Shown piece by piece: positions 1-64,000 of a DNA stretch of 64,000 nt. The notes under the pieces are model-generated. The model searched no databases and was not told the DNA's origin. It saw nothing but the letters and a program-made list of their open reading frames with translations. Source of the DNA: an uncultured virus (IMG/VR IMGVR_UViG_3300034062_006192) (Duplodnaviria > Heunggongvirae > Uroviricota > Caudoviricetes); IMG/VR virus record IMGVR_UViG_3300034062_006192; one strand, 5' to 3'. The translations under genes and the position numbers were made by a program. Numbering within the stretch: the first letter of the stretch is position 1; every line of letters begins with the position of its first letter.

Positions 1-116
1 TAGAATCAGGCCAACTCTTCCTCAATCTGCACCAAGAACGTTCATTAGGAACAAATCGGAGCGCAAACTGCGTTTCACGACCTTGTTGCCCAGAGCTTCC
101 CTAACGCACGCTCCCC

Positions 117-389
117 ATGGACGAATCAGCCACTGCCCGGTTCAGGGGCTACAGCCACCTGAGGAAAGAGTTCGCCGAGTTGAACATGCCTGGGCATAAC
201 TTTGTGCAGCTTGCTGAAACGAGCCGCTGCCTGCACATTCACCTGCGATCTGACGGCTCAGTGCCTGATGCAATTCAGGAGCTGTTCGACCGGCTGAACC
301 AAGAAGCCGCCTGGCTGGAGATCACGCAGCAGGAAGACGATTCCTTCACTTTTAGTGTTATCACTCCCATGCAAGCGCAAGGCGGCTGA
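117..389 (+). CDS. hypothetical protein
   Basis: 90-aa ORF with protein-like composition, 3 nt upstream of the next + ORF. Confidence 0.6.
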   Translation: MDESATARFRGYSHLRKEFAELNMPGHNFVQLAETSRCLHIHLRSDGSVPDAIQELFDRLNQEAAWLEITQQEDDSFTFSVITPMQAQGG

Positions 390-392
390 GAC

Positions 393-677
393 ATGACGGA
401 TTTCAGCAAGATCACTGCGATCACAGAAGGCTTCGCGTCTAGCTCCCCATTGATCGATGGTTGGACCTGGAGCACAGATCCGCCAGCAGGCGCCGGCTGG
501 TTCGCCGTCTTGTTGAGCTACGAAGAAGACGGCACCAGTACCCATGCCATGGTTTTCGCCGGAGGCCGTGCACGTACGTTCACTGCTGGGACTCTTCTCG
601 CCCATGCCGGCCCGTTCTCCGATCAAGCTACTGCCGAGGCATGGGGCTACGACCACGATCCAGACGATCAGGACTGA
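393..677 (+). CDS. hypothetical protein
   Basis: 94-aa ORF; its stop abuts the convergent gpF stop (TGA|TCA). Confidence 0.65.
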   Translation: MTDFSKITAITEGFASSSPLIDGWTWSTDPPAGAGWFAVLLSYEEDGTSTHAMVFAGGRARTFTAGTLLAHAGPFSDQATAEAWGYDHDPDDQD

Positions 678-2063
678 TCACACCTCCAGCTCCGCCACCT
701 CAATGACCATGGCCTCGTAGGCCTCGCGAGCGGCTGCATTGATCCAGCCCCGGGAGGGTGTCCAGACCGGATCCCCTGATGGCCAAGGCCTGGCGCCACC
801 GTTGGCTGGGTTGTTCTCAGTTTTGGGCCGGGGGGTGGTGGCCGGCAGGGCGGTGCGTTCCATCAGGGGGTAGTCCCGCGGGCCCCGGGGCTCACCGGTG
901 CCGCCGATCGGCCGCCAGGGCCTGCTGCTGGCCTCGTCGTACTTCTTGCGGGTCGCCGCGGCCAGGGCCTGCTGCTGATCCTCCCAGCGCTCGCGGCGGT
1001 TGGCCGCCAGCTGGTTCTGGATCACCAGCGCCTCCAGGGTGATCGGGGAGAGACTGCACCGGCATCGGGGATGGATGGGGGTCTTCACGCTGCCGGCGTA
1101 ATAGAGGCAGCCCATCCGGGGCGCGCAGAACTCGCAGACCCGATCGTCGGCGGTGGCCACGTACCGCACAAAGCCGACCCCGATCCGGCGGAAGGTGCGC
1201 TCCCTGGCCTCGCCGGCGGCGATGTGGGTTTCGGTGCGGGCCACGGTCTCGGCCCGGTTCCTGAAGGCGTCGTTGATGTGGGGCAGTCGGGCCTTGAGGG
1301 TGCGGGCCAGGGCGCGGCTGTCGACGCCGGTGGCCATCTGAGTGGCGGTCTCGAACTGCACGGCATCGCCCCAGTCGCGCCACCAGCGGAAGAAATAGTC
1401 CTTCGATGCCCAGACCCGATCGGAGGTGGCGGCGTTGCGCTGGCGGCGGTAGTTGGCGCTGAGGGTCTTGAAGTCCCGCTCCGAGGCTGCGATGACGGCC
1501 CCCAGGTTCAGGAGCCTGGTGAAGGACTGCCCCTCCTGGTAGGGGCTGCCCGGGGCCGGCGCATCGGTGGGGGCCGGTGGTGCCGCCGGTGGCAGCTGGG
1601 GATCCTGCAGCGACGGGTGGCGGCTGCTGAGCACGGCGGCCGGTGGGAGCATGTCCCGCGACAGCTCAAGGGCGTACTCAGTCCCCAGATCTTGGGCCCG
1701 GTTGTAGAGCTCCGTCAGCTCACGGTTCAGGGCTGCATTGGCTGCCCGATCGGCCGGGAAGCGGTTGATGATCGCCTGCAAGTCCTGGGCCAGCTGGCCC
1801 TGCAGGTAGAGGCTGGCCTGGTCTTTCTGCAGCGGGGTGATCGGCACCGGGCCATCCGGGGTGGAGCCCAGGAATGCGCCGGGGGTGGTGGCCGGGTCGT
1901 AGTCGGGCTGGGCCTCGATCCGCTCCAGGCGATCCATCAGGCTGCGGATGGTGCGGCGCAGCGCCTCATCGAAGATCCTCCGGAGCTTGCGCAGCTGCTG
2001 GTCCTCCAGGCCCCGCAGCTCCTGGTCGAGCTGCTCGATCAGCTCGATCGAGCGGTCAGCCAT
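678..2063 (-). CDS. phage head morphogenesis protein (Mu gpF / SPP1 gp7 family)
   Basis: RAETVARTET...ATADDRVCEFC...PIHPRCRCSL signature; lies downstream of the portal. Confidence 0.9.
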   Translation of the reverse strand: MADRSIELIEQLDQELRGLEDQQLRKLRRIFDEALRRTIRSLMDRLERIEAQPDYDPATTPGAFLGSTPDGPVPITPLQKDQASLYLQGQLAQDLQAIINRFPADRAANAALNRELTELYNRAQDLGTEYALELSRDMLPPAAVLSSRHPSLQDPQLPPAAPPAPTDAPAPGSPYQEGQSFTRLLNLGAVIAASERDFKTLSANYRRQRNAATSDRVWASKDYFFRWWRDWGDAVQFETATQMATGVDSRALARTLKARLPHINDAFRNRAETVARTETHIAAGEARERTFRRIGVGFVRYVATADDRVCEFCAPRMGCLYYAGSVKTPIHPRCRCSLSPITLEALVIQNQLAANRRERWEDQQQALAAATRKKYDEASSRPWRPIGGTGEPRGPRDYPLMERTALPATTPRPKTENNPANGGARPWPSGDPVWTPSRGWINAAAREAYEAMVIEVAELEV

Positions 2064-4164
2064 TCAGGGAGCCACAGAGCGCCCGCAGGCCATCGATCCG
2101 TTGCTGGAGCTTCCTCGGATGAGCTCGGCGATCGGCGGCCGCGGCCTGGTAGGCCTCCTGGAGCAGCCGCTGGATTCGCTCATCGCGGCTGTCGGTGCGG
2201 TTGTTGGGACCTGGGAACTTCTCCGCTTTGACCCGCGCAAGCAAAGCATCGAACATCGGCTCCATCTCTTCCGCCTGCTTGCGGGTGGGCCACAGCTCAT
2301 GTCCAGTAGGTTGGGTCAGGTAGGTGTTAACCCGTTTGGCCTTATCCAGCTTCAGCTGGACGTGGGCCTCGAATGCCCTGGCAAACATCTCCTCGCGGCT
2401 CGTCCAGTAGTCAGCGCTGATGCCTAAGCCGCCCTTCTTCATGCTCCGCACTGCCACCTGGACCTGATCTGCAAAGCCTGACTTGATCATCGACCACTGC
2501 ACCTGGTTCATGGACTCGATCAGCTCGGGGGTGCCTCTGTTCTGCGAAACGAAACCAGTGCCGCCTGCTGCGTAGTTGTCCAGCGCGTGCGCCCATTCGT
2601 GGGCAAAGGTGCCGACGCCGTTCTTGCGGGTGAGGTTGATCACCTTCAGGTCAGGCTCGAAGTGCGCCATGGCACCGCCTCGACCACGTGCACCAATAGC
2701 CAATCCCAAGGTGCCGTTTAGGCCAACTGCTCGGTCAGGCAGACCGGTCATGTCTGCCAGATCAACCATGGCTTCAGCGGCTTTCTGGACGTGGTGGCGG
2801 CGCTCATCGTCGGTGACCGAGTTGCCGTACTGCAGGCCGCGGAAGCCGAGCTTGTTGACGATGGTGTCGGTGGCGGCCTGGGCGGTGCTTCCAACCGAGC
2901 GGCCACCGACGCGGCGCTCTCCGGCCACGTAGAGGTCGGCGGCGCTGAATCGCTTCTTGCCACCCCCCTCCTTCCCGAAGGCGCTGCCGACAGTGGCGCC
3001 TTCCAGAATTTTCGTGCCGGTTTCCACGGCACGGGCCATAGATTTGCCTGCGTCAGATAAACCGGTTTCCGTTTTTAAGAACTTGGCGAACTCATTCATC
3101 TGCCCGTAGACAGTTGACGTCGAGCGCCCCGACATCATCAGTCGTTTCTGCATAGGCACCAGGGCATTAGCGGCTGGATTGAATGAATCTCTATAGGTCC
3201 TTGTATAGCCAGAACCCTCCAGGCCGCGGATGCGGTCGATGATGCCCCCAACTCTTTGCCCCAATGCCATGCGGAGCTTCCCGGGTGGCATGTCTTTGTT
3301 TTCTTCTACAAATGTACGAACTTCCTGAAAGGCGTCAAAGTATTGCTTGCGCACTGTTTTGGCGTCGACAGCTTGCTCGTCAGAAGTTGGTTTGCGGCCC
3401 GTGGCGCGGTCATACTCTGCGCTGTTCCGCTTACGCCGAGCGACGCCTTCGGTGTAGCTCTCAACGTCTTTTGCCGCAAGGTTTGGGAATGTCTTGAGGC
3501 TGTAGTGGGCCTCGAGGCGCGCAAGCACGTTCCCCTCATTGACACCACTGATCAGGTCCGTCGGGAAGTTCTTCATCAGGATGTCCCTGGTGAGGATCTT
3601 CTCCACTTGGCCACTGGCTTCGGCCTCCTCGATCGTTCTGAAAGCGTTGCGCCTGTGGCGGGCGGAGTCGACGATGTCCTCTCCTGCGTTGCCCACGGCC
3701 GAGGCCCGGGCGAACTCGTAATCCGGATCGCCTTCCTTGGCTGCCCGATCGGCCTCTCCCCTTGGCGTGCCGGCCGGGGCCTTGCCAGTGCTGGAGGGGG
3801 GCGTGGCCGCCTTGGCTGCTGCGGCCTCAGCCGCTTGCTTCTCTGCTGCTGCCTTGGCCTTCTCAGCGGCCACCTGCTGGCGCCCGCTGCGGAGCTGGCC
3901 CGCCTTCTCCCCCCGGCGGGTGGCGATCGCCCCGGCCAGCTCACCGGCCTCCTTCTGCCGCACCTGTGCAATCCCCCGCTGAGAGGAGGCCCCGCCGGCG
4001 GCAAGCGCGAGCAAGCGCTTCATGCGCTCCTTCCCCATCGCCGTTCGGGGAGTGGTGCGGCATTCCTTCCGCAAGCTGATGCAGGCGCTGCCGCAGCCGT
4101 AGCCGGTGCTGCACTTCTTCCGCAGGGCATCGAGTCGGTGCTGTAGCGAAACCGCCAGGCTCAT
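2056..4164 (-). CDS. large polyvalent-type protein: N-terminal Cys4 module plus C-terminal LPD1-like / zincin-like domain
   Basis: FRGLQYGN...LNGTLGLAIGARGRGGAMAHFEPDLKVINLTRKNGVGTFAHEWAHALD...YWTSREEMFARAFEA matches LPD1/DarA-like domains; translationally coupled to portal and gpF. Confidence 0.8.
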   Translation of the reverse strand: MSLAVSLQHRLDALRKKCSTGYGCGSACISLRKECRTTPRTAMGKERMKRLLALAAGGASSQRGIAQVRQKEAGELAGAIATRRGEKAGQLRSGRQQVAAEKAKAAAEKQAAEAAAAKAATPPSSTGKAPAGTPRGEADRAAKEGDPDYEFARASAVGNAGEDIVDSARHRRNAFRTIEEAEASGQVEKILTRDILMKNFPTDLISGVNEGNVLARLEAHYSLKTFPNLAAKDVESYTEGVARRKRNSAEYDRATGRKPTSDEQAVDAKTVRKQYFDAFQEVRTFVEENKDMPPGKLRMALGQRVGGIIDRIRGLEGSGYTRTYRDSFNPAANALVPMQKRLMMSGRSTSTVYGQMNEFAKFLKTETGLSDAGKSMARAVETGTKILEGATVGSAFGKEGGGKKRFSAADLYVAGERRVGGRSVGSTAQAATDTIVNKLGFRGLQYGNSVTDDERRHHVQKAAEAMVDLADMTGLPDRAVGLNGTLGLAIGARGRGGAMAHFEPDLKVINLTRKNGVGTFAHEWAHALDNYAAGGTGFVSQNRGTPELIESMNQVQWSMIKSGFADQVQVAVRSMKKGGLGISADYWTSREEMFARAFEAHVQLKLDKAKRVNTYLTQPTGHELWPTRKQAEEMEPMFDALLARVKAEKFPGPNNRTDSRDERIQRLLQEAYQAAAADRRAHPRKLQQRIDGLRALCGSLNG

Positions 4165-6128
4165 CCTTCTGCCCCATCCCCCGCAAGGTAGGCATCACAC
4201 AGGGCCCCCATCGCCACAAGGTCAAGGGCATTGATCTGGCGGATTGTGGGCTCGACGCCGATGGCATCACGGATCCCGCGCTGGTGCTGGTGCCCCATGG
4301 CCAGCAGGTAGGCGCCGCTGCTGGGCTCGAACACCTCCCAGGCGCCGCTCAGATCCGGACCCACCGCCACCGGGTAGGGCAGGGTCTGCCCGTAGGGGCC
4401 CATCAGGCGGCCGATGCCGGGGCCATCCATGCGGATCGACACCCCGAAGATCTGATGGATCTGGCCGGCGGCATCGCTGCGGGGCTCCTCATCCCGTCGG
4501 CGCTTGCGGCGGCCACGGTGCTCGGTGATCTGCTCGGCTAGTGCCTGGGCCCGCTCTTCGCAGGCATCACAGCAGGGCTCATCGGCGGCATCGTTGCGGG
4601 GCGGCGTCTGGGGCGGCGTGGCGCCCTCCAGCCCAGCATCACCGCCTGTGGCCGGAGCCTCCCCGGGGGTCGCTGCCGGGCCCCCCTCAAGGGTGCCGCC
4701 GAACTCCACCGGGGCCTCCTGCTTCGGCTGCGGGATGGATCCATCGTCCTCCCGATTCAACAGGGTGGTGTCCATGCTGAAGCGGGGCTTCCCGAAGCGG
4801 GCCAGGGCCACCTCGTTGGGCTGCAGCACACCGGCCTGGATGTACTGGGCGTCGGCTGTGGCGACCTTCGACCGCAGCTCAGCCTGTTCGTCTTCCGTGG
4901 GGGTGTAGGTGGGCCGGAAGGTGATCTCCCAGTCGGCGGGGGGGGCTTTCCCTTTCCATGGGCCTTCGGCGCAGGCCATCACCAACTCGTAGACCCGCCG
5001 CAGAGGCTCTTTGAGGTGCTGGGCCTGCCAGTCGGCCACCTCATTGCCAAAAGCGGCCTGCTCACTGCGGCCATCGGCCCCCAGGCCGGAAGGTGACTCA
5101 CCCCACAAAAGGGTGTGGGGGAGGCCTGATGCGCCGGTGATCTCGCTTTTAAGGTTGGCGATGATGTCGGCGATGCCGGCTGCCGAGCGATTGAGGTTGG
5201 TGAGCTCCTCGTTGTCGCTTAGGAGGTAGGCGCCGATGGTGCTGCGGGCCAGGGCGTTGGTCTGCAGGCGCTGGCGGAGCACATCTTCCCCACCTTTGGA
5301 AAGCATGTTGGTCAACCCCGGCAGCTTGTGCACCACCAGGTCGAAGTCGTGGAGGATGTCCGACGCCGATTGCTGGCCGGTCTCCCACCGCTTGAAGACA
5401 TCCCAGACCAGGTCCACCACGGAGACCCCCCACCCCTGCCGCTCCTGCTGTGACCGCCAGGAGCAGGGGAGCCCCTCGATGCGGATCACCCGGCTGCTGT
5501 GGATCTCAATTTGGGTGGCTTCGGTGAGGCCCAGGCCAGCACTGGTTACCACCTTGCTGCCGGCCTGATCGTTGAGCTTCTGCAGCTCCTGATCGGCCTG
5601 AGTCCAGAACCAATAGCTTTCCGGCTCGCCGATGCCGGACCAGCCGGCGGCGGGGTAGAGACGCCAACGATCGATCGGGTAGAAGCCGTGGATGGTCCGG
5701 AGCCGCTTGAGGTTCAGAGGCTTGTCGATCGGGGTGCGGTCGTCGGCGATCAGCACCAGGGCGCCACCGCCATAGAGGCGGCTGTAGGTGGCGGCCGCGG
5801 CCAGGCCCTGGCGGAGGTGGAGCTTTTCGGTCCAACCCACGACGTCATCGAGCTGGGCCTTCATGCGGCTGGAGGTTTCATCCCCCACCGACAGGTCCCA
5901 GCCGCTGCGGGTGCCCTGCTGGGGGAGTTTCTCCACGATCCGGCGGATCAGCCAGGACTGCTCATAGAGGGCATCGACAGCAGATTCAGAGAGGATCCGG
6001 CTGCGCTTGACGCCGATCGCTTCGTTTCGGTCCTTCGCGGTGCCCAGGCCGGTGAGGACGTTGATCAGGGCGCCATCAAGCCGCCACTCAGATCGGGAAT
6101 CAGCGGAGCTCAGGAAACCAATCGACAC
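4161..6128 (-). CDS. phage portal protein (DUF1073 type) with C-terminal extension
   Basis: LYEQSWLIRRIVE, SRLYGGGAL, IHSSRVIR, GLPHTLLWGESPSGL motifs; sits between terminase and gpF. Confidence 0.9.
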   Translation of the reverse strand: MSIGFLSSADSRSEWRLDGALINVLTGLGTAKDRNEAIGVKRSRILSESAVDALYEQSWLIRRIVEKLPQQGTRSGWDLSVGDETSSRMKAQLDDVVGWTEKLHLRQGLAAAATYSRLYGGGALVLIADDRTPIDKPLNLKRLRTIHGFYPIDRWRLYPAAGWSGIGEPESYWFWTQADQELQKLNDQAGSKVVTSAGLGLTEATQIEIHSSRVIRIEGLPCSWRSQQERQGWGVSVVDLVWDVFKRWETGQQSASDILHDFDLVVHKLPGLTNMLSKGGEDVLRQRLQTNALARSTIGAYLLSDNEELTNLNRSAAGIADIIANLKSEITGASGLPHTLLWGESPSGLGADGRSEQAAFGNEVADWQAQHLKEPLRRVYELVMACAEGPWKGKAPPADWEITFRPTYTPTEDEQAELRSKVATADAQYIQAGVLQPNEVALARFGKPRFSMDTTLLNREDDGSIPQPKQEAPVEFGGTLEGGPAATPGEAPATGGDAGLEGATPPQTPPRNDAADEPCCDACEERAQALAEQITEHRGRRKRRRDEEPRSDAAGQIHQIFGVSIRMDGPGIGRLMGPYGQTLPYPVAVGPDLSGAWEVFEPSSGAYLLAMGHQHQRGIRDAIGVEPTIRQINALDLVAMGALCDAYLAGDGAEG

Positions 6129-6165
6129 GGGCCAGTGCGCTTAGGCCCAGGGTAGGCCTGGCGAG

Positions 6166-7092
6166 TTGGCTATATCACTGGCCAACGACGTTACGCGCCA
6201 TAGGCTGGGGCCGAACATCAGCCCTAGTCCATTGGGCGCCCCGCTCGATTCGCTGCTCGGTTCGTATGCGCGGCTGCCCATCCCCTCCAGGGAGGAGCAG
6301 GTGTTGCTGGGTCGGGCCATCCGGAAGTGGCTGGACTGGGATCCAGCTCCAGAGAAGGCCCCGCCTGGTGTGCAGCGGGCCGGCCGGCGGGCGCGGGATC
6401 GGATGGTGGCCCGCAACATGCTGCTGGTGGCGACACAGGCCCGCTCGTTTTCGGTGTCCTCGGTGGTGGCCCTGGAGCCGCAGGACCTGATCCAGGAGGG
6501 TGCGATCGGGCTCACCAGGGCGGCGGAGAAATACGACCCCACGCGGGGCTTCAGTTTCGCGACCTATGCGGTTCCGTGGATCCGGCAGTCGATGACCCGG
6601 CTGGTGCACACCTCCGGATCGATTCGACTCCCAGTGAAGCGGGCATCGAAGATGCACCAGCTGCGCCAATGGGTGGAGGCCTTCACAGCCCGTGAGGGCC
6701 GATCACCGACGGATCAGGAGGCAATGGAGGGGATGGAGATCAGCGCTGCTGACCTGCTGATCCTGCGGCAGGCGGCCGCCGTGCGGCAGGTGGTTTCGCT
6801 CGATGCCTTGGATTGCGATCGCGAGGGGCGCGGGGATACCCTCCTCGCCACCATGGCGGCACCAACGACAACAGAGGACATTGCAAACAGAGAGCGTGCC
6901 CAAGTGTTGGAGGCGCTGAAACCCTGGCCTGATCTGCAGGAGATCATGGAGCGCCGGCTGGACGGGCACAGCTGCCAGGAGGCCGGCCTGGCGATGGGGC
7001 TCACCCGATTGGCCGCCGAACGGCTGTGGGAGCAAGCACTGGCGATGGCGCAGCACCTGATGGGCGGCGATCACTGGCACGGCAGGTGCTAG
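6166..7092 (+). CDS. RNA polymerase sigma-70 family factor (RpoD/SigA-like)
   Basis: Region 1.2 and region 2 motifs (RARDRMVARNMLLV, DLIQEGAIGLTRAAEKYDPTRGFSFATYAVPWIRQ); region 4 degenerate; start codon uncertain. Confidence 0.9.
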   Translation: MAISLANDVTRHRLGPNISPSPLGAPLDSLLGSYARLPIPSREEQVLLGRAIRKWLDWDPAPEKAPPGVQRAGRRARDRMVARNMLLVATQARSFSVSSVVALEPQDLIQEGAIGLTRAAEKYDPTRGFSFATYAVPWIRQSMTRLVHTSGSIRLPVKRASKMHQLRQWVEAFTAREGRSPTDQEAMEGMEISAADLLILRQAAAVRQVVSLDALDCDREGRGDTLLATMAAPTTTEDIANRERAQVLEALKPWPDLQEIMERRLDGHSCQEAGLAMGLTRLAAERLWEQALAMAQHLMGGDHWHGRC

Positions 7093-7256
7093 CTGGAGCT
7101 GTTCGTGACCGAGATTGAGATCGAGCAGCAGCTGCTCCTGTTCCCCCAGGCCGCGCCGGTGCTGTGGCGAAAGCGTCGGCGTCGCTCCTGAGATGGGATA
7201 GCACTGATGCGCTAGTTGGGAGTAAGTTCATCCCGGTATAACGACGTTGTGAATCC

Positions 7257-7544
7257 ATGGCGGAAACGGCCAACGGCCCTGGCCCTGCAGGCGAGATCCA
7301 GACCGAGCGCGGGCTGAGCCAATCACAGCAGCTCACGCTGAACGCCGTTAGGCAGTACATCGATCAGCACGGCATCCCGCCGAGCTTTCGCGACGTGATG
7401 GTGGTGCGGCAGCTGGCCTCCACCAGCACAATCCAGGCTCATTTCAAGCACCTCCAGGCAGCCGGGGCCATTGATGTGCGCGATGGAGTGCCTCGGTCCG
7501 TGCGGGTGCTGTGGCCCCGGCCAAAGCGTCGGAGGGGCGGTTGA
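7257..7544 (+). CDS. LexA-type DNA-binding domain protein lacking the S24 peptidase domain
   Basis: QQLTLNAVRQYIDQHGIPPSFRDV...STSTIQAHFKHLQAAGAI...PRSVRVL. Confidence 0.85.
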   Translation: MAETANGPGPAGEIQTERGLSQSQQLTLNAVRQYIDQHGIPPSFRDVMVVRQLASTSTIQAHFKHLQAAGAIDVRDGVPRSVRVLWPRPKRRRGG

Positions 7545-7834
7545 TGGGCTGGGGCGACTGGAGGGTGCCCGAGCTCACAGAGGAGGTTGAGTTTCGGCTC
7601 AAGGTGCAGGAACTGATGGTGCGAAGCACGTTCAGGCGCAATCCTGAGGCCGTGCTGCACCAGGCACTGCTGCTGGCCCGGGAGAAGGCAATTCTTGAAC
7701 GAACCGTGGAGAAAGCCCACCGGCGAATTATGGAGCTTGAGGTGGCAGCCGCTCTGGGTCAAGCAGGAGGGCGTAGCGAGGAAGGGCAAGCCAAGCGCGC
7801 CTGGCGGCCGTGGTGGTTTTGTCTGAAGCGATGA
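7544..7834 (+). CDS. hypothetical coiled-coil protein
   Basis: TGATG coupling to the LexA-like gene; begins MGWGDWRVPELTEE. Confidence 0.7.
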   Translation: MGWGDWRVPELTEEVEFRLKVQELMVRSTFRRNPEAVLHQALLLAREKAILERTVEKAHRRIMELEVAAALGQAGGRSEEGQAKRAWRPWWFCLKR

Positions 7835-8313
7835 TCCAGCCCGCCTACCTGGCGCAGCTGCGGCGAGAGCTGCGGGCGGAGCAGGCAATGACGCTGGTGC
7901 AGATCGAGCAGCTGGTGCCCGGGTGGTGGCCAACGCTCACCGATCTGGCGGAACAGCTGGGCAGCGAGCGGGCGACCCTGAACCGTTGCCTGTCCCGGCT
8001 GGAGCGGCAGGGCCTGCTGCGGCGGGTGACCCGGGGCAACGGGGGGGGCACCTGGATATGGTGGGTGAAGCGCTCCGCCGATGACCAGCCCAACGACATC
8101 GAGGCGCCTAGGTGGCGGCTGAGGGATCAAGCGGGTGGGCGGGCGCAGGAGATCATCGTCGGCCAGGAGCGGGCCTTCGCTTCAGCCAAGGGGATCCCGT
8201 TCAACACGGTGCGCAACTTTCTGGCTGGCCACCGGCCGCTGCTGGCGAAGCGGTGGAAACTGGTCAGCTCGCCCCTGCAGCTCGTTGACGAGAGCGAGCA
8301 ACTCGCTGCCTGA
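7831..8313 (+). CDS. winged-HTH DNA-binding protein
   Basis: TLTDLAEQLGSERATLNRCLSRLERQGLLRR; ATGA overlap with the upstream gene. Confidence 0.8.
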   Translation: MIQPAYLAQLRRELRAEQAMTLVQIEQLVPGWWPTLTDLAEQLGSERATLNRCLSRLERQGLLRRVTRGNGGGTWIWWVKRSADDQPNDIEAPRWRLRDQAGGRAQEIIVGQERAFASAKGIPFNTVRNFLAGHRPLLAKRWKLVSSPLQLVDESEQLAA

Positions 8314-8473
8314 GGTCTTCCCGGCCGGCTGGCGTGACAGCCCAGCAGCGGGAGCAGAGGCCATCACGGCCCGCACCACGGATCTGCTTCCCGCAGGTGG
8401 GGCACAGCCGCACCGGGGGGAGGGCGCCGGCCAGCCGGGCCCGGTAGCGGGCCCACTTTCTGGAGTCAGGCAT
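8264..8473 (-). CDS. small basic Cys4 zinc-finger protein (paralog of 59224..59430)
   Basis: MPDSRKWARYRARLAG..CPTCG..LCSRCW..TPAG; a clear paralog lies elsewhere in the window. Confidence 0.75.
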   Translation of the reverse strand: MPDSRKWARYRARLAGALPPVRLCPTCGKQIRGAGRDGLCSRCWAVTPAGREDLRQRVARSRQRAAGAS

Positions 8474-8867
8474 GGCGGCGGCGGCCCCTGGCGCGGCGTG
8501 CGCGCCGCTTGCGGCCGATGGGGCTGCCTCGCTTGGCTTCAATAATTAGGCGTTCAAGCACGGCCACAGTGCGATGGGCTGCAATGCCAAAGGGGCGGAA
8601 GGCTACCGCCAGCGGATCGGTGTCGGCCCCTAGGCCGGAGGGGGACTCACCCCATATCAGGGTGTGAGGCAGGCCGGAGGCGCCGGTGATCTCGCTTCTG
8701 AGGTTGGCGATCATGTCGGCGATGCCGGCTGCCGAGCGGTTGAAGTTAGTGAGATCTTCGCCCTCGCTCAGTTCGATAGCGGCGGTTCGCTGCCACTGAT
8801 CCAGCAGCTGTTGCTGCTCCTGGTTGAGAGGCGGGGGGAGGCCCGGCGGCCCGTGGGGGTCAGGCAT
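8466..8867 (-). CDS. chimeric protein containing a 50-aa portal fragment
   Basis: 43/50 aa identical to the portal segment LSDNEELTNLNRSAAG...GLGAD; Arg-rich tail. Confidence 0.7.
   Translation of the reverse strand: MPDPHGPPGLPPPLNQEQQQLLDQWQRTAAIELSEGEDLTNFNRSAAGIADMIANLRSEITGASGLPHTLIWGESPSGLGADTDPLAVAFRPFGIAAHRTVAVLERLIIEAKRGSPIGRKRRARRARGRRRHA
8623..8771. repeat. diverged copy (~85% nt) of portal segment 5074..5222
   Basis: Manual ungapped alignment, about 22 mismatches in about 149 nt. Confidence 0.9.
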
Positions 8868-9081
8868 CGTCAGCCTCTGCCAGCAGGCGGGCGGCTCTCG
8901 CAGCGGAGACCACACCGGAGTTGTTGCCATTCTCCAAAATTGCCAATGCCAAAACTTGAGAACGTTGCAGGCCCAAGGGGCTGTATTGGTCAATGAAGCT
9001 GCCTAGCCTGAGCACGGCTTCTTCAAGCTCTTGGCGATCTTGCTGTTGCTGAAAGTAATCGCGGGGGGTGGGGTCAGGCAT
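8860..9081 (-). CDS. hypothetical protein
   Basis: Starts MPDPTP; ATGCCTGA overlaps at both ends. Confidence 0.65.
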   Translation of the reverse strand: MPDPTPRDYFQQQQDRQELEEAVLRLGSFIDQYSPLGLQRSQVLALAILENGNNSGVVSAARAARLLAEADDA

Positions 9082-9256
9082 CAACAATCTCAACCATGGC
9101 GGGCCAATCGGGCATGGTCGGGTCGTAGGCGTCTTCGAGAGCCGGCCGCAGCTCGGCGCGGGTGACGCGGATCACGCCGCCATCAGCGCCCCATTCATGG
9201 AAATGGCCGCCTAGGTGCGTGCGGGCCAGGATTTTGTCAACCGTTGGGACAGTCAT
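9074..9256 (-). CDS. hypothetical protein
   Basis: Ends AYDPTMPDWPAMVEIVDA, homologous to mini-ORF 59163..59231. Confidence 0.65.
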   Translation of the reverse strand: MTVPTVDKILARTHLGGHFHEWGADGGVIRVTRAELRPALEDAYDPTMPDWPAMVEIVDA

Positions 9257-9311
9257 TGAAGGCAATGCACTGGGGATGGGTTGCCGTATGGGCTCCGGCG
9301 GGCCGTGGGGG

Positions 9312-9467
9312 TCAGGAGTAAGGGCAATCAGGGTTGCCGGTGGCCGTGTAACCCAGCTCAGCAGCGCAGCGTGCGAGGCGCACGTCCAGCTCGCGGGACT
9401 TGCGCTGAACCATGGCCCTGATCTGAGCTTCGATCTGAACCAGGTGCGCGGGGGTGGGGGTGGTCAT
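9312..9467 (-). CDS. small hypothetical protein (51 aa)
   Basis: MTTPTPAHLVQIEAQIRAMVQRKSRELDVRLARCAAELGY...; first ORF after the putative promoter; not in the supplied track. Confidence 0.55.
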   Translation of the reverse strand: MTTPTPAHLVQIEAQIRAMVQRKSRELDVRLARCAAELGYTATGNPDCPYS

Positions 9468-9489
9468 TGCTGGGGAGCGATGGGACGGG

Positions 9490-9530
9490 CCGGGGCGACT
9501 CCCCCGATGCCCATACTGTAACGCACAAGT
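9490..9530 (-). promoter_or_regulatory. putative cassette promoter/operator
   Basis: TGTGCGTTACAGTATGGGCATCGGGGGAG with -10-like TACAGT; a similar element lies at 58752. Confidence 0.5.
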
Positions 9531-9560
9531 AGCAGGATGGACGGGCCGGCATGGGACGGT

Positions 9561-9845
9561 TCACCGGCCGCGACACTCAATCCTGCTAGCGAGAGCAACC
9601 CGATGAGGAAGGATCTCCCATAGGCGCGGCCGCTTCTCCAGCACGGCGGGGCACTGGCGCAGTAACCGGGCAGCCACGGCGGCCCCCAGGTGAAACACCT
9701 GGCCATTGGAATTGTGATGGCGCCCGTCAGGCCATAAACGCTCGGCAAGCGTGTTGGCTCGCAGCGTCGTTACGCCTTCACGGTGCATCTTCCCAATTTC
9801 GCGCATCACCACATCAGCGGTTGCGCGGTTTTGATGCGTTCTCAT
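9561..9845 (-). CDS. hypothetical protein
   Basis: MRTHQNRATADVVMRE...; tightly packed after the upstream ORF. Confidence 0.6.
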   Translation of the reverse strand: MRTHQNRATADVVMREIGKMHREGVTTLRANTLAERLWPDGRHHNSNGQVFHLGAAVAARLLRQCPAVLEKRPRLWEILPHRVALASRIECRGR

Positions 9846-9846
9846 G

Positions 9847-10167
9847 TCATGGGAAATAGATCGTGATCCAGTCCCACCTGACCTGGAACCACAGCCAGCA
9901 GCACATCCACTCGTAGGGCTCACGCCTTGGAATCAAGGGCAAGCCCCTGAACCTGCCTGCTTCAGGGAAGAACGTCACCGAGACCCGAACCGCCATCACG
10001 GGCTTCCCGTCAAGCTGGGGTCGACGGAACCAACCCCACTGAAGGCCGGAGCCGAAAAGCATGTGCCAGGCAAGGCAGGCCAGCCAGAGCCGCACCACAA
10101 TTCCCGTGAATGCCTGCACCACGGCGCTGGCGGTCAGCAATCCGTGGTGAACGTCCAGGAGGGTCAT
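9847..10167 (-). CDS. hypothetical Trp-rich protein, possibly membrane-associated
   Basis: ATGA overlap; hydrophobic N-terminus. Confidence 0.55.
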   Translation of the reverse strand: MTLLDVHHGLLTASAVVQAFTGIVVRLWLACLAWHMLFGSGLQWGWFRRPQLDGKPVMAVRVSVTFFPEAGRFRGLPLIPRREPYEWMCCWLWFQVRWDWITIYFP

Positions 10168-10391
10168 GGCTCGCGCCCCTCCTCTTTCGATGGCCCATAG
10201 GGGCACGAGCAAGCCAAACCGAAGAAGGAGTGTTCGGTCATGTCGTGCACCACGGCATCTCCGCAAACGATGCACTGCTTCATCTCGTCATTGATGCAGC
10301 CTCGGACACGGCTGATCGTGGGGCCGCCGACTGCCGCGCAGTCTTTGGGGCGGAAGAGGGGCATCATCAGGTACTGATGTTCTGGGTTCAC
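10164..10391 (-). CDS. hypothetical Cys-containing protein
   Basis: GTGA overlap with the terL stop; CIVC..CSC. Confidence 0.55.
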   Translation of the reverse strand: MNPEHQYLMMPLFRPKDCAAVGGPTISRVRGCINDEMKQCIVCGDAVVHDMTEHSFFGLACSCPYGPSKEEGREP

Positions 10392-11944
10392 ACCATCTTG
10401 ACCCATTCGGCCATCATCGGTCGAGTTCGGGCGCCGGCTTCACAAGCTGCAGCCAGGCTCATAACTGCGTCGTCGTGGCAGCCGGCTGCGGCCTCGCGGT
10501 TGCCGTCGGCCCCTTGGCGGAAGGTGCGCATCTGCTTGCCGTAGATGTCGTCCGGGGGGATCCCCAGCTCGCCCTGCTCCAACAACAACAGGACCCGGTC
10601 GGTCATGCGGATTTTCGAGGGCTTGGAGGTGGCGAACTCTTCGATCGGCACCCCGGGCCGGAGGATCGACAGGGCCTCCCCCACGTTGGCCCCGACGCCG
10701 TTGTTCTCGATCGCCACCATCTCGGGGCTGTACTCGTCGATCAGGCGGGCGGTGCGCTGCAGGCCGTAGTCGCGGCTGCGGCGGGCGTCGTTGAAACGGG
10801 CCACCACCTGCCAGGGGTTGGAGGTGATGTCGAGCACGGTGGTGACCCATTCGTCGTCGCCGGAGCCGTTGGGGTCGATCCCGATCACGTAGCTGTGGCC
10901 CCTGGTGGCCAGCTGCAGGCCGCCGATGGCCTCGGCCGCCTCGATCAGGTCGTGGGGGTAGACCTCAGCGTCAGTGGCGGCGAAGTCGAGCTCAAACTCC
11001 TGCCGGTAGCGCTGCTGGGTGAGCTGAAACTTGCGGCGGGTGTTCTCTGGATAGTCCGGATCCAGCGAATAGATCGGGTGCTGGCTCCAGTGGATCGCCA
11101 CCTTGGCGAACTGGCCATCGGGAGAACAGCGCAGCGTGGGGATGTCGTTGACGAAGCTGTCGCCGACCTGCACCTCGCCGTGGTCGGTGCTCCAGTGCTC
11201 GTAGAACCGGCCGCTGCGGCCGTTGGGGGTGGAGACCCACACGGCCCTGGCCCGGGCCCCCAGCAGGGAAAGGGTGGGCATGGCACCGGTCTCGATGCCG
11301 GCCAATTTCTCGATGAAGGCACCCTCATCGAAAAGGACCATTGAGGCCGACGGGATGCCCCGGGCGGCCCGCTCGGTGGGGGGCAGGAAGTGGAGGCTGC
11401 CGCGGCCCTGGAAGACCAGCTTGCGGGCGCTGTCCTTCGGCAGGGGAGGGCAGGCGGAGCCCAGGGAGGCGGCCTGGCCCTTGATCCGTGCCGCCAGCTC
11501 GCTTGCGTCCTCCCCGGTCTTGCTGAAGATGATCCCGACCCACGCCGGCCGTTGGATGGCCTGCTGGAGCATGTAGGAGATGATCGTCTCGGAAACACCG
11601 GTCTGGCGGCTCTTGTTGACGTAGGTGTTCTGGTGGCCCCGGATCGTGCGGATCAGGTCCAGCTGGTAGTCCCAAGGCCTGAAGCGCAGGTACTTGCCCT
11701 GGGAGGCGATGTAGGTTCGGGCGGCAAAGTCGGGCCAGCGCTTCGGGAGCTGGTCCCATGGCAGCACCTGCTGGCTCTGGCTGAAAATCCCCCGGCGGGG
11801 CACGTAGCGCAGCAGGGGGCGCACCACCCGCTTCGGCTTGGGGAGGTGCAGGCCTGCGGGGCCCTTGCGGGGCCAGGAGAAACAGGGGGTCTGGGTGCGC
11901 AGCTGGGCGTCGTATTCGGCCCAGGCCTCGTCATCCCAGGCCAT
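10388..11944 (-). CDS. terL: terminase large subunit
   Basis: Walker A KSRQTGVS, Walker B VLFDEGAF, STPNG coupling motif, nuclease motifs IGIDP and HDDAVMSLA. Confidence 0.95.
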   Translation of the reverse strand: MAWDDEAWAEYDAQLRTQTPCFSWPRKGPAGLHLPKPKRVVRPLLRYVPRRGIFSQSQQVLPWDQLPKRWPDFAARTYIASQGKYLRFRPWDYQLDLIRTIRGHQNTYVNKSRQTGVSETIISYMLQQAIQRPAWVGIIFSKTGEDASELAARIKGQAASLGSACPPLPKDSARKLVFQGRGSLHFLPPTERAARGIPSASMVLFDEGAFIEKLAGIETGAMPTLSLLGARARAVWVSTPNGRSGRFYEHWSTDHGEVQVGDSFVNDIPTLRCSPDGQFAKVAIHWSQHPIYSLDPDYPENTRRKFQLTQQRYRQEFELDFAATDAEVYPHDLIEAAEAIGGLQLATRGHSYVIGIDPNGSGDDEWVTTVLDITSNPWQVVARFNDARRSRDYGLQRTARLIDEYSPEMVAIENNGVGANVGEALSILRPGVPIEEFATSKPSKIRMTDRVLLLLEQGELGIPPDDIYGKQMRTFRQGADGNREAAAGCHDDAVMSLAAACEAGARTRPMMAEWVKMV

Positions 11945-12429
11945 CAGAAATCGCCTTCACGGTCCATGGCCTCCTGCTCCTCTGGTGTGAGGCTGTTGGC
12001 ACCGGCACCGCCGTCGCCGCTCTCCTGCTGCTCCCGCTCGAACTTATCGACGGAGAGGATCAGCTGGTTGATCTCCCGGTTCACTCCCAGGGCGGTGCTG
12101 AGCTGCTTCTCGGCCATGCACGTTTTCAGGAGGTGCTCCATGCGGCTGACCTGGATGGAGGCCAGGCGCAACCGGTCGTAGAGGCTGACAGCGGTGCTGC
12201 AGAGGTCGTAGGCCTCCTGCACCAGCCTGGCGGCCACGGCGGGGGAGACTCGCCAGCCCTTGACGGCCACGTCCATCAGATCCATGGGGCCATAGCCCCG
12301 TTTCACCGCCATTCCCAGCAGGGCATGGACCCGGTAGTTCCTCTCAGCGGCCCTGGATAGGGAGCGGTCCTTTGTCTTTGCCTTGCCCCGGGGCTTTCGT
12401 TTGGCGCCAGCTTCTCCGTTGCTGCTCAC
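11944..12429 (-). CDS. putative terminase small subunit
   Basis: Helical protein coupled (TGATG) to terL; GTG start after AGGAGG; assignment is positional. Confidence 0.55.
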   Translation of the reverse strand: MSSNGEAGAKRKPRGKAKTKDRSLSRAAERNYRVHALLGMAVKRGYGPMDLMDVAVKGWRVSPAVAARLVQEAYDLCSTAVSLYDRLRLASIQVSRMEHLLKTCMAEKQLSTALGVNREINQLILSVDKFEREQQESGDGGAGANSLTPEEQEAMDREGDF

Positions 12430-12446
12430 GCCGGTGGCCCTCCTGG

Positions 12447-13259
12447 TCACAGGCTAGGCGGCCGAAACAGCGGCATCACCCGTGGGGGTAGGGCGGCCGC
12501 AGCCTGGCGCATGCGGTTCGGGTTGATGTGGTTGCCGGGCCTCACCACGATCCCGAAGCGCTTGAGGGTGCCGGAGACGATGGCCGAGGGGATGTCGAAC
12601 TCCCGGGCCATGGCGGCAACAGTGCGGCCCTCGATCCAGCCGTTGCGCAGCTGCTCGATCACCTCCGCCGGCGGTAGCTCCTCCGGCAGCAGCTCGCCGC
12701 GGCGGCGGCGGGCACGCTCCAACATGCGGGCGGACTGGGTGGGGTTGTCGTGCTCCTTGAACCAGCAGCTGACGGCCTGGGTGCTGCGGTTGATCCTGAG
12801 GGCGATGGAGGCATGATCGAGGCCTTCGGCCCGCAGCCGCAGGCAGGTAGCCCCTTCCTTGGGGCTCCACTGCCGGTAGCCCTCTGGCACCTTCATCCGA
12901 TCAGCACGGATGGTGACGCCGGCCTGCACCAGCAGCTGGCGGATGGTGGCCCGGCTCACCTGGTAGGTGGTGGCCAGTGCCTCGATGCTGTCGCCGGTGA
13001 GGTAAAGGTTCACCACCACCTCAGCCGGTAGGCGGGGCTTGAGCGGAACAATGCCATCGCCACCCGCCATGAGGTTGCGCCGCAAGGCCCGCCCCCGCTC
13101 CACGTGGCCCCCGCTGATCCGTGCATCTGCCAGATAGGCGTAGACGGTGCCTCTGCAGCAGCCCAGCTGCGCTGCAATCTCGCGGACCGGCACCTCCTGC
13201 TGGTGCAGAGCCTCAATCCGGGTGTGATCGGCCGTGGTCAGTCGGTGTCCGGCTGCCAT
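12447..13259 (-). CDS. multi-HTH DNA-binding protein
   Basis: About four tandem HTH units, e.g. VREIAAQLGCCRGTVYAYL and SIEALATTYQVSRATIRQLL. Confidence 0.8.
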   Translation of the reverse strand: MAAGHRLTTADHTRIEALHQQEVPVREIAAQLGCCRGTVYAYLADARISGGHVERGRALRRNLMAGGDGIVPLKPRLPAEVVVNLYLTGDSIEALATTYQVSRATIRQLLVQAGVTIRADRMKVPEGYRQWSPKEGATCLRLRAEGLDHASIALRINRSTQAVSCWFKEHDNPTQSARMLERARRRRGELLPEELPPAEVIEQLRNGWIEGRTVAAMAREFDIPSAIVSGTLKRFGIVVRPGNHINPNRMRQAAAALPPRVMPLFRPPSL

Positions 13260-13262
13260 GGC

Positions 13263-13916
13263 TCAGCGGCCACGGTGGGCCAGCAGGGCCTCCACAGCCC
13301 GGGACAGGCGGGCCTCGGTGCTGTCCTCTTCCGGCATGGCCTCAGCCAGACGTGCCAGCAGCTGCTGGAACTTAGAGAGTGCCTCCTGGCTGGGGAAGTT
13401 GAGCTGCACCGACAAGCCGGCGGGTTCATCCGGTGGCGCGGGAGGCTCCTCCTCCTCATCGATGTCATCCACCAGGGCCTTGAACTCGTCGTCGGTGAAG
13501 TACGGGCTCAGATCAAGATCGGCGTGATCCTCCAGCAGGGCGTTGAGGGCCTTGCCGTCGAACTCCGACAGATCAGAGCTGCGGTTGTCGGCGACGCCGT
13601 ACTCCGCCTTTTGCGAGGGGGAAAGATCTGTCCGCTGCACCGCCACCAGGGTGCGGCCATCGGCCGGGATTACCAGCACCCTCTCGATGCCGATGGCTGC
13701 GGCCGCCTCGGCGGTGCCATTGCCGGCGAGGATCACGCCCCGCTCATCCACCACCAGGGAGCGGGCAGCGCCGAACTCGCGCAGCGAGCGCTCGATCATC
13801 CCGGTGGACCGCTGGGTGCGGCGTCTGGCGTTTTTGGGGTCCTGGAGCAGGGCCTCCAGAGTGGTCTCGGTCGGGGCGGTGACTGCTGCCAGGGGGGATG
13901 TGCGGGGCCGAGCCAT
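13263..13916 (-). CDS. ParB/Srx N-terminal domain protein
   Basis: DPKNARR...IERSLREFG..LVVDERGVILAGNGT..ADNRSSDLSEFD. Confidence 0.85.
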   Translation of the reverse strand: MARPRTSPLAAVTAPTETTLEALLQDPKNARRRTQRSTGMIERSLREFGAARSLVVDERGVILAGNGTAEAAAAIGIERVLVIPADGRTLVAVQRTDLSPSQKAEYGVADNRSSDLSEFDGKALNALLEDHADLDLSPYFTDDEFKALVDDIDEEEEPPAPPDEPAGLSVQLNFPSQEALSKFQQLLARLAEAMPEEDSTEARLSRAVEALLAHRGR

Positions 13917-13993
13917 GCTGGGTAGTGGCGTTTCCGGCCCCAAACGTAGCGGGTCAGGTACATACTCATCCCTAAGCGCAGCATCTGACTGCG

Positions 13994-14869
13994 ATGGGTT
14001 TCCGCAGCAGTTGCGCTGTGCGTAGGCACTCCAAACGCTCTGAAGTCAACATTCCGGAGAGGATGGGGGCCCTGTGGCGCACTGGCTTCTACTGGTCAGC
14101 AGCCAGCGCCGAAACAGGAGACACGATCTGGGCCCTGTGGGATTGGTGGAAGACGACAGGGGCACGCCTGGCCGATCCAGTGGATCGAGCATTGGCACAG
14201 AGACTGATACAAGCGAACTACAAGTTCAGATCGCCACAGCTTTTTGATGGCCTGATGATCTGCCGCTGCGGGCGGCGAATGTGGAGGCCTGAACAGAAAG
14301 ACACCTTTGGCAAGCCCCATCGTTGGTCTTGCCCGGTCTGCCGGCTGCCCAGCGGCAAGCGGGACTGGGTGCAGGCCGCGGCCATCAAGCGAGCGGTGTT
14401 TGAGGCCTTGCAGCGGCGGCTGCCGGAGCTGGCCCGGCTGTGCGAGCACCGCACGCCGATGCAGCGGGAGCGGGAGCAGCAGTGGCTGCAGCAGCTGGAG
14501 GACTTCCTGGAGCTCAGCCGGCGGCTGCATGACGCGGGCCTGCCCCGGATGGATTATCCGACCATGGCGGCCCGGGTGCAGCTGGCCCGGGACCAGGTGG
14601 GGGAGGACGTCGACCTGGTGCGGCGCAACTGGGGGAGGACGTTCAGCAGCTGGGGGGCCTGGGATGGAGCCACCTCACACCAGTGGCGGATGGTCAGCTC
14701 CTTTTTCTGCCGAAAGATCGTCTGGGATGGCGAGGGCCTCCAAGTCGTCCTGTTCGGGCGGCGCTTTGTCGATCCACTGCTGATGAATGCCCAGCAGGAC
14801 CCAGTTGATCGAGGACTGTGGCCAGTTCACTCCCTCCCCCCGAGTCACCCGGCTCATCGGGATCGCTGA
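13994..14869 (+). CDS. recombinase zinc-beta-ribbon domain protein (large serine recombinase C-terminal part, no catalytic domain)
   Basis: LFDGLMICRCGRRM...WSCPVC...IKRAVFEAL, coiled coil, RKIVWDG; start uncertain (possibly ATG 14063). Confidence 0.65.
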   Translation: MGFRSSCAVRRHSKRSEVNIPERMGALWRTGFYWSAASAETGDTIWALWDWWKTTGARLADPVDRALAQRLIQANYKFRSPQLFDGLMICRCGRRMWRPEQKDTFGKPHRWSCPVCRLPSGKRDWVQAAAIKRAVFEALQRRLPELARLCEHRTPMQREREQQWLQQLEDFLELSRRLHDAGLPRMDYPTMAARVQLARDQVGEDVDLVRRNWGRTFSSWGAWDGATSHQWRMVSSFFCRKIVWDGEGLQVVLFGRRFVDPLLMNAQQDPVDRGLWPVHSLPPSHPAHRDR

Positions 14870-15153
14870 CGCCGGAGGCAGGACAGCTGCGCAAACCGTG
14901 GTGTGGGGCCAGGGGCCAAGGAATGCGGGGGGCCGACCTCATCGATCACCAGGAAGGACGGGAGGGGCCGCGGGGCCAGGATCTCCGCACGGCGCATCTC
15001 TTCCAAATTGTCGACTCGGTCCAGATCCTGCCTCAGCAGGGCCATGGCCCGCATCGTGCCCATGCGGCGACCTGCAGTGAAAAAGGCCTGCCGTCTCAGT
15101 CGATGTTCAACGTACACCAGGAGGGGCAGAAGGGTGCGGGCTAGGTCGGTCAT
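14854..15153 (-). CDS. hypothetical protein
   Basis: ATGA-coupled ORF in a minus-strand operon. Confidence 0.55.
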   Translation of the reverse strand: MTDLARTLLPLLVYVEHRLRRQAFFTAGRRMGTMRAMALLRQDLDRVDNLEEMRRAEILAPRPLPSFLVIDEVGPPHSLAPGPTPRFAQLSCLRRQRSR

Positions 15154-15428
15154 GGCAATGGCAGTTCGTCGGCAAAGTAATCGCGTGAAGCTTGAGCACG
15201 TACACGAAACTTGCGCCGATATCTAGCGTCAGCGATCTTATCAGCAGGGCAAACTATTACAATTTCAGGCGTTTCCTCAAGCGTGTAATCACATTCACTC
15301 CTTTCAAAGTCGTGTGCCCATTGCTTAGCTGCTTCTTCATGGTCGCTTGCCCGAAGCGTTTTGCCGTCGTCGGGTCCTTCATCGCCGTCATAAGCGTTCC
15401 AGACAATCCAATCGGAGAAGGGGCTCAT
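15150..15428 (-). CDS. hypothetical acidic protein
   Basis: ATGA overlap with the PolX stop; lower GC. Confidence 0.65.
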   Translation of the reverse strand: MSPFSDWIVWNAYDGDEGPDDGKTLRASDHEEAAKQWAHDFERSECDYTLEETPEIVIVCPADKIADARYRRKFRVRAQASRDYFADELPLP

Positions 15429-15973
15429 GGCCGCACCTCGCGGTCTTCGGGCTCGACCCACTTCAGGCCGATTCGATCAAACAGCTCGCGCTCTGTGCGG
15501 CAAGGCACGACAGGGCCAAGGCTGTAGATGCCTTCCGTGTTGTTCACGCGACGCAGCAACCCACCTTCAGAGCGATAGCCGGCACGAACCCAAGCCGGTG
15601 CCAGCACGGTGCGGCTCCATTCTGCCGAGCCGGTCCTGATCGCCAGCTGAAGGCCGTAGCCATCCGGGTGAGGCATGAACAGATCGAGTTTCATCCCTTG
15701 CCACGGCAAGACCCGCTGGGTGTAGCGGCAGGGCAGCTCGCCTTTCACCTTCTCCCACTGGTTCACCACGGTGGCGATGCCAGAGCAGAACAGGGGAGAG
15801 GCGTCGTAGGGCTTGGGGATGCAGACGATCTCCAGGTCGCCGATGGTGGGCCGGCGGCGGCGAATGCTGCCGGCGATGTCGATGCGCTCGCAGTGGGGCT
15901 TCAGCAGCTCCAGCACCTTGGCGGCGACACCATCGGCGGTGGCCAGGGACAGGCGGGTGGTGGTGGTGCTCAT
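15425..15973 (-). CDS. minimal X-family DNA polymerase (palm and thumb only)
   Basis: IAGSIRRRRPTIGDLEIV, KLDLF, RTGSAEW, TERELFDRIGLKWVEPEDRE. Confidence 0.9.
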   Translation of the reverse strand: MSTTTTRLSLATADGVAAKVLELLKPHCERIDIAGSIRRRRPTIGDLEIVCIPKPYDASPLFCSGIATVVNQWEKVKGELPCRYTQRVLPWQGMKLDLFMPHPDGYGLQLAIRTGSAEWSRTVLAPAWVRAGYRSEGGLLRRVNNTEGIYSLGPVVPCRTERELFDRIGLKWVEPEDREVRP

Positions 15974-16402
15974 CCCTTCACGTCCTCCAGCAGGTCGAGG
16001 CGGAGGGTGGGGGTCACGGGGTTAGTGCAAGTGGGCATTGGTGGCGGGGCGGTTTGGCTTGGAATGTTCTGAGCCGTTAGTTCCTAGACGGGAAAAGTAA
16101 TCTTGCTTGTATCTAATGTGCGACCTTATATACAATGTTTGGATCAAATACTTCTCTCATTGGAAAGGATTTAATTGTGCCATTCCAGCCGACAATGGCA
16201 TTGCCATTTTCGTATCGAAAAAACTCGTACGTGTTTTCATCGCTGGCGTGCGCTGCTGTGTCGCCTGGAGACAGGAGACGCATTTCGGCAAGCACGATCT
16301 CAATAGCTGAATCAATAATCTGATCGTTGTTCATGTTCGTATCAAAGCGGTGTGGTTTAGGATTGGTGGTGCTCATCCCTTCACGTCCTCCAGTAGGTCG
16401 AG
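15961..16402. repeat. 39-bp direct repeat pair (15961..15999 and 16364..16402) flanking a low-GC insert
   Basis: TGGTGGTGCTCATCCCTTCACGTCCTCCAG(C/T)AGGTCGAG, 38/39 identical. Confidence 0.9.
16113..16376 (-). CDS. hypothetical protein (low-GC insert)
   Basis: 87-aa ORF that starts inside the repeat copy. Confidence 0.65.
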   Translation of the reverse strand: MSTTNPKPHRFDTNMNNDQIIDSAIEIVLAEMRLLSPGDTAAHASDENTYEFFRYENGNAIVGWNGTIKSFPMREVFDPNIVYKVAH

Positions 16403-16654
16403 CAGGAGCATGCGGCGGGTGTCAGAGGGCCGGGGGTATTGCTCCAGGCGATGTAGCAACAGGGCCATCACGCGACGGCGCTCCATCTGCTGGCCATCGG
16501 CCAGTGCCTTGCGGAGCAGGACATCCCCGCTCACCTCGGCGGTGGCTGCTTCCAGCAGGTAGGCGACAGCTGCGTCCAGCTGCTCACGGGCCGCGGCCAA
16601 CGGATTGGGCTGCTGCAGCCTCGGCCAGGCGACGATCCCCTCAGCCATCTCCAT
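16373..16654 (-). CDS. hypothetical protein
   Basis: Coupled ORF with helical composition. Confidence 0.65.
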   Translation of the reverse strand: MEMAEGIVAWPRLQQPNPLAAAREQLDAAVAYLLEAATAEVSGDVLLRKALADGQQMERRRVMALLLHRLEQYPRPSDTRRMLLLDLLEDVKG

Positions 16655-17411
16655 GGCCTCCTGTTGGGTCTGACGTGATGGCGCTGGGATCCTTAACGCT
16701 CGTCTGCGCCTTTCGCTGTTGTTCTATTCCCTCCGCTCGTAGCTGGATTAGGTGCCATGCCTGAATCGATTGTTCAGGAATGCCACTTTGCCGAGCCTCC
16801 TCCATGGCGGTTTCAATCGCCTGCAGCTTAATTTGGCGTTCCCACTCGTCATAATCGTTGCCAAGCAACTCCCTTAACTTATTGTATGCCACACCATTTT
16901 GGCGCTGTTTCTTCTTCCTGTCCATCCACATTTCGTCGCACAACTCCTTTTCACTTCTTGCCGGCAGTTTGCTCGCCTTTACATTTCGGAGCTGCACACT
17001 GGCATGCGGATTCTTCCTGTTGTATTCCGAGACCATTAGCTTTGCCTCGTAGCAGAACCTGCCGATTCTGGCCAAGAGACTTCTTTGCCTGTGGATCCGG
17101 CATCGCAGCTCAGTAATGCCCGCAACCATTAAGGAAGATTTGCCTTCAATCTCCGCTTTTAGCTCGGTTAGCTTACTCTGAGCAACTACCTGAGCGTTGG
17201 CTAGATCATTGTAGAACTGTCGCAACGTCAGGATGTCCATCTGCTGGACATCAAGCAAGAATACGACCTTGTCCCAGCGATCCCAGTACATCCATGCCTG
17301 TGTGCGCTGCTTTCCCTCAGTAGTCAATTGCTCAGCGCTTACCTCCTTGTCCCTTGTCCATGTCTGTACTGTGTTTATTTTGTTTATGTTGTTGGTGTCG
17401 ATGTTTTTCAT
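16641..17411 (-). CDS. hypothetical coiled-coil protein
   Basis: TGATG-coupled start MKNIDT; low GC. Confidence 0.7.
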   Translation of the reverse strand: MKNIDTNNINKINTVQTWTRDKEVSAEQLTTEGKQRTQAWMYWDRWDKVVFLLDVQQMDILTLRQFYNDLANAQVVAQSKLTELKAEIEGKSSLMVAGITELRCRIHRQRSLLARIGRFCYEAKLMVSEYNRKNPHASVQLRNVKASKLPARSEKELCDEMWMDRKKKQRQNGVAYNKLRELLGNDYDEWERQIKLQAIETAMEEARQSGIPEQSIQAWHLIQLRAEGIEQQRKAQTSVKDPSAITSDPTGGHGDG

Positions 17412-17629
17412 CACGTTGGCCCCATCGAAGTGCTGGCCAGGGAAGGTGGGCCACCATGGCCAGGCCGCTCCCGGGTCACTCGCCAGCCCGGCATGGGCGT
17501 GGGCTGGAAGCCAACCCCCTCCACGGTGATCAGCGCTGTTGGCGATCCGATCAGGGGCAGATCGCTCTCCCGCATGCTCATCCGCTTCCACTCAGCCTGG
17601 CCCACAAACCAGACCCACACCTGCACCAT
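17411..17629 (-). CDS. hypothetical protein
   Basis: Fills the gap between coupled ORFs. Confidence 0.5.
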   Translation of the reverse strand: MVQVWVWFVGQAEWKRMSMRESDLPLIGSPTALITVEGVGFQPTPMPGWRVTRERPGHGGPPSLASTSMGPT

Positions 17630-17652
17630 GGGCGGCCGCGACTTCGTGGGGC

Positions 17653-18330
17653 TCAAAACCGCACCTCCCAGTTCATGGTTCTGGCCATGAATCGGTAGGC
17701 GTCGATCGCATCGATCCAGCAAGCCAGGGCCTTGTCCACGTCGATCATTTCCACCGTGGTGCGCTCAGAACTACAGAACAAGACGAACGCACGCCGCGGC
17801 CACCAGGAGAAGCTGTCGCCCAGCAGGGCGATCGCCGCTCCAACTTCGGCGGCAACTCGGATCGGGTCGAGCTGATCGCTGGCAGCGCTCTGACAAAGAC
17901 CAATTCCGATGTCCCCGCCATCGGAGAAGCGGACCAGCAGCTCTGCTGTGGTGGCTATAGGCAGGCGGCGGTGACGCACATGAACCGGTGCTGCCAGCAC
18001 TTCGAGTCTGGCCCAGAAGGGATGGCCGATCAGCGGGGCGATGGTGCTGAGCTGATCGGTGAACGGCGCCACAGCGGGCGACCAGGGCCCTGCTGCGCTC
18101 ACATCCGGGTTGTGGAGACTGTTGGCATAGGCAACGCAGGCGCGCAGCACCACCGGGTTGCGGGCCAGCTGCAGGGCACGATGGGGATAGACCCGGTCGA
18201 GGATGCCACTGGCGGAGAACAGCTCCTCACCGCTGGGGGTGATGTAGCCACCGGCCGCGGCCGGTTGAACGGGCTGGTCCTGTGCTGGTATCCAGGTGGT
18301 GGGTTTAGGTCGGAACAGGGTGCTCACCAT
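17653..18330 (-). CDS. hypothetical protein, possibly degenerate PD-(D/E)XK/Cas4-like exonuclease fold
   Basis: YITPSGEELFSASGIL resembles the YxTPxG..SVTTIL start of phage exonucleases; catalytic residues not evident. Confidence 0.5.
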   Translation of the reverse strand: MVSTLFRPKPTTWIPAQDQPVQPAAAGGYITPSGEELFSASGILDRVYPHRALQLARNPVVLRACVAYANSLHNPDVSAAGPWSPAVAPFTDQLSTIAPLIGHPFWARLEVLAAPVHVRHRRLPIATTAELLVRFSDGGDIGIGLCQSAASDQLDPIRVAAEVGAAIALLGDSFSWWPRRAFVLFCSSERTTVEMIDVDKALACWIDAIDAYRFMARTMNWEVRF

Positions 18331-18499
18331 GACGTTCTCTGCCTCCAGCAACCATGAAGAGGCACGGCGACGATGGGGCGGTTGGGGCATTGCCAGCGGA
18401 TCTCCCACCCAAAGGGGAGCGGCTTGCGCCAACGGGCGCCGCTGGGGTGCACCTCTTGGGTTCGGCAGAAAATAAGCATGGGGGTGGGGAGCGAGGGTG

Positions 18500-18838
18500 T
18501 TACCAGTTCTCGGTGGGCTCTGGAAGGCCAACCGGTGGCGCGGGGGGCTGCCAGGGGGCCCGAGAAGCCGTGGCCAGCTTTGCCTGGAGCTTCTCCAGGG
18601 AAGCCTGATCTTCAGGGCTGGACAGCCAGACCATGGCCGCGGCCGTGCGCCAGGTGTGGCGGGTGGTGCCCACCTTCCAGTCGTCGTAGACGTGGAAGCG
18701 GTGACCACCGGCAAAGAAGTAGCGGCCCAGGTGCCGCTCGACCGTGACGGGATAGGCGGCAGTGGAGCCAAGCTCGAGGCACAGGAGCACGGCGCCGATA
18801 TCTGGCAGCGGGCGGGCGGGGGCGATGTGAGTGGCCAT
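18500..18838 (-). CDS. hypothetical protein
   Basis: TGATG coupling. Confidence 0.65.
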   Translation of the reverse strand: MATHIAPARPLPDIGAVLLCLELGSTAAYPVTVERHLGRYFFAGGHRFHVYDDWKVGTTRHTWRTAAAMVWLSSPEDQASLEKLQAKLATASRAPWQPPAPPVGLPEPTENW

Positions 18839-19320
18839 CAGAGGCTCCCGGGCATGGAGGTCAACAGGCCGGCGGCCGCGGCCTGGGTGTTGGCCTTCTG
18901 CCGGCGGGCCTGCTCAGCGTTGGCCTGAACGCCAGCGAGGGCGCGCTGGCGGCGCTGGCGGTGGATGGCCTCGATGGCCTGCTGATCCAGCTCACGGCCC
19001 ACCATGCGCGGACCGGCATCGGTCTCGAGACGGCGAATGCCGGCGGAATCGCGAAACCCGCCGCGGCCTTCCCTGGGGTAGGCGGCATTGCAGCAGCAGA
19101 TGATCGCCGGATGAAGCCCGCCACAGACCTCCCCGGAAGGGAGGACGTCGTAGTTGGAGATGAACTCGTTGATCGCCCGGTCGTGGTTGCCGACGATGCC
19201 GGTGTCCGAGCAGGCGAAACAGGCAAAGCCTGGGAGCACGAAAGCGGGGCCGGCGGCAGGGCGGCGCTTGTGCGGCGCTAGCGGCTCAGGTGCTGGAGCT
19301 GAGGGGAGCGTGAGCGTCAT
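18838..19320 (-). CDS. Cys-motif protein downstream of the initiator (possible helicase-loader accessory)
   Basis: CFACSDTG...CCC motif; ATGA-coupled to the initiator. Confidence 0.6.
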   Translation of the reverse strand: MTLTLPSAPAPEPLAPHKRRPAAGPAFVLPGFACFACSDTGIVGNHDRAINEFISNYDVLPSGEVCGGLHPAIICCCNAAYPREGRGGFRDSAGIRRLETDAGPRMVGRELDQQAIEAIHRQRRQRALAGVQANAEQARRQKANTQAAAAGLLTSMPGSL

Positions 19321-20600
19321 TGGCCTGTGATGTGACGGTGGTAGGCGAATGGGTCAGGGGCGCCGGTTTCTGGATCGATCGGAGCCTCAAATGCGGCGGC
19401 GGCGGCGGGCTGGTTCTGCTGCAGGTAGGCGGCGAAACGGCGCTCCTTCAGCCAGCGAGCGATGTCAGGCAGGGATGGGGCAAAACCCGTGGAGGCGTGC
19501 TGCTGGTCCTGAGCGCGGATTTCAGCAGCCAAGGCCCCTACCAGCTGCTCGGCGGTGTGGCCCTCAGCCAGCACGGCGGAAAACTCTCTCTGGGCAGCGG
19601 GCAGAGATTGACAAGGGACCCGACGGGGCGCCGCCAGGTAGGCGCTGCGAAGGGTGTCGAAGGCCTCAGCGGCTGCAGGGCCGGCGCGCAGCTGCTCGCA
19701 GCGACGGCGGTAGCCGGTGGCAAGACTTTTGCAACCGCTGGCCGCGGCGTGTTCGAGGAACGGCCGGAGGACCCCCAGAGCATCGGCGTGCTGGATGGCC
19801 TGGATGTCGCCAGCGTTGAGCTCGTTGGCCGCGGCGGGGTGCTTGCTGCGGCGCCTGAGCCACCACTCGCGCAGCAGTTGGCGGTATGGGCGGGCGCAGT
19901 CGGGAAGGGCTGAAGCGGTTGCTGGGGGCTGGGTTGCCGGTTGGGCATGGCGCTGGGGAGCGTCGTTGTGAGCTGAGAATATCACGATCTCGACCGCTGT
20001 CGCGACGGGCTCGGCCGTCGTGACCGTTGACGCCGCGGCATCGATTTTTTCGACGCGTTGGTGGATATATGTACTGGAGTAATCAATTAACCCTTCTTGG
20101 ATTTCTTGTTCTTCGTTTAGAGGTTTATTGATTGGGTCCCCCCCAGGGGGAGTCCCCTCTGGGGGGAGGGGTCCCCTTCCGGGGGAGTCCCCCCTGGGGG
20201 GAGTGGGGGGCCCCTGGGGGGGACCCCCCTCTGGGGGGAGGGGGTGTGCTGACTTGCGCTGCACTGCAATGGGTTTCGCGGTTCGCTTTTTGCGGCCTGT
20301 TGCCATACGGATCCGGTATCGGTTTGTCCCGTTGGGTCCTTTGCCCGATTTGATGATCCAACCCTCACTAAGAAGGGTCGAAAGTGCCGTTCTGATGTCC
20401 CGTTCCTTCATGCCGCACTCCAGGGCAAGCCGAGGGACGGAAGGGAATCCGTCATCTGCTTGGCCGGCGTAAAACCAGAGCCAGGCATAGACGAATACCA
20501 ACCTCCTGCGCCCTATCTGTGCACAGCTGCTCAGCAATTCGAGCGGAATCTGTGCAAACAGAGGGCGGTGCAACTCACCGCTGAAATCTTTGGTTGGCAT
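19317..20600 (-). CDS. phage replication initiator (HTH, lambda O-like organisation)
   Basis: FAQIP..FVYAWL..FPSVPRLALECGMKERDIRTALSTLLSEGWI..TNRY; internal iteron-like repeats. Confidence 0.8.
   Translation of the reverse strand: MPTKDFSGELHRPLFAQIPLELLSSCAQIGRRRLVFVYAWLWFYAGQADDGFPSVPRLALECGMKERDIRTALSTLLSEGWIIKSGKGPNGTNRYRIRMATGRKKRTAKPIAVQRKSAHPLPPEGGPPQGPPTPPRGDSPGRGPLPPEGTPPGGDPINKPLNEEQEIQEGLIDYSSTYIHQRVEKIDAAASTVTTAEPVATAVEIVIFSAHNDAPQRHAQPATQPPATASALPDCARPYRQLLREWWLRRRSKHPAAANELNAGDIQAIQHADALGVLRPFLEHAAASGCKSLATGYRRRCEQLRAGPAAAEAFDTLRSAYLAAPRRVPCQSLPAAQREFSAVLAEGHTAEQLVGALAAEIRAQDQQHASTGFAPSLPDIARWLKERRFAAYLQQNQPAAAAAFEAPIDPETGAPDPFAYHRHITGQ
20134..20245. repeat. iteron-like C-run/G-run dyad repeats, putative replication origin
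   Basis: About six TCCCCC-N-GGGG units including two copies of CCCCTCTGGGGGGAG, next to an AT-rich tract at about 20060-20133. Confidence 0.7.
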
Positions 20601-20979
20601 GTCAGGATCTGAGGTGGATGGTTCCACTCCCTGGAGCCTGCGGATCGCGGCTGTTGCAGTAGGATTGCCCTGTTGCGGCCATTGGTCCTGCTGGGGAGCG
20701 TGCCCGGTGGTCGCAGCCCGCAAGGGCAACATTGGCTCCGCCTCGGCGGGGCCTTTGTTGTTTGCGGGAAACCGACCAACAGATCTGGACCGTAGCGGAT
20801 TCGAGATGGTATGGACCAGTGCTGTCTCAAATCTGCTGCCGCACAGTTCCCTCGCATCTGCTGCATGGCGCTATGTGGTTGTTGCGAGTGCGCTTCGTAG
20901 GGTGGCGGCGTGATTTCGCCTAGCACTTATGTTCGGCTCCAGATGGACCCGATCCCGGCCCTCACGCCTCAGAGCACCC

Positions 20980-21894
20980 ATGGATCAGCAGCAGCAAATG
21001 TCGAGGCCGCCAGGGTCAGAGCCTGTTGCTCGAGACCACTGGCTGATCACTGAGCAGTGCGGCCGTGAGGTCTTGCGCTCGTTGATCGAGCAGTGGCTGG
21101 ACCACAACGGCTGGAGCCTGGCGGTCACCTCACGGCTTGCTGAGCTGGCCCTGCTGGCGCGATCCTCGGAACCGATCCTGGAGTGGGTCGCTGGCATGCC
21201 TCTGCAAGCCGGCCAATGGGTCAACCACCGCGGCCATGTCTGGGAGGCGATCGGAACGCCAGCCTCTGAGCCCGCAGATGATGTCCCCGGTTGGCGGGAG
21301 ATCAGCCTGACCAGCCGCCTGCATTCCAGTGGCCTCAACCTGTTCCTGCGGCGCAAAAGCCGCAGTCTGGCCAGCACCTTCTTCTTGGAGCTTGGGCGGC
21401 TAAACGAATGGGTTGCGGCCGTGCAGGCTGGCAAGCAAGCGGCACCGACAGATCAGCGGCTCCGGGACTGCGTCGCCAGCGCGCACGTGCTGCGCGATGA
21501 GCAGGGCGTTTTTGGGCCCGAGGAGCTGCTGTCCATTGCGCTCGGTCGCCTCACCCCAGAGCCGCTCGTCAAAAAGCAGGCCGCAGCAGAGCAGCAGAGG
21601 CCTCCAGAGTGCATCTCAGGTCGCACTCTGCGCCAGGCCGCCAGCGCCGCTGGCCTGGACATCGTTGATGACTGGGCCCAGATCGTCGGGCTCTACCCAG
21701 GCAAGGAGCCCGAGCGGCAGGAGTTTCTCCGGCTGGTGCTGCTTGGCACGGAAACCTGGGGGCCTGAGCAGGGTGAGGGTGAGCAGCTCGCCACCCAGGT
21801 GCTGCTGCAGCGCCTAGGAGATCGAAAGACGCAGCAGCCTGCAAAGGCCTCAGCCAAGCCGCAGGGGCCAGAAACGGCGATCAGTGTCGACTGA
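20980..21894 (+). CDS. hypothetical protein
   Basis: Long ORF divergent from the replication operon. Confidence 0.75.
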   Translation: MDQQQQMSRPPGSEPVARDHWLITEQCGREVLRSLIEQWLDHNGWSLAVTSRLAELALLARSSEPILEWVAGMPLQAGQWVNHRGHVWEAIGTPASEPADDVPGWREISLTSRLHSSGLNLFLRRKSRSLASTFFLELGRLNEWVAAVQAGKQAAPTDQRLRDCVASAHVLRDEQGVFGPEELLSIALGRLTPEPLVKKQAAAEQQRPPECISGRTLRQAASAAGLDIVDDWAQIVGLYPGKEPERQEFLRLVLLGTETWGPEQGEGEQLATQVLLQRLGDRKTQQPAKASAKPQGPETAISVD

Positions 21895-22159
21895 TCGGTG
21901 AATCGTTCAGTGGCCTGGGATCCGGCGGGCGGTTCCATTCCATCTGGATCGGCTCAGCGCTGCTGTTTTCTGGCCTGATCAGCAGTAGGCGCAATGCACT
22001 GCAGCTGAAGGCTTCTGTCAGCACCTGCCGCTGTCGCCAGAAAAGGTCGGCGGCCGTGGCATGAAGAACTGTTACAGAGAGAACCCCTTTGCTGGTGGCC
22101 ATGACGCAGCCAGGAGGGCCGTTAGGGACTTGATTCACGACGGCATGAACCGAAGGCAT
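21881..22159 (-). CDS. hypothetical protein
   Basis: 92-aa ORF filling an intergenic gap. Confidence 0.4.
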   Translation of the reverse strand: MPSVHAVVNQVPNGPPGCVMATSKGVLSVTVLHATAADLFWRQRQVLTEAFSCSALRLLLIRPENSSAEPIQMEWNRPPDPRPLNDSPISRH

Positions 22160-22245
22160 TACGAAGTCACAATGGTGCTAGTGTTCGGTGAGCGTGTCGG
22201 TGCAGCGTAACCGATGCACTACCAACCTCTCTCGCAACGGCTCGA

Positions 22246-23265
22246 ATGGATTCCAGTACCCAGTCAGGGGCGCCATTGCCGCAGCCTCCACCGCCTGCCT
22301 CCGGGGCGCAGGCCGCTGCCAGTCCACAGCTCTCCCACAAGGCCCTAGAAGACTTCGCCCACCGCGCCAACCTGCAGATCGGCGCTCACGACCAGCAGAT
22401 TCGCAACCAGGGCGCGGTGATCGCCCAGCTCCGCTCAGAGATCCACGTGCTGGCTGAAGCGCAGGCTCAACACGACCAGACCAGCCGCCAAGACCAAGTT
22501 TTTAAGGACGACCAGCGGCGGCGGTTGATCGAGTTCGTCAACTACGAACCGACAGCAGAACAGCAGATGCAGCTATTTGCTGCATTCGCAGCATGGCACG
22601 CAACAGAGCCGCGCCTTGTCGAAAACCGCCAGGCGGAGTACGCCACCAAGAAAGGCGGGACCATCTCCTACGGCTACGCCGATCTCGCCAGCGTCATCGC
22701 CACCGGCCAGAGCGCCGCCGCCATGGGCCTGTGCGCGGTCACCCGCCAGGAGCTGGACGACAACGGCACTCCGGTGGTCACTGGCTACCTGATCCACTCC
22801 GGCGGCGGCTGCATCAGCAGCGGTCCCGTCCCCCTCTACATCGGCGAAAGCGATCGCCGCGGCCAGGCCCATGCCGCTGGTCTCACCACCTGCCGCCGGC
22901 TGGCCCTGCAGATGGTCCTTGGCCTTGCCGCTGAGCGTGATGACGATTTCAACGCCCCAGGCGACAGCCAGCCCCGCCATGCGCGCCAGGGCAACGGCCA
23001 ACAGCAACAGCCGGTGCGGACGGTCACGACACCTTGCCGCACCGCTGCAGGCCCAGCCGGCGCCACCCAGCGCGGTCCTGCCGCCGCAGTCCGTCAGGGC
23101 CCACCGCCCGGGTGGATCAGCAAGGACGATCGCCGCGCCCTCGAGCAGGAGCTGACAGATCCGGCCATCACTCCGGAGCGCTTCCAGGAGATCGAGTCGA
23201 AGCTCCTGGCCGCTGATCAGCTGGCCAAGAACGCCGCGGCCGCACCACAAGGCAACGCGCCATGA
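22246..23265 (+). CDS. erf: ERF-family single-strand annealing protein
   Basis: YGYADLASVI...LIHSGG...QAHAAGLTTCRRLALQMVLGLAAERDDD, a variant of the ERF Q..GSA.TYARRY.L....G....DDD motif. Confidence 0.85.
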   Translation: MDSSTQSGAPLPQPPPPASGAQAAASPQLSHKALEDFAHRANLQIGAHDQQIRNQGAVIAQLRSEIHVLAEAQAQHDQTSRQDQVFKDDQRRRLIEFVNYEPTAEQQMQLFAAFAAWHATEPRLVENRQAEYATKKGGTISYGYADLASVIATGQSAAAMGLCAVTRQELDDNGTPVVTGYLIHSGGGCISSGPVPLYIGESDRRGQAHAAGLTTCRRLALQMVLGLAAERDDDFNAPGDSQPRHARQGNGQQQQPVRTVTTPCRTAAGPAGATQRGPAAAVRQGPPPGWISKDDRRALEQELTDPAITPERFQEIESKLLAADQLAKNAAAAPQGNAP

Positions 23266-23532
23266 CAGGAACCACCCTCAGCCTTTCCCCAGCACGGGGC
23301 CCCTAGGCCCTGCTGCTGGTGCTGCCGCGCTTGCGCGTGTTGTGGCCTCCTAGGTGATGCCAGCCCGCTGCTCGGACCAAGCGGTGGACGCTGTTGGCCT
23401 CTCTCCAGTTACGGGCCCCATCGAGGGATCCGGTTGGCTCCAGGGCGACTGCACCCGACAGGACCGGACCAAGGCCATTTGCAGCAACACAACCCGTCTT
23501 CCCTTCTGTTCACCCTTTCCATCCCCATCCCC

Positions 23533-24396
23533 ATGAGCGAATCAACGACCAGAACCGAGGCTGACGCCCTCATCGAGCAGACCCTGTTGGGTGTGGAGCC
23601 CATAGAGCTCCTCCCCGGCCACGTCTATGTCGTCCGCACCAGGGAGGGTTTCAAAACCATCGACCTGACCAAGCCTGAGTTGCTGAATGCCGCCGGCTGG
23701 GAGCGGCTCAGACCTCAGGCCAATTACGCCTTCCACAGCGTTCAAAGCTTCACGTCCTACGTGCTGAGCGTCTTCGACAACTACCCCGAAGGCCTCGATG
23801 ATGATGCCTACCGGCCCAGGCGCAGCAGGGCCCTTTGCATCGCTGACGAGGCCCAAGGCACCGTCAGGCTGATCTTCGACGCACAGCCCAACGAATGGGG
23901 CACCGTCTACGCCGACCTGATGCTGCTTGGCAGCCCTGAGGCAAAGCGGTGGATGGCGGCCAGCGGCACTTACATGGCCCAGCAAGACTTCGCTGAGTTC
24001 TGTGAGCTGAACCTGGAGACCTTCTCCAGCCCGGATGCCGCCACGATCCTGGAGATCGCCCAGACCTTCAACGCCAAGTCCACCGTCGATTTCAGCAGCG
24101 CCGTTCGGCTGTCCAGTGGGGCCATCAAGCTGAAGCGGGAGGAGCAGATCAACGCCACCGCCGGCGAGCGCGCTGACATCTCAATCCCTGAGGTGCTCAC
24201 CGTCGCCATGCCGATTTACAAGTTTGGCAAGGCCTACGCCGTGATGGCTCGCCTCCGCTACCGGATTGTGGACTCCGCCGTGAAACTCTCTGTCCTGCTG
24301 GTGGACCCGGAGATGGCGATCGAGCACGCCTTTAAGGAAGTGGTCGACGAGGTCTCCACCCTGTTGGGGATGCCCGTCTTCTACGGGAAGGTCTGA
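23533..24396 (+). CDS. DUF2303 (YfdQ) family protein
   Basis: SPEAKRW...MAQQDFAEFCE..PDAATILEIA..FSSAVRLSSG..ARLRYRI. Confidence 0.85.
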   Translation: MSESTTRTEADALIEQTLLGVEPIELLPGHVYVVRTREGFKTIDLTKPELLNAAGWERLRPQANYAFHSVQSFTSYVLSVFDNYPEGLDDDAYRPRRSRALCIADEAQGTVRLIFDAQPNEWGTVYADLMLLGSPEAKRWMAASGTYMAQQDFAEFCELNLETFSSPDAATILEIAQTFNAKSTVDFSSAVRLSSGAIKLKREEQINATAGERADISIPEVLTVAMPIYKFGKAYAVMARLRYRIVDSAVKLSVLLVDPEMAIEHAFKEVVDEVSTLLGMPVFYGKV

Positions 24397-24477
24397 ACTC
24401 TCCCAACCACCCCATCAAATCGAGCTATCCGGGATTTCCGAAGAACTGAACCTGATCCACCCCCCCCCCATCTCACC

Positions 24478-24882
24478 ATGAACGCCGAGCCCATGGACAC
24501 CGACATGGAAGAAGCCCTGGAGGCCTCTCCCTTCGGGCAGTTCCTCTTCTCCCAACGCGATGGAAAAACCCACAGCGAGCTGTCCGACGCCCTCTCCAAA
24601 GTCGGCGAGGCGGTACTGGCCAACGGGGGCACCGGCACCATCACCCTGAAATTGACCGTGACGCAGCTGGGTCACGAAAGCCGCCTGGTCGTCCGCGACG
24701 AGGTGGTCATGAAGGCACCCAAGCCGCCCAGGGAATCCAGCATCTGGTTCTACAACAAGGGCCAGAGAGGCTTCAGCCGCAGGGACCCCAATCAGGGGGA
24801 GCTGGAACTGGCCGTCGTCCCGATCCGCCCGCGCCTCGGCACTGCGATTGCAACGGATCGCACCGACAAGACCAGCGCTTGA
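24478..24882 (+). CDS. YfdP-like protein (partner of DUF2303)
   Basis: HSELSDAL..V..GTITLKL...SRRDPNQGEL; adjacent to the YfdQ-like gene. Confidence 0.7.
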   Translation: MNAEPMDTDMEEALEASPFGQFLFSQRDGKTHSELSDALSKVGEAVLANGGTGTITLKLTVTQLGHESRLVVRDEVVMKAPKPPRESSIWFYNKGQRGFSRRDPNQGELELAVVPIRPRLGTAIATDRTDKTSA

Positions 24883-24915
24883 TCTTTATCACCACCTCCC
24901 CAGCGCATTGCAGCC

Positions 24916-25407
24916 ATGCAGTCCCTCACCGATCAGCCCATCACAGGGTTTGCCCTGTTTGCTGATGGCAGCCTTCACCTGCAACGTGGCTACGGCCAGC
25001 AGCAGTTTCAAGCCTGCTGCCCTGATCAGCTCCCGGCCAACGATTTCAAGAGCCTGCTATGGGCCATCGAGGCCGCCCTCGGGGCCTGCCACAACGAGCT
25101 TCAGCAGACCATGCCGGAATCCATCCAGTCGTTGTTGCGGGTGATGGCCCTGTGCCATGCCAACTGGCTCACGCTCATTGCAGGCGATCCCCCTAACCCG
25201 ATCACCGGCGCGGTGTTGGTTTGGGTTCGCCCGTTCCCTATCGCGATCGATTGCACCGAGGCCACCAATGCCAAGCCATCTGGAAGAAGCCTTTGCCAAC
25301 CAGTGGCTGATCTCTTGCCCCGGCCTGCCTTTCCAGCGAGAGTTCATCCTGCCCGTGTGGGACACCTGGGCCTCGTACCAGAAGCAGGAAGGGCTGAGGT
25401 CGCGTAG
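24916..25407 (+). CDS. hypothetical protein
   Basis: 163-aa ORF; 3' end overlaps the next gene. Confidence 0.5.
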   Translation: MQSLTDQPITGFALFADGSLHLQRGYGQQQFQACCPDQLPANDFKSLLWAIEAALGACHNELQQTMPESIQSLLRVMALCHANWLTLIAGDPPNPITGAVLVWVRPFPIAIDCTEATNAKPSGRSLCQPVADLLPRPAFPARVHPARVGHLGLVPEAGRAEVA

Positions 25408-25870
25408 AGATCGCTTCCGCGCTGACTTTGCCTGGCCTGATGCGCAGGTGGCCGTCGAGGTCAACGGCGGCATCTGGCGGCCCGGGGGGCACTCCACAGG
25501 CAGTGGCATCACCAGGGACATCACCAAGACCATGCTCGCCCAGCTCTCCGGTTGGGTTCTTATCCCCCTCTCCGACGCACACATCTTCGATGGCACCCCC
25601 TACTGGCTCGCGCTCATTGCAGACCTCATCGAGAGCCGCAAAGCTATCCGTTTCAGCGGACACCCCGCCGGTGCTGCAACTCGCTGGTGTGGCCCTGGAC
25701 CCCAACCATCACATCCTCAAACCCTGGCTGACCCGTTCGCCGTTGGATCGAAACAGCATGGGCAGACCTCGCGTCGGAAAGGGCGTGCTGAACGGGATCG
25801 AGTGGATCTCCGTCAGGAACTCAAATCCTTCCGAAGCGGGCCAGAACCGGCGACTGATTTACAACGGTAG
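25268..25870 (+). CDS. PD-(D/E)XK endonuclease (DUF559/Vsr-like)
   Basis: SHLEEAF...FRADFAWPDAQVAVEVNGGIW..GHSTGSGITRD..K..AQLSGW. Confidence 0.85.
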   Translation: MPSHLEEAFANQWLISCPGLPFQREFILPVWDTWASYQKQEGLRSRRDRFRADFAWPDAQVAVEVNGGIWRPGGHSTGSGITRDITKTMLAQLSGWVLIPLSDAHIFDGTPYWLALIADLIESRKAIRFSGHPAGAATRWCGPGPQPSHPQTLADPFAVGSKQHGQTSRRKGRAERDRVDLRQELKSFRSGPEPATDLQR

Positions 25871-26288
25871 TTCGGTGCTGCTGATGCGTGCTCCACATGA
25901 ACCGGAGGCCCTGCAGCAAATCACGATCAATGATGGGGATTTCACTCTCCTCGCACCCTTTCCAGGCATCTACATCCCCGAAGAGGGCCGGCACTTCCCG
26001 CCGGGGTCGCTGCAGCTGATCGTTGATGAGCACGACCGGCAGATCATCGACGACACTACCACCCTGCCGATTCCTGAGCGGGTGGCCACCACACCCTGCA
26101 GCGGCTGGTGCCGCAAGCAGCACATCTATTTTGATTTCGGCATGACTGAGCTGGCGGTGATTTTTTTCAATAGCTACGGCTGGCCCATCGCTTGCCGTGA
26201 AAATGTCCTCAGCAACGACCTTCGCACTGGTGCTTGCTGGTGGCGCTTTGATTACAGCCGGCCCGATCCGGCGGTGGTGGTTCGATGA
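25758..26288 (+). CDS. hypothetical protein
   Basis: MGRPRVGKG... in the frame of ORF 25428..26288; start uncertain. Confidence 0.6.
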   Translation: MGRPRVGKGVLNGIEWISVRNSNPSEAGQNRRLIYNGSSVLLMRAPHEPEALQQITINDGDFTLLAPFPGIYIPEEGRHFPPGSLQLIVDEHDRQIIDDTTTLPIPERVATTPCSGWCRKQHIYFDFGMTELAVIFFNSYGWPIACRENVLSNDLRTGACWWRFDYSRPDPAVVVR

Positions 26289-26436
26289 CTGATAAGCAAG
26301 TTCATACGCTTTGCGGTGTGAATCTTCTTTCTGCGTCGGTTATTGCAAGGTCTCCGTCTGCCGAAGTAGCTACTTCTTTGGCCATCGTCGCTTTTGCGTT
26401 CTTTATTGGTTCAATCGCTAGTGATGGTGACAAACC

Positions 26437-27456
26437 ATGACTGCCAACCCCGAACACATCAACCAGCTGGCCGCGATCATCCTAAAGGTTGACCGGGGGC
26501 TGTTTGCGCATGAACTCGCCGATGCGATCCTGAGCCACCCCGACAGCCTGTGGCAGCCGCCCGCCGCCCTGACCCAGCCGGAGGTGGGGGAGGTGGGTGA
26601 ACAGGAGATTGAAGCCTTCATTCACCAGTGGTGGGAGGATTTCGGCAGGGGCTACCTGCCAAACTCCAGCGACAAAGCTCTGGTTGCTGTCGCCCTCGCC
26701 CACTGGGGCCGCCCACCCGCCTCGTCATCTTTGCCCGCCAACTACATCGACCCCGAGCACCAAGGGGGCGATCTCAAGTTGTTGCAGACCTTCTACCAGG
26801 CCTGCCATACCGAGGGCGGAACGGCCGATGAGATCTACCTTCGGGGTCTCCGGGCGGTGCTGGCTGCCCGTCCCGCCGCTCCTTCAGCGCCGGAACCCGT
26901 GCCCGACAAACCCGCCGAGTCCCTTGCTGCTCGTTGGCTGCTGGAAAAGCTGGCCCGACTGGATGATTTGGTAGGAATAACCGTTGCCGAGGTGCGCCAG
27001 TTAGCGGCGCACGCCGCCGCGTGGCTGCGCGAGAACCCGCCAGGCCAGCCGGTAGCGATTGAGCCCCGAGGCTGCCCGACGCCAGGGGCCTGCTCCTGTG
27101 TTGTCCCCGCCACCCCGCCAGCGCCGGAAGTGATGGAGGTTTGTGAATGGCTGGAAAACCACGCCGCGCACTTGCGGAAGATGCAGGAGATCGGGGCGTG
27201 GCCCGAGACTGAACTGCAGGAGATGCTGGACCGCGCCGCCACACTGCTCCAGCAGCATGAAGCGCCCGCCCCGGCGGTGGTGCCGGTGGCCACACCCGGC
27301 AGGCAATGGCGCGAGGATGACGGCGCTTGCCTTTGGTGGCGGTTCCCGATCGAGGAGCCGCCTTGGTGTGGTGACCCGCGTGACGAAGACTGGCCCGGCT
27401 ATCACACGCACTTCACGCGGATTATGTGCCCGTTACCCCAGGCCGGGGAAGGTTAA
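26437..27456 (+). CDS. mosaic hypothetical phage protein
   Basis: Short modules joined by Pro/Ala linkers; C-terminal W.EDDG..LWWRFPIEEPPW module. Confidence 0.75.
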   Translation: MTANPEHINQLAAIILKVDRGLFAHELADAILSHPDSLWQPPAALTQPEVGEVGEQEIEAFIHQWWEDFGRGYLPNSSDKALVAVALAHWGRPPASSSLPANYIDPEHQGGDLKLLQTFYQACHTEGGTADEIYLRGLRAVLAARPAAPSAPEPVPDKPAESLAARWLLEKLARLDDLVGITVAEVRQLAAHAAAWLRENPPGQPVAIEPRGCPTPGACSCVVPATPPAPEVMEVCEWLENHAAHLRKMQEIGAWPETELQEMLDRAATLLQQHEAPAPAVVPVATPGRQWREDDGACLWWRFPIEEPPWCGDPRDEDWPGYHTHFTRIMCPLPQAGEG

Positions 27457-27709
27457 GCCGTGAACAAGATTCTGTGCCAAATAGGATTTCACCAGTGGCG
27501 CTTCCTTTTATCTGAGGTTGGCCATATTCCGCTGCGTGGGTGGCCAGTTGGAACCAAGTGCTCGCATTGCAGCAAGCTGCACCCCCATCCACTGCCACTG
27601 CTCCAGGGCGGGGATGTGGAGGCGTGAGCGACCACTCAACATGGGCCGACGTTGCTATGCAAATTGTTTGGCTCATTCCCGTTTGCCTACTTATCTGGAG
27701 GAAGACTTA

Positions 27710-28258
27710 ATGAGCAAACCCAAGCTCCTAATCATCGGCCACGCCAGGCACGGCAAGGATACCGTCGCCGAAAAAATCCGCGACAAGGTGGGCCTCGCGT
27801 TTACCTCCTCTTCACTTTTTGTTGGGTGGGAGCATGTTTGGTGGCAATGGGGTTGGAAGCACTATACCACCTTCGATGATATGTTTGCCGATCGAGCAAA
27901 CCACCGAAAAACATTGGCAGACTTAATTTCCGCTTACAACACTCCCGACAAAACGCGAACTGCCAAGACAACGTTGAACCGTGGATATGATATGTATGTT
28001 GGCATGCGAAGAAGGGATGAATTTAACGCCGGCCGCGAGGCCGGGTTGTTTGATCACCTCATCTGGGTTGACGCCTCAAGGCGCTTGCCACCAGAAAGCA
28101 CAGATTCAATGGAGCTTGTAGCAAGCGACGCTGATATATATTTTGACAATAATGGGGCACAGGAAGAATTGAATCTTTCTGTCTTGCAAACCATAAGCAA
28201 GATAGCTTTCGGGCTTGCTTTGCTTTTTCTTGCCCTGTTTTTATTCACAGAAACATGA
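27710..28258 (+). CDS. P-loop nucleotide (dNMP-type) kinase
   Basis: LLIIGHARHGKDTVAE Walker A, ADIYFDNNG; GGAGGA RBS. Confidence 0.8.
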   Translation: MSKPKLLIIGHARHGKDTVAEKIRDKVGLAFTSSSLFVGWEHVWWQWGWKHYTTFDDMFADRANHRKTLADLISAYNTPDKTRTAKTTLNRGYDMYVGMRRRDEFNAGREAGLFDHLIWVDASRRLPPESTDSMELVASDADIYFDNNGAQEELNLSVLQTISKIAFGLALLFLALFLFTET

Positions 28259-28962
28259 ACGAACCACTTTCCCCCGCCGCGCAGGCGATCAAGCACGCGA
28301 TTGACGAGGCCGATTCGTTTTGGAATGAAGAGGTTGCCGCCGCCACCCTCCAAGCCGCTGCGGCTCAAATGATCAGGACTGACGATCTGACGGACACCGC
28401 AGAGGACATAACCAGAGGGGCGGAGCGGCATCACCAGGCCGGCTGGCTTTGCACCATCGCCTCCGAATTGGAGGCCCCAATGCCTGAATGCCTTCCCATC
28501 ATTCCCGGAAACTGCGGCGTCGGCCAAAACGCTGACGGATCTTGGCACTATGAGCGGCTTCACGGGGCAACCCCGCAGGGAGCCGCGCCATGGGCCAATG
28601 CACCGGCCCCGGAGGGCAATGCACCGGCCGCCATCACCGCCGCCGACCGGCTGGCCCTGGCTGTGTGCCGTGCAATTGGTTATCCCGGCCCGTGCCATCC
28701 TTCGCAGATCTGCAACGGCTGCCGCAAGCAATCTGCCGCCGTCGCCCACGAACTGGCCGCCATTCTCAGGGAGCGCCACGGGGGCTCCTCCCAGGTGGCC
28801 GACTGGCTCGATGGAGTGGGCTGCCATCCGTCAACCGTGTTAGTTGACGCCGATGGCGTGCTGCCTGTTGAGCAGGGAATCACCGGCAACGGCAGTGGCG
28901 CATCGCTGCCGCTACTCAGCAATCAGCCACGGGTATGGGAGCCACTGCCGGGGGCCGAGTAA
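28255..28962 (+). CDS. mosaic hypothetical phage protein
   Basis: ATGA-coupled 235-aa ORF. Confidence 0.65.
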   Translation: MNEPLSPAAQAIKHAIDEADSFWNEEVAAATLQAAAAQMIRTDDLTDTAEDITRGAERHHQAGWLCTIASELEAPMPECLPIIPGNCGVGQNADGSWHYERLHGATPQGAAPWANAPAPEGNAPAAITAADRLALAVCRAIGYPGPCHPSQICNGCRKQSAAVAHELAAILRERHGGSSQVADWLDGVGCHPSTVLVDADGVLPVEQGITGNGSGASLPLLSNQPRVWEPLPGAE

Positions 28963-28973
28963 TCGGTGCATCC

Positions 28974-29519
28974 ATGACCAACCCTCCAACCGAATGCCCC
29001 AGCTGCCACGGCAACAGCTTCCGAACGGCTGACAGCCGGCTGAATCGAGATGGCCGCCGCCGCCGCCGGTATCGGTGCCACGGCTGTGAGTATCAGTGGA
29101 CGATCTGGGAGGGCGAGCGCAGCCAGTCGCCACCCAAGAAGAAGCAGCGCCGCCCGCTAAGCCCTGATGAGGTGCGCCTGATCCTGCTGTCCCCGCTGAG
29201 CAGCTGCAGCCTGGCCAGGCAGTTGGGCTGCTCCCATGAAGCGGTGTGCTCAGTTCGCCGCGGCGACACGCACGCCGGGCTGTGGCCGGAGATCCCGCGG
29301 CAGCGTGCCAGGACTGGCCCTTCGTGCCTCGACTGCAGCCGCTGGCGTGGGGGATCAAGCCCCTGCAAGGACGGAGTGCCGGAGGCGAAAGCCAGTAATC
29401 CCGGCTTTGCAGCCGAATGTGAGCTGTATGACCTGCGTGCGCGATGGGAGGAACGCCAGGGCCTCCGCGCCCAACTCACTGAACAAGCGGCTGCAGCACG
29501 GCAGACAGGCCCACACTGA
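28974..29519 (+). CDS. zinc-ribbon (NrdR N-terminus-like) plus HTH protein
   Basis: CPSC..TADSR..RRRRYRCHGC; SLARQLGCSHEAVCSVRRG. Confidence 0.75.
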   Translation: MTNPPTECPSCHGNSFRTADSRLNRDGRRRRRYRCHGCEYQWTIWEGERSQSPPKKKQRRPLSPDEVRLILLSPLSSCSLARQLGCSHEAVCSVRRGDTHAGLWPEIPRQRARTGPSCLDCSRWRGGSSPCKDGVPEAKASNPGFAAECELYDLRARWEERQGLRAQLTEQAAAARQTGPH

Positions 29520-29543
29520 AACCAGGTTCATCCTTGCCTCGCA

Positions 29544-30317
29544 ATGCCGCCAACCAGCTCCAAGCCCGCCGCGGCCCCCCCTGAAGGCAAAGCGATCGAG
29601 GCACCGCAGAAGCCGCTGATCTTCACCTTCCAGGCCGTGCAGGACACCTGGCTGAAGAAGAGCACGGCTGCTGCGGCCGATCTGCCGGAGGATCAGAAGG
29701 TCATGGTGCCTGCTGGCCACCAGATGCCGGTGGTTGCCAGCACAGAGCTGCAGGGCCTGGCGCATGAGCTGGTGGAGCTGGGCCATGGCGCCGGCCAGTG
29801 GCACGCCTACGCCCCCCACTTCCGGCGGTTGCAGGCCGCGGCGCCGGCGGCGGCCCCTCCAGCAGCGCTGCTCCTGCAGCCGGGGGCGATCGACTGGGGG
29901 AACTTCGACGCCCTGGTGACGCCAAACCTGACGGTGGGGGAGGTGCTGCAGTTTGACCGGCGGCGGCGACCGTCGGCCCAAAGCTCGGTGATCCCTCGGA
30001 TCCTGGGCACGGCGGCAGAGTTCCAATCGATCCGGCAGGCCTTGGGCCGCCGGTTGGGAATGACCAGCTTCTACCGGCCGGAGCCGATCAACCAGGAGGT
30101 GGGAGGCGTGCCCAACAGCTTCCACGTGTCCGGCCTAGCCATGGACATCTACCCGATCGGCCTGCCTCTGCAGGCCCTCTACGACTGGCTGATCGTGCGC
30201 TGGACCGGTGGCTTCGGTGACGGCCGGGATCGTGGCTTCATCCACCTGGATCGCCGCAATGGCGGCCGCTTCGTGCCCGGTGCCGGGGCCCGGCCCGCAG
30301 ACGTCTGGCGGTACTGA
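29544..30317 (+). CDS. endolysin, peptidase M15A
   Basis: TSFYRPEPINQEVGGVPNSFHVSGLAMDI...GFIHLD. Confidence 0.9.
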   Translation: MPPTSSKPAAAPPEGKAIEAPQKPLIFTFQAVQDTWLKKSTAAAADLPEDQKVMVPAGHQMPVVASTELQGLAHELVELGHGAGQWHAYAPHFRRLQAAAPAAAPPAALLLQPGAIDWGNFDALVTPNLTVGEVLQFDRRRRPSAQSSVIPRILGTAAEFQSIRQALGRRLGMTSFYRPEPINQEVGGVPNSFHVSGLAMDIYPIGLPLQALYDWLIVRWTGGFGDGRDRGFIHLDRRNGGRFVPGAGARPADVWRY

Positions 30318-31040
30318 TCAGGCCTTGGCTGGGCTGAGCACCCGGGCTCTGGAGGCCTGCAGCGCGCCGATCACAGCGGCCAGGCTGCCGTTAGCCTTGT
30401 TGCCGCCTCCGTCGCCGTCATACCAGCCCCGGCCCTGGCTGTTGGGCAGGCTGGCCCACTCGAAGGCCAGGTCGTCGATCGCGTGGGCCTGGTTGGTGCC
30501 CTGGAGGAGGAACCGGGCCAGCATGGGTCGCTTGCCTCGAAGCAGGATGGCGGTGGTCAGCCGATCTTGGTTGGCGGCACTGAACAGGTCCGAATCTGAG
30601 AGACCGGCCCGCGGTTGCTGCTCGAGGAGGGTGGAAGGGATCAGCTGGGGGGCCCCGACGGCAAACAGCTTTCCGTCCCGCTGCAGGGTCTTGATCTGGC
30701 CGATGGTGAGGTTCTGGAGGCCGCCAGGCCAGGGCTTGCCGAGGCTGTCGCCGGCGCTGCCACGGTTGTAGGCCTCGTAGGGGCTGGCAAAGCCGCCCGC
30801 TTCGTGGCGGTAGATCAGGTCAAGCAGAGGCCGGCAGGCCACAATCTCCTTTTCCCATGGGTTCTGGGCCGCTGGCCTAGTGGCGGTTTTGAGCCAGGTG
30901 TTCTTGCGGATGTCGCCCCCATCGCCGAGCCGTTGGCGTTGTTCGGGGGTGAGCATCGCCTCCACTGATCTCCAGAAGGCTTCATGGCTGGGATTGTCCG
31001 CCACCGTATGGGTGGCGTAACGCATGAGGGAAGGCGTCAT
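30318..31040 (-). CDS. lysozyme-like muramidase (lambda R / GH104-like)
   Basis: LLDLIYRHEAG..YEAYN..AVGAPQLIPSTL..FSAANQD..EWASLP. Confidence 0.8.
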   Translation of the reverse strand: MTPSLMRYATHTVADNPSHEAFWRSVEAMLTPEQRQRLGDGGDIRKNTWLKTATRPAAQNPWEKEIVACRPLLDLIYRHEAGGFASPYEAYNRGSAGDSLGKPWPGGLQNLTIGQIKTLQRDGKLFAVGAPQLIPSTLLEQQPRAGLSDSDLFSAANQDRLTTAILLRGKRPMLARFLLQGTNQAHAIDDLAFEWASLPNSQGRGWYDGDGGGNKANGSLAAVIGALQASRARVLSPAKA

Positions 31041-31339
31041 CGATCTGCGGTGGTGGTGGGTTGCTGGTGCTCAGCGGCAATGGATGGATCAAACAGCAGC
31101 TGCAGAACACGCAGCTCCATATCGGTGGGATCCCGGAGGACAACACGCTGCACGGCAGTGAAAAACACCATGTAGGTGGCTCGGCTGCCGCGCTGCATCG
31201 AGGAGATGATCTGCTCGTCGATCAGCGCAAACACCTGCGGCAGTCGCCGGCACAGATCACGGCCCAGCGCGTGCAGCAGCAGGCTGAGTAGACGGTTCAT
31301 CAGCCAGGGGATCAAAGGCTTTAGCAGCATTCCGATCAT
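31037..31339 (-). CDS. hypothetical lysis-region protein
   Basis: ATGA-coupled to the muramidase gene. Confidence 0.6.
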   Translation of the reverse strand: MIGMLLKPLIPWLMNRLLSLLLHALGRDLCRRLPQVFALIDEQIISSMQRGSRATYMVFFTAVQRVVLRDPTDMELRVLQLLFDPSIAAEHQQPTTTADR

Positions 31340-31346
31340 TGGATGT

Positions 31347-31619
31347 TTAGAGGATGGGGTTGGTGGGGGTGATGTCCTGGTTGGGATTTGACTCCTCCTC
31401 CTTACGGCGCAATGCCGGGTTGTAGGTGTTGTAGCCATCCACAAAACCGGCTTTTTCCGCCAGCCTTTTGAAAAACTGCACGCCGGCCACGCTGCCGCCG
31501 ATCACCCAGCAAGTGGGCCAGCCACCAGGAAGAGATGGGGAGATCTCACAGCGCACGGTGAAGGCCACACCCGCCAGGGCCAGCCAGACGGCGGTGGGGA
31601 TGATGAAAACCTTGCTCAT
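31347..31619 (-). CDS. holin-like membrane protein
   Basis: Two hydrophobic segments and a charged C-terminus; lysis-region position. Confidence 0.5.
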   Translation of the reverse strand: MSKVFIIPTAVWLALAGVAFTVRCEISPSLPGGWPTCWVIGGSVAGVQFFKRLAEKAGFVDGYNTYNPALRRKEEESNPNQDITPTNPIL

Positions 31620-31993
31620 TGACCTTTCCCCTCGCTCAACTGTAGTTGAATAGCCTGAAGCCGAAGGTCTGACTGTGAAACCATATTTCGTACATCTTTG
31701 ATTTCGCTTTCATTGTGTTCAAGGCGCCTAAATACAACATCGCGATGCTCTCGCATGTCACTGCGAATACCATCCAGCCCTTCTACAATGTGTTCGATGC
31801 CGACCGTCAGCGTTGCGATGGCCGTTGAGTTGGTCTTGTCAAGCTCTGCAACCTTGTCGCGCAATTTGGTGTCTTCCTTTGCAAGGCTCTTGTCGATGTC
31901 GTCCGCTTTTTTGGCGCGATCGGCAAGCATGCGTGTTATCCATTGCAGGATGGCTCCTGCAATCACAAGACCGATCCCCTCAAATGCGCCCAC
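31616..31993 (-). CDS. membrane-anchored coiled-coil protein (holin/hemolysin-like)
   Basis: N-terminal TM segment GIGLVIAGAILQWI; GTG start after AGAGGA. Confidence 0.6.
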   Translation of the reverse strand: MGAFEGIGLVIAGAILQWITRMLADRAKKADDIDKSLAKEDTKLRDKVAELDKTNSTAIATLTVGIEHIVEGLDGIRSDMREHRDVVFRRLEHNESEIKDVRNMVSQSDLRLQAIQLQLSEGKGQ

Positions 31994-32033
31994 GGATCCT
32001 CTGGTTCTGGGTATCCAAAGGCTAGGCCCGCCG

Positions 32034-32444
32034 CTACAGATCAAACACCTCGTCAAGCCCAGCCGTGGTAAGAATTGCCCGAATCCCGGTCAGCTCGGTT
32101 TCGGTGAATCCGCCCACGATTAGCACGGATGCCAGCGCTGCCTGCAAGGCGGGCACGATCGGAGTTCCAAACCGGGCCTGTGTTAACGCGTCTGACAGTT
32201 CCGTCATCGCAACGCCCATTGCTGGTGGGGCATCAGCGGCTTTTGCTCGGGCCAGAAAGCCCGCATACGCCGGAGACGTAAGCAGCAGCATGTAAAGGGT
32301 TTGATAGGGAACCCGAATTGCTGGGTCAACGGGCTTATCAATAATCTCCCATTGCTGTGTGAGCCGACTTTCGATAAGAATCGGCAGAGCAGGAATCGCC
32401 TCTTGATTGGGGCCGACTGCGGGAGGGGTGGTGGGGTAGATCAT
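32034..32444 (-). CDS. putative tail fibre assembly/chaperone protein
   Basis: TGATG-coupled downstream of the tail fibre gene. Confidence 0.55.
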   Translation of the reverse strand: MIYPTTPPAVGPNQEAIPALPILIESRLTQQWEIIDKPVDPAIRVPYQTLYMLLLTSPAYAGFLARAKAADAPPAMGVAMTELSDALTQARFGTPIVPALQAALASVLIVGGFTETELTGIRAILTTAGLDEVFDL

Positions 32445-35400
32445 CAGGCAAAAAAGCGATTTGAGAAGAGAACGCCGCCAACGGTTACGTTGGTACTGAC
32501 GTTGACACCACGGAAAAAGGCTTGCGCCCTAATGTTGTGAGGGTTGGAACTGGACAGCGTATAGGATTCCTGTGCGCCACCGGGAGAAGACGTAAGGGTA
32601 ACATCAGAGGTTACTTGTGCGCCAGTGATCGCGGATCGCCATACTGCGTTATCTACACTTCCGGGTCGAAGAAGCACCGCATCGCTGGCAACTGGGCTAA
32701 TCCCCCAGGGGCCCTTTGTTCCTCCAGGTGCATTACCGAAAACTCCAGCTACGCCTGCAAATTGGTTTGTTTTGGCGTACTGCTCGGCGCTTCGGCTAAA
32801 TCCGTTCAGGTTTAGTGTTGTGCCGGGAGCTAGGTCACCAATAATAGCTTCTAACGTGGCGCCTCTATTTGAACTAGTGGACGCTCTGTTTGCCATTAGC
32901 CCGTAATTTCCGTTGTCGTCCAAAATATGAATGCAGTTAGTATCGTAATTAGCCTGCCACTGATTTGTATTAAAATCATAGTTTGTCCTGTATCGCGCCG
33001 GGAAAGTGATTGAGGTGGTAAAGCCCGTGCCATTTACGGAATCATAAGATCCAACAAGGTTCTGGCTATGCTGCGTTCCAAACAGTAGCGCACTATTAAA
33101 GGTAACCCCTTTTGCCGTTGAAAGAGGTAAATCGCTTGAGGCAAGGCGGACATTGCCAATTAGGTAAATGCCGGACATTGACACACTACCAAGAGCGCTG
33201 AGCTTGATCAAGGTGTATGGATCCAGGTATCCCTTAAACGCTCTGCTTGGAGTTTGGGAGCCGATAAATACATCAACAATGCTGACTTGTCCATTTCGTG
33301 CGTCAATAAGTTCCCTGGTTCCTATTGTTACCATTTCCCCCCCGGCGGGGATCAGCCCATTAAATGATGCGTCCATAAATGCTGCATAAGTAATACTACT
33401 ACCCCTGTAGCCAGCTATTGCTCCGTAGAGAGCATCAGGATAAATTGATGTATCATTCATGGTTTTGGTTGTTGACAGCCAGCCTATTGCGCGAATTGAC
33501 CCAGCTTGATTGAACGTCAGCTTGGTAGGGCGAATAATGCCAACCCAAGTGGTGCCGGTTGCTTGTGAAATGGTAACAGCAGAAGCAAAGCACGGGCATC
33601 TAAATGGTGCGTTCGCGTCATGCAATGCTTTAACATTTGTAGTTGGCTTAGTTGATGCCGTTGTCCAACTTGCAACGGTATTTGTCTCTGGGAACTCATC
33701 CAGTGCGCCAATTACGTTGGCGATATGTTTAAAGGCAACGTCTCTCCAGTAGGGACCATCGGCTAGGCGGTATTCAACCGTCTCTTCTGGGCTGAAGACC
33801 GCATTGGCGTATTCGACTGCGCGGAAAAACAGGACTGCGGTTTCCCTTGCTGTTGGAGGATTGTCAAATAATTGCGCGCTAATTCGGTTTGGGTCCAAGG
33901 CGAGTGTCCCGTTGACCCCGCTAAAGTTGTAGGTTGAGCCAGTAGCAGCATTGTCTGGGGCCACGTAAAGAACGGCGACCCCAGTCCTGCGAGTGACGAC
34001 GCCTGCCTGCCTGGCCCAGTAATTCAAGCCCGGCAGACTAACTAATTCCGGCCTGGAATTTAGACTTGCATTAAGCTCAGTATCATTAGCGCCAGCGATT
34101 GTACTCCTACTGCGTAGCGCGGCGGCGTCAGCCAGTACGCCGGTGCCGTAGCGGTTGGCCTGCATCGCTATTGACTCGCCACCGTCCAGCGCCGCCAGGC
34201 CGCTGACATCAAGGGTTCCGGTGATCGTTAGGTTTTCAACTGATATGTCATTGAACTGGGTTGACATTGATTGATCGCTTTCGCCGCCAATCCCCTCGAC
34301 CGCCACCACCTCTCCGGTATCGGTGCTAATCAGCCCCTGATTGGTGACCTCATACCCATCCTTGTTGATCCCCCTCACCTCCACCCGGCCGCCCTGCTCG
34401 TGAGCAAAGTTGGCATTGAACTCGTTGAGGGGACTGAGCTGGCGGCGAGCGCGAGGCAAGGCTCGGGAGTAGTTCCAGAAACCCACACCGTTGAGGTTCT
34501 GACCCAGCAGCTGAATGAACGACGGCTGCCTGAACTCCAGCGCCCAGTTGGCGCGTTCGCTGGCAGCACCACCGCTCGGAGCCGTGGGGAAATGTGTGGC
34601 GTTTGCTGGATCCAGCTCACGGCTGGCCTCGGTGCGCGGCACCAGGGCGGCATGAGCAGCGGTGCTGGTGAACCCCAGCGCCAGCAGCAGCGCCAGGGCG
34701 CCCCGGTAGTCGGTGGCGCTGCGCAGTTGATCGCGCACGCTGCCGGCATTGCTGTAGATCGTGCTCCACGTGATCCCGCAGGTAGCGGTCACATCGCTGG
34801 AAGCGTCGGTGTCGGTATCGAAGATCAGAACCGGTGCTTCCAGCGTGGTGGGATCCTCGGCGTTGTAAGAGCTCTCCTGCTGGACGTAGCTCTGCTGCCA
34901 CAGGTCAGCATTCGGGACGCTGCCGCTCGATGTGAAAGTGCTCTTTGCGGTGTAGTGCTTAGAGCCGTGCTTCACCGTCTGGCCCTGGCGGTAGAAAAAC
35001 CCGGCGGCATACACCTCATCAGGGCAGCAACGGCGGAGCGTGACCTCTGCCGAGAGCACCACACCGGCGCCTTCCGCCGGGATGGCGTTGGTTTGGGTGA
35101 CGGCCAGCACTTCGGCGCCGCCGGGGGCCAGGGCACGGCTGATCCCACCGCCTCCAACGCCAGGACGAGTCTGGATGATGGAATTGCGCAGCGGCACCCT
35201 TGCGCTGGTGGTGTTCGCCAGCCTGAGCGTCACCTGCCGCTGCGCTCTCGAGCGGGTATCAATGAGCCGACGAACGTAGACCCGGCGGCCGACAGCACGA
35301 GAGACACCGCTATCAGTTCCAATGGCTTCACCAGTTCCGGCCTGGGCGGCGGCGGCCGTGATGGCAATGGCGGTGGGTGTGGCGCTGCTCCAGGCGTTTG

Positions 35401-37048
35401 CCTGAAGGGTGGCCCTCCAATCCACGCCGTCGGGGTTTTCGATCCAGATCAGGGTGCCCGCAGCCAGGCTGTAACCGCCAGCCGCCAGCACTGCCGGCAC
35501 CGCCGGATCGGCGCCTGTTGCCAGGGGGGTCGTCAGGGTGATGGTGCTGCCGGAGATGGTCGAGACAAGGCCCAGCGGGATGCGGCGGATGTTGCCGGTC
35601 TGATCGGCCACACTGCGGGCCACCCTGAGGCGCCGCAGGTTCCAATTACTATCCAGGGCCACGCTGGCGTTCTGGTAACCCTTGGCCACCGCAACGCAAC
35701 CGCCAAAATTGGAGGTGGAGTTGGAGAACTCCATCTGCGCGCCGCTGTCCGCCAGGTGGTGACGACCGGCGCCGATGGCAAAGATGCTTACCAGCTGGCC
35801 AAAGGCATCGTTAATCAGGCTGATGTGGCGGCTCATCCGACGTGGCTTCATCCGCACGTCGTCGGATTCGCTGTCGATCAGCTCCTGGTAGTTGACCGGG
35901 GCTCGCCAGGCGCCGGAGCGGTAGATCTCCCAGCAGCTCAGGTCGCGTTGCTGGCTGATGCCGGTGAATTGCGCCGCCACCAGGCTCTTGAGGCCAGCCA
36001 GGCGTGCGCCATCCCAAAACACGCCCGACATGCCCCATTCGGTGCGCAGGGAGCAGTTGTAGATGTACGGGCTCGCTCCCTTGACCGTGTCCCAGGCCTC
36101 GGATGGGTTGCCGCTGATCGGTCCCACCGTCTGCCATTCGGAAGGCCGGGTGACCGCCAGAGCATTGGAGAGGTTGCCGCTGTTGCTGGCCCCGCCCATG
36201 GCGGTGCGCACCTTGGTGTATAGCTGATCCAGATCCGCCTGGCTGGCGTTGTGAAAGCAGTCCAGCAGGTGGTGACTGCTGCTGGCACGGAACTGATCCC
36301 GGAATGTGAACCCGTAGACGTAGCTGGTTGATGTGATCTTGAGAATTGCTGCTCGGTTGCTGTAGTCGGCGGCCTCATCCGCCGCGGCCGGCACGTAGGA
36401 GGGGCGGGCGGTGGTTTGCCGCAGGCTGAGGGGAGCGCTGGCCGTGGCGTAGCGAGGCAACACGATGCCGCCGCTGTTGGGGTTGAAGGCGATCAGGTGG
36501 TTTGGGGTCGGATCAAAGCCGGCCGCCGGCCATTCCGTCACCGGGATGGCGTAGCTGGAATTGCCAGGATCGTTATAGAAAATGTGCGTCCCTGGGCTCA
36601 GCTCCACCGATGGGCAATCGACTTTCGCCTCTTCTGAGTTGATCGTGAAGAAGCTCTTGCTAGTCATCGCCACGATCTCGATCGCTGCGCGGTTGATGGT
36701 GCGGAAGGGCCGCTCCTTGCTGTAACCGCAGGTGCCCCGCTGAAGTTCCAACCGCCTGACTATGGCGGCGATCTTGGCCGCCTCGGTGGCCCCGCCGGGC
36801 TCTTCAAACCAGTTGTAGGAACCACCAACAAACCGATCGCTACCGGTGTACGGGTTGACGTAGATCGTGAAGGGACTATTGAGCGGATCGGCCGGCTCGC
36901 TGTTGCCCGGGGCGATGTTGGCGTTGCCCGCCATCTGCAGCAGGGCATCCACCACCGCAGCCAGCTGGTCCTTGGCACGGAGCTGCCCGCCGGGTCCGAA
37001 GGCGTTACGGATGCCTGCAAGGGCATTCGCAAAACTGATTCGGGCCAT
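32444..37048 (-). CDS. tail fibre / tailspike (receptor-binding) protein
   Basis: 1534 aa; IYVNPYTGSD..PFRTINRA motif typical of cyanophage fibres; last gene of the tail module. Confidence 0.8.
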   Translation of the reverse strand: MARISFANALAGIRNAFGPGGQLRAKDQLAAVVDALLQMAGNANIAPGNSEPADPLNSPFTIYVNPYTGSDRFVGGSYNWFEEPGGATEAAKIAAIVRRLELQRGTCGYSKERPFRTINRAAIEIVAMTSKSFFTINSEEAKVDCPSVELSPGTHIFYNDPGNSSYAIPVTEWPAAGFDPTPNHLIAFNPNSGGIVLPRYATASAPLSLRQTTARPSYVPAAADEAADYSNRAAILKITSTSYVYGFTFRDQFRASSSHHLLDCFHNASQADLDQLYTKVRTAMGGASNSGNLSNALAVTRPSEWQTVGPISGNPSEAWDTVKGASPYIYNCSLRTEWGMSGVFWDGARLAGLKSLVAAQFTGISQQRDLSCWEIYRSGAWRAPVNYQELIDSESDDVRMKPRRMSRHISLINDAFGQLVSIFAIGAGRHHLADSGAQMEFSNSTSNFGGCVAVAKGYQNASVALDSNWNLRRLRVARSVADQTGNIRRIPLGLVSTISGSTITLTTPLATGADPAVPAVLAAGGYSLAAGTLIWIENPDGVDWRATLQANAWSSATPTAIAITAAAAQAGTGEAIGTDSGVSRAVGRRVYVRRLIDTRSRAQRQVTLRLANTTSARVPLRNSIIQTRPGVGGGGISRALAPGGAEVLAVTQTNAIPAEGAGVVLSAEVTLRRCCPDEVYAAGFFYRQGQTVKHGSKHYTAKSTFTSSGSVPNADLWQQSYVQQESSYNAEDPTTLEAPVLIFDTDTDASSDVTATCGITWSTIYSNAGSVRDQLRSATDYRGALALLLALGFTSTAAHAALVPRTEASRELDPANATHFPTAPSGGAASERANWALEFRQPSFIQLLGQNLNGVGFWNYSRALPRARRQLSPLNEFNANFAHEQGGRVEVRGINKDGYEVTNQGLISTDTGEVVAVEGIGGESDQSMSTQFNDISVENLTITGTLDVSGLAALDGGESIAMQANRYGTGVLADAAALRSRSTIAGANDTELNASLNSRPELVSLPGLNYWARQAGVVTRRTGVAVLYVAPDNAATGSTYNFSGVNGTLALDPNRISAQLFDNPPTARETAVLFFRAVEYANAVFSPEETVEYRLADGPYWRDVAFKHIANVIGALDEFPETNTVASWTTASTKPTTNVKALHDANAPFRCPCFASAVTISQATGTTWVGIIRPTKLTFNQAGSIRAIGWLSTTKTMNDTSIYPDALYGAIAGYRGSSITYAAFMDASFNGLIPAGGEMVTIGTRELIDARNGQVSIVDVFIGSQTPSRAFKGYLDPYTLIKLSALGSVSMSGIYLIGNVRLASSDLPLSTAKGVTFNSALLFGTQHSQNLVGSYDSVNGTGFTTSITFPARYRTNYDFNTNQWQANYDTNCIHILDDNGNYGLMANRASTSSNRGATLEAIIGDLAPGTTLNLNGFSRSAEQYAKTNQFAGVAGVFGNAPGGTKGPWGISPVASDAVLLRPGSVDNAVWRSAITGAQVTSDVTLTSSPGGAQESYTLSSSNPHNIRAQAFFRGVNVSTNVTVGGVLFSNRFFA

Positions 37049-37071
37049 GTGCTGCTGCTGCTGTCGACAGG

Positions 37072-38154
37072 CTAGGGCTGGCTCATTGCTGCCAATGGAT
37101 GAGTCCGATCAGCGATGACAAAGCGGACGTCGCCGATCGAAGCGAACTGGCCACGGATCTTCTTGGTTTCGCCGGCCTGGGTGGAGAGGCGCACGTTGGT
37201 CAGGAGGATGTCCAGCTCATAGAAGAGGCACTCCTCCCGGATGAAACCGTGGCCGTTGGAATGGCCCCGGGGCCCGTCGGCCACCAACAGGCGGATGGTG
37301 CCGGTGGCCCCCTTCTTGGTGAGCGTGTCGAGGCGGAGCATGGCGGAGCTGGGGCTGACGCCAGGGGCATAGATGTTGCTGAGCTCTCCGGAGAAGCTCC
37401 CGGCACCGCGCACCTGGCCGGCGAGGACCGCCCCGAAGGCCTCTCCGATCGCCCCCTGGTCGAGGGCCGTGGTGTCAGTCTCCACCTCCCAGCTGGAGAG
37501 ATCCGCCTGCCGCTTCCAGCCCCGCTCATCCGCCGCGGCCCCCGCGTCCCGGATCACAGGCGGCAGGGCCGGCACGATGTCCTCCAGCGCCACCTGAGCC
37601 TCCTCAGGGCGGGGAATGGTGAGGGCCAGGGCCAGCAGGGCCTCGGCATAGCCGGCGCGATCGCTGGCCACGCTGAGGATGAGCCGATCGAATCCCACCA
37701 GGCGAAGGGGCAGGCGGCTGAGCTCGCCGCCGTTCACCGCACCCACCTCGAGGCTGTAGAAGGTGGCGCGCTCCAGGGCATCCTGGTGGATGTAGACGGT
37801 GGCCTGCTGGCTCAGGCCAACGGTGCCGGGGTGCTCCCAAAAGGTGGCGTTGTCGTCAGGGCCCCAGAAGGGCGCATCGGCGCCGACGCGATGGAGGGTG
37901 GCTGGGCCGCTGGAGGCTGCGTCCCCCCAGAAGGAGTGGCCGTCGGGACAGTTGGCGTACCCGGTGCCGAGCACATCGAACGGCACGCCCAAGGGAGCGG
38001 TGAGGAGCACTTGGTCGCCGTTGAGAAAGCAGGGCTCCTCCAGCCGCAGCCGCACCACACTGCCGGGGGCATCGAGCAGGTCATCGGTGAGCACCACCGG
38101 CCGCGGCCAGCTGCGGCTGAGGGTAAGGGTGCCGATCTCGCCATCGATCGCCAT
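37072..38154 (-). CDS. minor tail protein
   Basis: Tail-module position; tube-like beta-rich C-terminal half. Confidence 0.65.
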   Translation of the reverse strand: MAIDGEIGTLTLSRSWPRPVVLTDDLLDAPGSVVRLRLEEPCFLNGDQVLLTAPLGVPFDVLGTGYANCPDGHSFWGDAASSGPATLHRVGADAPFWGPDDNATFWEHPGTVGLSQQATVYIHQDALERATFYSLEVGAVNGGELSRLPLRLVGFDRLILSVASDRAGYAEALLALALTIPRPEEAQVALEDIVPALPPVIRDAGAAADERGWKRQADLSSWEVETDTTALDQGAIGEAFGAVLAGQVRGAGSFSGELSNIYAPGVSPSSAMLRLDTLTKKGATGTIRLLVADGPRGHSNGHGFIREECLFYELDILLTNVRLSTQAGETKKIRGQFASIGDVRFVIADRTHPLAAMSQP

Positions 38155-38157
38155 GGC

Positions 38158-38556
38158 TCAGAACCGGCCGCTCATGTCGCCGTTGACCGTGAGGGAGAGA
38201 GAGCAGGAGATCAGCTCCCGCACGCGCACCGGGGTGCCGAGTGAGGCAGAGAGCACCTCCATGGTGAAGTCGCCGCGTGTGGAGCCGCGACGGGTGACGA
38301 TCCGCAGGGTGTCGACCTCGTCGCTGTCGTCCCAGATGCTGTTCGCCATCGCCACAGCAGGGGCGTTGTCCGGGTCATAGAGGAGGGTGCAGCTGATCTG
38401 CGACTCGCGCATCCCCTTGGTGCTGGTCGTGGCCACCTGACCGATGCCGGTGGTGGGCAGCACGTCACGCGACACTGAAACGGAGGCGTCGGTGATCTTG
38501 CCCACCCGGGAGCCGTTCCAGTACACGTCGCTCTGGGTGGTATTCCTGACGCCCAT
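38158..38556 (-). CDS. tail tube-like minor protein
   Basis: Beta-rich; SVSRDVLPTTGIG...SLSLTVNG. Confidence 0.6.
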   Translation of the reverse strand: MGVRNTTQSDVYWNGSRVGKITDASVSVSRDVLPTTGIGQVATTSTKGMRESQISCTLLYDPDNAPAVAMANSIWDDSDEVDTLRIVTRRGSTRGDFTMEVLSASLGTPVRVRELISCSLSLTVNGDMSGRF

Positions 38557-38612
38557 CCCTGATTCAGCTCATGGCCACATCAGGAGGCTAGGCAGGGGCA
38601 GCGGCCCAGGGC

Positions 38613-39032
38613 CTACGGGCTGTTCTGCAGCCTGGCCTGCAGTTGCACCGGCAGGGTGCAGCGGTGGCGGTATGTGAGCGAGCTCCTGGGGGTGGGGGCG
38701 CCCTGGCCGAGGGGCCAGAACCAGCGCAGGCCTGCGCCGGTGGTGACCGATTCGATAAAAGCCCGATCGGCCGCCGTCACCCCAGCAAAGAGGATGTCGG
38801 GCAGCTCCAGCTCCAGCAGGCCCGAGTAGCTCTGATGGAAGGTGGTGAGGATCTCCGTTGCCTGGGAGGTGCGGATGTTCCCGAACTCCAGCTCCAGGGC
38901 CCCGTTGACTGCCACCGTGCTCCACAGCCGCTGATCCTCGATCCCGGCCTCCGACACCGCACTGGTGATCGGATGGCGCGGCATCACAAACGCAAAGGCG
39001 GTGGGCTCGATGGCCGGGAAGAGGATCTTCAT
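38613..39032 (-). CDS. minor tail (distal tail-like) protein
   Basis: Coupled to the central tail gene; LELEFGNI. Confidence 0.6.
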   Translation of the reverse strand: MKILFPAIEPTAFAFVMPRHPITSAVSEAGIEDQRLWSTVAVNGALELEFGNIRTSQATEILTTFHQSYSGLLELELPDILFAGVTAADRAFIESVTTGAGLRWFWPLGQGAPTPRSSLTYRHRCTLPVQLQARLQNSP

Positions 39033-42000
39033 CCCCGGATCACCCAGGCGTTGGGATCATCCCAATCTAGGGAAAGGCGCAGGCGGCCATCGGCCGCGGT
39101 TGGCATCAGCACCGCCTCGATCTTCTGCCGGCCGTCATCGGTAGGTGTGACGCGCATCACCCGGTAGGTGCGCACCTGGGGGGGGGCGGTGCGGGTCCAG
39201 GCGCTGCCCAGCAGGTTGCCCACTTTGCCGCCGCCGCTGACCGTCAGGGTCTGAAGGGTGGGCCCCGGCGGAGTGGTGCCATCCCAGGCCAGCACCTCAT
39301 AGCTGCCATCGGCCAGGGGCTCAGAGGCCACCAGGGTGCCGTCGGGCAGTACGGCACCGTTGCTGTAGAGGTCCTCCAGCGTCTCGTCGTAGCCCACAGC
39401 GATGTGGTCCTCCGGCGCGATCGGCCGCAGCATGCCGGCATAGGTGGTCTCGAAGGAAATCGGATCGCCCACCAGCCGTCGCCAGCGGATCAGGTACTTG
39501 GCCGCATCGATCAGGTGCCAGCGGTTGGTGCAGCTCTTCGCCATATCCAGCTGCACCACCGGGTCGCTGTCGCTGGCCGAGTCCTCGCGGATCGTGACTT
39601 CCCGCACGGTCGAGAACACACCGGGAGAGAGCAGGTCGTCGTTGCTGCGCTCCTCCCGATACAGCCCGCTCACCTGGATCGGCCGGCGCTGGTCGTCGTC
39701 GCTGGTGGTGCTCTGGAAGGTTCCCGCTTTGATGTTGGCAGCGGTAAACAGGTCAACGATCGGCACCGGATCGAACGACAGGGCCGGCTTGAAATAGAAC
39801 TGCCCATTGAGCTCGTAGAAAGCCAGCAGATGCAGCCCCGCCTGATCGGCCGCCCACTGCCGCAGGTTTTCCGGCTGCGGCAGGGTGCCATCGAAGAAGT
39901 AGCGCCGGTCAAAGCACCACTGCGCCGACGCCAGAAAGCTGGCGGCATTGATCTGCTCAGCGCTCACGTCCTGCCCGGCGCCAAAAACAGGGCTCAGCGC
40001 CAGCCGGGTGAAAATGTCTGGCAGCAGATGGGTTGGCCCCTCGCTGGCCTCGATGTAGCGGGAACAAATGTGGCCGCCAATCACCTGCGCTGACAGCTGG
40101 TTGACGCTCTGAAGCTCCAGGGCGGAGCGGATGTTCATCCCCACCGCGGCAATGCCGGCGTAGGTGGGTGCGGTGGCGTTGGTCTGGACGACGTTGACGT
40201 AGGCGATTTCGTGCTCAGGCCGTTGGCTAGCCGTGCTCTGGATCTCCTCGTAGACAAAGGCCTCCGCCACCTTCCCCCAGGGGTCGGTCATTGCCGTGCC
40301 ATCGGTCCAACCAAGGCCCAGATCCTGTTCAGGCTCGATCGACTTCAGAGCAAAGCGATCGGCCGATCTGGTGAAGGGGGCCTCGCCGGCATAGCGAACG
40401 GTGCAAGCGCCATCCACCACGGTCTGCAGGGTGGCCGTGCGGCTATCGAGCACCACCAGCTGACCAGCAGCGATGCCCGAGCGGATCTCCCAGCCACTGA
40501 GAGGTTCCAGCCGCAGCTGTGCGCAACGGCTGCCAGCCGGGAGCTCCAACTGCAGGCTGTTGTACTGCGCCTGCTGGGTCAGCCCGCGCACGCCGTAGAT
40601 GGAGGGCAGCTCCACAAATGTAGCGGCACCCTCGGGGCGATAGCTGATACGGATGAAGGAATAGCGCTCTTCTACAAAACTTCGTGCGCCACCCTGATAG
40701 ACAGCGATACCGATTTTGCTTCCTGCCCCAAGCGTCTGCCCCTCTCGTTCACCGCCGGCCAGGCGGTTAATCTCTTTCAGCGTTGGCGCTTGCCTGAGGT
40801 TGGCAAACCCGCTGCCTCGAATGCCCACCGTGCTGCGCAGACCGATCTCGATCACCCTGGCCGGCTTGTTTAACGTGAAATCAGCCACCGCGCAGCGATG
40901 GAGATGCCCCCTGCTGGTGCCGCTGGCATAGCGGGGCCCAGGGTCAACCACAGATGAAGTCCAGTCCCAGCCGTTGGACACATCCACTCGGGCGGGATAG
41001 GCCGTTGTCCCTGTCGAGGATGGATTGATGTCTTGTCCTGATGATTTAGTGACGACACCAGCTCTTATGACGCGAAAGCGTGCTGTGATCGGTTGCCCAT
41101 TGCCGACCGGTTGATTGTCAGCATCAGACGAGAATGTCTCGTCCGCCGGGATGCGTTGCTCCAATACTGCCAAGCAACTACCACATTTATAGACTTCACC
41201 CAGCACCAAGCCATCATCAATCGATCGTTGACGACCACTGATCGTTGCCGCTATATCGGTGCCAGTTTCGACGTGAAAGGCACCGCCACCGCCAATGTCG
41301 GTGTTGGTGCTATCAAACCGTAGTTTGGTGTTGGCATCCGTGGTGTTAGAGAGCAGATAATCAAACGTGGCGCCAGCGCTGAGAGTGATGTTCCCATCTG
41401 TGTTGCCATTTGATGTCGCCACGACGCCACAACGACCCGCCCACATCAGCCGGCCCTTCCACACGGCGCCAAGGGCCACCGGATCGTCGGCCGGATCGAT
41501 CGTCTGAGCACCACTGGTGCCCTGGGGCTTTGTGGCGAATTGCCTGGTAGGTCGCAACTGTGGGTTGGTCCGCAACCCCAGGCCATTGCCCATGGTGGCG
41601 TAGAGGCCACAGGTCGTGGAGTTGCTGGGCCGGGAGGCTGCACAGGCGTCGGGACGGATGACGCCGCCGGTGCTGCGCACCTGAAAGACATCAGCGGCAC
41701 CAGCGTTTTCCAAATTGCCGATGTCGTTGGCCGCCAGGCGACCGGCGATGCGGTCGCTGGATCGAATCCGTCCCCCGTTCAGGCGGGCGTAGAGGGTGAC
41801 GCGAGCCGCAGCCTCATTGGCGCCAGCGCTGCCCAGGTCGTAGGAGCGCAAGAGGTTGTTGCCCAGCGCAAAACCGGCCGGATCAATCTCCGCCATCGGC
41901 CCTTCGCCGAGCACGTAGACGCCGCTGAACAGCTGTGAACCACCCAGGCTGGTCATCCGAGACCAGACAAGGCCAAGATCGACGCGGCAGCCGCCGTACC

Positions 42001-42415
42001 AACCCTCGGGCCTGCCATTCAGGGCCGGCAGATACTCCCGCCTGGCAAAGGTGATCGGAATCACGCTGCCCAGCCTTGCCACCTCCTGCAGCGAATCGAA
42101 GCCAGGCCGGGGGGCGTAGCGGGCGCCATCGATGACGGTCTCGCCCTGTTGCTGGCTGCTGATGACCCGGCCGGGCCGCCCCTTGGGCGCCATCAGGGCG
42201 GAAACGATGGTGTAGCCGGCCGAGAGGATGCTGACGGCCAGCGAGACCGCAGCCAGGGTGCCGGGATCGCAGGTGGCGATCGGCGGATTTCGCGTCAGCT
42301 CGATCGCCGCTGCCTGCTGCCGTTTGAGCTGGTAGTGCAGCAGCTGGTCTTCGCTCCAGCCGAGCAGCTGCGCCAGGTAGGCATCACCTGGAAGTGGGCG
42401 GGGGTGTCGCGTCAC
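39029..42415 (-). CDS. central tail tip / host specificity protein (lambda J-like)
   Basis: About 1130 aa following L- and K-like genes; FDSLQEVARLGSVIPITF, INAASFLASAQWC. Confidence 0.75.
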   Translation of the reverse strand: MTRHPRPLPGDAYLAQLLGWSEDQLLHYQLKRQQAAAIELTRNPPIATCDPGTLAAVSLAVSILSAGYTIVSALMAPKGRPGRVISSQQQGETVIDGARYAPRPGFDSLQEVARLGSVIPITFARREYLPALNGRPEGWYGGCRVDLGLVWSRMTSLGGSQLFSGVYVLGEGPMAEIDPAGFALGNNLLRSYDLGSAGANEAAARVTLYARLNGGRIRSSDRIAGRLAANDIGNLENAGAADVFQVRSTGGVIRPDACAASRPSNSTTCGLYATMGNGLGLRTNPQLRPTRQFATKPQGTSGAQTIDPADDPVALGAVWKGRLMWAGRCGVVATSNGNTDGNITLSAGATFDYLLSNTTDANTKLRFDSTNTDIGGGGAFHVETGTDIAATISGRQRSIDDGLVLGEVYKCGSCLAVLEQRIPADETFSSDADNQPVGNGQPITARFRVIRAGVVTKSSGQDINPSSTGTTAYPARVDVSNGWDWTSSVVDPGPRYASGTSRGHLHRCAVADFTLNKPARVIEIGLRSTVGIRGSGFANLRQAPTLKEINRLAGGEREGQTLGAGSKIGIAVYQGGARSFVEERYSFIRISYRPEGAATFVELPSIYGVRGLTQQAQYNSLQLELPAGSRCAQLRLEPLSGWEIRSGIAAGQLVVLDSRTATLQTVVDGACTVRYAGEAPFTRSADRFALKSIEPEQDLGLGWTDGTAMTDPWGKVAEAFVYEEIQSTASQRPEHEIAYVNVVQTNATAPTYAGIAAVGMNIRSALELQSVNQLSAQVIGGHICSRYIEASEGPTHLLPDIFTRLALSPVFGAGQDVSAEQINAASFLASAQWCFDRRYFFDGTLPQPENLRQWAADQAGLHLLAFYELNGQFYFKPALSFDPVPIVDLFTAANIKAGTFQSTTSDDDQRRPIQVSGLYREERSNDDLLSPGVFSTVREVTIREDSASDSDPVVQLDMAKSCTNRWHLIDAAKYLIRWRRLVGDPISFETTYAGMLRPIAPEDHIAVGYDETLEDLYSNGAVLPDGTLVASEPLADGSYEVLAWDGTTPPGPTLQTLTVSGGGKVGNLLGSAWTRTAPPQVRTYRVMRVTPTDDGRQKIEAVLMPTAADGRLRLSLDWDDPNAWVIRG

Positions 42416-42852
42416 AGGATCAGGATGGGCGGGGGAACGGTGACGGCTGACGGAAGGAAGCGAAACCAGCGGCGCACGCGGCAGGCCGCCAGGGGCCGCC
42501 AGTGCACGCCCTGCCCTTGGCAGGTGGTGAGGATCCCGCCAGCCACGCACACCCCTAGGGCGATCGGGGCGCCGCCAGCCAGCAACGCCACATCCAGCGG
42601 CATCGCGCCGGGCACAGTGCTGCTGCCGGCGGCGAGCTCTTGGAGCAGCGGCTTCCAGCGGCCCCGGCCGGCGGCCTCGTACCACTCGCGCTTGATCAGC
42701 GCCGGCCGGGGCGCGTCGTAGAGATCCAGCACGGCCATGGTGAGGCGCAGGCAGTCGGTGCCGCCATGGCGATCCGGATCCCCCCCCCACCGGTAGGGCA
42801 GCCCCAGATAGCGGATCCAGGGTGCGCTTTGGCTGGCGTGCGGCATGGCCAT
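42412..42852 (-). CDS. NlpC/P60-like tail assembly protein (lambda K-like)
   Basis: YLGLPYRWGG...GTDCLRL. Confidence 0.8.
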   Translation of the reverse strand: MAMPHASQSAPWIRYLGLPYRWGGDPDRHGGTDCLRLTMAVLDLYDAPRPALIKREWYEAAGRGRWKPLLQELAAGSSTVPGAMPLDVALLAGGAPIALGVCVAGGILTTCQGQGVHWRPLAACRVRRWFRFLPSAVTVPPPILIL

Positions 42853-43316
42853 CAGGTGAGGAAGATCTGGCCGGTGTCGGGCACCTGCCCCACCAGCTCG
42901 GTGGTCAGCCTTCGGCGCGGTGCATCGCCGCCGAGCGCATCCAGGGGAGAGGTGAGGCTGACGGTGATGATCTCCCGCCGCTCGATCGGGCCCAGCCGCC
43001 ATAGGTGCCGCGAGAGCAGGCGCACGTCACTGCCGGCGGCAACATCGCAGAGGACGACATCGGCGCTGATCTTCCACTGGTTGGCACGGGCCTCGGCCAA
43101 CACGTTTAGGGCCAGCTGGTTGCGGTTCAGTACCAGCCGGCCCTGGGAGCGGTCACCGCCGCGGGCACCGGCCGAATCTGAGATCCGGAAGTTCTGGAAC
43201 ACGTGAGGGCGGCCGTCATAGGTGCGGCTCTGACCGGTGAAGAGGTTTTGCCAGGCGTAGCCGGGCACCGGCTCACCGTCGGCCTGGAAGCTGATGTAGG
43301 CGCAGATGGCGATCAT
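42852..43316 (-). CDS. minor tail protein (lambda L-like position)
   Basis: Coupled after the tape measure gene; LTSPLDAL..PRRRLT..LVG. Confidence 0.7.
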   Translation of the reverse strand: MIAICAYISFQADGEPVPGYAWQNLFTGQSRTYDGRPHVFQNFRISDSAGARGGDRSQGRLVLNRNQLALNVLAEARANQWKISADVVLCDVAAGSDVRLLSRHLWRLGPIERREIITVSLTSPLDALGGDAPRRRLTTELVGQVPDTGQIFLT

Positions 43317-46300
43317 CAGCGCATCCCCAGCGAGCGTTGAATCGAGGGGTTGTTCCGCATGCCGTCGTAGGCCGAATCCCGGCCGGCCTGGGCCGCCGCC
43401 GCCGAGGCCTCCCGCAGCTGCTCGATGGTGGCGTACTCCACGCCGTTGATGACCTGGCTTTCGACGCGGAGGCGGATCGGGGCGGATCGGGGCATGGCGG
43501 CCGCCGATCCGCCGGGGGTGCCGGTGCTGCCGGGGGCGCCACCGGGGCCAGCCTTGAGGAAGGGGATCCCACCAGCGCTGCCGGCCGCCATGAACGGGAC
43601 GCCGAGGCTGTCACCACCGCCAGCCACGGCAGCACCACCGCCTGGGGTCCGCTGGAACGGGACGCCCAGGGCCTGGGTTAGCGCACGGTTGGAGTAGACC
43701 CGGCCGCCGTCTTTGTTGAACCGCACGATCTCGCTGCCCTTTTCACCCACCAGGTAATCGAGGCCGTACTTCACATCTCCACCACCGGCCAGGCCAGGGG
43801 TGAAGGCGCTGGAAAAATCTGGGACTCCCGTCAGGGCCGGGATGCCGAAGTCCAGGCCCATGGCACCGGAGAAGCCCCCGACACCACCGAGGAGCTTGCC
43901 CGCAATGGCGAAGGGGTTTGAGGCGAAGTTCGTCGCCGCGGCCCCGGTGCCGCCGTTGCCGGCCAGAACAGTGCCGGCTCTCATCAGCTCGATAGCCGCG
44001 GCCGTGAGATCGGTTCCAGCCTTCTGCAACGCCAGCGCTTCTACGTCCACCCCGGTGACGGTCTTGAAGATCCCTTTCTGCAGTTCTGCCAGCAGGGGAT
44101 TCAGCAGGGCGTCCATGGTGGCCTGCATCAGCCCTTGGCCGGCCTGCGCCAGGGCACTGGACACCGCCTGCTTCACGTCACCGCCGTTCAACAGGGCCTG
44201 CATCGCGCCAGACAGGCTGCCGCTGATGCTGCCGCTCACCGCATCGCCAGCCGCCAGCCCCAGCTGGCCCTGGGAGGTCTTCATCACCTCGGCCGTCAAC
44301 AGGGCCTTGCGCTGCTCGAACTCGAACTGGGTCCGCTCCGCCAGCTGCTGCTCGGTGAGGTTCTCCCGCTCCAGCGATTGGGCATTACCCAGCTTCCTCA
44401 GCCAGGCCAGCAGATCTTCCAGCGCCTTGGCGAGGCGCGTCTCCTGCTGGCTCAGCCCCTGCAGGCCCTGCTGGATGGCCTGTTCCTGGTTGGCCGTGCT
44501 TGTCACCATGCCGCTCACGCCAGCTGCAGCTCCTCCACCGCCCATCACCGAGGGGGCCACGGCCTGGGCCTGGCCCATGTATTGCTTGTACCGGCCATCG
44601 GTGTACGCGCCCCAGGCATTGATCCCCTGGCTGTCAAAGATGCTCTTAGCCACCCGGGCATTGGTGGGCAGGTCGAGCAGGGCTTCGTTATTGGCCAGGC
44701 CGAACTGCCGCCGCCGCTGGGGGCCCATGCCGCCGATCATGTTCACCTGCCAGGCCCCGTAGCTCAGGTCGCCGGTGGCAGGGTTGTTGTTGATGGCGCC
44801 AGGGTTGCCGGAGCTCTCCGCCATCCCCACCGCCGTCATCTTGATCAGGTCATCACCGGTAAAGCCAGCCGCCCGGGCCGCCTGCATGTACTTCAGCAGC
44901 TTCGGGTTCGTATTTGGCGGAGGCAGCACAGGGGTGCCGACACTGGAACCACCGCCCTGGCCCTGCACCTTCCCCGAAACGAGAATGTCGGCGCTGCGGC
45001 GAGCGGCGGCCGTTTCCGCATTGCGCTGCAGAGCCCCATTCGTTCCAGGGCTATTGATGTCAACACTGTTATGTGCGCCAAACGTGCGGCCTGATCCATC
45101 AAAACGGCCCAGCACCTGCCCGCCAACTACTTGCTGACCAACCTTCACGATTGCAGCCATGTGGCTATAAGTGGCCTCTAGTTTGTTGCCCAAATCGTCA
45201 ACAAACTTGATCACGGCATAGTTTCCGTTGTTGCCTGCTCTGCCTATCTCGGCAACGACACCATTGTGGTAACTGCGCATTTCATTGTTTGACCCTACCG
45301 GCATGTCCGCACCATTCTGGCCGGACGCATCCAGCCGGCCACTGATGGAGCCCGGGAGCTGCGCAACACCTCCCAGCCTCGGCACACTTCTGGCCCCCGC
45401 TAGCTGCGGGCTCAGGGCATCCCGCTGCTGGCTCAGCCCCAGCCGGCCAAGATCGGCGACCAGCTGAGCCCGCTGGATCGCCAGGGCCACCTGCTGCCCG
45501 CGCAACTGCAGCTCCTGGATCCGCACCTCGCTCTTCTCCCGCATCTGCTGCACCTCCAGCTGGCGGGTCTGCAGCTGGTGCTCCCGCTGCATCTGCTGCT
45601 CACGGGCGTCATAGAGGCGCTTCTGCACCTCGGCCGCGGTTTCCATTCCCGTCACGCCGGCCGCGGCCGCCGCGATCTGGGCCTCGATCACCGACGCCGT
45701 GCCGCCACCATTGCGGGCCCGCTCCTGCGCCGCCTGTACCTCCTCGAGCCGCTGCGCCGCTTGCACCTCAGCCTTTGCCCGGGTAGCGGCGAGATCGGCC
45801 CGGGCCTTCTCCAGCCGGCCCTGCTGATCCTGGAGCCTGAGCTGGCGGTTGATCTCTTCGGTTTGCGCTTCCAGCTTCTGCTTCTTCTCGTTCTGGATGT
45901 TGGTGGCCCGGGTGAGCTCGTTGGTGATCTTCTGCTCTGCGGCGCTGATCTGTGCCATCAGGGCCTGCTGCTCCCTGGTGTACTGCGCCGACTGGCCCTG
46001 GATGTCGAGCTGCTGCTCCTGCAGCCCCAGGCGCTGCGCCTCCAGGCCGTTGATGGTGCCCAGTTGGGCCTCGGCCTGGAAGGCCAGGCGCAGGGCCTCC
46101 CTGGAGCCGTTCAGCTTGGCGTTGTTGCGGGTCTGCTCTGCCGCCAGCACGTTCAGCTCCCTGGTGGCCGTGATGTACTCCGCGCTGCCGGGCGCCGTGT
46201 TGCCGCGGACCTTCAGCACTGCCTGAGTGGCGTTGCTCACCTTGACCTGCTCAGCCTGGGCCTCGGCCACCTGGATCTTCAGCTGCTCCTGCTGGATCTT

Positions 46301-48364
46301 GATCTGGGTCTGCTGGATCGCCATCTGCCGCTGCTGCAGATCCCGCTCCGTTTGGAGGATCCCCCGACGCTCGGCTATCGCCTCCTTCTCCTGGGAGAGC
46401 TTGAGGTCGGCGAGACGGGCCTCAGCAGCAGCTCGCGCTTCAGGGGAGGCGGCCACCTGCACACCCAGTTCGTAGCTGCGGCCCACCAGGGCCCGGCGAG
46501 CGTTGCCCACGGCGGCCATCGCTTCGGCGATCTCTTTCTGCTTGCTCATCAGGGTCACGCCCTGCTCCAGCGCCTTGATCTCGTTCTGATAGGCCTTCTG
46601 TTTGATGTCCGACCAGACCTTGGAGATGTTCAGGGCGCGCTGGGCACCGGTGCCCAACCGGTTGTTCATCTCCTCCATCTGGTTGACGATGTTCGGCGGC
46701 AGCTTGAGGCTGCGCAGCTGCACCTCATCGGTGAGACCTGTTTGGACCTTGTAGCGGTCCCGAATGTCGTTTTCAGCCGCCTGGATCTCCTCCTCGGACT
46801 TGCCGGTCAGCTTCATGTTTGCCCGCACGGCCGCCAGGTTGGTGTTGAGCACCATCGCCGCCCACTTCTGGTTGAACGAATCGATGGCGCCGCTCACCTT
46901 GTCCAAGCCGGTGAACATCTGATCGAAGAAGCTCGACACCGCGGCGGTTTGCGTGTCTCCTCCCACGTTAAAAAGCGCCTTGATCGGGTTGATCACGGCT
47001 CCAATGGCCTCCGCCACCAGCCCCACCACGCGAGCGATCAGTTCACCTGTCCGCGCCACTGCGGTGAGAATTGGCATCAGGCCACCGCCCACCACGGCCG
47101 TGACCGTCCCGACCACATCCATGATCACCTGCCCGATCGAGGAGGCCGCCGCACCGATCGACACCAGGATCGACACCACCGGCCCGAAGAGCTTGAGAAT
47201 CGGCCCCACTGCTTCCGCAATCGACTTGAAGAACCCGGTGAAGCTCCCCTGAAGGTTCTTGAAGGTGACCAGGATCGACTGCATCATCGTTGCCGTGTCC
47301 CGCTCCAGCGGTTGCCCGGCCTCAGAAGAGATCGCCTGGTTCACATCATCGAAGTTGCTCTTCACGTTGGCCAGGCTCAGCGCCAGCACCTTCTGGCCGT
47401 CGTAGAGCTTCTCCAACTTCCCCATCAAGAAGTCGTAGTAGGTGCCCTGCTCCTGCTGCTGCCGAACGTCATCACCTGTGATGCCCAGCTTGGTGGCCAG
47501 CATCGCGTTTTGGTCGATGTTCGGCATCATCAGGGCATTCACCTCACTCCGCAGCTGGTCACCAGAGACGCCGAGGGTGTTCATCCCGGCGGCAATCCTG
47601 GTGGCCAGCTTGGCGGCGTTCTCCGTGGTGCCTTTGGCGCCGAGGCTGCTGATGTTGCTCAGGACGATGTTGAACCCCTCGTAGATCTCCCCAGCTGTCG
47701 CGCCGGAGATGTTGGCGACTTCCTGCTGGATCCCCTTGTATTCCTTGAGGATGGCGCCGCGCACCATCTGCATCTGGCGGGCGGTGCCCTCCACCAACTT
47801 CCCGTCCGGGCCGAGGATCGCGAACGATTGCGCCGCAAAAATCCCAGCCTCCGCCACTTGTTTGTTGAGCCGGCCGGCTTCTGCCGATAGCTGCTGCAAA
47901 GGGCCCAGCACGGCATTGATCGCCCCTGCCATCCCCCCGAAGATCGACTGGATGCCGGTGGCCGCCAGGCCCAGCTGGCCCAGCATCGGGATCGCCTTGC
48001 CAGCCATGCCCAGCAGGCCGCCCAGGGCGCCGCCGGCGCCGCCGAAGCCACCAGCACCACCAGCGGCGCCGGCCGCCTGGCCCGCACCACGGAGCTGCTC
48101 CTGCAGCGCTTTGAACGCTTCCCCATCGCCCTGCATGCCGCGCCGCAGCTGCTCCAGGGTCTTGAGGAGCCCCTCGTAGCCACGCTGGGCTTCCGGCGAT
48201 GGCGGCGGGATGTTGGGGGCAGGGATGTTCGTCCCCCGCCGCTCCATGTCGGCAATCACCTGCCGCATCCGCGCCAGGTCCCGCTCCAGCGGCTGCATGT
48301 CGCCGCGCAGGGTCAGCGTGGCTGTGCCAAGGCTGTACTCGCCGCCGCCGCCGCTCTGGGTCAA
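43316..48364 (-). CDS. tape measure protein with M23-like and transglycosylase (SLT-like) domains
   Basis: 1682 aa Ala/Gly/Gln-rich helical protein after the chaperones; AESSGNPGAIN..SYGAWQVNM; YSHM..VKVGQQV..GQVLG. Confidence 0.9.
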   Translation of the reverse strand: MTQSGGGGEYSLGTATLTLRGDMQPLERDLARMRQVIADMERRGTNIPAPNIPPPSPEAQRGYEGLLKTLEQLRRGMQGDGEAFKALQEQLRGAGQAAGAAGGAGGFGGAGGALGGLLGMAGKAIPMLGQLGLAATGIQSIFGGMAGAINAVLGPLQQLSAEAGRLNKQVAEAGIFAAQSFAILGPDGKLVEGTARQMQMVRGAILKEYKGIQQEVANISGATAGEIYEGFNIVLSNISSLGAKGTTENAAKLATRIAAGMNTLGVSGDQLRSEVNALMMPNIDQNAMLATKLGITGDDVRQQQEQGTYYDFLMGKLEKLYDGQKVLALSLANVKSNFDDVNQAISSEAGQPLERDTATMMQSILVTFKNLQGSFTGFFKSIAEAVGPILKLFGPVVSILVSIGAAASSIGQVIMDVVGTVTAVVGGGLMPILTAVARTGELIARVVGLVAEAIGAVINPIKALFNVGGDTQTAAVSSFFDQMFTGLDKVSGAIDSFNQKWAAMVLNTNLAAVRANMKLTGKSEEEIQAAENDIRDRYKVQTGLTDEVQLRSLKLPPNIVNQMEEMNNRLGTGAQRALNISKVWSDIKQKAYQNEIKALEQGVTLMSKQKEIAEAMAAVGNARRALVGRSYELGVQVAASPEARAAAEARLADLKLSQEKEAIAERRGILQTERDLQQRQMAIQQTQIKIQQEQLKIQVAEAQAEQVKVSNATQAVLKVRGNTAPGSAEYITATRELNVLAAEQTRNNAKLNGSREALRLAFQAEAQLGTINGLEAQRLGLQEQQLDIQGQSAQYTREQQALMAQISAAEQKITNELTRATNIQNEKKQKLEAQTEEINRQLRLQDQQGRLEKARADLAATRAKAEVQAAQRLEEVQAAQERARNGGGTASVIEAQIAAAAAGVTGMETAAEVQKRLYDAREQQMQREHQLQTRQLEVQQMREKSEVRIQELQLRGQQVALAIQRAQLVADLGRLGLSQQRDALSPQLAGARSVPRLGGVAQLPGSISGRLDASGQNGADMPVGSNNEMRSYHNGVVAEIGRAGNNGNYAVIKFVDDLGNKLEATYSHMAAIVKVGQQVVGGQVLGRFDGSGRTFGAHNSVDINSPGTNGALQRNAETAAARRSADILVSGKVQGQGGGSSVGTPVLPPPNTNPKLLKYMQAARAAGFTGDDLIKMTAVGMAESSGNPGAINNNPATGDLSYGAWQVNMIGGMGPQRRRQFGLANNEALLDLPTNARVAKSIFDSQGINAWGAYTDGRYKQYMGQAQAVAPSVMGGGGAAAGVSGMVTSTANQEQAIQQGLQGLSQQETRLAKALEDLLAWLRKLGNAQSLERENLTEQQLAERTQFEFEQRKALLTAEVMKTSQGQLGLAAGDAVSGSISGSLSGAMQALLNGGDVKQAVSSALAQAGQGLMQATMDALLNPLLAELQKGIFKTVTGVDVEALALQKAGTDLTAAAIELMRAGTVLAGNGGTGAAATNFASNPFAIAGKLLGGVGGFSGAMGLDFGIPALTGVPDFSSAFTPGLAGGGDVKYGLDYLVGEKGSEIVRFNKDGGRVYSNRALTQALGVPFQRTPGGGAAVAGGGDSLGVPFMAAGSAGGIPFLKAGPGGAPGSTGTPGGSAAAMPRSAPIRLRVESQVINGVEYATIEQLREASAAAAQAGRDSAYDGMRNNPSIQRSLGMR

Positions 48365-48407
48365 ACCCTGTTCATTACTGCTTGGGGTCAGTCTGGGCCC
48401 GTGATGA

Positions 48408-48899
48408 TCAGAACCCGCTGCGCTCCAGCTCCGCCAGGGCCAGCACCAGCACCCGCTGGGGCATCTGCCCGTTGCTGATCAGCCAGCGGATCACCTTGGC
48501 CGTCTCCTCAGTGATCCGGGCGTTCTTGCCAGGGGCCTCGGTGATCTTGAAGGGCAGGAAGGCGTCCTGGCCCCGGGCCTTGTTGCCTAGCCCTGGGAAG
48601 GCTGCGATTTCCACCATCTCCGCCAGCCGGGCCATGGTGGTGCTCATCTCGTTGGTGCGTTTCGCCTTCTCCTTCAGGGCCCAGTGATAGGCCTTCAGCA
48701 CGGCATCCACCGGTTGAAACGGCAGCCGCTCGGCATGCCAGCGGGGGTCCTGGGTCAGGCCGCTGGTCAGCACCAGCTGGATCTCATCCCAGTCGGTTGG
48801 CGGTGTCTTGAGGTAGGCCTCTATGCGGTCGCGGTGCTCGCTGCGGGTGAGCTCTTCGGCGCTCGACGGGGCGTCTTCGCCGGTGCCGGAGGCTTTCCC
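48408..48899 (-). CDS. tail assembly chaperone, -1 frameshift extension (gpT-like)
   Basis: Frame is open from the GGGAAAG slippery site to the stop at 48408. Confidence 0.8.
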   Translation of the reverse strand, partial: GKASGTGEDAPSSAEELTRSEHRDRIEAYLKTPPTDWDEIQLVLTSGLTQDPRWHAERLPFQPVDAVLKAYHWALKEKAKRTNEMSTTMARLAEMVEIAAFPGLGNKARGQDAFLPFKITEAPGKNARITEETAKVIRWLISNGQMPQRVLVLALAELERSGF

Positions 48900-49438
48900 G
48901 CTGCCAGCATCGCCGCTTTCTCTTCGAGCAGGAACTGCTGGATCTCGTTGATCAGATCGGTGGGCAGCTGAGCGGTGTCCTCCTCACCCCAGAGATCTGG
49001 CCCCAGCTTCACCCACTCCAGGCTTTCGGGGTCCATCCCCTCGCCGCGGCCGACCAGCACCCTGTGGACCTGGGCCTTCTTCTGATCACCCAGCAGGGTC
49101 TGGCTGGCGAGGAAGTTGTGCAGCCGGCCCTGATCGGCGGAAAGGAGGCCAAAGCTCTGCAGCGCGCCTTTGACGGAATCAGGATTGCCTGGATCCACCG
49201 CAGCGGTCATGTTCTGGATCAGCTTGTCCACCTCCTCCAGGGGCATCCCCGTCTCCTTGGCGATGCCATCGGCCAGCTGGTAGAAGGCGCCAACGCTGAC
49301 GCAGCGCTCCCGATCGTGCTGCTCGAGGAGCTCCGCTTCCCCCTGGAGCACCTTGCCGTAGACCGCGAGGCGGAACTTCCCGCCGATGATCTTGTGACCG
49401 GTGCGGAACGACGCCAGTAGGCGGCTGCTGAAGGTCAT
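48821..49438 (-). CDS. tail assembly chaperone (gpG-like)
   Basis: Upstream of the tape measure gene; contains G GGA AAG near its 3' end. Confidence 0.8.
   Translation of the reverse strand: MTFSSRLLASFRTGHKIIGGKFRLAVYGKVLQGEAELLEQHDRERCVSVGAFYQLADGIAKETGMPLEEVDKLIQNMTAAVDPGNPDSVKGALQSFGLLSADQGRLHNFLASQTLLGDQKKAQVHRVLVGRGEGMDPESLEWVKLGPDLWGEEDTAQLPTDLINEIQQFLLEEKAAMLAAGKPPAPAKTPRRAPKSSPAASTATA
48893..48899 (-). other. programmed -1 ribosomal frameshift site GGGAAAG
   Basis: Same heptamer as lambda G-T, in the correct phase (GCG GGA AAG). Confidence 0.85.
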
Positions 49439-49683
49439 GAAACGGGCCGAAGGGCTGCACGGATCTTGAACCCAACGTAGCGCTGGCCTTGATTCAGGAC
49501 GGCCTCAGGGAGGGTCATCCAGAACTCATTACCGCCTGTTGGTGGGGTCACCAGTACCTCTGTATCACTGGTGCCGGCTTCGATCACCAGCATGCCCACC
49601 GACACCTCGCCGCCCGCGTCAGGGGCGCGGCAGTCGATCGCCACAACGTTCTGCATCGGGGTCAACAGCAGGCGGTGATGCAC
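49435..49683 (-). CDS. hypothetical protein
   Basis: ATGA-coupled to the chaperone gene. Confidence 0.6.
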   Translation of the reverse strand: MHHRLLLTPMQNVVAIDCRAPDAGGEVSVGMLVIEAGTSDTEVLVTPPTGGNEFWMTLPEAVLNQGQRYVGFKIRAALRPVS

Positions 49684-49703
49684 AGCTAGCGATCAGTAGT
49701 GCC

Positions 49704-50024
49704 TCAAGTCTGTGCTCCCCCCTGCCGGCGCGGATCATCCGGAGCCGCCGCGGCCTTGCTCACAGCCGCCAGGGCGATGTGGGCCACCTGTGTGGTGAGC
49801 TGCAGCACCTGGTCGTGCAGCTCTGGCAGGTTGGCCGTGGTGATGCCTTCGGGATCCTGGTAGGCCAGCAACTGAAGCCGGATCCGATCTTCTCTGGAGC
49901 AGACCTTGTCGGCAGCCAGCAGGCCCACCCGCAAGATGGTCGAGCGGAGCACGTCGAACTCGGCGCGCATAGTGGCCTCCCACTCGTCAGGGGGAGGGGA
50001 AGACCAGAGGGGAAGAACGGGCAT
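49704..50024 (-). CDS. hypothetical protein
   Basis: 106-aa ORF after the KilA-N gene. Confidence 0.55.
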   Translation of the reverse strand: MPVLPLWSSPPPDEWEATMRAEFDVLRSTILRVGLLAADKVCSREDRIRLQLLAYQDPEGITTANLPELHDQVLQLTTQVAHIALAAVSKAAAAPDDPRRQGGAQT

Positions 50025-50087
50025 GGGGAGCGTGCAAGGGGATGGGGTGGCCCAGGCGCAGGGCCCGGGCCGTGGTGAGGGTGCGGC

Positions 50088-51038
50088 TCAGAGCTTCATG
50101 AACAGCCAGCTGGCACAGCCCGGGGGATAGGTGCTGCACAGCTTTCCGGCGGAGAGCTTGCCGCGGCCGATGAGGCGCCAGCCGTCGCGTTCTGCTCCGA
50201 TCGGCTTGGCAGCAGCCCACTTGTTGAGGGAGTGCGAATCGATGCCCAGCAGGTGAGCCAGCTCGGGGCCGGTGATCAGGTCGCCGGGATTGAAGCGCTG
50301 CTGGGGCATGGCCCAGGCCTGATCGTTGCGTGGGGGCTGCGGCGCGGGTGCCGGCGGGGCCGGTGGCCGGGGAGGGCATGCCACCGCACCAACAGGGATG
50401 CCGATAGGGGCTGGGGAGATCACCAGCTGGCCGTGCTCAGCAACGAACCATTCAAGGAAGTGTTTGGCGGCAGGGCGGGGGAAGCGCAGGGAACGGCAGC
50501 GTTTAGGTTGGGGGAGTGCCTCCTGCTCGGCTTCTGTCTGGGTGGTGTAGGCGTCGAGGATCTGGGTCAGCGGCTCAGAGAAGGCGGTGGCGCCGAGGAC
50601 GTTGATGCCAGGGCCGCCGACCTGGTACTCCAGCAGCTCCCGCTGCTGCGGGGGCAGGGCCGCCGTGGCCGGGTTGGGATCGGCGGCGAGCTTGGGCGTG
50701 AAGCTCTCCAGGAACCAGCCGTCCATCATCACGGCGAACTTAGGGTGCAGCCACCGGGCCAGGTCCACCGCGATGCGGGGGTGGACCCAGGTGCCCCTGA
50801 TTTCATTCAGCCCCGTGGTGATCGACTGGATCAGGAGGTCCCTGGGAATTCCCAGGGACGTCGAGAGGGCTTGCAAATACTGGGTTGTGCGGTCGAGGCG
50901 CCGGTAGTCGGAGAATTCCTTGCCGCAGGCCTTGCACATGGCCGTGGCGTTCACGTAGCCGTCGAGGGGCCGACGCAGGATGTCCACACCATTCCAGGTG
51001 CGGGATTCCATCCCCTTGGGGGTGAGGCTGCTGTTCAT
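50088..51038 (-). CDS. KilA-N domain protein (putative antirepressor)
   Basis: DGYVNATAMCKACGKEFSDYRRL...GTWVHPRIAVDLARWLHPKFAV. Confidence 0.9.
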   Translation of the reverse strand: MNSSLTPKGMESRTWNGVDILRRPLDGYVNATAMCKACGKEFSDYRRLDRTTQYLQALSTSLGIPRDLLIQSITTGLNEIRGTWVHPRIAVDLARWLHPKFAVMMDGWFLESFTPKLAADPNPATAALPPQQRELLEYQVGGPGINVLGATAFSEPLTQILDAYTTQTEAEQEALPQPKRCRSLRFPRPAAKHFLEWFVAEHGQLVISPAPIGIPVGAVACPPRPPAPPAPAPQPPRNDQAWAMPQQRFNPGDLITGPELAHLLGIDSHSLNKWAAAKPIGAERDGWRLIGRGKLSAGKLCSTYPPGCASWLFMKL

Positions 51039-51094
51039 CAATGGCTCCCGCTCAAAGCGGGCGGATCTGTTGCCCAACGTCGCCGCCGGGTGCA

Positions 51095-51124
51095 GATACG
51101 GTACAACAGTTCGTCTTTTGTCAA
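51095..51124 (-). promoter_or_regulatory. sigma70-type promoter overlapped by a cyanobacterial LexA box
   Basis: TTGACA-N15-TACCGT; GGTACAACAGTTCG (51100-51113) fits RGTAC-N3-DGTWCB. Confidence 0.7.
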
Positions 51125-51302
51125 GAGGTGGGGGGAGGGCCTCCGATGCCGGAGCCCGAGTGGCGACAGACGACACCACTCCCGGCGCCCAGCCTTGCGG
51201 GGAGGGCCGACCCTTCCCCCCAGTGCAAGAGTACGGGAGGCGGGGGCTGGGTTCAGAGGCGCCACCTAGGGTCCGCTGCAGGTCGCATCGGAAAGCTGCA
51301 GT

Positions 51303-51521
51303 GTGCTAGTCATGGCGGGCTTAGCTGTACCTATCCCCATGATTACTCGCCCCTGGAAAATACTCCTTGGAATAGTTTTGGGAATGGCAGGACTCGGCGT
51401 AATACTTATTGGGCTGATACTTTGGTTAGATCCAAGCACTCGAAGCGCAGGCACAAGCACTGATGCCACGGTTGGAGACACCCGCTACACTGACGAGCGC
51501 ACCGTGTCCACTCACCCCTAG
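51303..51521 (+). CDS. small membrane protein
   Basis: One strong TM helix; true start possibly at the internal ATG (MITRPWK). Confidence 0.55.
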   Translation: MLVMAGLAVPIPMITRPWKILLGIVLGMAGLGVILIGLILWLDPSTRSAGTSTDATVGDTRYTDERTVSTHP

Positions 51522-51529
51522 CCAGTCAG

Positions 51530-51805
51530 ATGCGACGTTCCCGCTACCTGCCAACTTTCCTCAGTGCCTCATTGCTACTACTTCAGTGCGGTTTCCCTGC
51601 CAGCGCGCATTCACAGATAAGCATTGAGGATTGCTCAATTTATAGAGTGAGCATGGAAGCGCTTGATAGCTGCATAGAATCCAACAGGAGAGCCATGAAT
51701 ATAAACCGCAGTATCTGTATTTCATACATTGACTCGGCTCGGAAAGCTGCTGTAAGAGGAGACCGCTCTGGTTGGAGCAGAGTCCCGACCTGGTGTCTGT
51801 ATTAA
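51530..51805 (+). CDS. small secreted Cys-containing protein
   Basis: Signal-peptide-like N-terminus ending ASA; four Cys in the mature part. Confidence 0.6.
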   Translation: MRRSRYLPTFLSASLLLLQCGFPASAHSQISIEDCSIYRVSMEALDSCIESNRRAMNINRSICISYIDSARKAAVRGDRSGWSRVPTWCLY

Positions 51806-51926
51806 AGCCCCTTGCCGAACGCCCTCTCAGCAGGATCACTCCTCTTTTGATGGCGACCAGATTGCGCAGGCGTCGCTCGGTGGCCAGCTGCTCATCAATG
51901 ATCTGGTCATAGCTGGCCTGCTTTCG

Positions 51927-51977
51927 TGCGAGGCCCCATTTTCGTGACGCCACGAAAAAGGGGCCTCGCAGGGCCCC
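51927..51977. terminator. intrinsic terminator of the major tail gene, nested in a 20-bp inverted repeat
   Basis: Minus strand GGGGCCCTGCGAGGCCCC-TTTTT; inverted repeat 51927-51946 / 51951-51970 (19/20). Confidence 0.75.
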
Positions 51978-52002
51978 GGTGTTCGCTGTGCCTGCGGCTG
52001 GA

Positions 52003-53013
52003 TCAGGCGGTGCGAAAGGTGCTGGAGAAGCCCGCCAGCGGCCGGCGGATGCCGGCGGCATCGGCCACCAGGGAGGCGTTGACCGCCTGGGTGATCGCCC
52101 CATCGCGCACCACCAGCCGGTAGATGGTCGCCGCGGCCAGGTCGGCCACCGGGTTGATCGTGACCACGTTGTTCGCCAGGGTGACCACCGCCGGGACGCG
52201 GACGCCGCTGGAGGCCAGCTCGAGGCGGAAGCCGGAGCCATCGGCAGCACCCAGGGCCAGCTGGGTGAGGGCCGCCGTGCCGTCGCTGGTGTAGGTGACG
52301 GTCTGGTTGGCAGTGGTCACGATCGCCGTGCCGTTGTCCACGGGCACCACCGCATACCGGCGGGTGCCGGAGGTGGGGGCCGTGGCGAGGATCACCGATT
52401 GGACGGCACCAGTGGTCAGAGGTGCCGCGCCGGCATCAAAGCGCCCGAAGATGGCCCGGCTGCGGCTCATGCCGTTGAACGTCACGTTGATCAGGTCTTC
52501 CGCCGCTGTCGTTTCCTTGTAGCCGCGCAAGCAGGCGTTGAACGCGGCGTAGTCGTAGATGAAGTTGCCACTGGTGTTGTTCGCACGGCCCAGCTCCTTG
52601 AACAGCTCCACAAACACCTCATAGTCGGTGTCGTAGCGAGACTTTTCGACGATGGCGAACTCCTCGGCATAGTCGCCGCGGAACTCTGGGCAAACGCCGG
52701 TGGCCGCCTGCACGATGCTCTTTGAGAAGAACGTGTCGAAGGAGGCGGAGACCTTGGAGCCGGTCGTCACGCTGTCGCTCCAACCGTCGTCGCCGATCAG
52801 CCTGAACTCCCGATCGTTGTTGTCAATCGAGAACGAGACCTGCTTCACGGTCTGCATCTCCCGCGCCCAGTCGCCAGGGTCGAGGGTGGGGCGGGTGATG
52901 AAGCCGGAGCTATCCCGGGTGGGGAAGTACCGGCAGGGGGCCTTAAGCGGCGTCATCAGCATGATGCTGCGATGTGCCTTGACGAAGCCTTGCCCAATCG
53001 CGAAATCAGCCAT
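52003..53013 (-). CDS. major tail (tube) protein with C-terminal Ig-like domain
   Basis: Follows the neck genes; VVTINPVADLAAATIYRLVV (Big_5-like); followed by a terminator. Confidence 0.8.
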   Translation of the reverse strand: MADFAIGQGFVKAHRSIMLMTPLKAPCRYFPTRDSSGFITRPTLDPGDWAREMQTVKQVSFSIDNNDREFRLIGDDGWSDSVTTGSKVSASFDTFFSKSIVQAATGVCPEFRGDYAEEFAIVEKSRYDTDYEVFVELFKELGRANNTSGNFIYDYAAFNACLRGYKETTAAEDLINVTFNGMSRSRAIFGRFDAGAAPLTTGAVQSVILATAPTSGTRRYAVVPVDNGTAIVTTANQTVTYTSDGTAALTQLALGAADGSGFRLELASSGVRVPAVVTLANNVVTINPVADLAAATIYRLVVRDGAITQAVNASLVADAAGIRRPLAGFSSTFRTA

Positions 53014-53070
53014 GTCGATGTCCTTGAAATGTCGGGGGTCGGGTAGGGATGAACAGAGGCGGCTGCTGGA

Positions 53071-53508
53071 TCAACCGGAAGGGGCCAGCGAGGCGATCAG
53101 GACCGGATCGGGCAGCTCGATGATGAGCCGCTCATAGCTGTCATCAGTCTGGTGCTGGTGACGTTGCTGGGCCGTCGGCCAGGCGCGGTACGCCAGCAGC
53201 CGCACCGCCTCCAGATCGCTGCTGGTGTTGAACTGAGTAAAGGTGAGGGTCCAGGTCCGCATGGTTGTCAGCACCGGGGTGGCGCGGCCGAGGAGCTCGC
53301 GCTCCGGGGCGTTGGTGAGCACCGCCTCGATGCCGGTAGCGGTGTAGCTGGGGCGCACCTGGCCCTTGCCCACCGTCCAGAAGGCCTGGATTGGTGGGCC
53401 TTCGGGTCGCTTGTACTCGCCGAGAAGCGGGCCGAACAGGGCGCGCAGGTCGTCGGCCACCTGGCGGACGGTGGCGCCCAACTCCACCTGGCAACGTGCC
53501 TGGCTCAC
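53071..53508 (-). CDS. putative tail terminator/completion protein
   Basis: Position and size. Confidence 0.6.
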   Translation of the reverse strand: MSQARCQVELGATVRQVADDLRALFGPLLGEYKRPEGPPIQAFWTVGKGQVRPSYTATGIEAVLTNAPERELLGRATPVLTTMRTWTLTFTQFNTSSDLEAVRLLAYRAWPTAQQRHQHQTDDSYERLIIELPDPVLIASLAPSG

Positions 53509-53963
53509 GATGCACCTCCTGCCGGCGGCACGGCCGGGGCCGGGGCCCCACCGCCACGGTTGCCGCCGAGGCCTCTCCGCTTGGCGGACAGGGTGAAGTG
53601 CAACTTGAAGGTGCTCTGCAGCCGCTGGCGGTCCTTCATCAGCTCACGGGTCCATGGGCGGGCCGGCATGGTGCGGGGGTTGCCCTCAGCATCGGTGGCC
53701 TTGAACACCGCGCCGTCATGCACCGCCGGGGCATGCTTGGCGCCCTCGTAGCGGTACTTGGTGATCATCACCCCGGAACGGGTGTCGATCACCATTCTCT
53801 GGCTGTTGCGCAGGTCGCCGGTGTCGACGATGTCCCTGGGGCTCTCCCCACGTGGCCAGTTCCACTTCGATTCAGTGATGTGCCGGGTCAGCTCGGAGTC
53901 CACGTGGGCGCTGAAACGCCCCCAGGCCTCGCTCACCACCTCGCGCAGCAGCTGCTCATTCAT
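53505..53963 (-). CDS. neck protein (HK97 gp10-like)
   Basis: IVDTGDLRNS...MPARPW. Confidence 0.75.
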   Translation of the reverse strand: MNEQLLREVVSEAWGRFSAHVDSELTRHITESKWNWPRGESPRDIVDTGDLRNSQRMVIDTRSGVMITKYRYEGAKHAPAVHDGAVFKATDAEGNPRTMPARPWTRELMKDRQRLQSTFKLHFTLSAKRRGLGGNRGGGAPAPAVPPAGGAS

Positions 53964-54360
53964 CGCCGCGGCCTCCGGTGACCCTGAAGGTGCCGTTGAT
54001 CTGCTGGCGCAGCAGCGGCATGGCACCCACGGGAGCCCCCAGGTCTTCCTGCAGCTCGAAGCGGCCCCGGCGGCCATTGATTACCGCGACCGCCTTGCTG
54101 CCGCTCACGATGCGTGGATCGAGGGTGGCGGGGGAGAGCAGCCGGCCGGTGCAGGGGAAGGTGCTCTCATCCACCCCCACCTGCTTCTCCCAGCGGGAGC
54201 GGTTGATCCGCAGTGCCGCCAGGTAGTTGACCACCTCCGTGGCCGCCACCTGGTTGCCGGTGTCGGCATCCACCGTCAGCACCGCACCAGCCACCTCGAA
54301 CGCCAGGGTGGCGTTGGCGAGGTTGCCGTAGGCAGAGGCTGGCTGGGGGGTGGTGGTCAT
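53956..54360 (-). CDS. putative head closure protein
   Basis: Position after the adaptor; beta-rich. Confidence 0.6.
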   Translation of the reverse strand: MTTTPQPASAYGNLANATLAFEVAGAVLTVDADTGNQVAATEVVNYLAALRINRSRWEKQVGVDESTFPCTGRLLSPATLDPRIVSGSKAVAVINGRRGRFELQEDLGAPVGAMPLLRQQINGTFRVTGGRGDE

Positions 54361-54665
54361 CAGATCGCGAAGCCGCAAAGGGGGAGGCAGGACTGCAGCT
54401 CGGCAAACTGCTGCCCGTAGTAGGTGGCCTCCAGGCCACTGCCGGCGGAGGAAGCGGCCTGGCCCACCTGGGCCCCCACCTCACGCACCCGGCAGGCGAT
54501 CAGGTGGGCAGCGAACAGGCCCACACCATCGCGGTGGAGGGTGTCCCACACGGTTTCATCACAGCGGCGGCCGGCGGTGGCCAGCGCCTGCTCCAGCTGG
54601 GCATGGGTGTGCACAGCCAGTTCGGGGAACCGATCGAGGAACTCAGCCAGGGTGGGGACTGCCAT
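54360..54665 (-). CDS. head-tail adaptor (DUF4054)
   Basis: EFLDRFPEL...LFAAHLI...ATYYGQQF. Confidence 0.8.
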   Translation of the reverse strand: MAVPTLAEFLDRFPELAVHTHAQLEQALATAGRRCDETVWDTLHRDGVGLFAAHLIACRVREVGAQVGQAASSAGSGLEATYYGQQFAELQSCLPLCGFAI

Positions 54666-54670
54666 CGTGC

Positions 54671-55234
54671 TCAGGGCTTGCCGTCGTTGATCTCTTTGAT
54701 CCGCTCCGCCAGCCGCTGGCGCAGCTGCTGGCGGTCTTCCTTGCGTAGCCATTGCTGCAGCTGCTCGGTGTTCCGGCAGCCGTAGACCAGGCGGATCGCC
54801 ACCGGCACCGGAACGGCGCCGAGGGTCAGCTCACCGTCGGCGTTGGTGGCGCCATCGGTGAGCTCGATCTCCTGAAGCAGGCCGCGGCCCATCAGCACCT
54901 GGGTGTCGGGCCGTTCCTTGGCTTTCTCCCACAGGCTGCGATCGATCGGGCCATTGAGGCCCGGGTTGATGCGCAGCGTGGTGGGGGCGGTTAGAGGCCC
55001 AAACGCAAAGGAGATGGCGCCGCCGCGGCAGGACTGGAGGGTGGCCTCGCCCACCTCGGGGGTGAAGACCACCGCCAGGGAACCGGTGATGACCTGTTCA
55101 GGTTCGGATGCGGTCTCGGGCACCGCCAGGGAGCCGGTGATGGTCTCCTGGGGTGCGGGTTTGGTGGGTGCGGCTTCGGTATCGGGCTCGGTGGCGGGCT
55201 TGGTGGCGAGCTTGGTGGGATGGGTCGTCGTCAT
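54671..55234 (-). CDS. hypothetical head-module protein
   Basis: Lies between capsid and adaptor; internal ITGSLAV duplication. Confidence 0.7.
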   Translation of the reverse strand: MTTTHPTKLATKPATEPDTEAAPTKPAPQETITGSLAVPETASEPEQVITGSLAVVFTPEVGEATLQSCRGGAISFAFGPLTAPTTLRINPGLNGPIDRSLWEKAKERPDTQVLMGRGLLQEIELTDGATNADGELTLGAVPVPVAIRLVYGCRNTEQLQQWLRKEDRQQLRQRLAERIKEINDGKP

Positions 55235-55286
55235 AGGGAGCGGATGGGGGAATGGTGCGCAGGGGGATGAAGCCAATCAGCCGGTA

Positions 55287-56219
55287 TCAGCCGCCGTCCT
55301 CGATGTAGAGGAACGCGAGGGGAAATTCGGGGATGAAACCGCCGCTCTTGCTCATCGAGGGAACGACGAACTTGAGGTTCTTCGGCTGGGGGGGGAGGAA
55401 GGTGAGGGGCAGCGGGATGTGAAACTTCCCTTTGGTTGGATCCTTCCGGTAGAAGAGCATCCGGCGAGCGGTGAGGTTGCCGCCGGAGTTGGCCGGGTCG
55501 AGCTCGTTGATCGGCTCCACGCTGGTAATTTCGGGGTTCTGCTTCATAAACAGCTCCAGCACTGATGTGTTGTCGGTGGAGCTGCGGCAGGTGGTGGAGA
55601 CGATTCGGTGATCCGATTCACCCATCAGAACCGCGTTGGGCGATTCCACCTGCTTGGAGTTGACCCGCATCTGAGTCTTCCCGAAGTTGAGCAGATCGAG
55701 CATCTGCTGGGGCGTGGTGTTGGGGTCATTGAACCAGGCATCAGAGGAGTTACCGGTCACCACCACACGGTCGATGGCGGGGTGGTTGAGCATGCCGCGC
55801 AGGCCGGTGCCGGCCCGGCCGAACAGGCAGGTGAGGTTGTTGCGGCGCTCGTAGGCGTCGCGCACCGCATCGGCTCGCTCGCTGGTGAGGGCCACGCCGG
55901 CCATTTTTGCCGATAGCAGCTCGGACTGGGTGTAGTGGAATGATCCACCAAATTCTCTCGTCTCGTTGACGATCTCCCCGACCTTCACGCCGGACACCGG
56001 CAGGTCGTCGGCAGCGTCGGAAATCAAATCAAAGTTGCCGGTGCGATCCCAGATGGTGCGCTTGATCGACGTGGCGCCGGGGTCCACCTCGAAGGAAACG
56101 GGGCAGATCTTGGGGTAGACGATCTCGGCGTAAGGCTTGCGCAGAACACCAGGGATGATGTGCTGCAGCTGATCGGCGAGGAACGCTCCCTCGCTGTAGT
56201 TGTCCAGGCGGTGGCTCAT
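55287..56219 (-). CDS. major capsid protein (DUF2184 / HK97 fold)
   Basis: FLADQLQHI, ADDLP, YTQSEL, GLRGMLNHP, PLPLTFLPPQ. Confidence 0.9.
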   Translation of the reverse strand: MSHRLDNYSEGAFLADQLQHIIPGVLRKPYAEIVYPKICPVSFEVDPGATSIKRTIWDRTGNFDLISDAADDLPVSGVKVGEIVNETREFGGSFHYTQSELLSAKMAGVALTSERADAVRDAYERRNNLTCLFGRAGTGLRGMLNHPAIDRVVVTGNSSDAWFNDPNTTPQQMLDLLNFGKTQMRVNSKQVESPNAVLMGESDHRIVSTTCRSSTDNTSVLELFMKQNPEITSVEPINELDPANSGGNLTARRMLFYRKDPTKGKFHIPLPLTFLPPQPKNLKFVVPSMSKSGGFIPEFPLAFLYIEDGG

Positions 56220-56273
56220 TGGTCGTCTCCGGGAGGAGGGCAGGGGTGATGGTGATCGGGTCAGGGGGAGTGA

Positions 56274-56837
56274 TCAGTCAGCGGTGACAACCAGAGCCGC
56301 CGGGGTGTTGAAGCGCACGATGGCCAGGCCACCAGCCGCCGCCGGGCGCTCGATCTCCCAGCCACCGGCGGAGAAGTTGAGGCTGTTGCCGGTGCTGGCG
56401 GTTTTGCCCCAGCGGCCCGCGTTGACGCCGCTCTTGAAGTAGCGCAGGGCGTTGCCGGGGGCGAGGGTTTCCCAGCAGTCGAGGTAGATGGCCCCGACCT
56501 TCAGGACGTTCACCGCATCGTTGGGCTCGATGCCCTCCTGATACGGCGTCGCTGCCTGGCGGTGGGAAACCTCATGGACGTCGGTCAGGACGCTGAAGCC
56601 AAAGATCGTGGAGGCGGCCACCGCCGGGGTGACAGAGTTGGGCAGGACGCCAGAACCGTTCCGGATGAGCGGGATGCCGAAGAGGATCCGGGCGGCCGTT
56701 TCGTTGTTGCCGCTGATGATGGTGCTGTTGCTGATGTCAGCGAGCTCACCGATGCGGCCGATGCCCATCTGCATGGGGTAGTCGCGGCCAACACCGGCGA
56801 AGACGGTGCCGGGGTTATTGGTGAAGGTCTGGGCCAT
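56274..56837 (-). CDS. head decoration/cement protein
   Basis: Lies between DUF2213 and capsid; ILFGIPL, AVNVLKVGAIY. Confidence 0.75.
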   Translation of the reverse strand: MAQTFTNNPGTVFAGVGRDYPMQMGIGRIGELADISNSTIISGNNETAARILFGIPLIRNGSGVLPNSVTPAVAASTIFGFSVLTDVHEVSHRQAATPYQEGIEPNDAVNVLKVGAIYLDCWETLAPGNALRYFKSGVNAGRWGKTASTGNSLNFSAGGWEIERPAAAGGLAIVRFNTPAALVVTAD

Positions 56838-56878
56838 GGTTCTGATGCAAGGGGATGGATGTGAGGGTGTGAACGGGA

Positions 56879-58201
56879 TCAGGCGGCCGTGGCCTGCCAG
56901 GCATTCGCCACCGCCTGCCGGTGCTCCGCCGCAGCTGCAGCGATGCCGTCGCCGCTGCTATCGCTGCGGGGGGTGGTGAGGCCCTGCAGCTGGCGGGCCA
57001 GCAGGTTGGCGGCATTGGGGGCGTAGGGGATCTTTTCGGCGCTCTCAAACGCGGCATCGAAGCGAGCGGCGATGTACTCATCGCTGCGGCTCTCGATGCC
57101 ATCGATCCGCACCTCAGCGGCCCCCAGGGCCAGCACCATCACCTCGCGGTTGGAGAGGCCGTCATGGCGCTCACGGTTGCCGGTGAGCTCACCGGCCTTC
57201 TCCAGCACGTCGACACGCTCGGCCACCAGCTTCTGGATCAGCTCAGGATCGGGCTCAGGGGCAGAGTCGTTGCGCTCGGCCACCAGCTGCTCCAGCTCAG
57301 CGAGCTGCTCAGAGAGGCTGTCGAAACGCAGCTCAGCGGCGGCAAGGTCGTCAACAGTGGCCTTGTAGACAGCCCAGGGGACGGTCCGGCCGGGGGTGGC
57401 GGAGTCGCCACGGGTTTTCTTGCCCTTGGCATTGGTCATGCCGTAGCCGTCTTCCTTCTCCTGGTCGTCGTCGCCGGCCATGCCGTCGTCGCCTTCCATG
57501 GCTTCGGGGTCCATCTCTTCCTTGGCCTTGGCCTTGGCCTTGGCGTCGGTTTCGCCGGCGGGGGTCTTCATGTCGGTGCGATCAGTGGCGGGCTGGCTGG
57601 AAGTAGCCATGGAGGTGTCCTCAAAGGAAGGAATGAGATCGGCAGAAACCGCGACGATCGGCTGGTCGTCGCCGGCGGCGGAGTCGAAGTGCAGGCGCAC
57701 CTCCGACCCGGCCCGGGCCTTGCGGGTGATGGCGTGGTGGTTGCCGGAGATGGCGCGCTGCACGCCGTCGTAACGGGTGCCGTCCGGGGCGACACCGGGG
57801 GTGGCGTCGTACTCGCAGCGGTAGCCGACCGACAGCTCGGTGGCGTCGCCACGCTTGACGGCCTCGATCGCCTCACGGTCGGTGAGCACGACAGTGCCGT
57901 GGACAAACCCGTTGTCGTAGACCACGTGGGTGCCGGAAGCGCCCCGCTGGTACTGCCGGGCCGTGTCCGGGGTGAGCAGCTGGGGCGGGTGCTCCAGGGT
58001 CACCGGCAGGCCGCCCAGGGACAGGAAGCTGTCCTGGCGGGCCACCTCCGACTCGGGGCGGTACTCGACACGCTGCGAGCCATCCGGGTTGCTGTAGGTC
58101 TGGCAACCGGTGCGGGCAAAGGTGGCGCGAATGCGCAGGAATCCCTCGGGGGTCTCCACCCAGTTGCCCGTAATGCTGGAGCGATCGAAACGAAACTGCA
58201 C
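56879..58201 (-). CDS. DUF2213 protein (putative prohead protease-scaffold)
   Basis: TPEGFL..FARTG..YRP..PVTLEHP..ELSVGY..YDGVQR..NHHAI..ARAG; coiled-coil C-terminus. Confidence 0.9.
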   Translation of the reverse strand: MQFRFDRSSITGNWVETPEGFLRIRATFARTGCQTYSNPDGSQRVEYRPESEVARQDSFLSLGGLPVTLEHPPQLLTPDTARQYQRGASGTHVVYDNGFVHGTVVLTDREAIEAVKRGDATELSVGYRCEYDATPGVAPDGTRYDGVQRAISGNHHAITRKARAGSEVRLHFDSAAGDDQPIVAVSADLIPSFEDTSMATSSQPATDRTDMKTPAGETDAKAKAKAKEEMDPEAMEGDDGMAGDDDQEKEDGYGMTNAKGKKTRGDSATPGRTVPWAVYKATVDDLAAAELRFDSLSEQLAELEQLVAERNDSAPEPDPELIQKLVAERVDVLEKAGELTGNRERHDGLSNREVMVLALGAAEVRIDGIESRSDEYIAARFDAAFESAEKIPYAPNAANLLARQLQGLTTPRSDSSGDGIAAAAAEHRQAVANAWQATAA

Positions 58202-58276
58202 CGGCAGATAGCAGGAGCTACCAGAAAGATGAAGCCGCCAGCTTTATGCTTATGGGGTTGATGCCATAAACGCACC

Positions 58277-58504
58277 ATGGCAACACTCCTGCCTGACGCG
58301 ATGGTTCGCCGGCTGTTGGGTGCACGTTTGGGCGTGATCTTGCAACAGCGGGGCGTCAGCCAGCAGCAGCTGGCGGAGCAGTTGGAGGTGCACCGCAGCG
58401 CCGTCAGCCGCTGGTGCTCAGGCGAGCGTGATCCGAACCCTGGCCAGCTGCGATCGATCTGCCTGCTGCTGGCAATTGATCCGGCCCTGCTGCTGGGGCT
58501 CTAA
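58277..58504 (+). CDS. XRE-family HTH regulator
   Basis: VSQQQLAEQLEVHRSAVSRWCSGERDP. Confidence 0.85.
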   Translation: MATLLPDAMVRRLLGARLGVILQQRGVSQQQLAEQLEVHRSAVSRWCSGERDPNPGQLRSICLLLAIDPALLLGL

Positions 58505-58654
58505 TCAGCTGGCCTTTGGCCGCTTGCCCCGTGCCGCGGCCACCGGTGGGGCCTCCTGCAGGCGCAGCATCACGGTGGTCTCCACAGCCACGTTGGCCCA
58601 GTCGATGGCCTCGCCATCGCTGCGGGGGGCCTGGGGGGTGGCGGGGGTGGGCAT
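58505..58654 (-). CDS. small hypothetical protein (49 aa)
   Basis: MPTPATPQAPRSDGEAIDWANVAVE...; preceded by the CTAGCCT motif; not in the supplied track. Confidence 0.45.
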   Translation of the reverse strand: MPTPATPQAPRSDGEAIDWANVAVETTVMLRLQEAPPVAAARGKRPKAS

Positions 58655-58749
58655 AGTCGTGGATCGGGGCATCAGGAACAGGCTAGAGATTCCGCCACTT
58701 GTTACGGGTGATCAACTGACACACATGGGCCGCGTTTCCGCGTCCGCCA

Positions 58750-58790
58750 GACGTTACGATTCGGGAGCGCGGGGGAGACCCGCACCGCCA
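58750..58790 (+). promoter_or_regulatory. putative cassette promoter
   Basis: CGTTACGATTCGGGAGCGCGGGGGAG with -10-like TACGAT; parallels the element at about 9500. Confidence 0.5.
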
Positions 58791-58867
58791 GCCGGCCATA
58801 GGCGTAAAACCGGGCCGATCCGCTCCCAGCAGTCCGGGAGTGTCAACCCTTGCTCCCCACTTCAGCC

Positions 58868-59173
58868 ATGCCTGTAACGCACACAAAATATCTTGCCTTC
58901 ATGGAAGGCTACAAAGAAGTGGTTGCACCTTTCGAGCAAGAGTTTATTCGCTTGCGCGAGACGGAAGACAACCCAGGCATGGACTACATGCAGTTTATTG
59001 AGCGAATGGCCATGGTTGAGCGGCACCGTGACATTGCAATCGCCGAGTACGCTGGAATCCCGTCCACTAGACAAGCTCTAGATGAGTTGCACGCCGCCAC
59101 TTGCGGTAGCCGCAGGTCCGCTTATGCCTACATAGTTCTTGACGAACTGCCAGATGATTACTGTGCCGACTGA
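58868..59173 (+). CDS. hypothetical protein (low GC)
   Basis: MPVTHTKYLAFMEGY... Confidence 0.7.
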   Translation: MPVTHTKYLAFMEGYKEVVAPFEQEFIRLRETEDNPGMDYMQFIERMAMVERHRDIAIAEYAGIPSTRQALDELHAATCGSRRSAYAYIVLDELPDDYCAD

Positions 59174-59231
59174 TCCTCGCTACGACCCGACCATCGCTGC
59201 ATGGCTCTTGCTGGTGGATCTCGATGCCTGA
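59163..59231 (+). CDS. 22-aa mini-ORF or remnant homologous to the 3' end of 9074..9256
   Basis: RYDPTIAAWLLLVDLDA vs AYDPTMPDWPAMVEIVDA; shared CTACGACCCGACCAT. Confidence 0.4.
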   Translation: MPTDPRYDPTIAAWLLLVDLDA

Positions 59232-59430
59232 TCCTTCTGGGGAGCGGGTGAAGAGGCATCGTGCGCGCCTTTCTGGCGACGCACCGCCTTGCCCAGTGTG
59301 CCCACAATGCGGCCGCAAAGTCTGGGGGCAGGTCTTTTTGCCTCTTTGCTCTAGATGCGGAAGGAAAACGCCTGCAGGCAAAGACGCAGATGCCGCTCGC
59401 AAAAGAAGTTCCCGCAACCCGTCGAAATGA
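59224..59430 (+). CDS. small basic Cys4 zinc-finger protein (paralog of 8264..8473)
   Basis: MPDPSGERVKRHRARLSG..CPQCG..LCSRC..TPAG. Confidence 0.75.
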   Translation: MPDPSGERVKRHRARLSGDAPPCPVCPQCGRKVWGQVFLPLCSRCGRKTPAGKDADAARKRSSRNPSK

Positions 59431-59439
59431 CTGAATGCG

Positions 59440-61878
59440 TCAATAGTTGTATCTAATTCCCCGCGCCTCAAGCGTCTTCGCGCCAAAGTCAGGAGTTATT
59501 TTCTGCCGCGTGCTGTAAATCGGCCTTGAAAGGAACGCACTCTTCCACGCCATATCTTTTTCTTCTTGGGTCGCCTTGTGTTTGGCCCCATGCTTTATTG
59601 CCAGCCCTGACACAAAAGTTAAAAAGGTTTGCCTGCGATGGCTCACTTTTTTGGCCGCGACCTTTTGCGTTTCGGTAAGGCTAGAGAGTTCACGTTCTCG
59701 CTTGGACCGACGTGTCAGCCTGCCCTGAATCGACTCTTTTGTTAATGCAACGCGTCTGTAAGACGGGGCCAATGCCATATTTGCACTCCTCCCCTTCGTT
59801 TCGCTGCGGAGCTTAACAGCCTCTTGACCAGGCTCAGCAGGCTTGGCTGCAGCCGCTTTCGCCGCGGCCTGCTGGCGAGCACCGCGCAGCTGGCCGGCCT
59901 TGGCCCCTCGCTGCTGCTCAATCCCGGCGGCCAGGCCGGCGGCCTCCTGGGCCCGCACTGGGGCGATGCCCCGCTGGCCGCTGGTGCCGCCGGCCGCCAG
60001 GGCCAGCAGCTTGCGCATTCGCTCCTTCCCCATGGCCGACTGGGGCTGGCTGCGGCATTCCTTCCGCAGGGAGATGCATGCCGACCCGCACCCATAGCCG
60101 GTGCTGCATTTCCGTTTAAGGGCATCGATCCGCTCCTGCAGGCTGTCGGCCCAGGGCCGCTTGCGCAGTCCCACCGCCTCCAGCTCTGCCTGCACCGCCT
60201 TGAAGACATCCTGCTCCAGCTCCTTCCGCACCGTGGCCTCGGCCTCGCCAGCCTCGACCCGATCGGCGGCACGGTTTAGGGCGGAGCTGATCGGGCCAGA
60301 GGAGCTCTTCAGCCGCTCGAACACCCCCAGGGCCTCGCTGGCCTCGCCGGCCACCTTGGCGCTCTGCTCCTGGTTGATCACGTTCCCGCCCTTCTCGGTC
60401 AGGCTGCTGGCGGCCTTGGCCTTGCTGACGGTGGAGAAGAGGCGCTTCTCCCGGGCGATCTTGGCCTTCAGACCGGCGGACAGCTTGGCCCGGGTAAGCA
60501 GGTTGTCCTTGGCCTCCTCGGTCTCGCCGAACAGGCTCATCGTGGTCTGAGTGCGTTGCACGCTGGCAGCGGCATGCTCCACCAGCTCCTGCAGGGTCTG
60601 ATCGGTGATGGCCTTACGGGAGCCGATCATCTTGAACACCTCCCGCTGCTTGGTGTCATCGAGGCCACTGCCGCCGATGATCGCCCCGCGGTTTACGGTC
60701 AGGTCACCCCGCACCACGGCGTTGAAGACGTCGCCAGGCAACTTGCTGAGGCTCAGCCCCTTGGAGGCCTGGCCGCTGCCCAGGGGCAGGCCCCGGGCCT
60801 CCACGTCCTGCTGGCTCTTGATGCCGGTGTCGCGGAAGAACTTGGCCGCATCCATTGGGCTGCCAGCCCCCTCGGCGATGTTCTGCAGGGCCCCGATCGC
60901 CCGGGCCTCGGTGGCGGTGGCGGCGTTCAGGAACCGCACGGTGACGGCCTCCGCCCCCAGGCGGTTGGCCAGGGCCAGCCTGTTATGGCCATTGATCACG
61001 TAGACCTTGCCGTCGCCTGGGTCCTTCCAGACAGCCATCACGCCGGAGAGGTTGGCGTCCCACTTGCGCACCCCCGACAGGCTGCCCACCTCGCCGGTGG
61101 TGGCGGTGGCGTTGAGCTTGTACTGGAACCGGGAGGGATCGAAGCCGATCTCCCCTGGCTTCATCTCCCGGACGGTCCCGGGCTCGGTGGAGCTGTTGGC
61201 CCCGGATGGGAGCTTGCCGGTGCGCAGGAACTCGGCAATCTCCGGCCGCTCGAGCAGCTTCTGCACCCGTTGGGTGGTGCGGTCCTTCTGCAGGGCCGCT
61301 GCGGCCGCCCCGCGGGAGGCCTGCACCTGGCTGGCAGTGGCCCTGGCCGACTGGTCGCCGGCGGCAGCCAGCTGCTGGAGGCGCCGCAGGCGGCCCTTGC
61401 CGAGCGCTGAACGGGGGGCGATCCGGCACTCCTTCTGGAGGGAGATGCAGGCGTTGCCGCAGCCGTAGCCCGTCGCGCATTTCCGCTTCTGGCCACTGCC
61501 GGCCCGGGTGCGGCGGAAGTCCATCCGGGAGCCGGGGGCCCGCAGTTGCAGGAACGAATCCGATCGCAGCTCCCAGCCACGCTGCAGCACCCCCTCCCAA
61601 GCGGGGCGATAGCCGACGCCTTCGGCATCGATACGGAACCGGTAGACCAGGCCATCGGCGGCCATCCGCCCGGCATGGGCAGCACCCTCCTGCCGCCAGT
61701 CGAGCACCAGGGCGCCGGGGAGCACTTCGGCCAGTACCTCCTGCAGCACCGGGGAGACCCGATCGCCAGCGTCATGCCGCAGGGCCATGGGCTGCCGGGG
61801 CAGGGCCTGCCGGTTTGTCGAGACAAGCTGGGCCTCGATGGCCGAGAGGCGATCCAGCAGGGACTGGTGGCGACTCAT
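59440..61878 (-). CDS. polyvalent-type protein with a ParB-like domain and two Cys4 modules
   Basis: DPSRFQYK...YVINGHNRLALA..NIAEG ParB-like core; C(S/A)TGYGCG.ACISL.KECR twice. Confidence 0.8.
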   Translation of the reverse strand: MSRHQSLLDRLSAIEAQLVSTNRQALPRQPMALRHDAGDRVSPVLQEVLAEVLPGALVLDWRQEGAAHAGRMAADGLVYRFRIDAEGVGYRPAWEGVLQRGWELRSDSFLQLRAPGSRMDFRRTRAGSGQKRKCATGYGCGNACISLQKECRIAPRSALGKGRLRRLQQLAAAGDQSARATASQVQASRGAAAAALQKDRTTQRVQKLLERPEIAEFLRTGKLPSGANSSTEPGTVREMKPGEIGFDPSRFQYKLNATATTGEVGSLSGVRKWDANLSGVMAVWKDPGDGKVYVINGHNRLALANRLGAEAVTVRFLNAATATEARAIGALQNIAEGAGSPMDAAKFFRDTGIKSQQDVEARGLPLGSGQASKGLSLSKLPGDVFNAVVRGDLTVNRGAIIGGSGLDDTKQREVFKMIGSRKAITDQTLQELVEHAAASVQRTQTTMSLFGETEEAKDNLLTRAKLSAGLKAKIAREKRLFSTVSKAKAASSLTEKGGNVINQEQSAKVAGEASEALGVFERLKSSSGPISSALNRAADRVEAGEAEATVRKELEQDVFKAVQAELEAVGLRKRPWADSLQERIDALKRKCSTGYGCGSACISLRKECRSQPQSAMGKERMRKLLALAAGGTSGQRGIAPVRAQEAAGLAAGIEQQRGAKAGQLRGARQQAAAKAAAAKPAEPGQEAVKLRSETKGRSANMALAPSYRRVALTKESIQGRLTRRSKRERELSSLTETQKVAAKKVSHRRQTFLTFVSGLAIKHGAKHKATQEEKDMAWKSAFLSRPIYSTRQKITPDFGAKTLEARGIRYNY

Positions 61879-62327
61879 CGATCAGGGATCTCCTTCCACG
61901 GCCGGGGCGGCGTCAAGCGGCTGCGCAGGTGGTCCCTTGCGGCATCACTCGCGGATGAGGCTGCAAAGGCGTTCTGGGCCTTCATTTCTTTGGCTGGGAT
62001 CATTCCGGCGGCTTCGGCGGCAGCCTGCAGCCGCTCCGGGCTGATGGCCTCGATCTGCTGCTGCAGAGCCAGGGCAGGCTTCACCGCCGCCTCCAGAGGC
62101 TCGATCTGCTGCTGCAACTGGAGGACCGGCCCCAGCGTCACCTTCAGGTCTGCGATGCGCTTGGTGGCCGCTGCATGCAGCCGCTCCTCCAGCCCCTCAA
62201 AGGCCGTGTCGATCCGGTCTTCCGCCCGATCCAGCGCGGCATCGATCGCACCATCCAGCTGGGCGCGGACCTTGAGCGCCAGCTTCGTGGCGAGGTGATC
62301 CAGCAGGCCCTCGATCCAGTTCATCAC
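61875..62327 (-). CDS. hypothetical helical protein
   Basis: Coupled at both ends; internal LQQQIE repeat. Confidence 0.7.
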   Translation of the reverse strand: MMNWIEGLLDHLATKLALKVRAQLDGAIDAALDRAEDRIDTAFEGLEERLHAAATKRIADLKVTLGPVLQLQQQIEPLEAAVKPALALQQQIEAISPERLQAAAEAAGMIPAKEMKAQNAFAASSASDAARDHLRSRLTPPRPWKEIPDR

Positions 62328-62608
62328 GATGCCCCCAGGCGGGCTTTCATGCGCTCGATCCGGGCCTGGAGAGTGCTGTCCTCCCGGCCGCCGCCGGCCT
62401 GGCCCTTGGGCTTGTAGGTCACCATTCCGCCCTTGGTGAACTTGAAGGTGAAGCGCGTCTGGTTCGATATGAACTCGCCTTGGGGCTCACCGCCGGCATC
62501 GGAAATCGCCACGATCCGCACCGGGCGGATCTGTTCACTCAGCAGCTCAGTGGCCAGCCGCACCATTTCAGTTCGTCGATCCACAGGGCCTGCAGCGTTC
62601 TGAGTCAA
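62324..62608 (-). CDS. hypothetical protein
   Basis: Coupled to the downstream gene; resembles the N-terminal domain of 59440..61878. Confidence 0.65.
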   Translation of the reverse strand: MTQNAAGPVDRRTEMVRLATELLSEQIRPVRIVAISDAGGEPQGEFISNQTRFTFKFTKGGMVTYKPKGQAGGGREDSTLQARIERMKARLGAS

Positions 62609-62659
62609 GTATGGGCATGGTGATAGGGAGGCCCGGCCGCCGGGGTCACACCGTTGGGG

Positions 62660-63523
62660 TCACACCGTTGGTGCGTCGGATTTGTAGGGATGCCCTGCGG
62701 GGAGGAGGTTTTGTAGGTTCCATCCGGCGACCGGGCCGGCGACGTAGCCCTCTGCCTGCAGGATGGTGTCCTGGGTAGTGCCAGGCGACAGGATGCCAAG
62801 CATAAATACCTTGCCAACAAGCGGGAATGCATTGCCGCCGGTCGCCCCGACTTGCAATAAGTGGGTAGCATTTGCCGTAGAGGCAAGGTTTGTGAATGTA
62901 TTGTTTTTAATTTCTATGCCGTTGACGCGGAGTATTGACCTATTTGCTGGAAGCGCTGCGGCTGGGTTAAATGTATGCGCAACTATTACAGGTGTATTCG
63001 CTGAGTGCGCACCGTTCCCTGATATGTTTTGCGCTGTAGGCTGGGCAGGGACACCGCGAACGATTTGGGCAGTGAATGTATTGTTTCTGGAGACATTAAA
63101 CCTGTCGTCATAAAACATGCCAAAACCGTGACTTGTGGTGAGTATGCCACTGTTTCCGCATAAGCCATAGATTGCGTTAGGGTCGCTGCTGGTTCCAGCT
63201 TCCCACACGGCGATAACCGTTGCACCGGCCCCGGCGGCTATGTGAAGAAAATTGAATACTGATGCTAAGCCTGCAAAGGTAAGCCATTCTGAGCCGCTAA
63301 AAGTAAGGCTGGCCTTGCCATTTAGCGCGTTCGCCGTAATAGTGGGCCGACTTCCGGCGGCGCCGTTAAATACCAGGCCGTTTCCCTTGGCGTCCTGTAT
63401 CTGACTTACCGCTCCCGATGTAGTTGTGACAGTGCCTGCCTCGTTCGGCAGCAGCAGCAGCTCAGTGGAGGTGTTCGCGAGGGTCCATAGAGTTGGCGCC
63501 CGCCGCCTAGAAGAGTGAATCAC
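62660..63523 (-). CDS. LamG/concanavalin-like virion accessory protein
   Basis: LWT.AN..VSQIQDAKGNG..ALNGKASLTF..LPAGHPYKSDAP pattern; start uncertain. Confidence 0.65.
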   Translation of the reverse strand: MIHSSRRRAPTLWTLANTSTELLLLPNEAGTVTTTSGAVSQIQDAKGNGLVFNGAAGSRPTITANALNGKASLTFSGSEWLTFAGLASVFNFLHIAAGAGATVIAVWEAGTSSDPNAIYGLCGNSGILTTSHGFGMFYDDRFNVSRNNTFTAQIVRGVPAQPTAQNISGNGAHSANTPVIVAHTFNPAAALPANRSILRVNGIEIKNNTFTNLASTANATHLLQVGATGGNAFPLVGKVFMLGILSPGTTQDTILQAEGYVAGPVAGWNLQNLLPAGHPYKSDAPTV

Positions 63524-63590
63524 TTTTTGCACCCTCCCATCTGGCGGGCCAGCCGCAGAGGAAATCCATGGCGGCGGAAGGCGCAGTTCA

Positions 63591-64000
63591 TTACTCCTCA
63601 ATTCCATTGACCCAGCCCGTAGCACCTTCGCTGTCGTCCTGCATTTTGCTAAACGGCCAATCGTCAATATTGCCGGTTTCCCCAGCCTCTTCAATCGCAG
63701 CGTAGATTACAGCTAGTCTTTTATCGTTATGAAACGAAGCAGCCAAAAGTTTTTCGTGGCGTTCCACAAGAACTGTAAATTCAGGTAAATTGTTTTGTGC
63801 CGCTATCTGTTTTTCAGCCCAAGCCAATTTTTCATTATACCCAAGCTCTTGCGGCCAAAGCGCACGGTTACTAGATTCCCAGTACCCCCTAGCCAAAGTT
63901 TTCAGCTCGGCTTTACTGCGCCGCTTGAGCAAGCGGGTCTCCTCGTATGTCCCCTGAGGGTGGCCGGTTGGTGGCTTGGGTACGGCTGGCTTTAGAAAAC
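63591..64000 (-). CDS. hypothetical protein, 5'-truncated by the window edge
   Basis: Frame stays open from 63591 to the end of the window. Confidence 0.6.
   Translation of the reverse strand, partial: FLKPAVPKPPTGHPQGTYEETRLLKRRSKAELKTLARGYWESSNRALWPQELGYNEKLAWAEKQIAAQNNLPEFTVLVERHEKLLAASFHNDKRLAVIYAAIEEAGETGNIDDWPFSKMQDDSEGATGWVNGIEE

Follow-up and report, generated by a model that had tools for sequence, protein, structure and literature searches.

Why does a phage genome carry the same small cysteine-rich module three times, each time ahead of a different cargo, among its head genes? The window analysed here is the whole 64,000-nucleotide stretch, bases 1–64000 of a 70,720-base virus record that is classed as linear, without end repeats. 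On the minus strand, one end of it holds the genes for terminase, portal, a first module carrier (ORF A), and MuF, and the other end holds a second carrier (ORF B), a DUF2213 protease, a cement protein, and the major capsid protein. Both carriers lie among packaging genes, ORF A between portal and MuF and ORF B upstream of the protease and capsid genes, in agreement with the head-gene context implied in a preliminary description of this DNA; if the record ends were joined, both would sit between portal and protease. The head genes concerned are as follows.

4161..6128, minus strand: portal protein (PHROG 146), the gene next upstream of ORF A, with RxD[AS] sites toward its C-terminal end.
678..2063, minus strand: MuF minor head protein, the gene next downstream from ORF A, with neither an RxD[AS] site nor a module.
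56879..58201, minus strand: DUF2213/PHROG 530 head maturation protease-scaffold, with seven RxD[AS] sites; the likely enzyme for cutting the junctions.
55287..56219, minus strand: major capsid protein (PHROG 264), with an N-terminal RLD in register with the measured TLS cut.

A profile search of the whole 70,720-base genome returned exactly three module copies, all on the minus strand and in open frames (profile matches at 3976–4146, 59971–60141, and 61339–61500). In 200 triplet shuffles of the window, the Cys4 pattern averaged 0.03 occurrences and never reached the three that are observed. All three copies carry four Cys, with an RxD 8 residues upstream of Cys1 in copies 1 and 2 and 16 residues upstream in copy 3; over 93 columns, copy 2 is 72% and copy 3 is 48% identical to copy 1. 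The preliminary description was thus right in finding the module three times with an RxD site ahead of each copy. It was also right about the different cargos, but the carriers are two rather than three, since copies 2 and 3 lie in one 812-aa ORF. The two carriers and their parts are listed here.

2056..4164, minus strand: ORF A, 702 aa, with a short leader, an RLD site, the Cys4 module, an uncharacterised middle, a zincin-like HEWAH region with LPD1, and a C-terminal junction stub.
3871..4149, minus strand: module copy 1 (ORF A), with RLD at 4129–4137 and the Cys4 knuckle at 4060–4113, then two predicted helices.
2221..2601, minus strand: core of ORF A cargo 1, with the HEWAH motif at 2587–2601 (aa 522) and Pfam LPD1 at aa 584–648 (E 5e-13).
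2059..2115, minus strand: ORF A junction stub, made up of a helix, RID, and one Cys; longer relatives go on with a full module and further cargo.
59440..61878, minus strand: ORF B, 812 aa, with a leader domain, RSD and RMD sites, a module, a ParB-like cargo, an RID site, a module, and a basic tail.
61591..61767, minus strand: second shared domain (~58 aa) near the N-terminus of ORF B, ahead of its RxD sites; modelled as a helix and a four-strand meander.
61252..61527, minus strand: module copy 3 (ORF B), with RMD at 61519–61527 and the Cys4 knuckle at 61426–61479.
60247..61200, minus strand: ParB-like cargo of ORF B, matching PHROG 21 positions 1009–1328, with a GHNR motif at 60979–60990.
59866..60144, minus strand: module copy 2 (ORF B), with RID at 60124–60132 and the Cys4 knuckle at 60055–60108.
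59440..59829, minus strand: basic tail of ORF B, a low-GC portable cassette.
62324..62608, minus strand: stand-alone second shared domain, 94 aa, with an REDS site and a helix after it but no cargo.

The partners named at the outset (LPD1-like, ParB-like, and a low-GC basic tail) were confirmed as Pfam LPD1, a PHROG 21 segment with GHNR, and a 129-aa tail. In ORF A, the HEWAH region and LPD1 are located 400–550 residues downstream of copy 1. The GHNR motif of the ORF B cargo is one that we take to be ParB/Srx-like; a Pfam scan of ORF B gave no match, and no HExxH motif was matched in it. The tail has 29 K+R vs. 11 D+E, and its GC content is 0.51 vs. 0.73 in the module. Neither ORF A nor ORF B matched a MuF domain.

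How far does the module itself extend? Scanning viral contigs gave 44 loci, and the profile searches gave 193 proteins (120 among the matches listed) as well as 387 representatives at 50% identity (150 among the matches listed); the cultured phages PaV-LD and CL131 have seven copies each. What is kept across lineages is C-x2-8-CG-x2-C-[IVL]-x3-7-C, the basic flanks, and the upstream site only. The core conserved between lineages is therefore a basic Cys4 knuckle of ~18 aa with its preceding site, and the helices downstream are lineage-specific. The module of ~100 aa given in the preliminary description holds among close relatives, but a family-wide 100-aa domain was rejected.

The AlphaFold model of the module (pLDDT 78.5) consists of a leader helix, two short Cys-bearing strands, and two helices. 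A fold search with it gave nothing meaningful (best Z 5.0, helices only), and a viral fold search gave nothing that reached E 0.001; its first-ranked row was a protein of the length of the PaV-LD protein. The best E in a PDB sequence search was 0.86, no Pfam or NCBIfam model was matched (one chance AWS match fell below the cut-off), and the PHROG matches were confined to unnamed stretches of PHROG 33618 and 16619. In the ESM Atlas, the module had no usable match, and a small cellular homologue led to unnamed clusters below 0.9 only. The motif does recur, usually twice, in small proteins whose N-termini, judged by eye, resemble signal peptides. For the module proteins P0188 and P0185, no viral locus was found.

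Are the carriers part of the particle, as was proposed at the outset? In CL131, the seven module copies are distributed over ORFs 044, 045, 047, and 048, four of them in ORF048, and all four of these homologous carriers are among the 23 proteins of SI Table 5 for purified particles (PMC6293099). ORF048 and ORF045 have the highest spectral counts, 175 and 123, compared with 86 for the capsid protein; the table gives whole ORFs without peptide positions or a location inside or outside the shell (PMC6293099). PaV-LD ORF081 is labelled "virion structural protein" in the accessible text of PMC10343443. Virion presence is thus well supported for the CL131 homologues, and the carriers of the present phage would be expected to behave likewise.

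What, then, might cut these proteins? Among close relatives, RxD occurs within 30 residues upstream of 215 of 216 copies and exactly 8 residues upstream of 158; PaV-LD ORF080 has one module copy without a site. RxD[AS] is raised in the portal, protease, and capsid sets of three DUF2213 phages, with 10 vs. 1.8 expected in this phage (MuF included), 11 vs. 1.0 in PaV-LD, and 8 vs. 1.3 in CL131, a five- to elevenfold enrichment. The carriers, with 7 vs. 1.4, 8 vs. 1.7, and 6 vs. 1.1, respectively, show a four- to fivefold enrichment, and the tail and non-virion sets are not significantly raised.

A measured N-terminus is available from the T1-like phage TLS, whose mature capsid protein starts ASDMGIW according to Edman sequencing; its authors surmised another, longer propeptide of 45 residues (PMC11447400, accessible text). 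In the deposited sequence, KND, not RxD, stands directly before ASDMGIW. The TLS protease is homologous to that of the window (34%, E 4e-22), as is the capsid protein, and the KND cut is in register with the capsid RLD of this phage. Furthermore, [RK]xD occurs in the first 30 residues of 76 of 81 capsid homologues; the others are either fragments or sequences that start at the motif. From the TLS N-terminus after KND, the protease homology, the register, and the motif enrichment, we strongly infer that DUF2213 proteases cut after [RK]xD; the capsid motif is at the cut position of homologous TLS, and the cargo junctions share the motif only. The preliminary description had noted the RxD sites, but their likely protease role, and the second shared domain, were not identified there. 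The motif predicts a cleavage rule for the widespread DUF2213 proteases. TLS resembles this phage in having a homologous protease and capsid protein, with the capsid N-terminus right after [RK]xD (PMC11447400, accessible text), but its annotated head region is without large cargo genes.

Could the carriers instead decorate the outside of the particle, with a disulfide knuckle binding the cell surface, as the secreted cellular relatives might? The silence of the CL131 proteome on protein location would allow it, and the motif does occur in apparently secreted proteins. However, the carriers share their RxD[AS] enrichment with the portal, protease, and capsid proteins, whereas tail and outer proteins show none, and the cargos are cytosol-type enzymes. 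We give this explanation hardly any credence.

Does the site change when the protease changes? Some of the module matches turned out to be portal fusions of the Mu type that carry the same ParB-like cargo, and the module occurs with two capsid families, PHROG 264 and PHROG 1005. At eight DUF2213 loci, four of them close kin of the window, RxD precedes 31 of 32 copies, 8 of which also have the F pattern. At six loci with a PHROG 976 protease, retrieved via an alignment seeded on F-type copies, [DENT]F[ASRK] stands before 13 of 13 copies (12 distinct) and RxD before 1 of 13. These counts exclude one antisense chance match, come from loci several of which are close kin, and use RxD and F patterns that were both chosen after inspection of the sequences. 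The site consensus with the Mu-type protease is xF[AS]. Locus L070 combines the capsid family of this phage with a PHROG 976 protease; its capsid protein is without RxD, and the F site is used. The F motif is the less specific of the two (11 vs. 3.8 expected in the non-virion proteins of this phage), and the plain F pattern shows no excess in the G001 protease and capsid set (1 vs. 1.7 expected). In the literature, we found no report of a measured cleavage by a PHROG 976 protease. At the level of sequence, the junction site tracks the protease family, and a cargo signal is seen changing with it.

The second shared domain stands ahead of such sites. It is also found in PaV-LD, CL131, and one Mu-type locus, as a rule with a site following, and in most of its fusions the knuckle comes some 20–60 residues later. 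The two window copies gave no pairwise alignment, and their kinship comes from an iterated profile over the collected sequences (E 3e-17). The model (pLDDT 71) resembles cystatin, PepSY, and kinase N-lobe-like arrangements, which are not distinctive (best Z 6.7), and has weak fold matches, on which the kinship also leans, to proteins of the lengths of the PaV-LD and CL131 proteins. Because the domain lies upstream of the site, it would be cut off, which makes it a candidate loading propeptide or adaptor.

How variable is the cargo? A profile of the module and a catalogue of its partners, as proposed at the outset, gave many different partners: the 122 proteins contain 233 segments that follow a module, and single-linkage clustering sorted these into 20 clusters, ParB-like and lipase ones included; 7 shorter segments were left out. 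Pfam scans, which took in 66 and 75 of the collected carrier proteins, matched LPD1, zincin M90, ART, kinase/APH, Zeta, DnaJ, GNAT, alpha/beta hydrolase, and LRAT, and many were without a match. Two to three Cys4 modules per protein occur in 81 of the 122 relatives, and ORF B itself has two cargos.

The preliminary description also proposed that the module offers homology for swapping cargo, and the comparison of close relatives bears this out. In a comparison of 56 ParB-like cassettes that have another module behind them, 318 pairs had upstream cassettes at least 85% identical, and 136 of these pairs end in non-homologous tails, with the break in homology roughly 20–100 residues after Cys1 (median 64), inside the module. 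The upstream part of ORF B is 93–96% identical to proteins ending in kinase, ART, or other tails, and its own tail recurs behind the module, in varying positions, in four other proteins, one of which is a stand-alone 218-aa protein. An RxD lies within the last 30 residues of 73 of the 122 carriers, many of which end in a stub with one Cys; the ORF A stub is at the position where longer relatives append a DnaJ or ART cassette. Cassette exchange between related phages is well supported by these comparisons of sequences, with recombination as its probable cause. The contigs of four sequencing runs contained only weak joints (21–25 letters on the short side) and showed no swapping.

Might the unit be no more than a shared recombination handle travelling along with the cassettes, in which case the knuckle would have no task in the protein? 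The clustering of breakpoints in the module, the terminal RxD and one-Cys stubs, and an Erf-like annealing protein gene, which could serve in cassette exchange, are all consistent with such a handle.

22246–23265: Erf-like annealing protein gene.

On the other hand, the Cys spacing is kept across picocyanobacterial phages, PaV-LD, CL131, and Mu-type phages despite diverged flanks. Copies 1 and 2 share 192 of 279 bases with a longest identical run of 18, and their codon changes (28 synonymous, 26 non-synonymous) also speak against a handle without a protein task, which we consider very improbable. A recent duplication within this genome was rejected on the same divergence, and the low identity makes exchange between orthologous copies of co-infecting phages more likely.

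What would the knuckle do in the protein? Our preferred reading, which we hold at about even confidence, is that the unit is the junction of head-cargo polyproteins, a protease site joined to a basic Cys4 knuckle that tethers the released cargo to the packaged DNA. First, related phages would swap cassettes of site, knuckle, helices, and cargo, the breakpoints falling within the module. Second, the carriers would be packed into the particle, loading probably being due to the part before the site; the candidate loaders are the 10–20-residue leader helix, the 58-aa leader domain, and fusion to portal or MuF. Third, the DUF2213 protease would cut after RxD, as the TLS N-terminus and the motif enrichment suggest. 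Fourth, and this is the weakest step, each fragment would keep the knuckle as its N-terminus, bind DNA, and be co-ejected with the genome, the knuckle probably being closed by Cys1–Cys3 and Cys2–Cys4 disulfides in the free virion. Finally, to judge from the domain types, the enzymes would act early in infection.

Module copies are also present in portal fusions (P0208, P0185, and L072) and in MuF fusions (L051 and L060). Since the knuckle lies behind the presumed cut, is repeated at internal cassettes, and is kept in these fusions, a task after cutting is more likely than loading of the T4 type. The charge around the knuckle has a median of +6 over 366 copies (minimum −3, with a few copies neutral or acidic), and it is +12 to +15 over 85 residues in the copies of this phage. 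Given this basic charge and the two capsid families, DNA would be the simplest common partner, although charge is no proof of binding; our confidence in the DNA-tether role is moderate.

Could the knuckle be the loading signal after all, one that recruits cargo into the prohead by binding to the inner face of the capsid, to the scaffold, or to the leader domain? ORF A and many carriers share no other N-terminal feature beyond the 10–20-residue leader, the leader domain and the knuckle co-occur in both head types, and the presence of all four CL131 carriers in virions fits as well. However, a position behind the putative cut sets the knuckle apart from the T4 propeptides and from the N-terminus of P1 DarA, and the repetition at internal cassettes and the retention in portal and MuF fusions, places at which cargo would need no such signal, argue against loading, as does the pairing with both PHROG 264 and PHROG 1005 capsids. 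We regard it as rather unlikely. The same points weaken the capsid-targeting tag of the preliminary description, whose overall reading otherwise stands as to many partners, exchange, head context, and virion homologues.

Do the cysteines bind zinc, or do they pair? Among matches selected with the Cys4 profile, all 303 cores that have Cys3 also have Cys1, which is present in just 1 of the 47 cores with W, H, F, or Y at the Cys3 position. Thus, 46 of the 47 variants are without both Cys1 and Cys3, Cys2 and Cys4 being invariant, and the four ligands expected of a Cys4 zinc finger are not kept family-wide. An obligatory zinc site was rejected because Cys1 and Cys3 are lost together. This co-loss and the motif in apparently secreted small proteins favour two disulfides over required zinc, with zinc possible in the cytosol.

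The same two observations would also suit a redox or metal switch that holds the cargo in an inactive or cross-linked state within the particle and releases it in the reducing host cytosol, particularly as many cargos (ART, kinase, Zeta) could harm the producing cell. Against this, one and the same knuckle is found with unrelated folds, in many cases over 80 residues away from it, and the cytosol of the producing cell is also reducing. We consider the switch improbable. The tether reading can be widened to a cyanophage delivery kit that is independent of head type, with a loading leader domain, a site matched to the protease (RxD or xF), a disulfide knuckle that clips the cargo to the genome, knuckle DNA as the point of cargo exchange, and a knuckle derived from, or ancestral to, small secreted cellular proteins. 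We offer this wider version tentatively, at clearly less than even confidence.

How does this arrangement compare with known head cargo? The carriers resemble the phage-type polyvalent proteins of Iyer et al. (2017) in joining several unrelated domains in one late-gene polypeptide and in the common domain stock of zincin HExxH, LPD1, ParB-like, ART, and MuF and portal fusions (PMC5512222, accessible text). For those proteins, packaging and injection were proposed, with release by metallopeptidase autoproteolysis (PMC5512222, accessible text); here, by contrast, each junction has a site of the prohead-protease type and a Cys knuckle. The junction motifs track the head protease, ORF B is without an HExxH match, and the word "cysteine" occurs 0 times in the main text of PMC5512222.

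T4 IPI–III and Alt, which are cut by gp21, are likewise basic head cargo; their short N-terminal leader stops at a site for the head protease, and the cargo varies between related phages (PMC9026906, accessible text). In T4, however, the shared signal is the removed propeptide (PMC9026906, accessible text), whereas here the shared folded unit is behind the site, recurs inside polyproteins, and goes with two protease families. The T4 signal lies upstream of the cut and is removed; the knuckle is 8–16 residues behind RxD, where the cut is presumed, and the short leader before RxD could be of the T4 targeting type.

The P1 proteins DarA, Hdf, and DdrB are similar in being internal head proteins whose N-terminus is cut by the prohead protease and which have a basic surface on DNA and are co-ejected, and DdrB joins ParB-like and zincin domains; no Cys knuckle or cassette junction is described for the Dar system in the accessible text of these sources (PMC12810830, PMC5512222). 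The DarA and Hdf models had no match among the 22 and 26 phage proteins scanned, carriers included. MuF-fused polymorphic effectors have a toxin–immunity form. They too bring a variable enzyme into the head behind a structural protein (PMC5512222, PMC9503650, accessible text), and Mu-type relatives fuse the module behind MuF or portal. In such effectors, MuF is N-terminal on the carrier; here, it is a separate gene, and the fused arrangement is found in the relatives L051 and L060.

Neither the literature listings searched nor the accessible text of PMC9503650 described the knuckle, an RxD rule, or a switch of site. We consider the junction unit real and undescribed, within a host system of a known kind (polyvalent, T4 internal protein, or P1 Dar-like). 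The loading, cutting, and ejection of polyvalent and MuF-type cargo have so far been mostly conjecture, and the junction motif occurs in the cultured phages CL131 and PaV-LD. The knuckle with its site provides a sequence handle for cataloguing the injected enzymes of bloom-infecting cyanophages, and the unit could become a packaging or delivery tag for cyanobacteria.

Which host does this phage infect? No tRNA genes were found in the phage sequence. Near relatives of the module (77–82%) sit on contigs from Cyanobium genome bins, and the phage DNA is present in lake metagenomes, the matches listed comprising 24 DNA sequencing runs and 0 RNA runs. The last two points make a freshwater picocyanobacterial host likely.

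The site that precedes the ParB-like cassette of ORF B (61519–61527) reads RMDF in the window and in its orthologues, and it fits the RxD and xDF patterns alike. Judging from this sequence, the site may have been left over from a transfer from one head type to another. Junctions of the same type in three loci (L042, L043 and L044) and in proteins such as P0045 and P0049 carry yet another, third cysteine pattern, C-x-RPDG-x2-YG plus a later C, and this set includes two-cysteine variants as well.

Several small ORFs lie around ORF B and the DUF2213 head maturation protease gene:

58277–58504, (+): HTH gene in the interval that separates ORF B from the protease, on the strand opposite to both
58505–58654, (−): 49-aa ORF with an RSD site, shortly downstream of ORF B
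58850–59173, (+): 107-aa ORF of lower GC in the ORF B–protease interval, opposite strand
61875–62327, (−): 150-aa ORF that looks helical, flanked by ORF B on one side and the stand-alone leader domain on the other

Locus comparison showed that the 49-aa ORF is kept in six related loci, and in the related protein P0153 its homologue is joined to a complete Cys4 module. Furthermore, in run X3, one contig had a 20-letter loose end at this ORF that reads as a junction stub. Family scans of the 150-aa ORF returned zero matches.

Two further features lie near the portal gene:

6166–7092, (+): sigma-70-like factor found by family scan; its gene separates terminase from portal and runs opposite to them
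8466–8993, (−): 175-aa ORF that contains an additional, incomplete portal protein copy, 2.3 kb away from the portal gene (Pfam portal positions 219–286, E 2e-6)

A gene of similar appearance to that of the sigma-70-like factor stands beside the protease of the Mu-type phage G001 (L052 1358–2233).

In L070, a locus with the capsid family of the window phage and a PHROG 976-type protease, two carrier genes (9743–12049) are oriented against the head operon around them, an arrangement that looks as if they had been inserted as one block. The knuckle also occurs in small cellular proteins (Celeribacter, L063 9848–10093; P0206–P0241), nearly all of whose sequence consists of one to three knuckle copies. 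These proteins have signal-peptide-like N-termini and carry no family name.

For the capsid protein of phage TLS (L064 15087–16061), setting the Edman sequence against the deposited sequence indicates the removal of 27 residues; in PMC11447400, the authors surmise 45.

Outside the window, we take the ORF at genome 68282–69334 to be integrase-like from its motifs, which suggests that the phage may be temperate.

What the first reader, a model, noticed from the sequence alone, without database searches (positions are those of the whole stretch)
8466..8867. A captured portal fragment expressed in frame inside a small accessory gene
Seen: 8623-8771 matches portal 5074-5222 at about 85% nt and 43/50 aa, ungapped, with mostly synonymous or conservative changes. 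It is embedded between an unrelated Pro/Gln leader and an Arg-rich tail. The divergence suggests origin from a related phage's portal, or selection on the peptide. Inference: a dominant-negative portal mimic against competing phages, a decoy for portal-sensing immunity (Avs-type sensors are known to detect portals), or a neutral recombination scar.
Basis: partly seen in the sequence, partly recalled or inferred. Interest (0 to 1): 0.75.

Follow-up and report, generated by a model that had tools for sequence, protein, structure and literature searches.

The report
Portal gene piece inside small phage gene
A lake phage carries a 50-codon piece of a portal gene spliced in frame into a small accessory gene; it most likely is a tolerated recombination scar rather than a weapon or decoy.

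Summary
Window 8623-8771 repeats portal 5074-5222 (149 nt, 85%, same strand, same frame, 43 of 50 residues). The host ORF (8466-8867, minus strand, 133 aa) is a true gene. Its C-terminal third belongs to an unnamed family of small phage proteins (39 representative clusters, 53-137 aa) that end in a nearly invariant IGRKRRxRRARG motif.

The portal piece replaces the variable middle. It occurs in only two sequence variants among about 15 billion proteins: this phage and one relative, L005. The piece is closer to the relative's portal (92.7% nt) than to the resident portal (85.2%). Its 3' junction lies in a 4-6 nt microhomology.

Constraint looks relaxed:
- In the two copies, dN/dS is about 0.4 and neutrality is not rejected. 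True portals give 0.04-0.2 in most pairs over the same codons.
- Residues that are invariant or nearly invariant in the portals have changed.
- One copy starts with TTG.
- A usually conserved Pro of the family core is deleted.

Expression is untested, and a complex prediction gave no verdict.

Best reading (about 0.6): an in-frame illegitimate-recombination scar in a hypervariable cassette array. A portal mimic or decoy remains possible (about 0.1-0.15) but has no positive support.

The parts
8466..8867 (-). Chimeric small gene, 133 aa (P0001), ATG start at 8867 and TGA stop at 8466-8468
   Evidence: Translation. GC at codon positions is 0.716/0.545/0.754, the coding-like pattern of the portal gene. 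An intact 133-aa homologue exists in a second phage (P0003/L005).
8772..8867 (-). Leader, codons 1-32 (MPDPHGPPGLPPPLNQEQQQLLDQWQRTAAIE); origin unresolved
   Evidence: It is not significantly similar to the family N-termini or to the portal stretch upstream of the piece: 68 and 63 of 1000 shuffles reach the real score. The MPDP start is shared with neighbouring cassette genes.
8622..8771 (-). Portal-derived segment, codons 33-82 (exactly 50 codons)
   Evidence: It matches Pfam PF06381 and phrog_146 (portal) only partly and below the curated cut-off (28.3 bits against 33.8). In the tree it is nested among the portals.
8469..8621 (-). C-terminal module of the Arg-tail small-protein family, codons 83-133 (TDPLAVAFRPFGIAAHRTVAVLERLIIEAKRGSPIGRKRRARRARGRRRHA)
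   Evidence: Family found; alignments. A metagenome contig of a non-chimeric family gene diverges from the window exactly at 8621/8622 (run X10 record 5).
8469..8519 (-). Nearly invariant polybasic motif IGRKRRARRARGRRRHA (residues 117-133)
   Evidence: Invariant columns I117-R130 in alignment A2. The 80% consensus over 48 non-chimeric members reads IGRKRR.RRARGR. Synonymous differences occur within the tail between the window and L005.
5074..5222 (-). Corresponding stretch of the resident portal gene (residues 303-352)
4161..6128 (-). Portal gene, 655 aa
   Evidence: PF06381 at 214.4 bits and phrog_146 at E 1.4e-85. Solved relatives include the E217 gp19 and Pam3 portals.
8264..8473 (-). Downstream gene, 69 aa, with a basic N-terminus and a zinc ribbon; its ATG overlaps the chimera's stop (ATGCCTGA)
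   Evidence: Sequence. Weak zinc-ribbon Pfam matches, below the cut-offs. The gene is present in many relatives.
8860..9081 (-). Upstream cassette gene Y, 73 aa (MPDPTPRDYF...); its stop overlaps the chimera's ATG in the same ATGCCTGA junction
   Evidence: Found only in the window's own phage among the loci held.
9074..9265 (-). Cassette gene X, 63 aa; in L007 it directly precedes a non-chimeric family gene
   Evidence: 85.7% aa identity in L007-L009, L055 and L056.
10388..11944 (-). Large terminase gene, heading the same-strand run of small genes that ends with the chimera and the zinc-ribbon gene
   Evidence: PF03237 and phrog_2.
6166..8313 (+). Opposite-strand regulatory module between the portal gene and the chimera: sigma-70-like factor 6166-7092, LexA-type DNA-binding protein 7257-7544, MarR-like HTH protein 7810-8313
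   Evidence: Pfam matches.

Best explanation
The ORF is a real small accessory gene of a lake-water phage. An illegitimate, microhomology-mediated recombination replaced its variable middle with exactly 50 codons of a portal gene from the same phage clade. The donor resembled the L005 portal more than the window's present portal.

The insertion stayed in frame. It was tolerated because this part of the family is free to vary. The two-gene block (chimera plus zinc-ribbon gene) then spread, or was kept, by recombination at the conserved ATGCCTGA gene junctions of a hypervariable cassette array.

The portal piece itself has no portal-related job. Any function of the protein rests in the conserved polybasic C-terminal module, which I infer binds nucleic acid from its composition alone. 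That function may be decaying in this lineage.

Shown: the homology, the junctions, the distribution and the relaxed constraint. Inferred: neutrality of the piece and the role of the tail.
For: 1. Single origin and narrow spread.
- Only the P0001/P0003 cluster carries a portal match among the 39 representative clusters of the family.
- 0 of 48 non-chimeric members match any PHROG family.
- 0 of 8 tested non-chimeric members have a credible Pfam match; the only listing is PF00872 at E 0.2.
- The 90%-identity cluster holds 4 entries, which are only two full-length variants.
- A scan of JGI metagenomes added only an identical copy (L054).

2. Donor.
- The piece is 92.7% identical to the L005 portal, 92.0% to L040, 90.7% to L012 and 85.2% to the window's own portal.
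- The two chimera copies are sisters, nested among these portals.

3. Junctions.
- The 3' crossover lies in GCCG(AC), shared by the portal and by a non-chimeric family gene (L018).
- Metagenome contigs of a non-chimeric family gene and of the portal part from the window at 8621/8622 and 8623.
- The insert is 150 nt, so the frame is kept.

4. Relaxed constraint.
- dN/dS between the two chimera copies is 0.40 in the piece (5 synonymous, 6 non-synonymous; one-sided p 0.13 against neutrality) and 0.43 over the whole gene (p 0.059).
- dN/dS of a chimera against the nearest portal is 0.60-0.79.
- True portals give 0.04-0.2 over the same 50 codons in 13 of 15 close pairs.
- Residues that are invariant or nearly invariant in the portals have changed: K to R, L to I, I to M, and D to Y in L005.

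5. Signs of slack in the host gene.
- ATG has become TTG in L005, with a distant Shine-Dalgarno-like site.
- A 3-residue deletion removes a Pro present in 40 of 48 family members.

6. Setting.
- In 9 loci examined, the gene upstream of the zinc-ribbon gene is of four or more unrelated kinds. All are joined by ATGCCTGA or GTGCCTGA.
- The 95.1% block shared with L005 (8873-8240) starts at that junction, while the flanks are 84-88% identical or unrelated.
Against: - The piece has stayed open and ungapped in both lineages. Most replacements are conservative and dN/dS is below 1, so weak purifying selection on the peptide is not excluded. With about 11 differences the test has little power either way.
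- The chimera block is more similar between the two phages (95%, dS 0.09) than the portal genes (dS 0.25). That could mean recent spread under selection as well as chance recombination.
- Hypervariable arrays of small genes are where phage anti-defence and exclusion genes tend to sit (recalled, not tested).
- Expression was not measured.
Confidence: 0.6

Rival explanations
1. Portal mimic or portal-targeting module. The portal-derived helix and loop dock onto portal subunits or rings, or onto a portal partner such as terminase. That would either poison assembly of a co-infecting relative or bring the polybasic tail to the portal vertex.
For: - The piece covers the best conserved stretch of the portal in this clade.
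- By the order of predicted helices (low-confidence model) and the canonical portal topology (recalled), it would be the second stem helix plus the tunnel loop. Those elements pack between neighbouring subunits and line the channel. In phage 812 the tunnel loops contact DNA (passages read in PMC12886913).
- The gene lies on the same strand downstream of the large terminase gene.
- dN/dS is below 1.
Against: - The core of the piece has the same amino-acid sequence in the phage's own portal as in nearly all relatives. A mimic would therefore hit self as much as competitors.
- The chimera has lost several residues that are invariant or nearly invariant in those portals.
- The piece is a single helix and loop, without the wing, clip or crown domains.
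- Only two variants exist.
Confidence: 0.12
2. Decoy or blocker for a host immune sensor that detects portal protein (Avs4- or Avs11-like, or a motif-reading sensor).
For: - Portal-sensing STAND proteins exist (Avs4, Avs11; passages read in PMC13581612).
- The gene sits in a hypervariable array of small accessory genes.
Against: - In the same passages, Avs proteins are said to recognise whole folds through broad shape-complementary interfaces. Fifty residues of helix and loop are unlikely to reproduce that.
- Binding normally activates these sensors (recalled), so a simple mimic would trigger rather than block them.
- The host and its defences are unknown.
- Constraint on the piece is relaxed.
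Confidence: 0.05
3. The whole ORF is a decaying, non-functional remnant. The insertion inactivated the family gene, and the frame is still open only because too little time has passed.
For: - ATG has become TTG in L005.
- A Pro present in 40 of 48 family members is deleted.
- Whole-gene dN/dS is 0.43 and not significantly below 1 (p 0.059); in the tail it is 0.65.
Against: - The polybasic motif is intact in both copies, with three synonymous differences inside the tail.
- There is no stop or frameshift across 5% nucleotide divergence.
- The overlapping start/stop junctions on both sides are kept.
Confidence: 0.18
4. The repeat acts at the nucleic-acid level. For example, read-through from the converging plus-strand regulatory module would make RNA antisense to the chimera and partly complementary to portal mRNA. 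Alternatively, the repeat serves as a recombination substrate.
For: - Plus-strand genes 6166-8313 converge on the chimera.
- No terminator-like site was found in 7900-10500.
- The two copies share long exact runs (alignment).
Against: - There is no evidence of any such transcript.
- The insert is exactly in frame and reads as a portal peptide, which an RNA role does not require.
- Recombination between the direct repeats would delete the portal's N-terminal half.
Confidence: 0.03

Closest known systems
Mosaic phage genes made by illegitimate recombination (the Hendrix-Hatfull picture of phage mosaicism; recalled, no paper read here)
   Same: A new junction at a few bases of microhomology. It survives because the frame is kept and the host gene tolerates it. 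It lies in a region where related phages differ gene by gene.
   Different: The inserted DNA is an internal piece of an essential structural gene of the same phage clade. The genome therefore carries a 149-nt direct repeat of its own portal gene 3.5 kb away.
Phage portal proteins, Pfam PF06381 (Phage_portal_3) / phrog_146
   Same: Residues 16-84 align to the middle of the portal profiles. 43 of 50 residues are identical to the resident portal.
   Different: Only 68 of 357 profile positions are covered and the score is under the curated cut-off (28.3 against 33.8 bits). The rest of the portal profile is unmatched. It is a fragment, not a portal.
Unnamed family of small phage proteins ending in IGRKRRxRRARG (defined here: 39 representative clusters)
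   Same: The C-terminal module and the polybasic motif, the small size, and the position directly upstream of a basic zinc-ribbon gene with an overlapping ATGCCTGA junction.
   Different: The middle part is replaced by portal sequence. A 3-residue deletion removes the usually conserved Pro. The family has no Pfam or PHROG match and no known function.
Phage and satellite proteins that interfere with a rival's packaging machinery, and phage anti-defence decoys or mimics (recalled classes, for example satellite proteins that bind small terminase, or DNA mimics such as Ocr)
   Same: Small accessory proteins, encoded in variable regions, that act by resembling or binding a core component. This is what the chimera would work like under the mimic or decoy readings.
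   Different: No sequence or structural relation was found, and no binding or phenotype was shown here. In my two literature searches none of the listed papers concerned a portal-fragment mimic or decoy; I opened only one of them.

Membership tests
Phage portal protein (PF06381 Phage_portal_3) | Match to the family profile at or above Pfam's gathering score, over most of the profile | tested here: not met
   28.3 bits against a cut-off of 33.8. Residues 16-82 align to profile positions 219-286 of 357. The true portal scores 214.4 bits over positions 3-356.
Phage portal protein (PF06381 Phage_portal_3) | Complete portal fold (wing, stem, clip, crown) able to form a dodecameric ring | tested here: inconclusive
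   At 133 aa, of which 50 are portal-derived, a full fold is impossible by length. The AlphaFold2 model has a mean pLDDT of 47.9, so nothing can be said about the local fold.
Arg-tail small-protein family (unnamed, defined here) | C-terminal motif G-x-x-[IL]-GRKRR-x-RRARG at or near the C-terminus | tested here: met
   RGSPIGRKRRARRARGRRRHA at residues 113-133. These columns are invariant in A2 and form the 80% consensus over 48 members.
Arg-tail small-protein family (unnamed, defined here) | Two predicted helices before the motif, joined at a conserved Pro (..AAFRPxGIAARRAxAxLEPLxRLIIEA..) | tested here: not met
   The first helix is present (AVAFRPFGIAAHRTVAVLE). A 3-residue deletion removes the Pro found in 40 of 48 non-chimeric members.
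Arg-tail small-protein family (unnamed, defined here) | Small size (53-137 aa) and position directly upstream of a basic zinc-ribbon gene with an overlapping start/stop | tested here: met
   133 aa. The ATGCCTGA overlap with gene 8264-8473 is seen. The same arrangement occurs in L005, L013 and L018, and the same gene order with a longer overlap in L007.
Anti-defence decoy / portal mimic | Binding to a portal partner or a portal sensor, and a phenotype that depends on the portal-like part | not testable with these tools
   The host and its sensors are unknown. This needs bench work.

The most novel reading that the evidence does not exclude
The Arg-tail family is a set of small effectors in which a conserved polybasic tail rides on nucleic acid (or on the packaging machinery) and a freely exchangeable head does the work. 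In this phage the head has been replaced by the portal's stem-helix and tunnel-loop peptide. That would make a portal mimic that docks on portal rings or on a portal-reading host sensor. It would be a phage-encoded structural-protein mimic built from the phage's own portal gene.
Probability: 0.1. Interest if true: 0.75.

Novelty: new member of a known kind. Interest (0 to 1): 0.3.

Why it matters
If the best reading holds, this is a clean, datable example of how phage genes are remodelled. It shows a 150-nt piece of an essential structural gene moved in frame into an accessory gene through a few bases of microhomology. The piece was then carried between genomes on a two-gene cassette with conserved overlapping junctions. 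That is useful as an illustration, but not surprising.

Two by-products may be worth more:
- A previously undescribed family of small phage proteins with a nearly invariant IGRKRRxRRARG tail and no known function.
- A hypervariable array of 'MPDP' mini-genes joined by ATGCCTGA start/stop overlaps.

If the piece were instead a working portal mimic or decoy, it would be a new kind of phage counter-measure or interference protein. It would also make portal sensing directly testable with a natural minimal peptide.

Tried and rejected
- **Whole family as an old portal fragment.** I suspected this because AAF...EPL.R is collinear with portal 357-380 and a tblastn hit to the PaV-LD portal covers residues 33-114. 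A profile-profile comparison of 13 non-chimeric members against 9 portals gave probability 0.1% and E 0.66. Rejected.
- **Origin of the leader (codons 1-34).** HMMs of the family N-termini and of portal 262-304 scored the leader no better than 68 and 63 of 1000 shuffles. Unresolved.
- **Structure of the chimera.** AlphaFold2 with 15 rows gave a mean pLDDT of 47.9. Not usable beyond helix propensity.
- **Structure of the portal.** AlphaFold2 with 9 rows gave a mean pLDDT of 40.3. Too poor to map the piece, so the stem-helix/tunnel-loop assignment rests on helix order and recalled topology.
- **Domain boundaries from papers.** I read passages on the Pam3, P7-1, Pa193, E217 and phage 812 portals. 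None gave residue boundaries usable for this portal. The portal review PMC6947915 is not held.
- **Complex prediction.** Two portal cores (residues 40-445) plus the chimera gave no answer: score 0.01 against a mark of 0.32, and the controls were not run. This is no evidence either way.
- **Expression.** No RNA holder was listed among 24 lake-water or freshwater DNA runs.
- **Contigs of four runs laid on the window.** They showed exact copies, the portal paralogue, and a non-chimeric family gene. They gave no further chimera variants.
- **ESM Atlas look-up of a non-chimeric member.** No hit reached 0.9 and there were no named relatives.
- **PDB by sequence with the chimera.** No match.
- **Longer relatives of the family.** One 210-aa protein without a Pfam domain.
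- **INPHARED phages.** No nucleotide match. Protein matches were only to cyanophage portals.
- **Earlier findings of this scan.** None.
- **Promoter and terminator scan of 7900-10500.** Nothing found.
- **Ancestral-state counts of changes on the chimera branch.** I used pairwise counts instead.

Full report
**1.

Window 8623-8771 and 5074-5222 are a direct repeat of 149 nt at 85% identity. It is the second longest repeat family in the window (D2; alignment; blastn 85.2%, E 8.7e-44). Both copies lie on the minus strand in open frames.

The longer frame (4161-6128, 655 aa) is the portal gene:
- PF06381 at 214.4 bits and phrog_146 at E 1.4e-85.
- Its solved relatives are the E217 gp19, Pam3 and other portals.

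The shorter frame (8466-8867, 133 aa, P0001) reads the repeat in the portal's own frame. Codons 33-82 match portal residues 303-352 at 43 of 50 positions without a gap. BLASTP of the whole proteins gives E 6e-28. The small protein matches the portal profiles only in part and below Pfam's cut-off: 28.3 against 33.8 bits, residues 16-82 on 68 of 357 profile positions.

**2. The host ORF is a real gene of an undescribed family**

A search among proteins of similar length found 14 relatives. One of them, P0003, is a 133-aa protein 92% identical to P0001 that also carries the portal piece. The other 13 (76-118 aa) lack it. They share the C-terminal part ..AAFRPVGIAARRAVARLEPLCRLIIEAERGSPIGRKRRARRARGRR.. 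and often an MPDP start.

A profile of these 13 members found 39 representative clusters (E up to 0.001; 14 up to 1e-10) among 1.84 billion representatives. All are 53-137 aa long. The 80% consensus over 48 non-chimeric members is P...G..IGRKRR.RRARGR.

No known family matches the non-chimeric members:
- 0 of 8 tested have a credible Pfam match; the only listing is PF00872 at E 0.2.
- 0 of 48 match a PHROG family.
- The ESM Atlas gives only unnamed neighbours scoring under 0.9.
- A search among longer proteins found one 210-aa form without a Pfam domain.

Between the window and L005 the tail shows three synonymous differences (G114, R125, R127), so it is conserved as protein. GC by codon position in the small ORF (0.716/0.545/0.754) follows the pattern of the portal gene (0.686/0.489/0.828). 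I therefore treat 8466-8867 as a gene whose last third is the family module.

**3. The family itself is not portal-derived**

I suspected that the module after the piece continued the portal, because AAF...EPL.R has the same spacing in both and a tblastn hit to the PaV-LD portal reaches residue 114. A profile-profile comparison of the 13 non-chimeric members with 9 portals gave probability 0.1%, so I dropped the idea.

The leader (codons 1-32) could be assigned neither to the family N-termini nor to the portal stretch upstream of the piece. In 1000 shuffles, 68 and 63 reach the real score.

**4. Where the piece came from**

I fetched 44 loci with related portals (48-100% aa identity). The piece matches several of them better than the resident portal:

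| Portal | Identity to the piece |
|---|---|
| L045 | 93.0% (over 128 nt, at a contig end) |
| L005/L020 | 92.7% |
| L040 | 92.0% |
| L012 | 90.7% |
| L014 | 89.3% |
| window's own | 85.2% |

In a maximum-likelihood tree of the 150 nt, the two chimera copies are sisters. They are nested in the clade of the L005, L012, L040, window and L014 portals. L005 is the other phage that carries the chimera.

The simplest history is one capture from an L005-like portal before the two chimera copies split. Synonymous distance is 0.11-0.14 to the L005 portal and 0.14 between the two copies, against 0.40 between the window and L005 portals over the same codons.

**5. The junctions**

In gene orientation, the chimera follows the portal through ..GGGGCCGAC and then follows a non-chimeric family gene (L018) from ACCGATCAG.. 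onward. The two parents share only GCCG and AC at the crossover.

Metagenome contigs confirm the breakpoints:
- A non-chimeric family gene (upstream peptide WIVATDLHAA) leaves the window at 8621/8622.
- Portal contigs leave at 8623 and 8760.

Portal similarity starts abruptly at codon 33. The insert is 150 nt, so the frame is preserved. This is the signature of illegitimate recombination at microhomology.

**6. Distribution**

The chimera is known in two variants only:
- The 90%-identity cluster in the collection of 15 billion proteins has 4 entries. These are P0001 (16 contigs), P0003/P0052 (the same protein read with M or L at the start; 4 contigs) and a truncated copy of P0001.
- IMG/VR gave the window's phage (L003, L004; G001 is 100% identical) and L005/L006.
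- The JGI metagenome scan added one identical copy.
- 24 lake-water or freshwater DNA runs hold the stretch. Some may be the source sample or a single campaign.

**7. Selection**

| Comparison | Synonymous / non-synonymous differences | dN/dS | One-sided p against neutrality |
|---|---|---|---|
| Window vs L005 chimera, whole gene | 9 / 11 | 0.43 | 0.059 |
| Window vs L005 chimera, portal piece | 5 / 6 | 0.40 | 0.13 |
| Window vs L005 chimera, tail | 3 / 5 | 0.65 | 0.41 |
| Window chimera vs L005 portal | 4 / 7 | 0.60 | not computed |
| L005 chimera vs L005 portal | 5 / 11 | 0.79 | not computed |

Among six close true portals, the same 50 codons give dN/dS of 0-0.2 in 13 of 15 pairs; the other two give 0.24 and 0.47.

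The portals are invariant or nearly so over ..LKSEITGASG[LM]PHTLLWGESPSGLGAD... Only the 48%-identical L053 departs further. The chimeras changed K to R, L to I (window), I to M, and D to Y (L005).

So the piece is under much weaker constraint than in a portal, and neutrality cannot be rejected. Equally, with about 11 differences, weak selection cannot be excluded.

**8. Other signs of slack**

- In L005 the start codon is TTG. The nearest Shine-Dalgarno-like site is about 15 nt upstream.
- Both chimeras lack three residues of the family core, including a Pro present in 40 of 48 non-chimeric members.

**9. Setting**

The gene is the second to last of a same-strand run of small genes downstream of the large terminase gene (10388-11944). 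The run is X (9074-9265), Y (8860-9081), the chimera, and a 69-aa protein with a basic N-terminus and a zinc ribbon (8264-8473). The three junctions are the same 8-nt overlap ATGCCTGA, which holds the stop of one gene and the start, MPD.., of the next. ATGCCTGAC occurs 3 times in the window, all at these junctions, against 0.88 expected.

A plus-strand regulatory module converges on this run and separates it from the portal gene. It holds a sigma factor (6166-7092), a LexA-type DNA-binding protein (7257-7544) and a MarR-like HTH protein (7810-8313).

The zinc-ribbon gene is found in many relatives, but its upstream partner varies. In 9 loci examined:
- 3 have an Arg-tail gene: L005 (chimeric), L018 (plain) and L013 (tail only).
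- 6 have unrelated small genes: L014, L026, L015, L037, and L044/L049, which are identical.
- In every case the junction is ATGCCTGA or GTGCCTGA.

Between the window and L005, a block of 634 nt at 95.1% (8873-8240: the chimera plus the zinc-ribbon gene) begins 6 nt before the chimera's start. The flanks are 84-88% identical, and 10159-8873 is not shared apart from one 70-nt match. In L007-L009 the X gene, a plain family gene and zinc-ribbon genes lie beside a DNA methyltransferase and a sigma factor, not beside packaging genes. One metagenome contig joins 8385 to 9069, skipping Y and the chimera (short side of 36 nt, so weak).

The chimera therefore sits in a hypervariable cassette array that reshuffles at conserved junctions.

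**10. What the piece corresponds to in the portal**

The portal model is poor (pLDDT 40.3). Its predicted helices are 281-299, 316-330 and 355-386, with loops at 300-315 and 331-354. The canonical portal order, which I recall rather than tested, is stem helix, clip, stem helix, tunnel loop, long wing helix. On that order the piece would be the end of the clip, the second stem helix and most of the tunnel loop.

In phage 812 the stem crosses the capsid shell and the tunnel loops touch DNA (passages read in PMC12886913). This assignment is an inference. No paper I read gave usable residue boundaries.

**11. Weighing the readings**

Mimic against competitors:
- It cannot tell self from rival, because the core peptide is the same in nearly all portals of the clade.
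- It would probably be made together with the phage's own portal.

Avs-type decoy:
- In passages of PMC13581612, these sensors are described as enveloping the target core through broad shape-complementary interfaces. The paper contrasts them with motif readers such as Lit and CapRel.
- A helix plus a loop is a poor stand-in for a fold.
- Binding usually activates such sensors (recalled).

Neither reading has a positive result. Neither is excluded, because dN/dS is below 1, the frame is kept in both lineages, and the context is the kind where accessory functions reside.

My odds:

| Reading | Odds |
|---|---|
| In-frame scar in a gene whose function, if any, lies in the polybasic tail | about 0.6 |
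| Whole gene decaying | about 0.18 |
| Portal mimic or portal-targeting module | about 0.12 |
| Decoy | about 0.05 |
| Nucleic-acid-level role | about 0.03 |

**12. Novelty**

The chimera is a new instance of a known process, phage mosaicism by illegitimate recombination. In my two literature searches none of the listed papers concerned a portal-fragment mimic or decoy. I opened only one of them, and the library covers open-access papers and bioRxiv only.

The Arg-tail family and the ATGCCTGA cassette array appear undescribed, as far as Pfam, PHROGs and the Atlas show.

Noticed in passing
window 8465-8473, 8859-8867, 9073-9081 (minus strand); relic at about 9296-9320; also L005, L013-L015, L018, L026, L037, L044, L049: Consecutive small genes are joined by the same 8-nt overlap, ATGCCTGA (stop of one gene, start MPD.. 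of the next). ATGCCTGAC occurs 3 times in the window, all at these junctions, against 0.88 expected. In relatives the gene upstream of the zinc-ribbon gene differs from phage to phage but keeps the junction. This looks like a cassette array that reshuffles at conserved junctions.
   Followed up: partly
window 59139-59430 (plus strand): A second copy of the arrangement. A 30-aa ORF ending ..DLDA is followed by a 68-aa paralogue of the basic zinc-ribbon protein that starts MPDP (45% identity to 8264-8473). A 39-nt inverted repeat links 9090-9128 and 59180-59218.
   Followed up: partly
proteins P0004-P0051 (metagenomes); window 8469-8621: An undescribed family of small phage proteins (39 representative clusters, 53-137 aa) with variable N-terminal parts and a nearly invariant C-terminal motif G-x-x-IGRKRRxRRARG. 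There is no Pfam or PHROG match and the function is unknown.
   Followed up: partly
window 4021-4146, 60016-60141, 61387-61512 (minus strand): A 126-nt repeat (75% and 64% identity) encodes a Cys-rich motif (..KKCSTGYGCGSACISLRKECR..). It lies at the N-terminus of the 702-aa protein after the portal gene (which has an LPD1 domain) and twice inside the 812-aa ORF 59440-61878.
   Followed up: no
window 6166-8313 (plus strand): A regulatory module on the opposite strand splits the packaging genes: a sigma-70-like factor, a LexA-type DNA-binding protein and a MarR-like HTH protein lie between the large terminase run and the portal gene. The sigma factor gene starts 38 nt from the portal start, in the divergent direction. 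The MarR-like gene is absent from L005.
   Followed up: partly
window 20134-20240: Three tandem copies of a 35-nt G/C-rich unit (GGGTCCCCCCCAGGGGGAGTCCCCTCTGGGGGGAG and variants), each internally palindromic-looking. Seen in the repeat scan only.
   Followed up: no
window 15961-16012 and 16364-16415: A 52-nt direct repeat at 88% identity, 403 nt apart, in a region of lower G+C (0.56 in 16001-18000). Not examined.
   Followed up: no
window 4161-6128, portal residues about 480-655: The portal has a C-terminal extension of about 170 residues beyond the Pfam portal domain. It holds a CC..C..C stretch, an Arg/Lys-rich helix (RGRRKRRRDEE) and a beta-rich domain that was the only well-predicted part of the model (pLDDT 70-83).
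   Followed up: no
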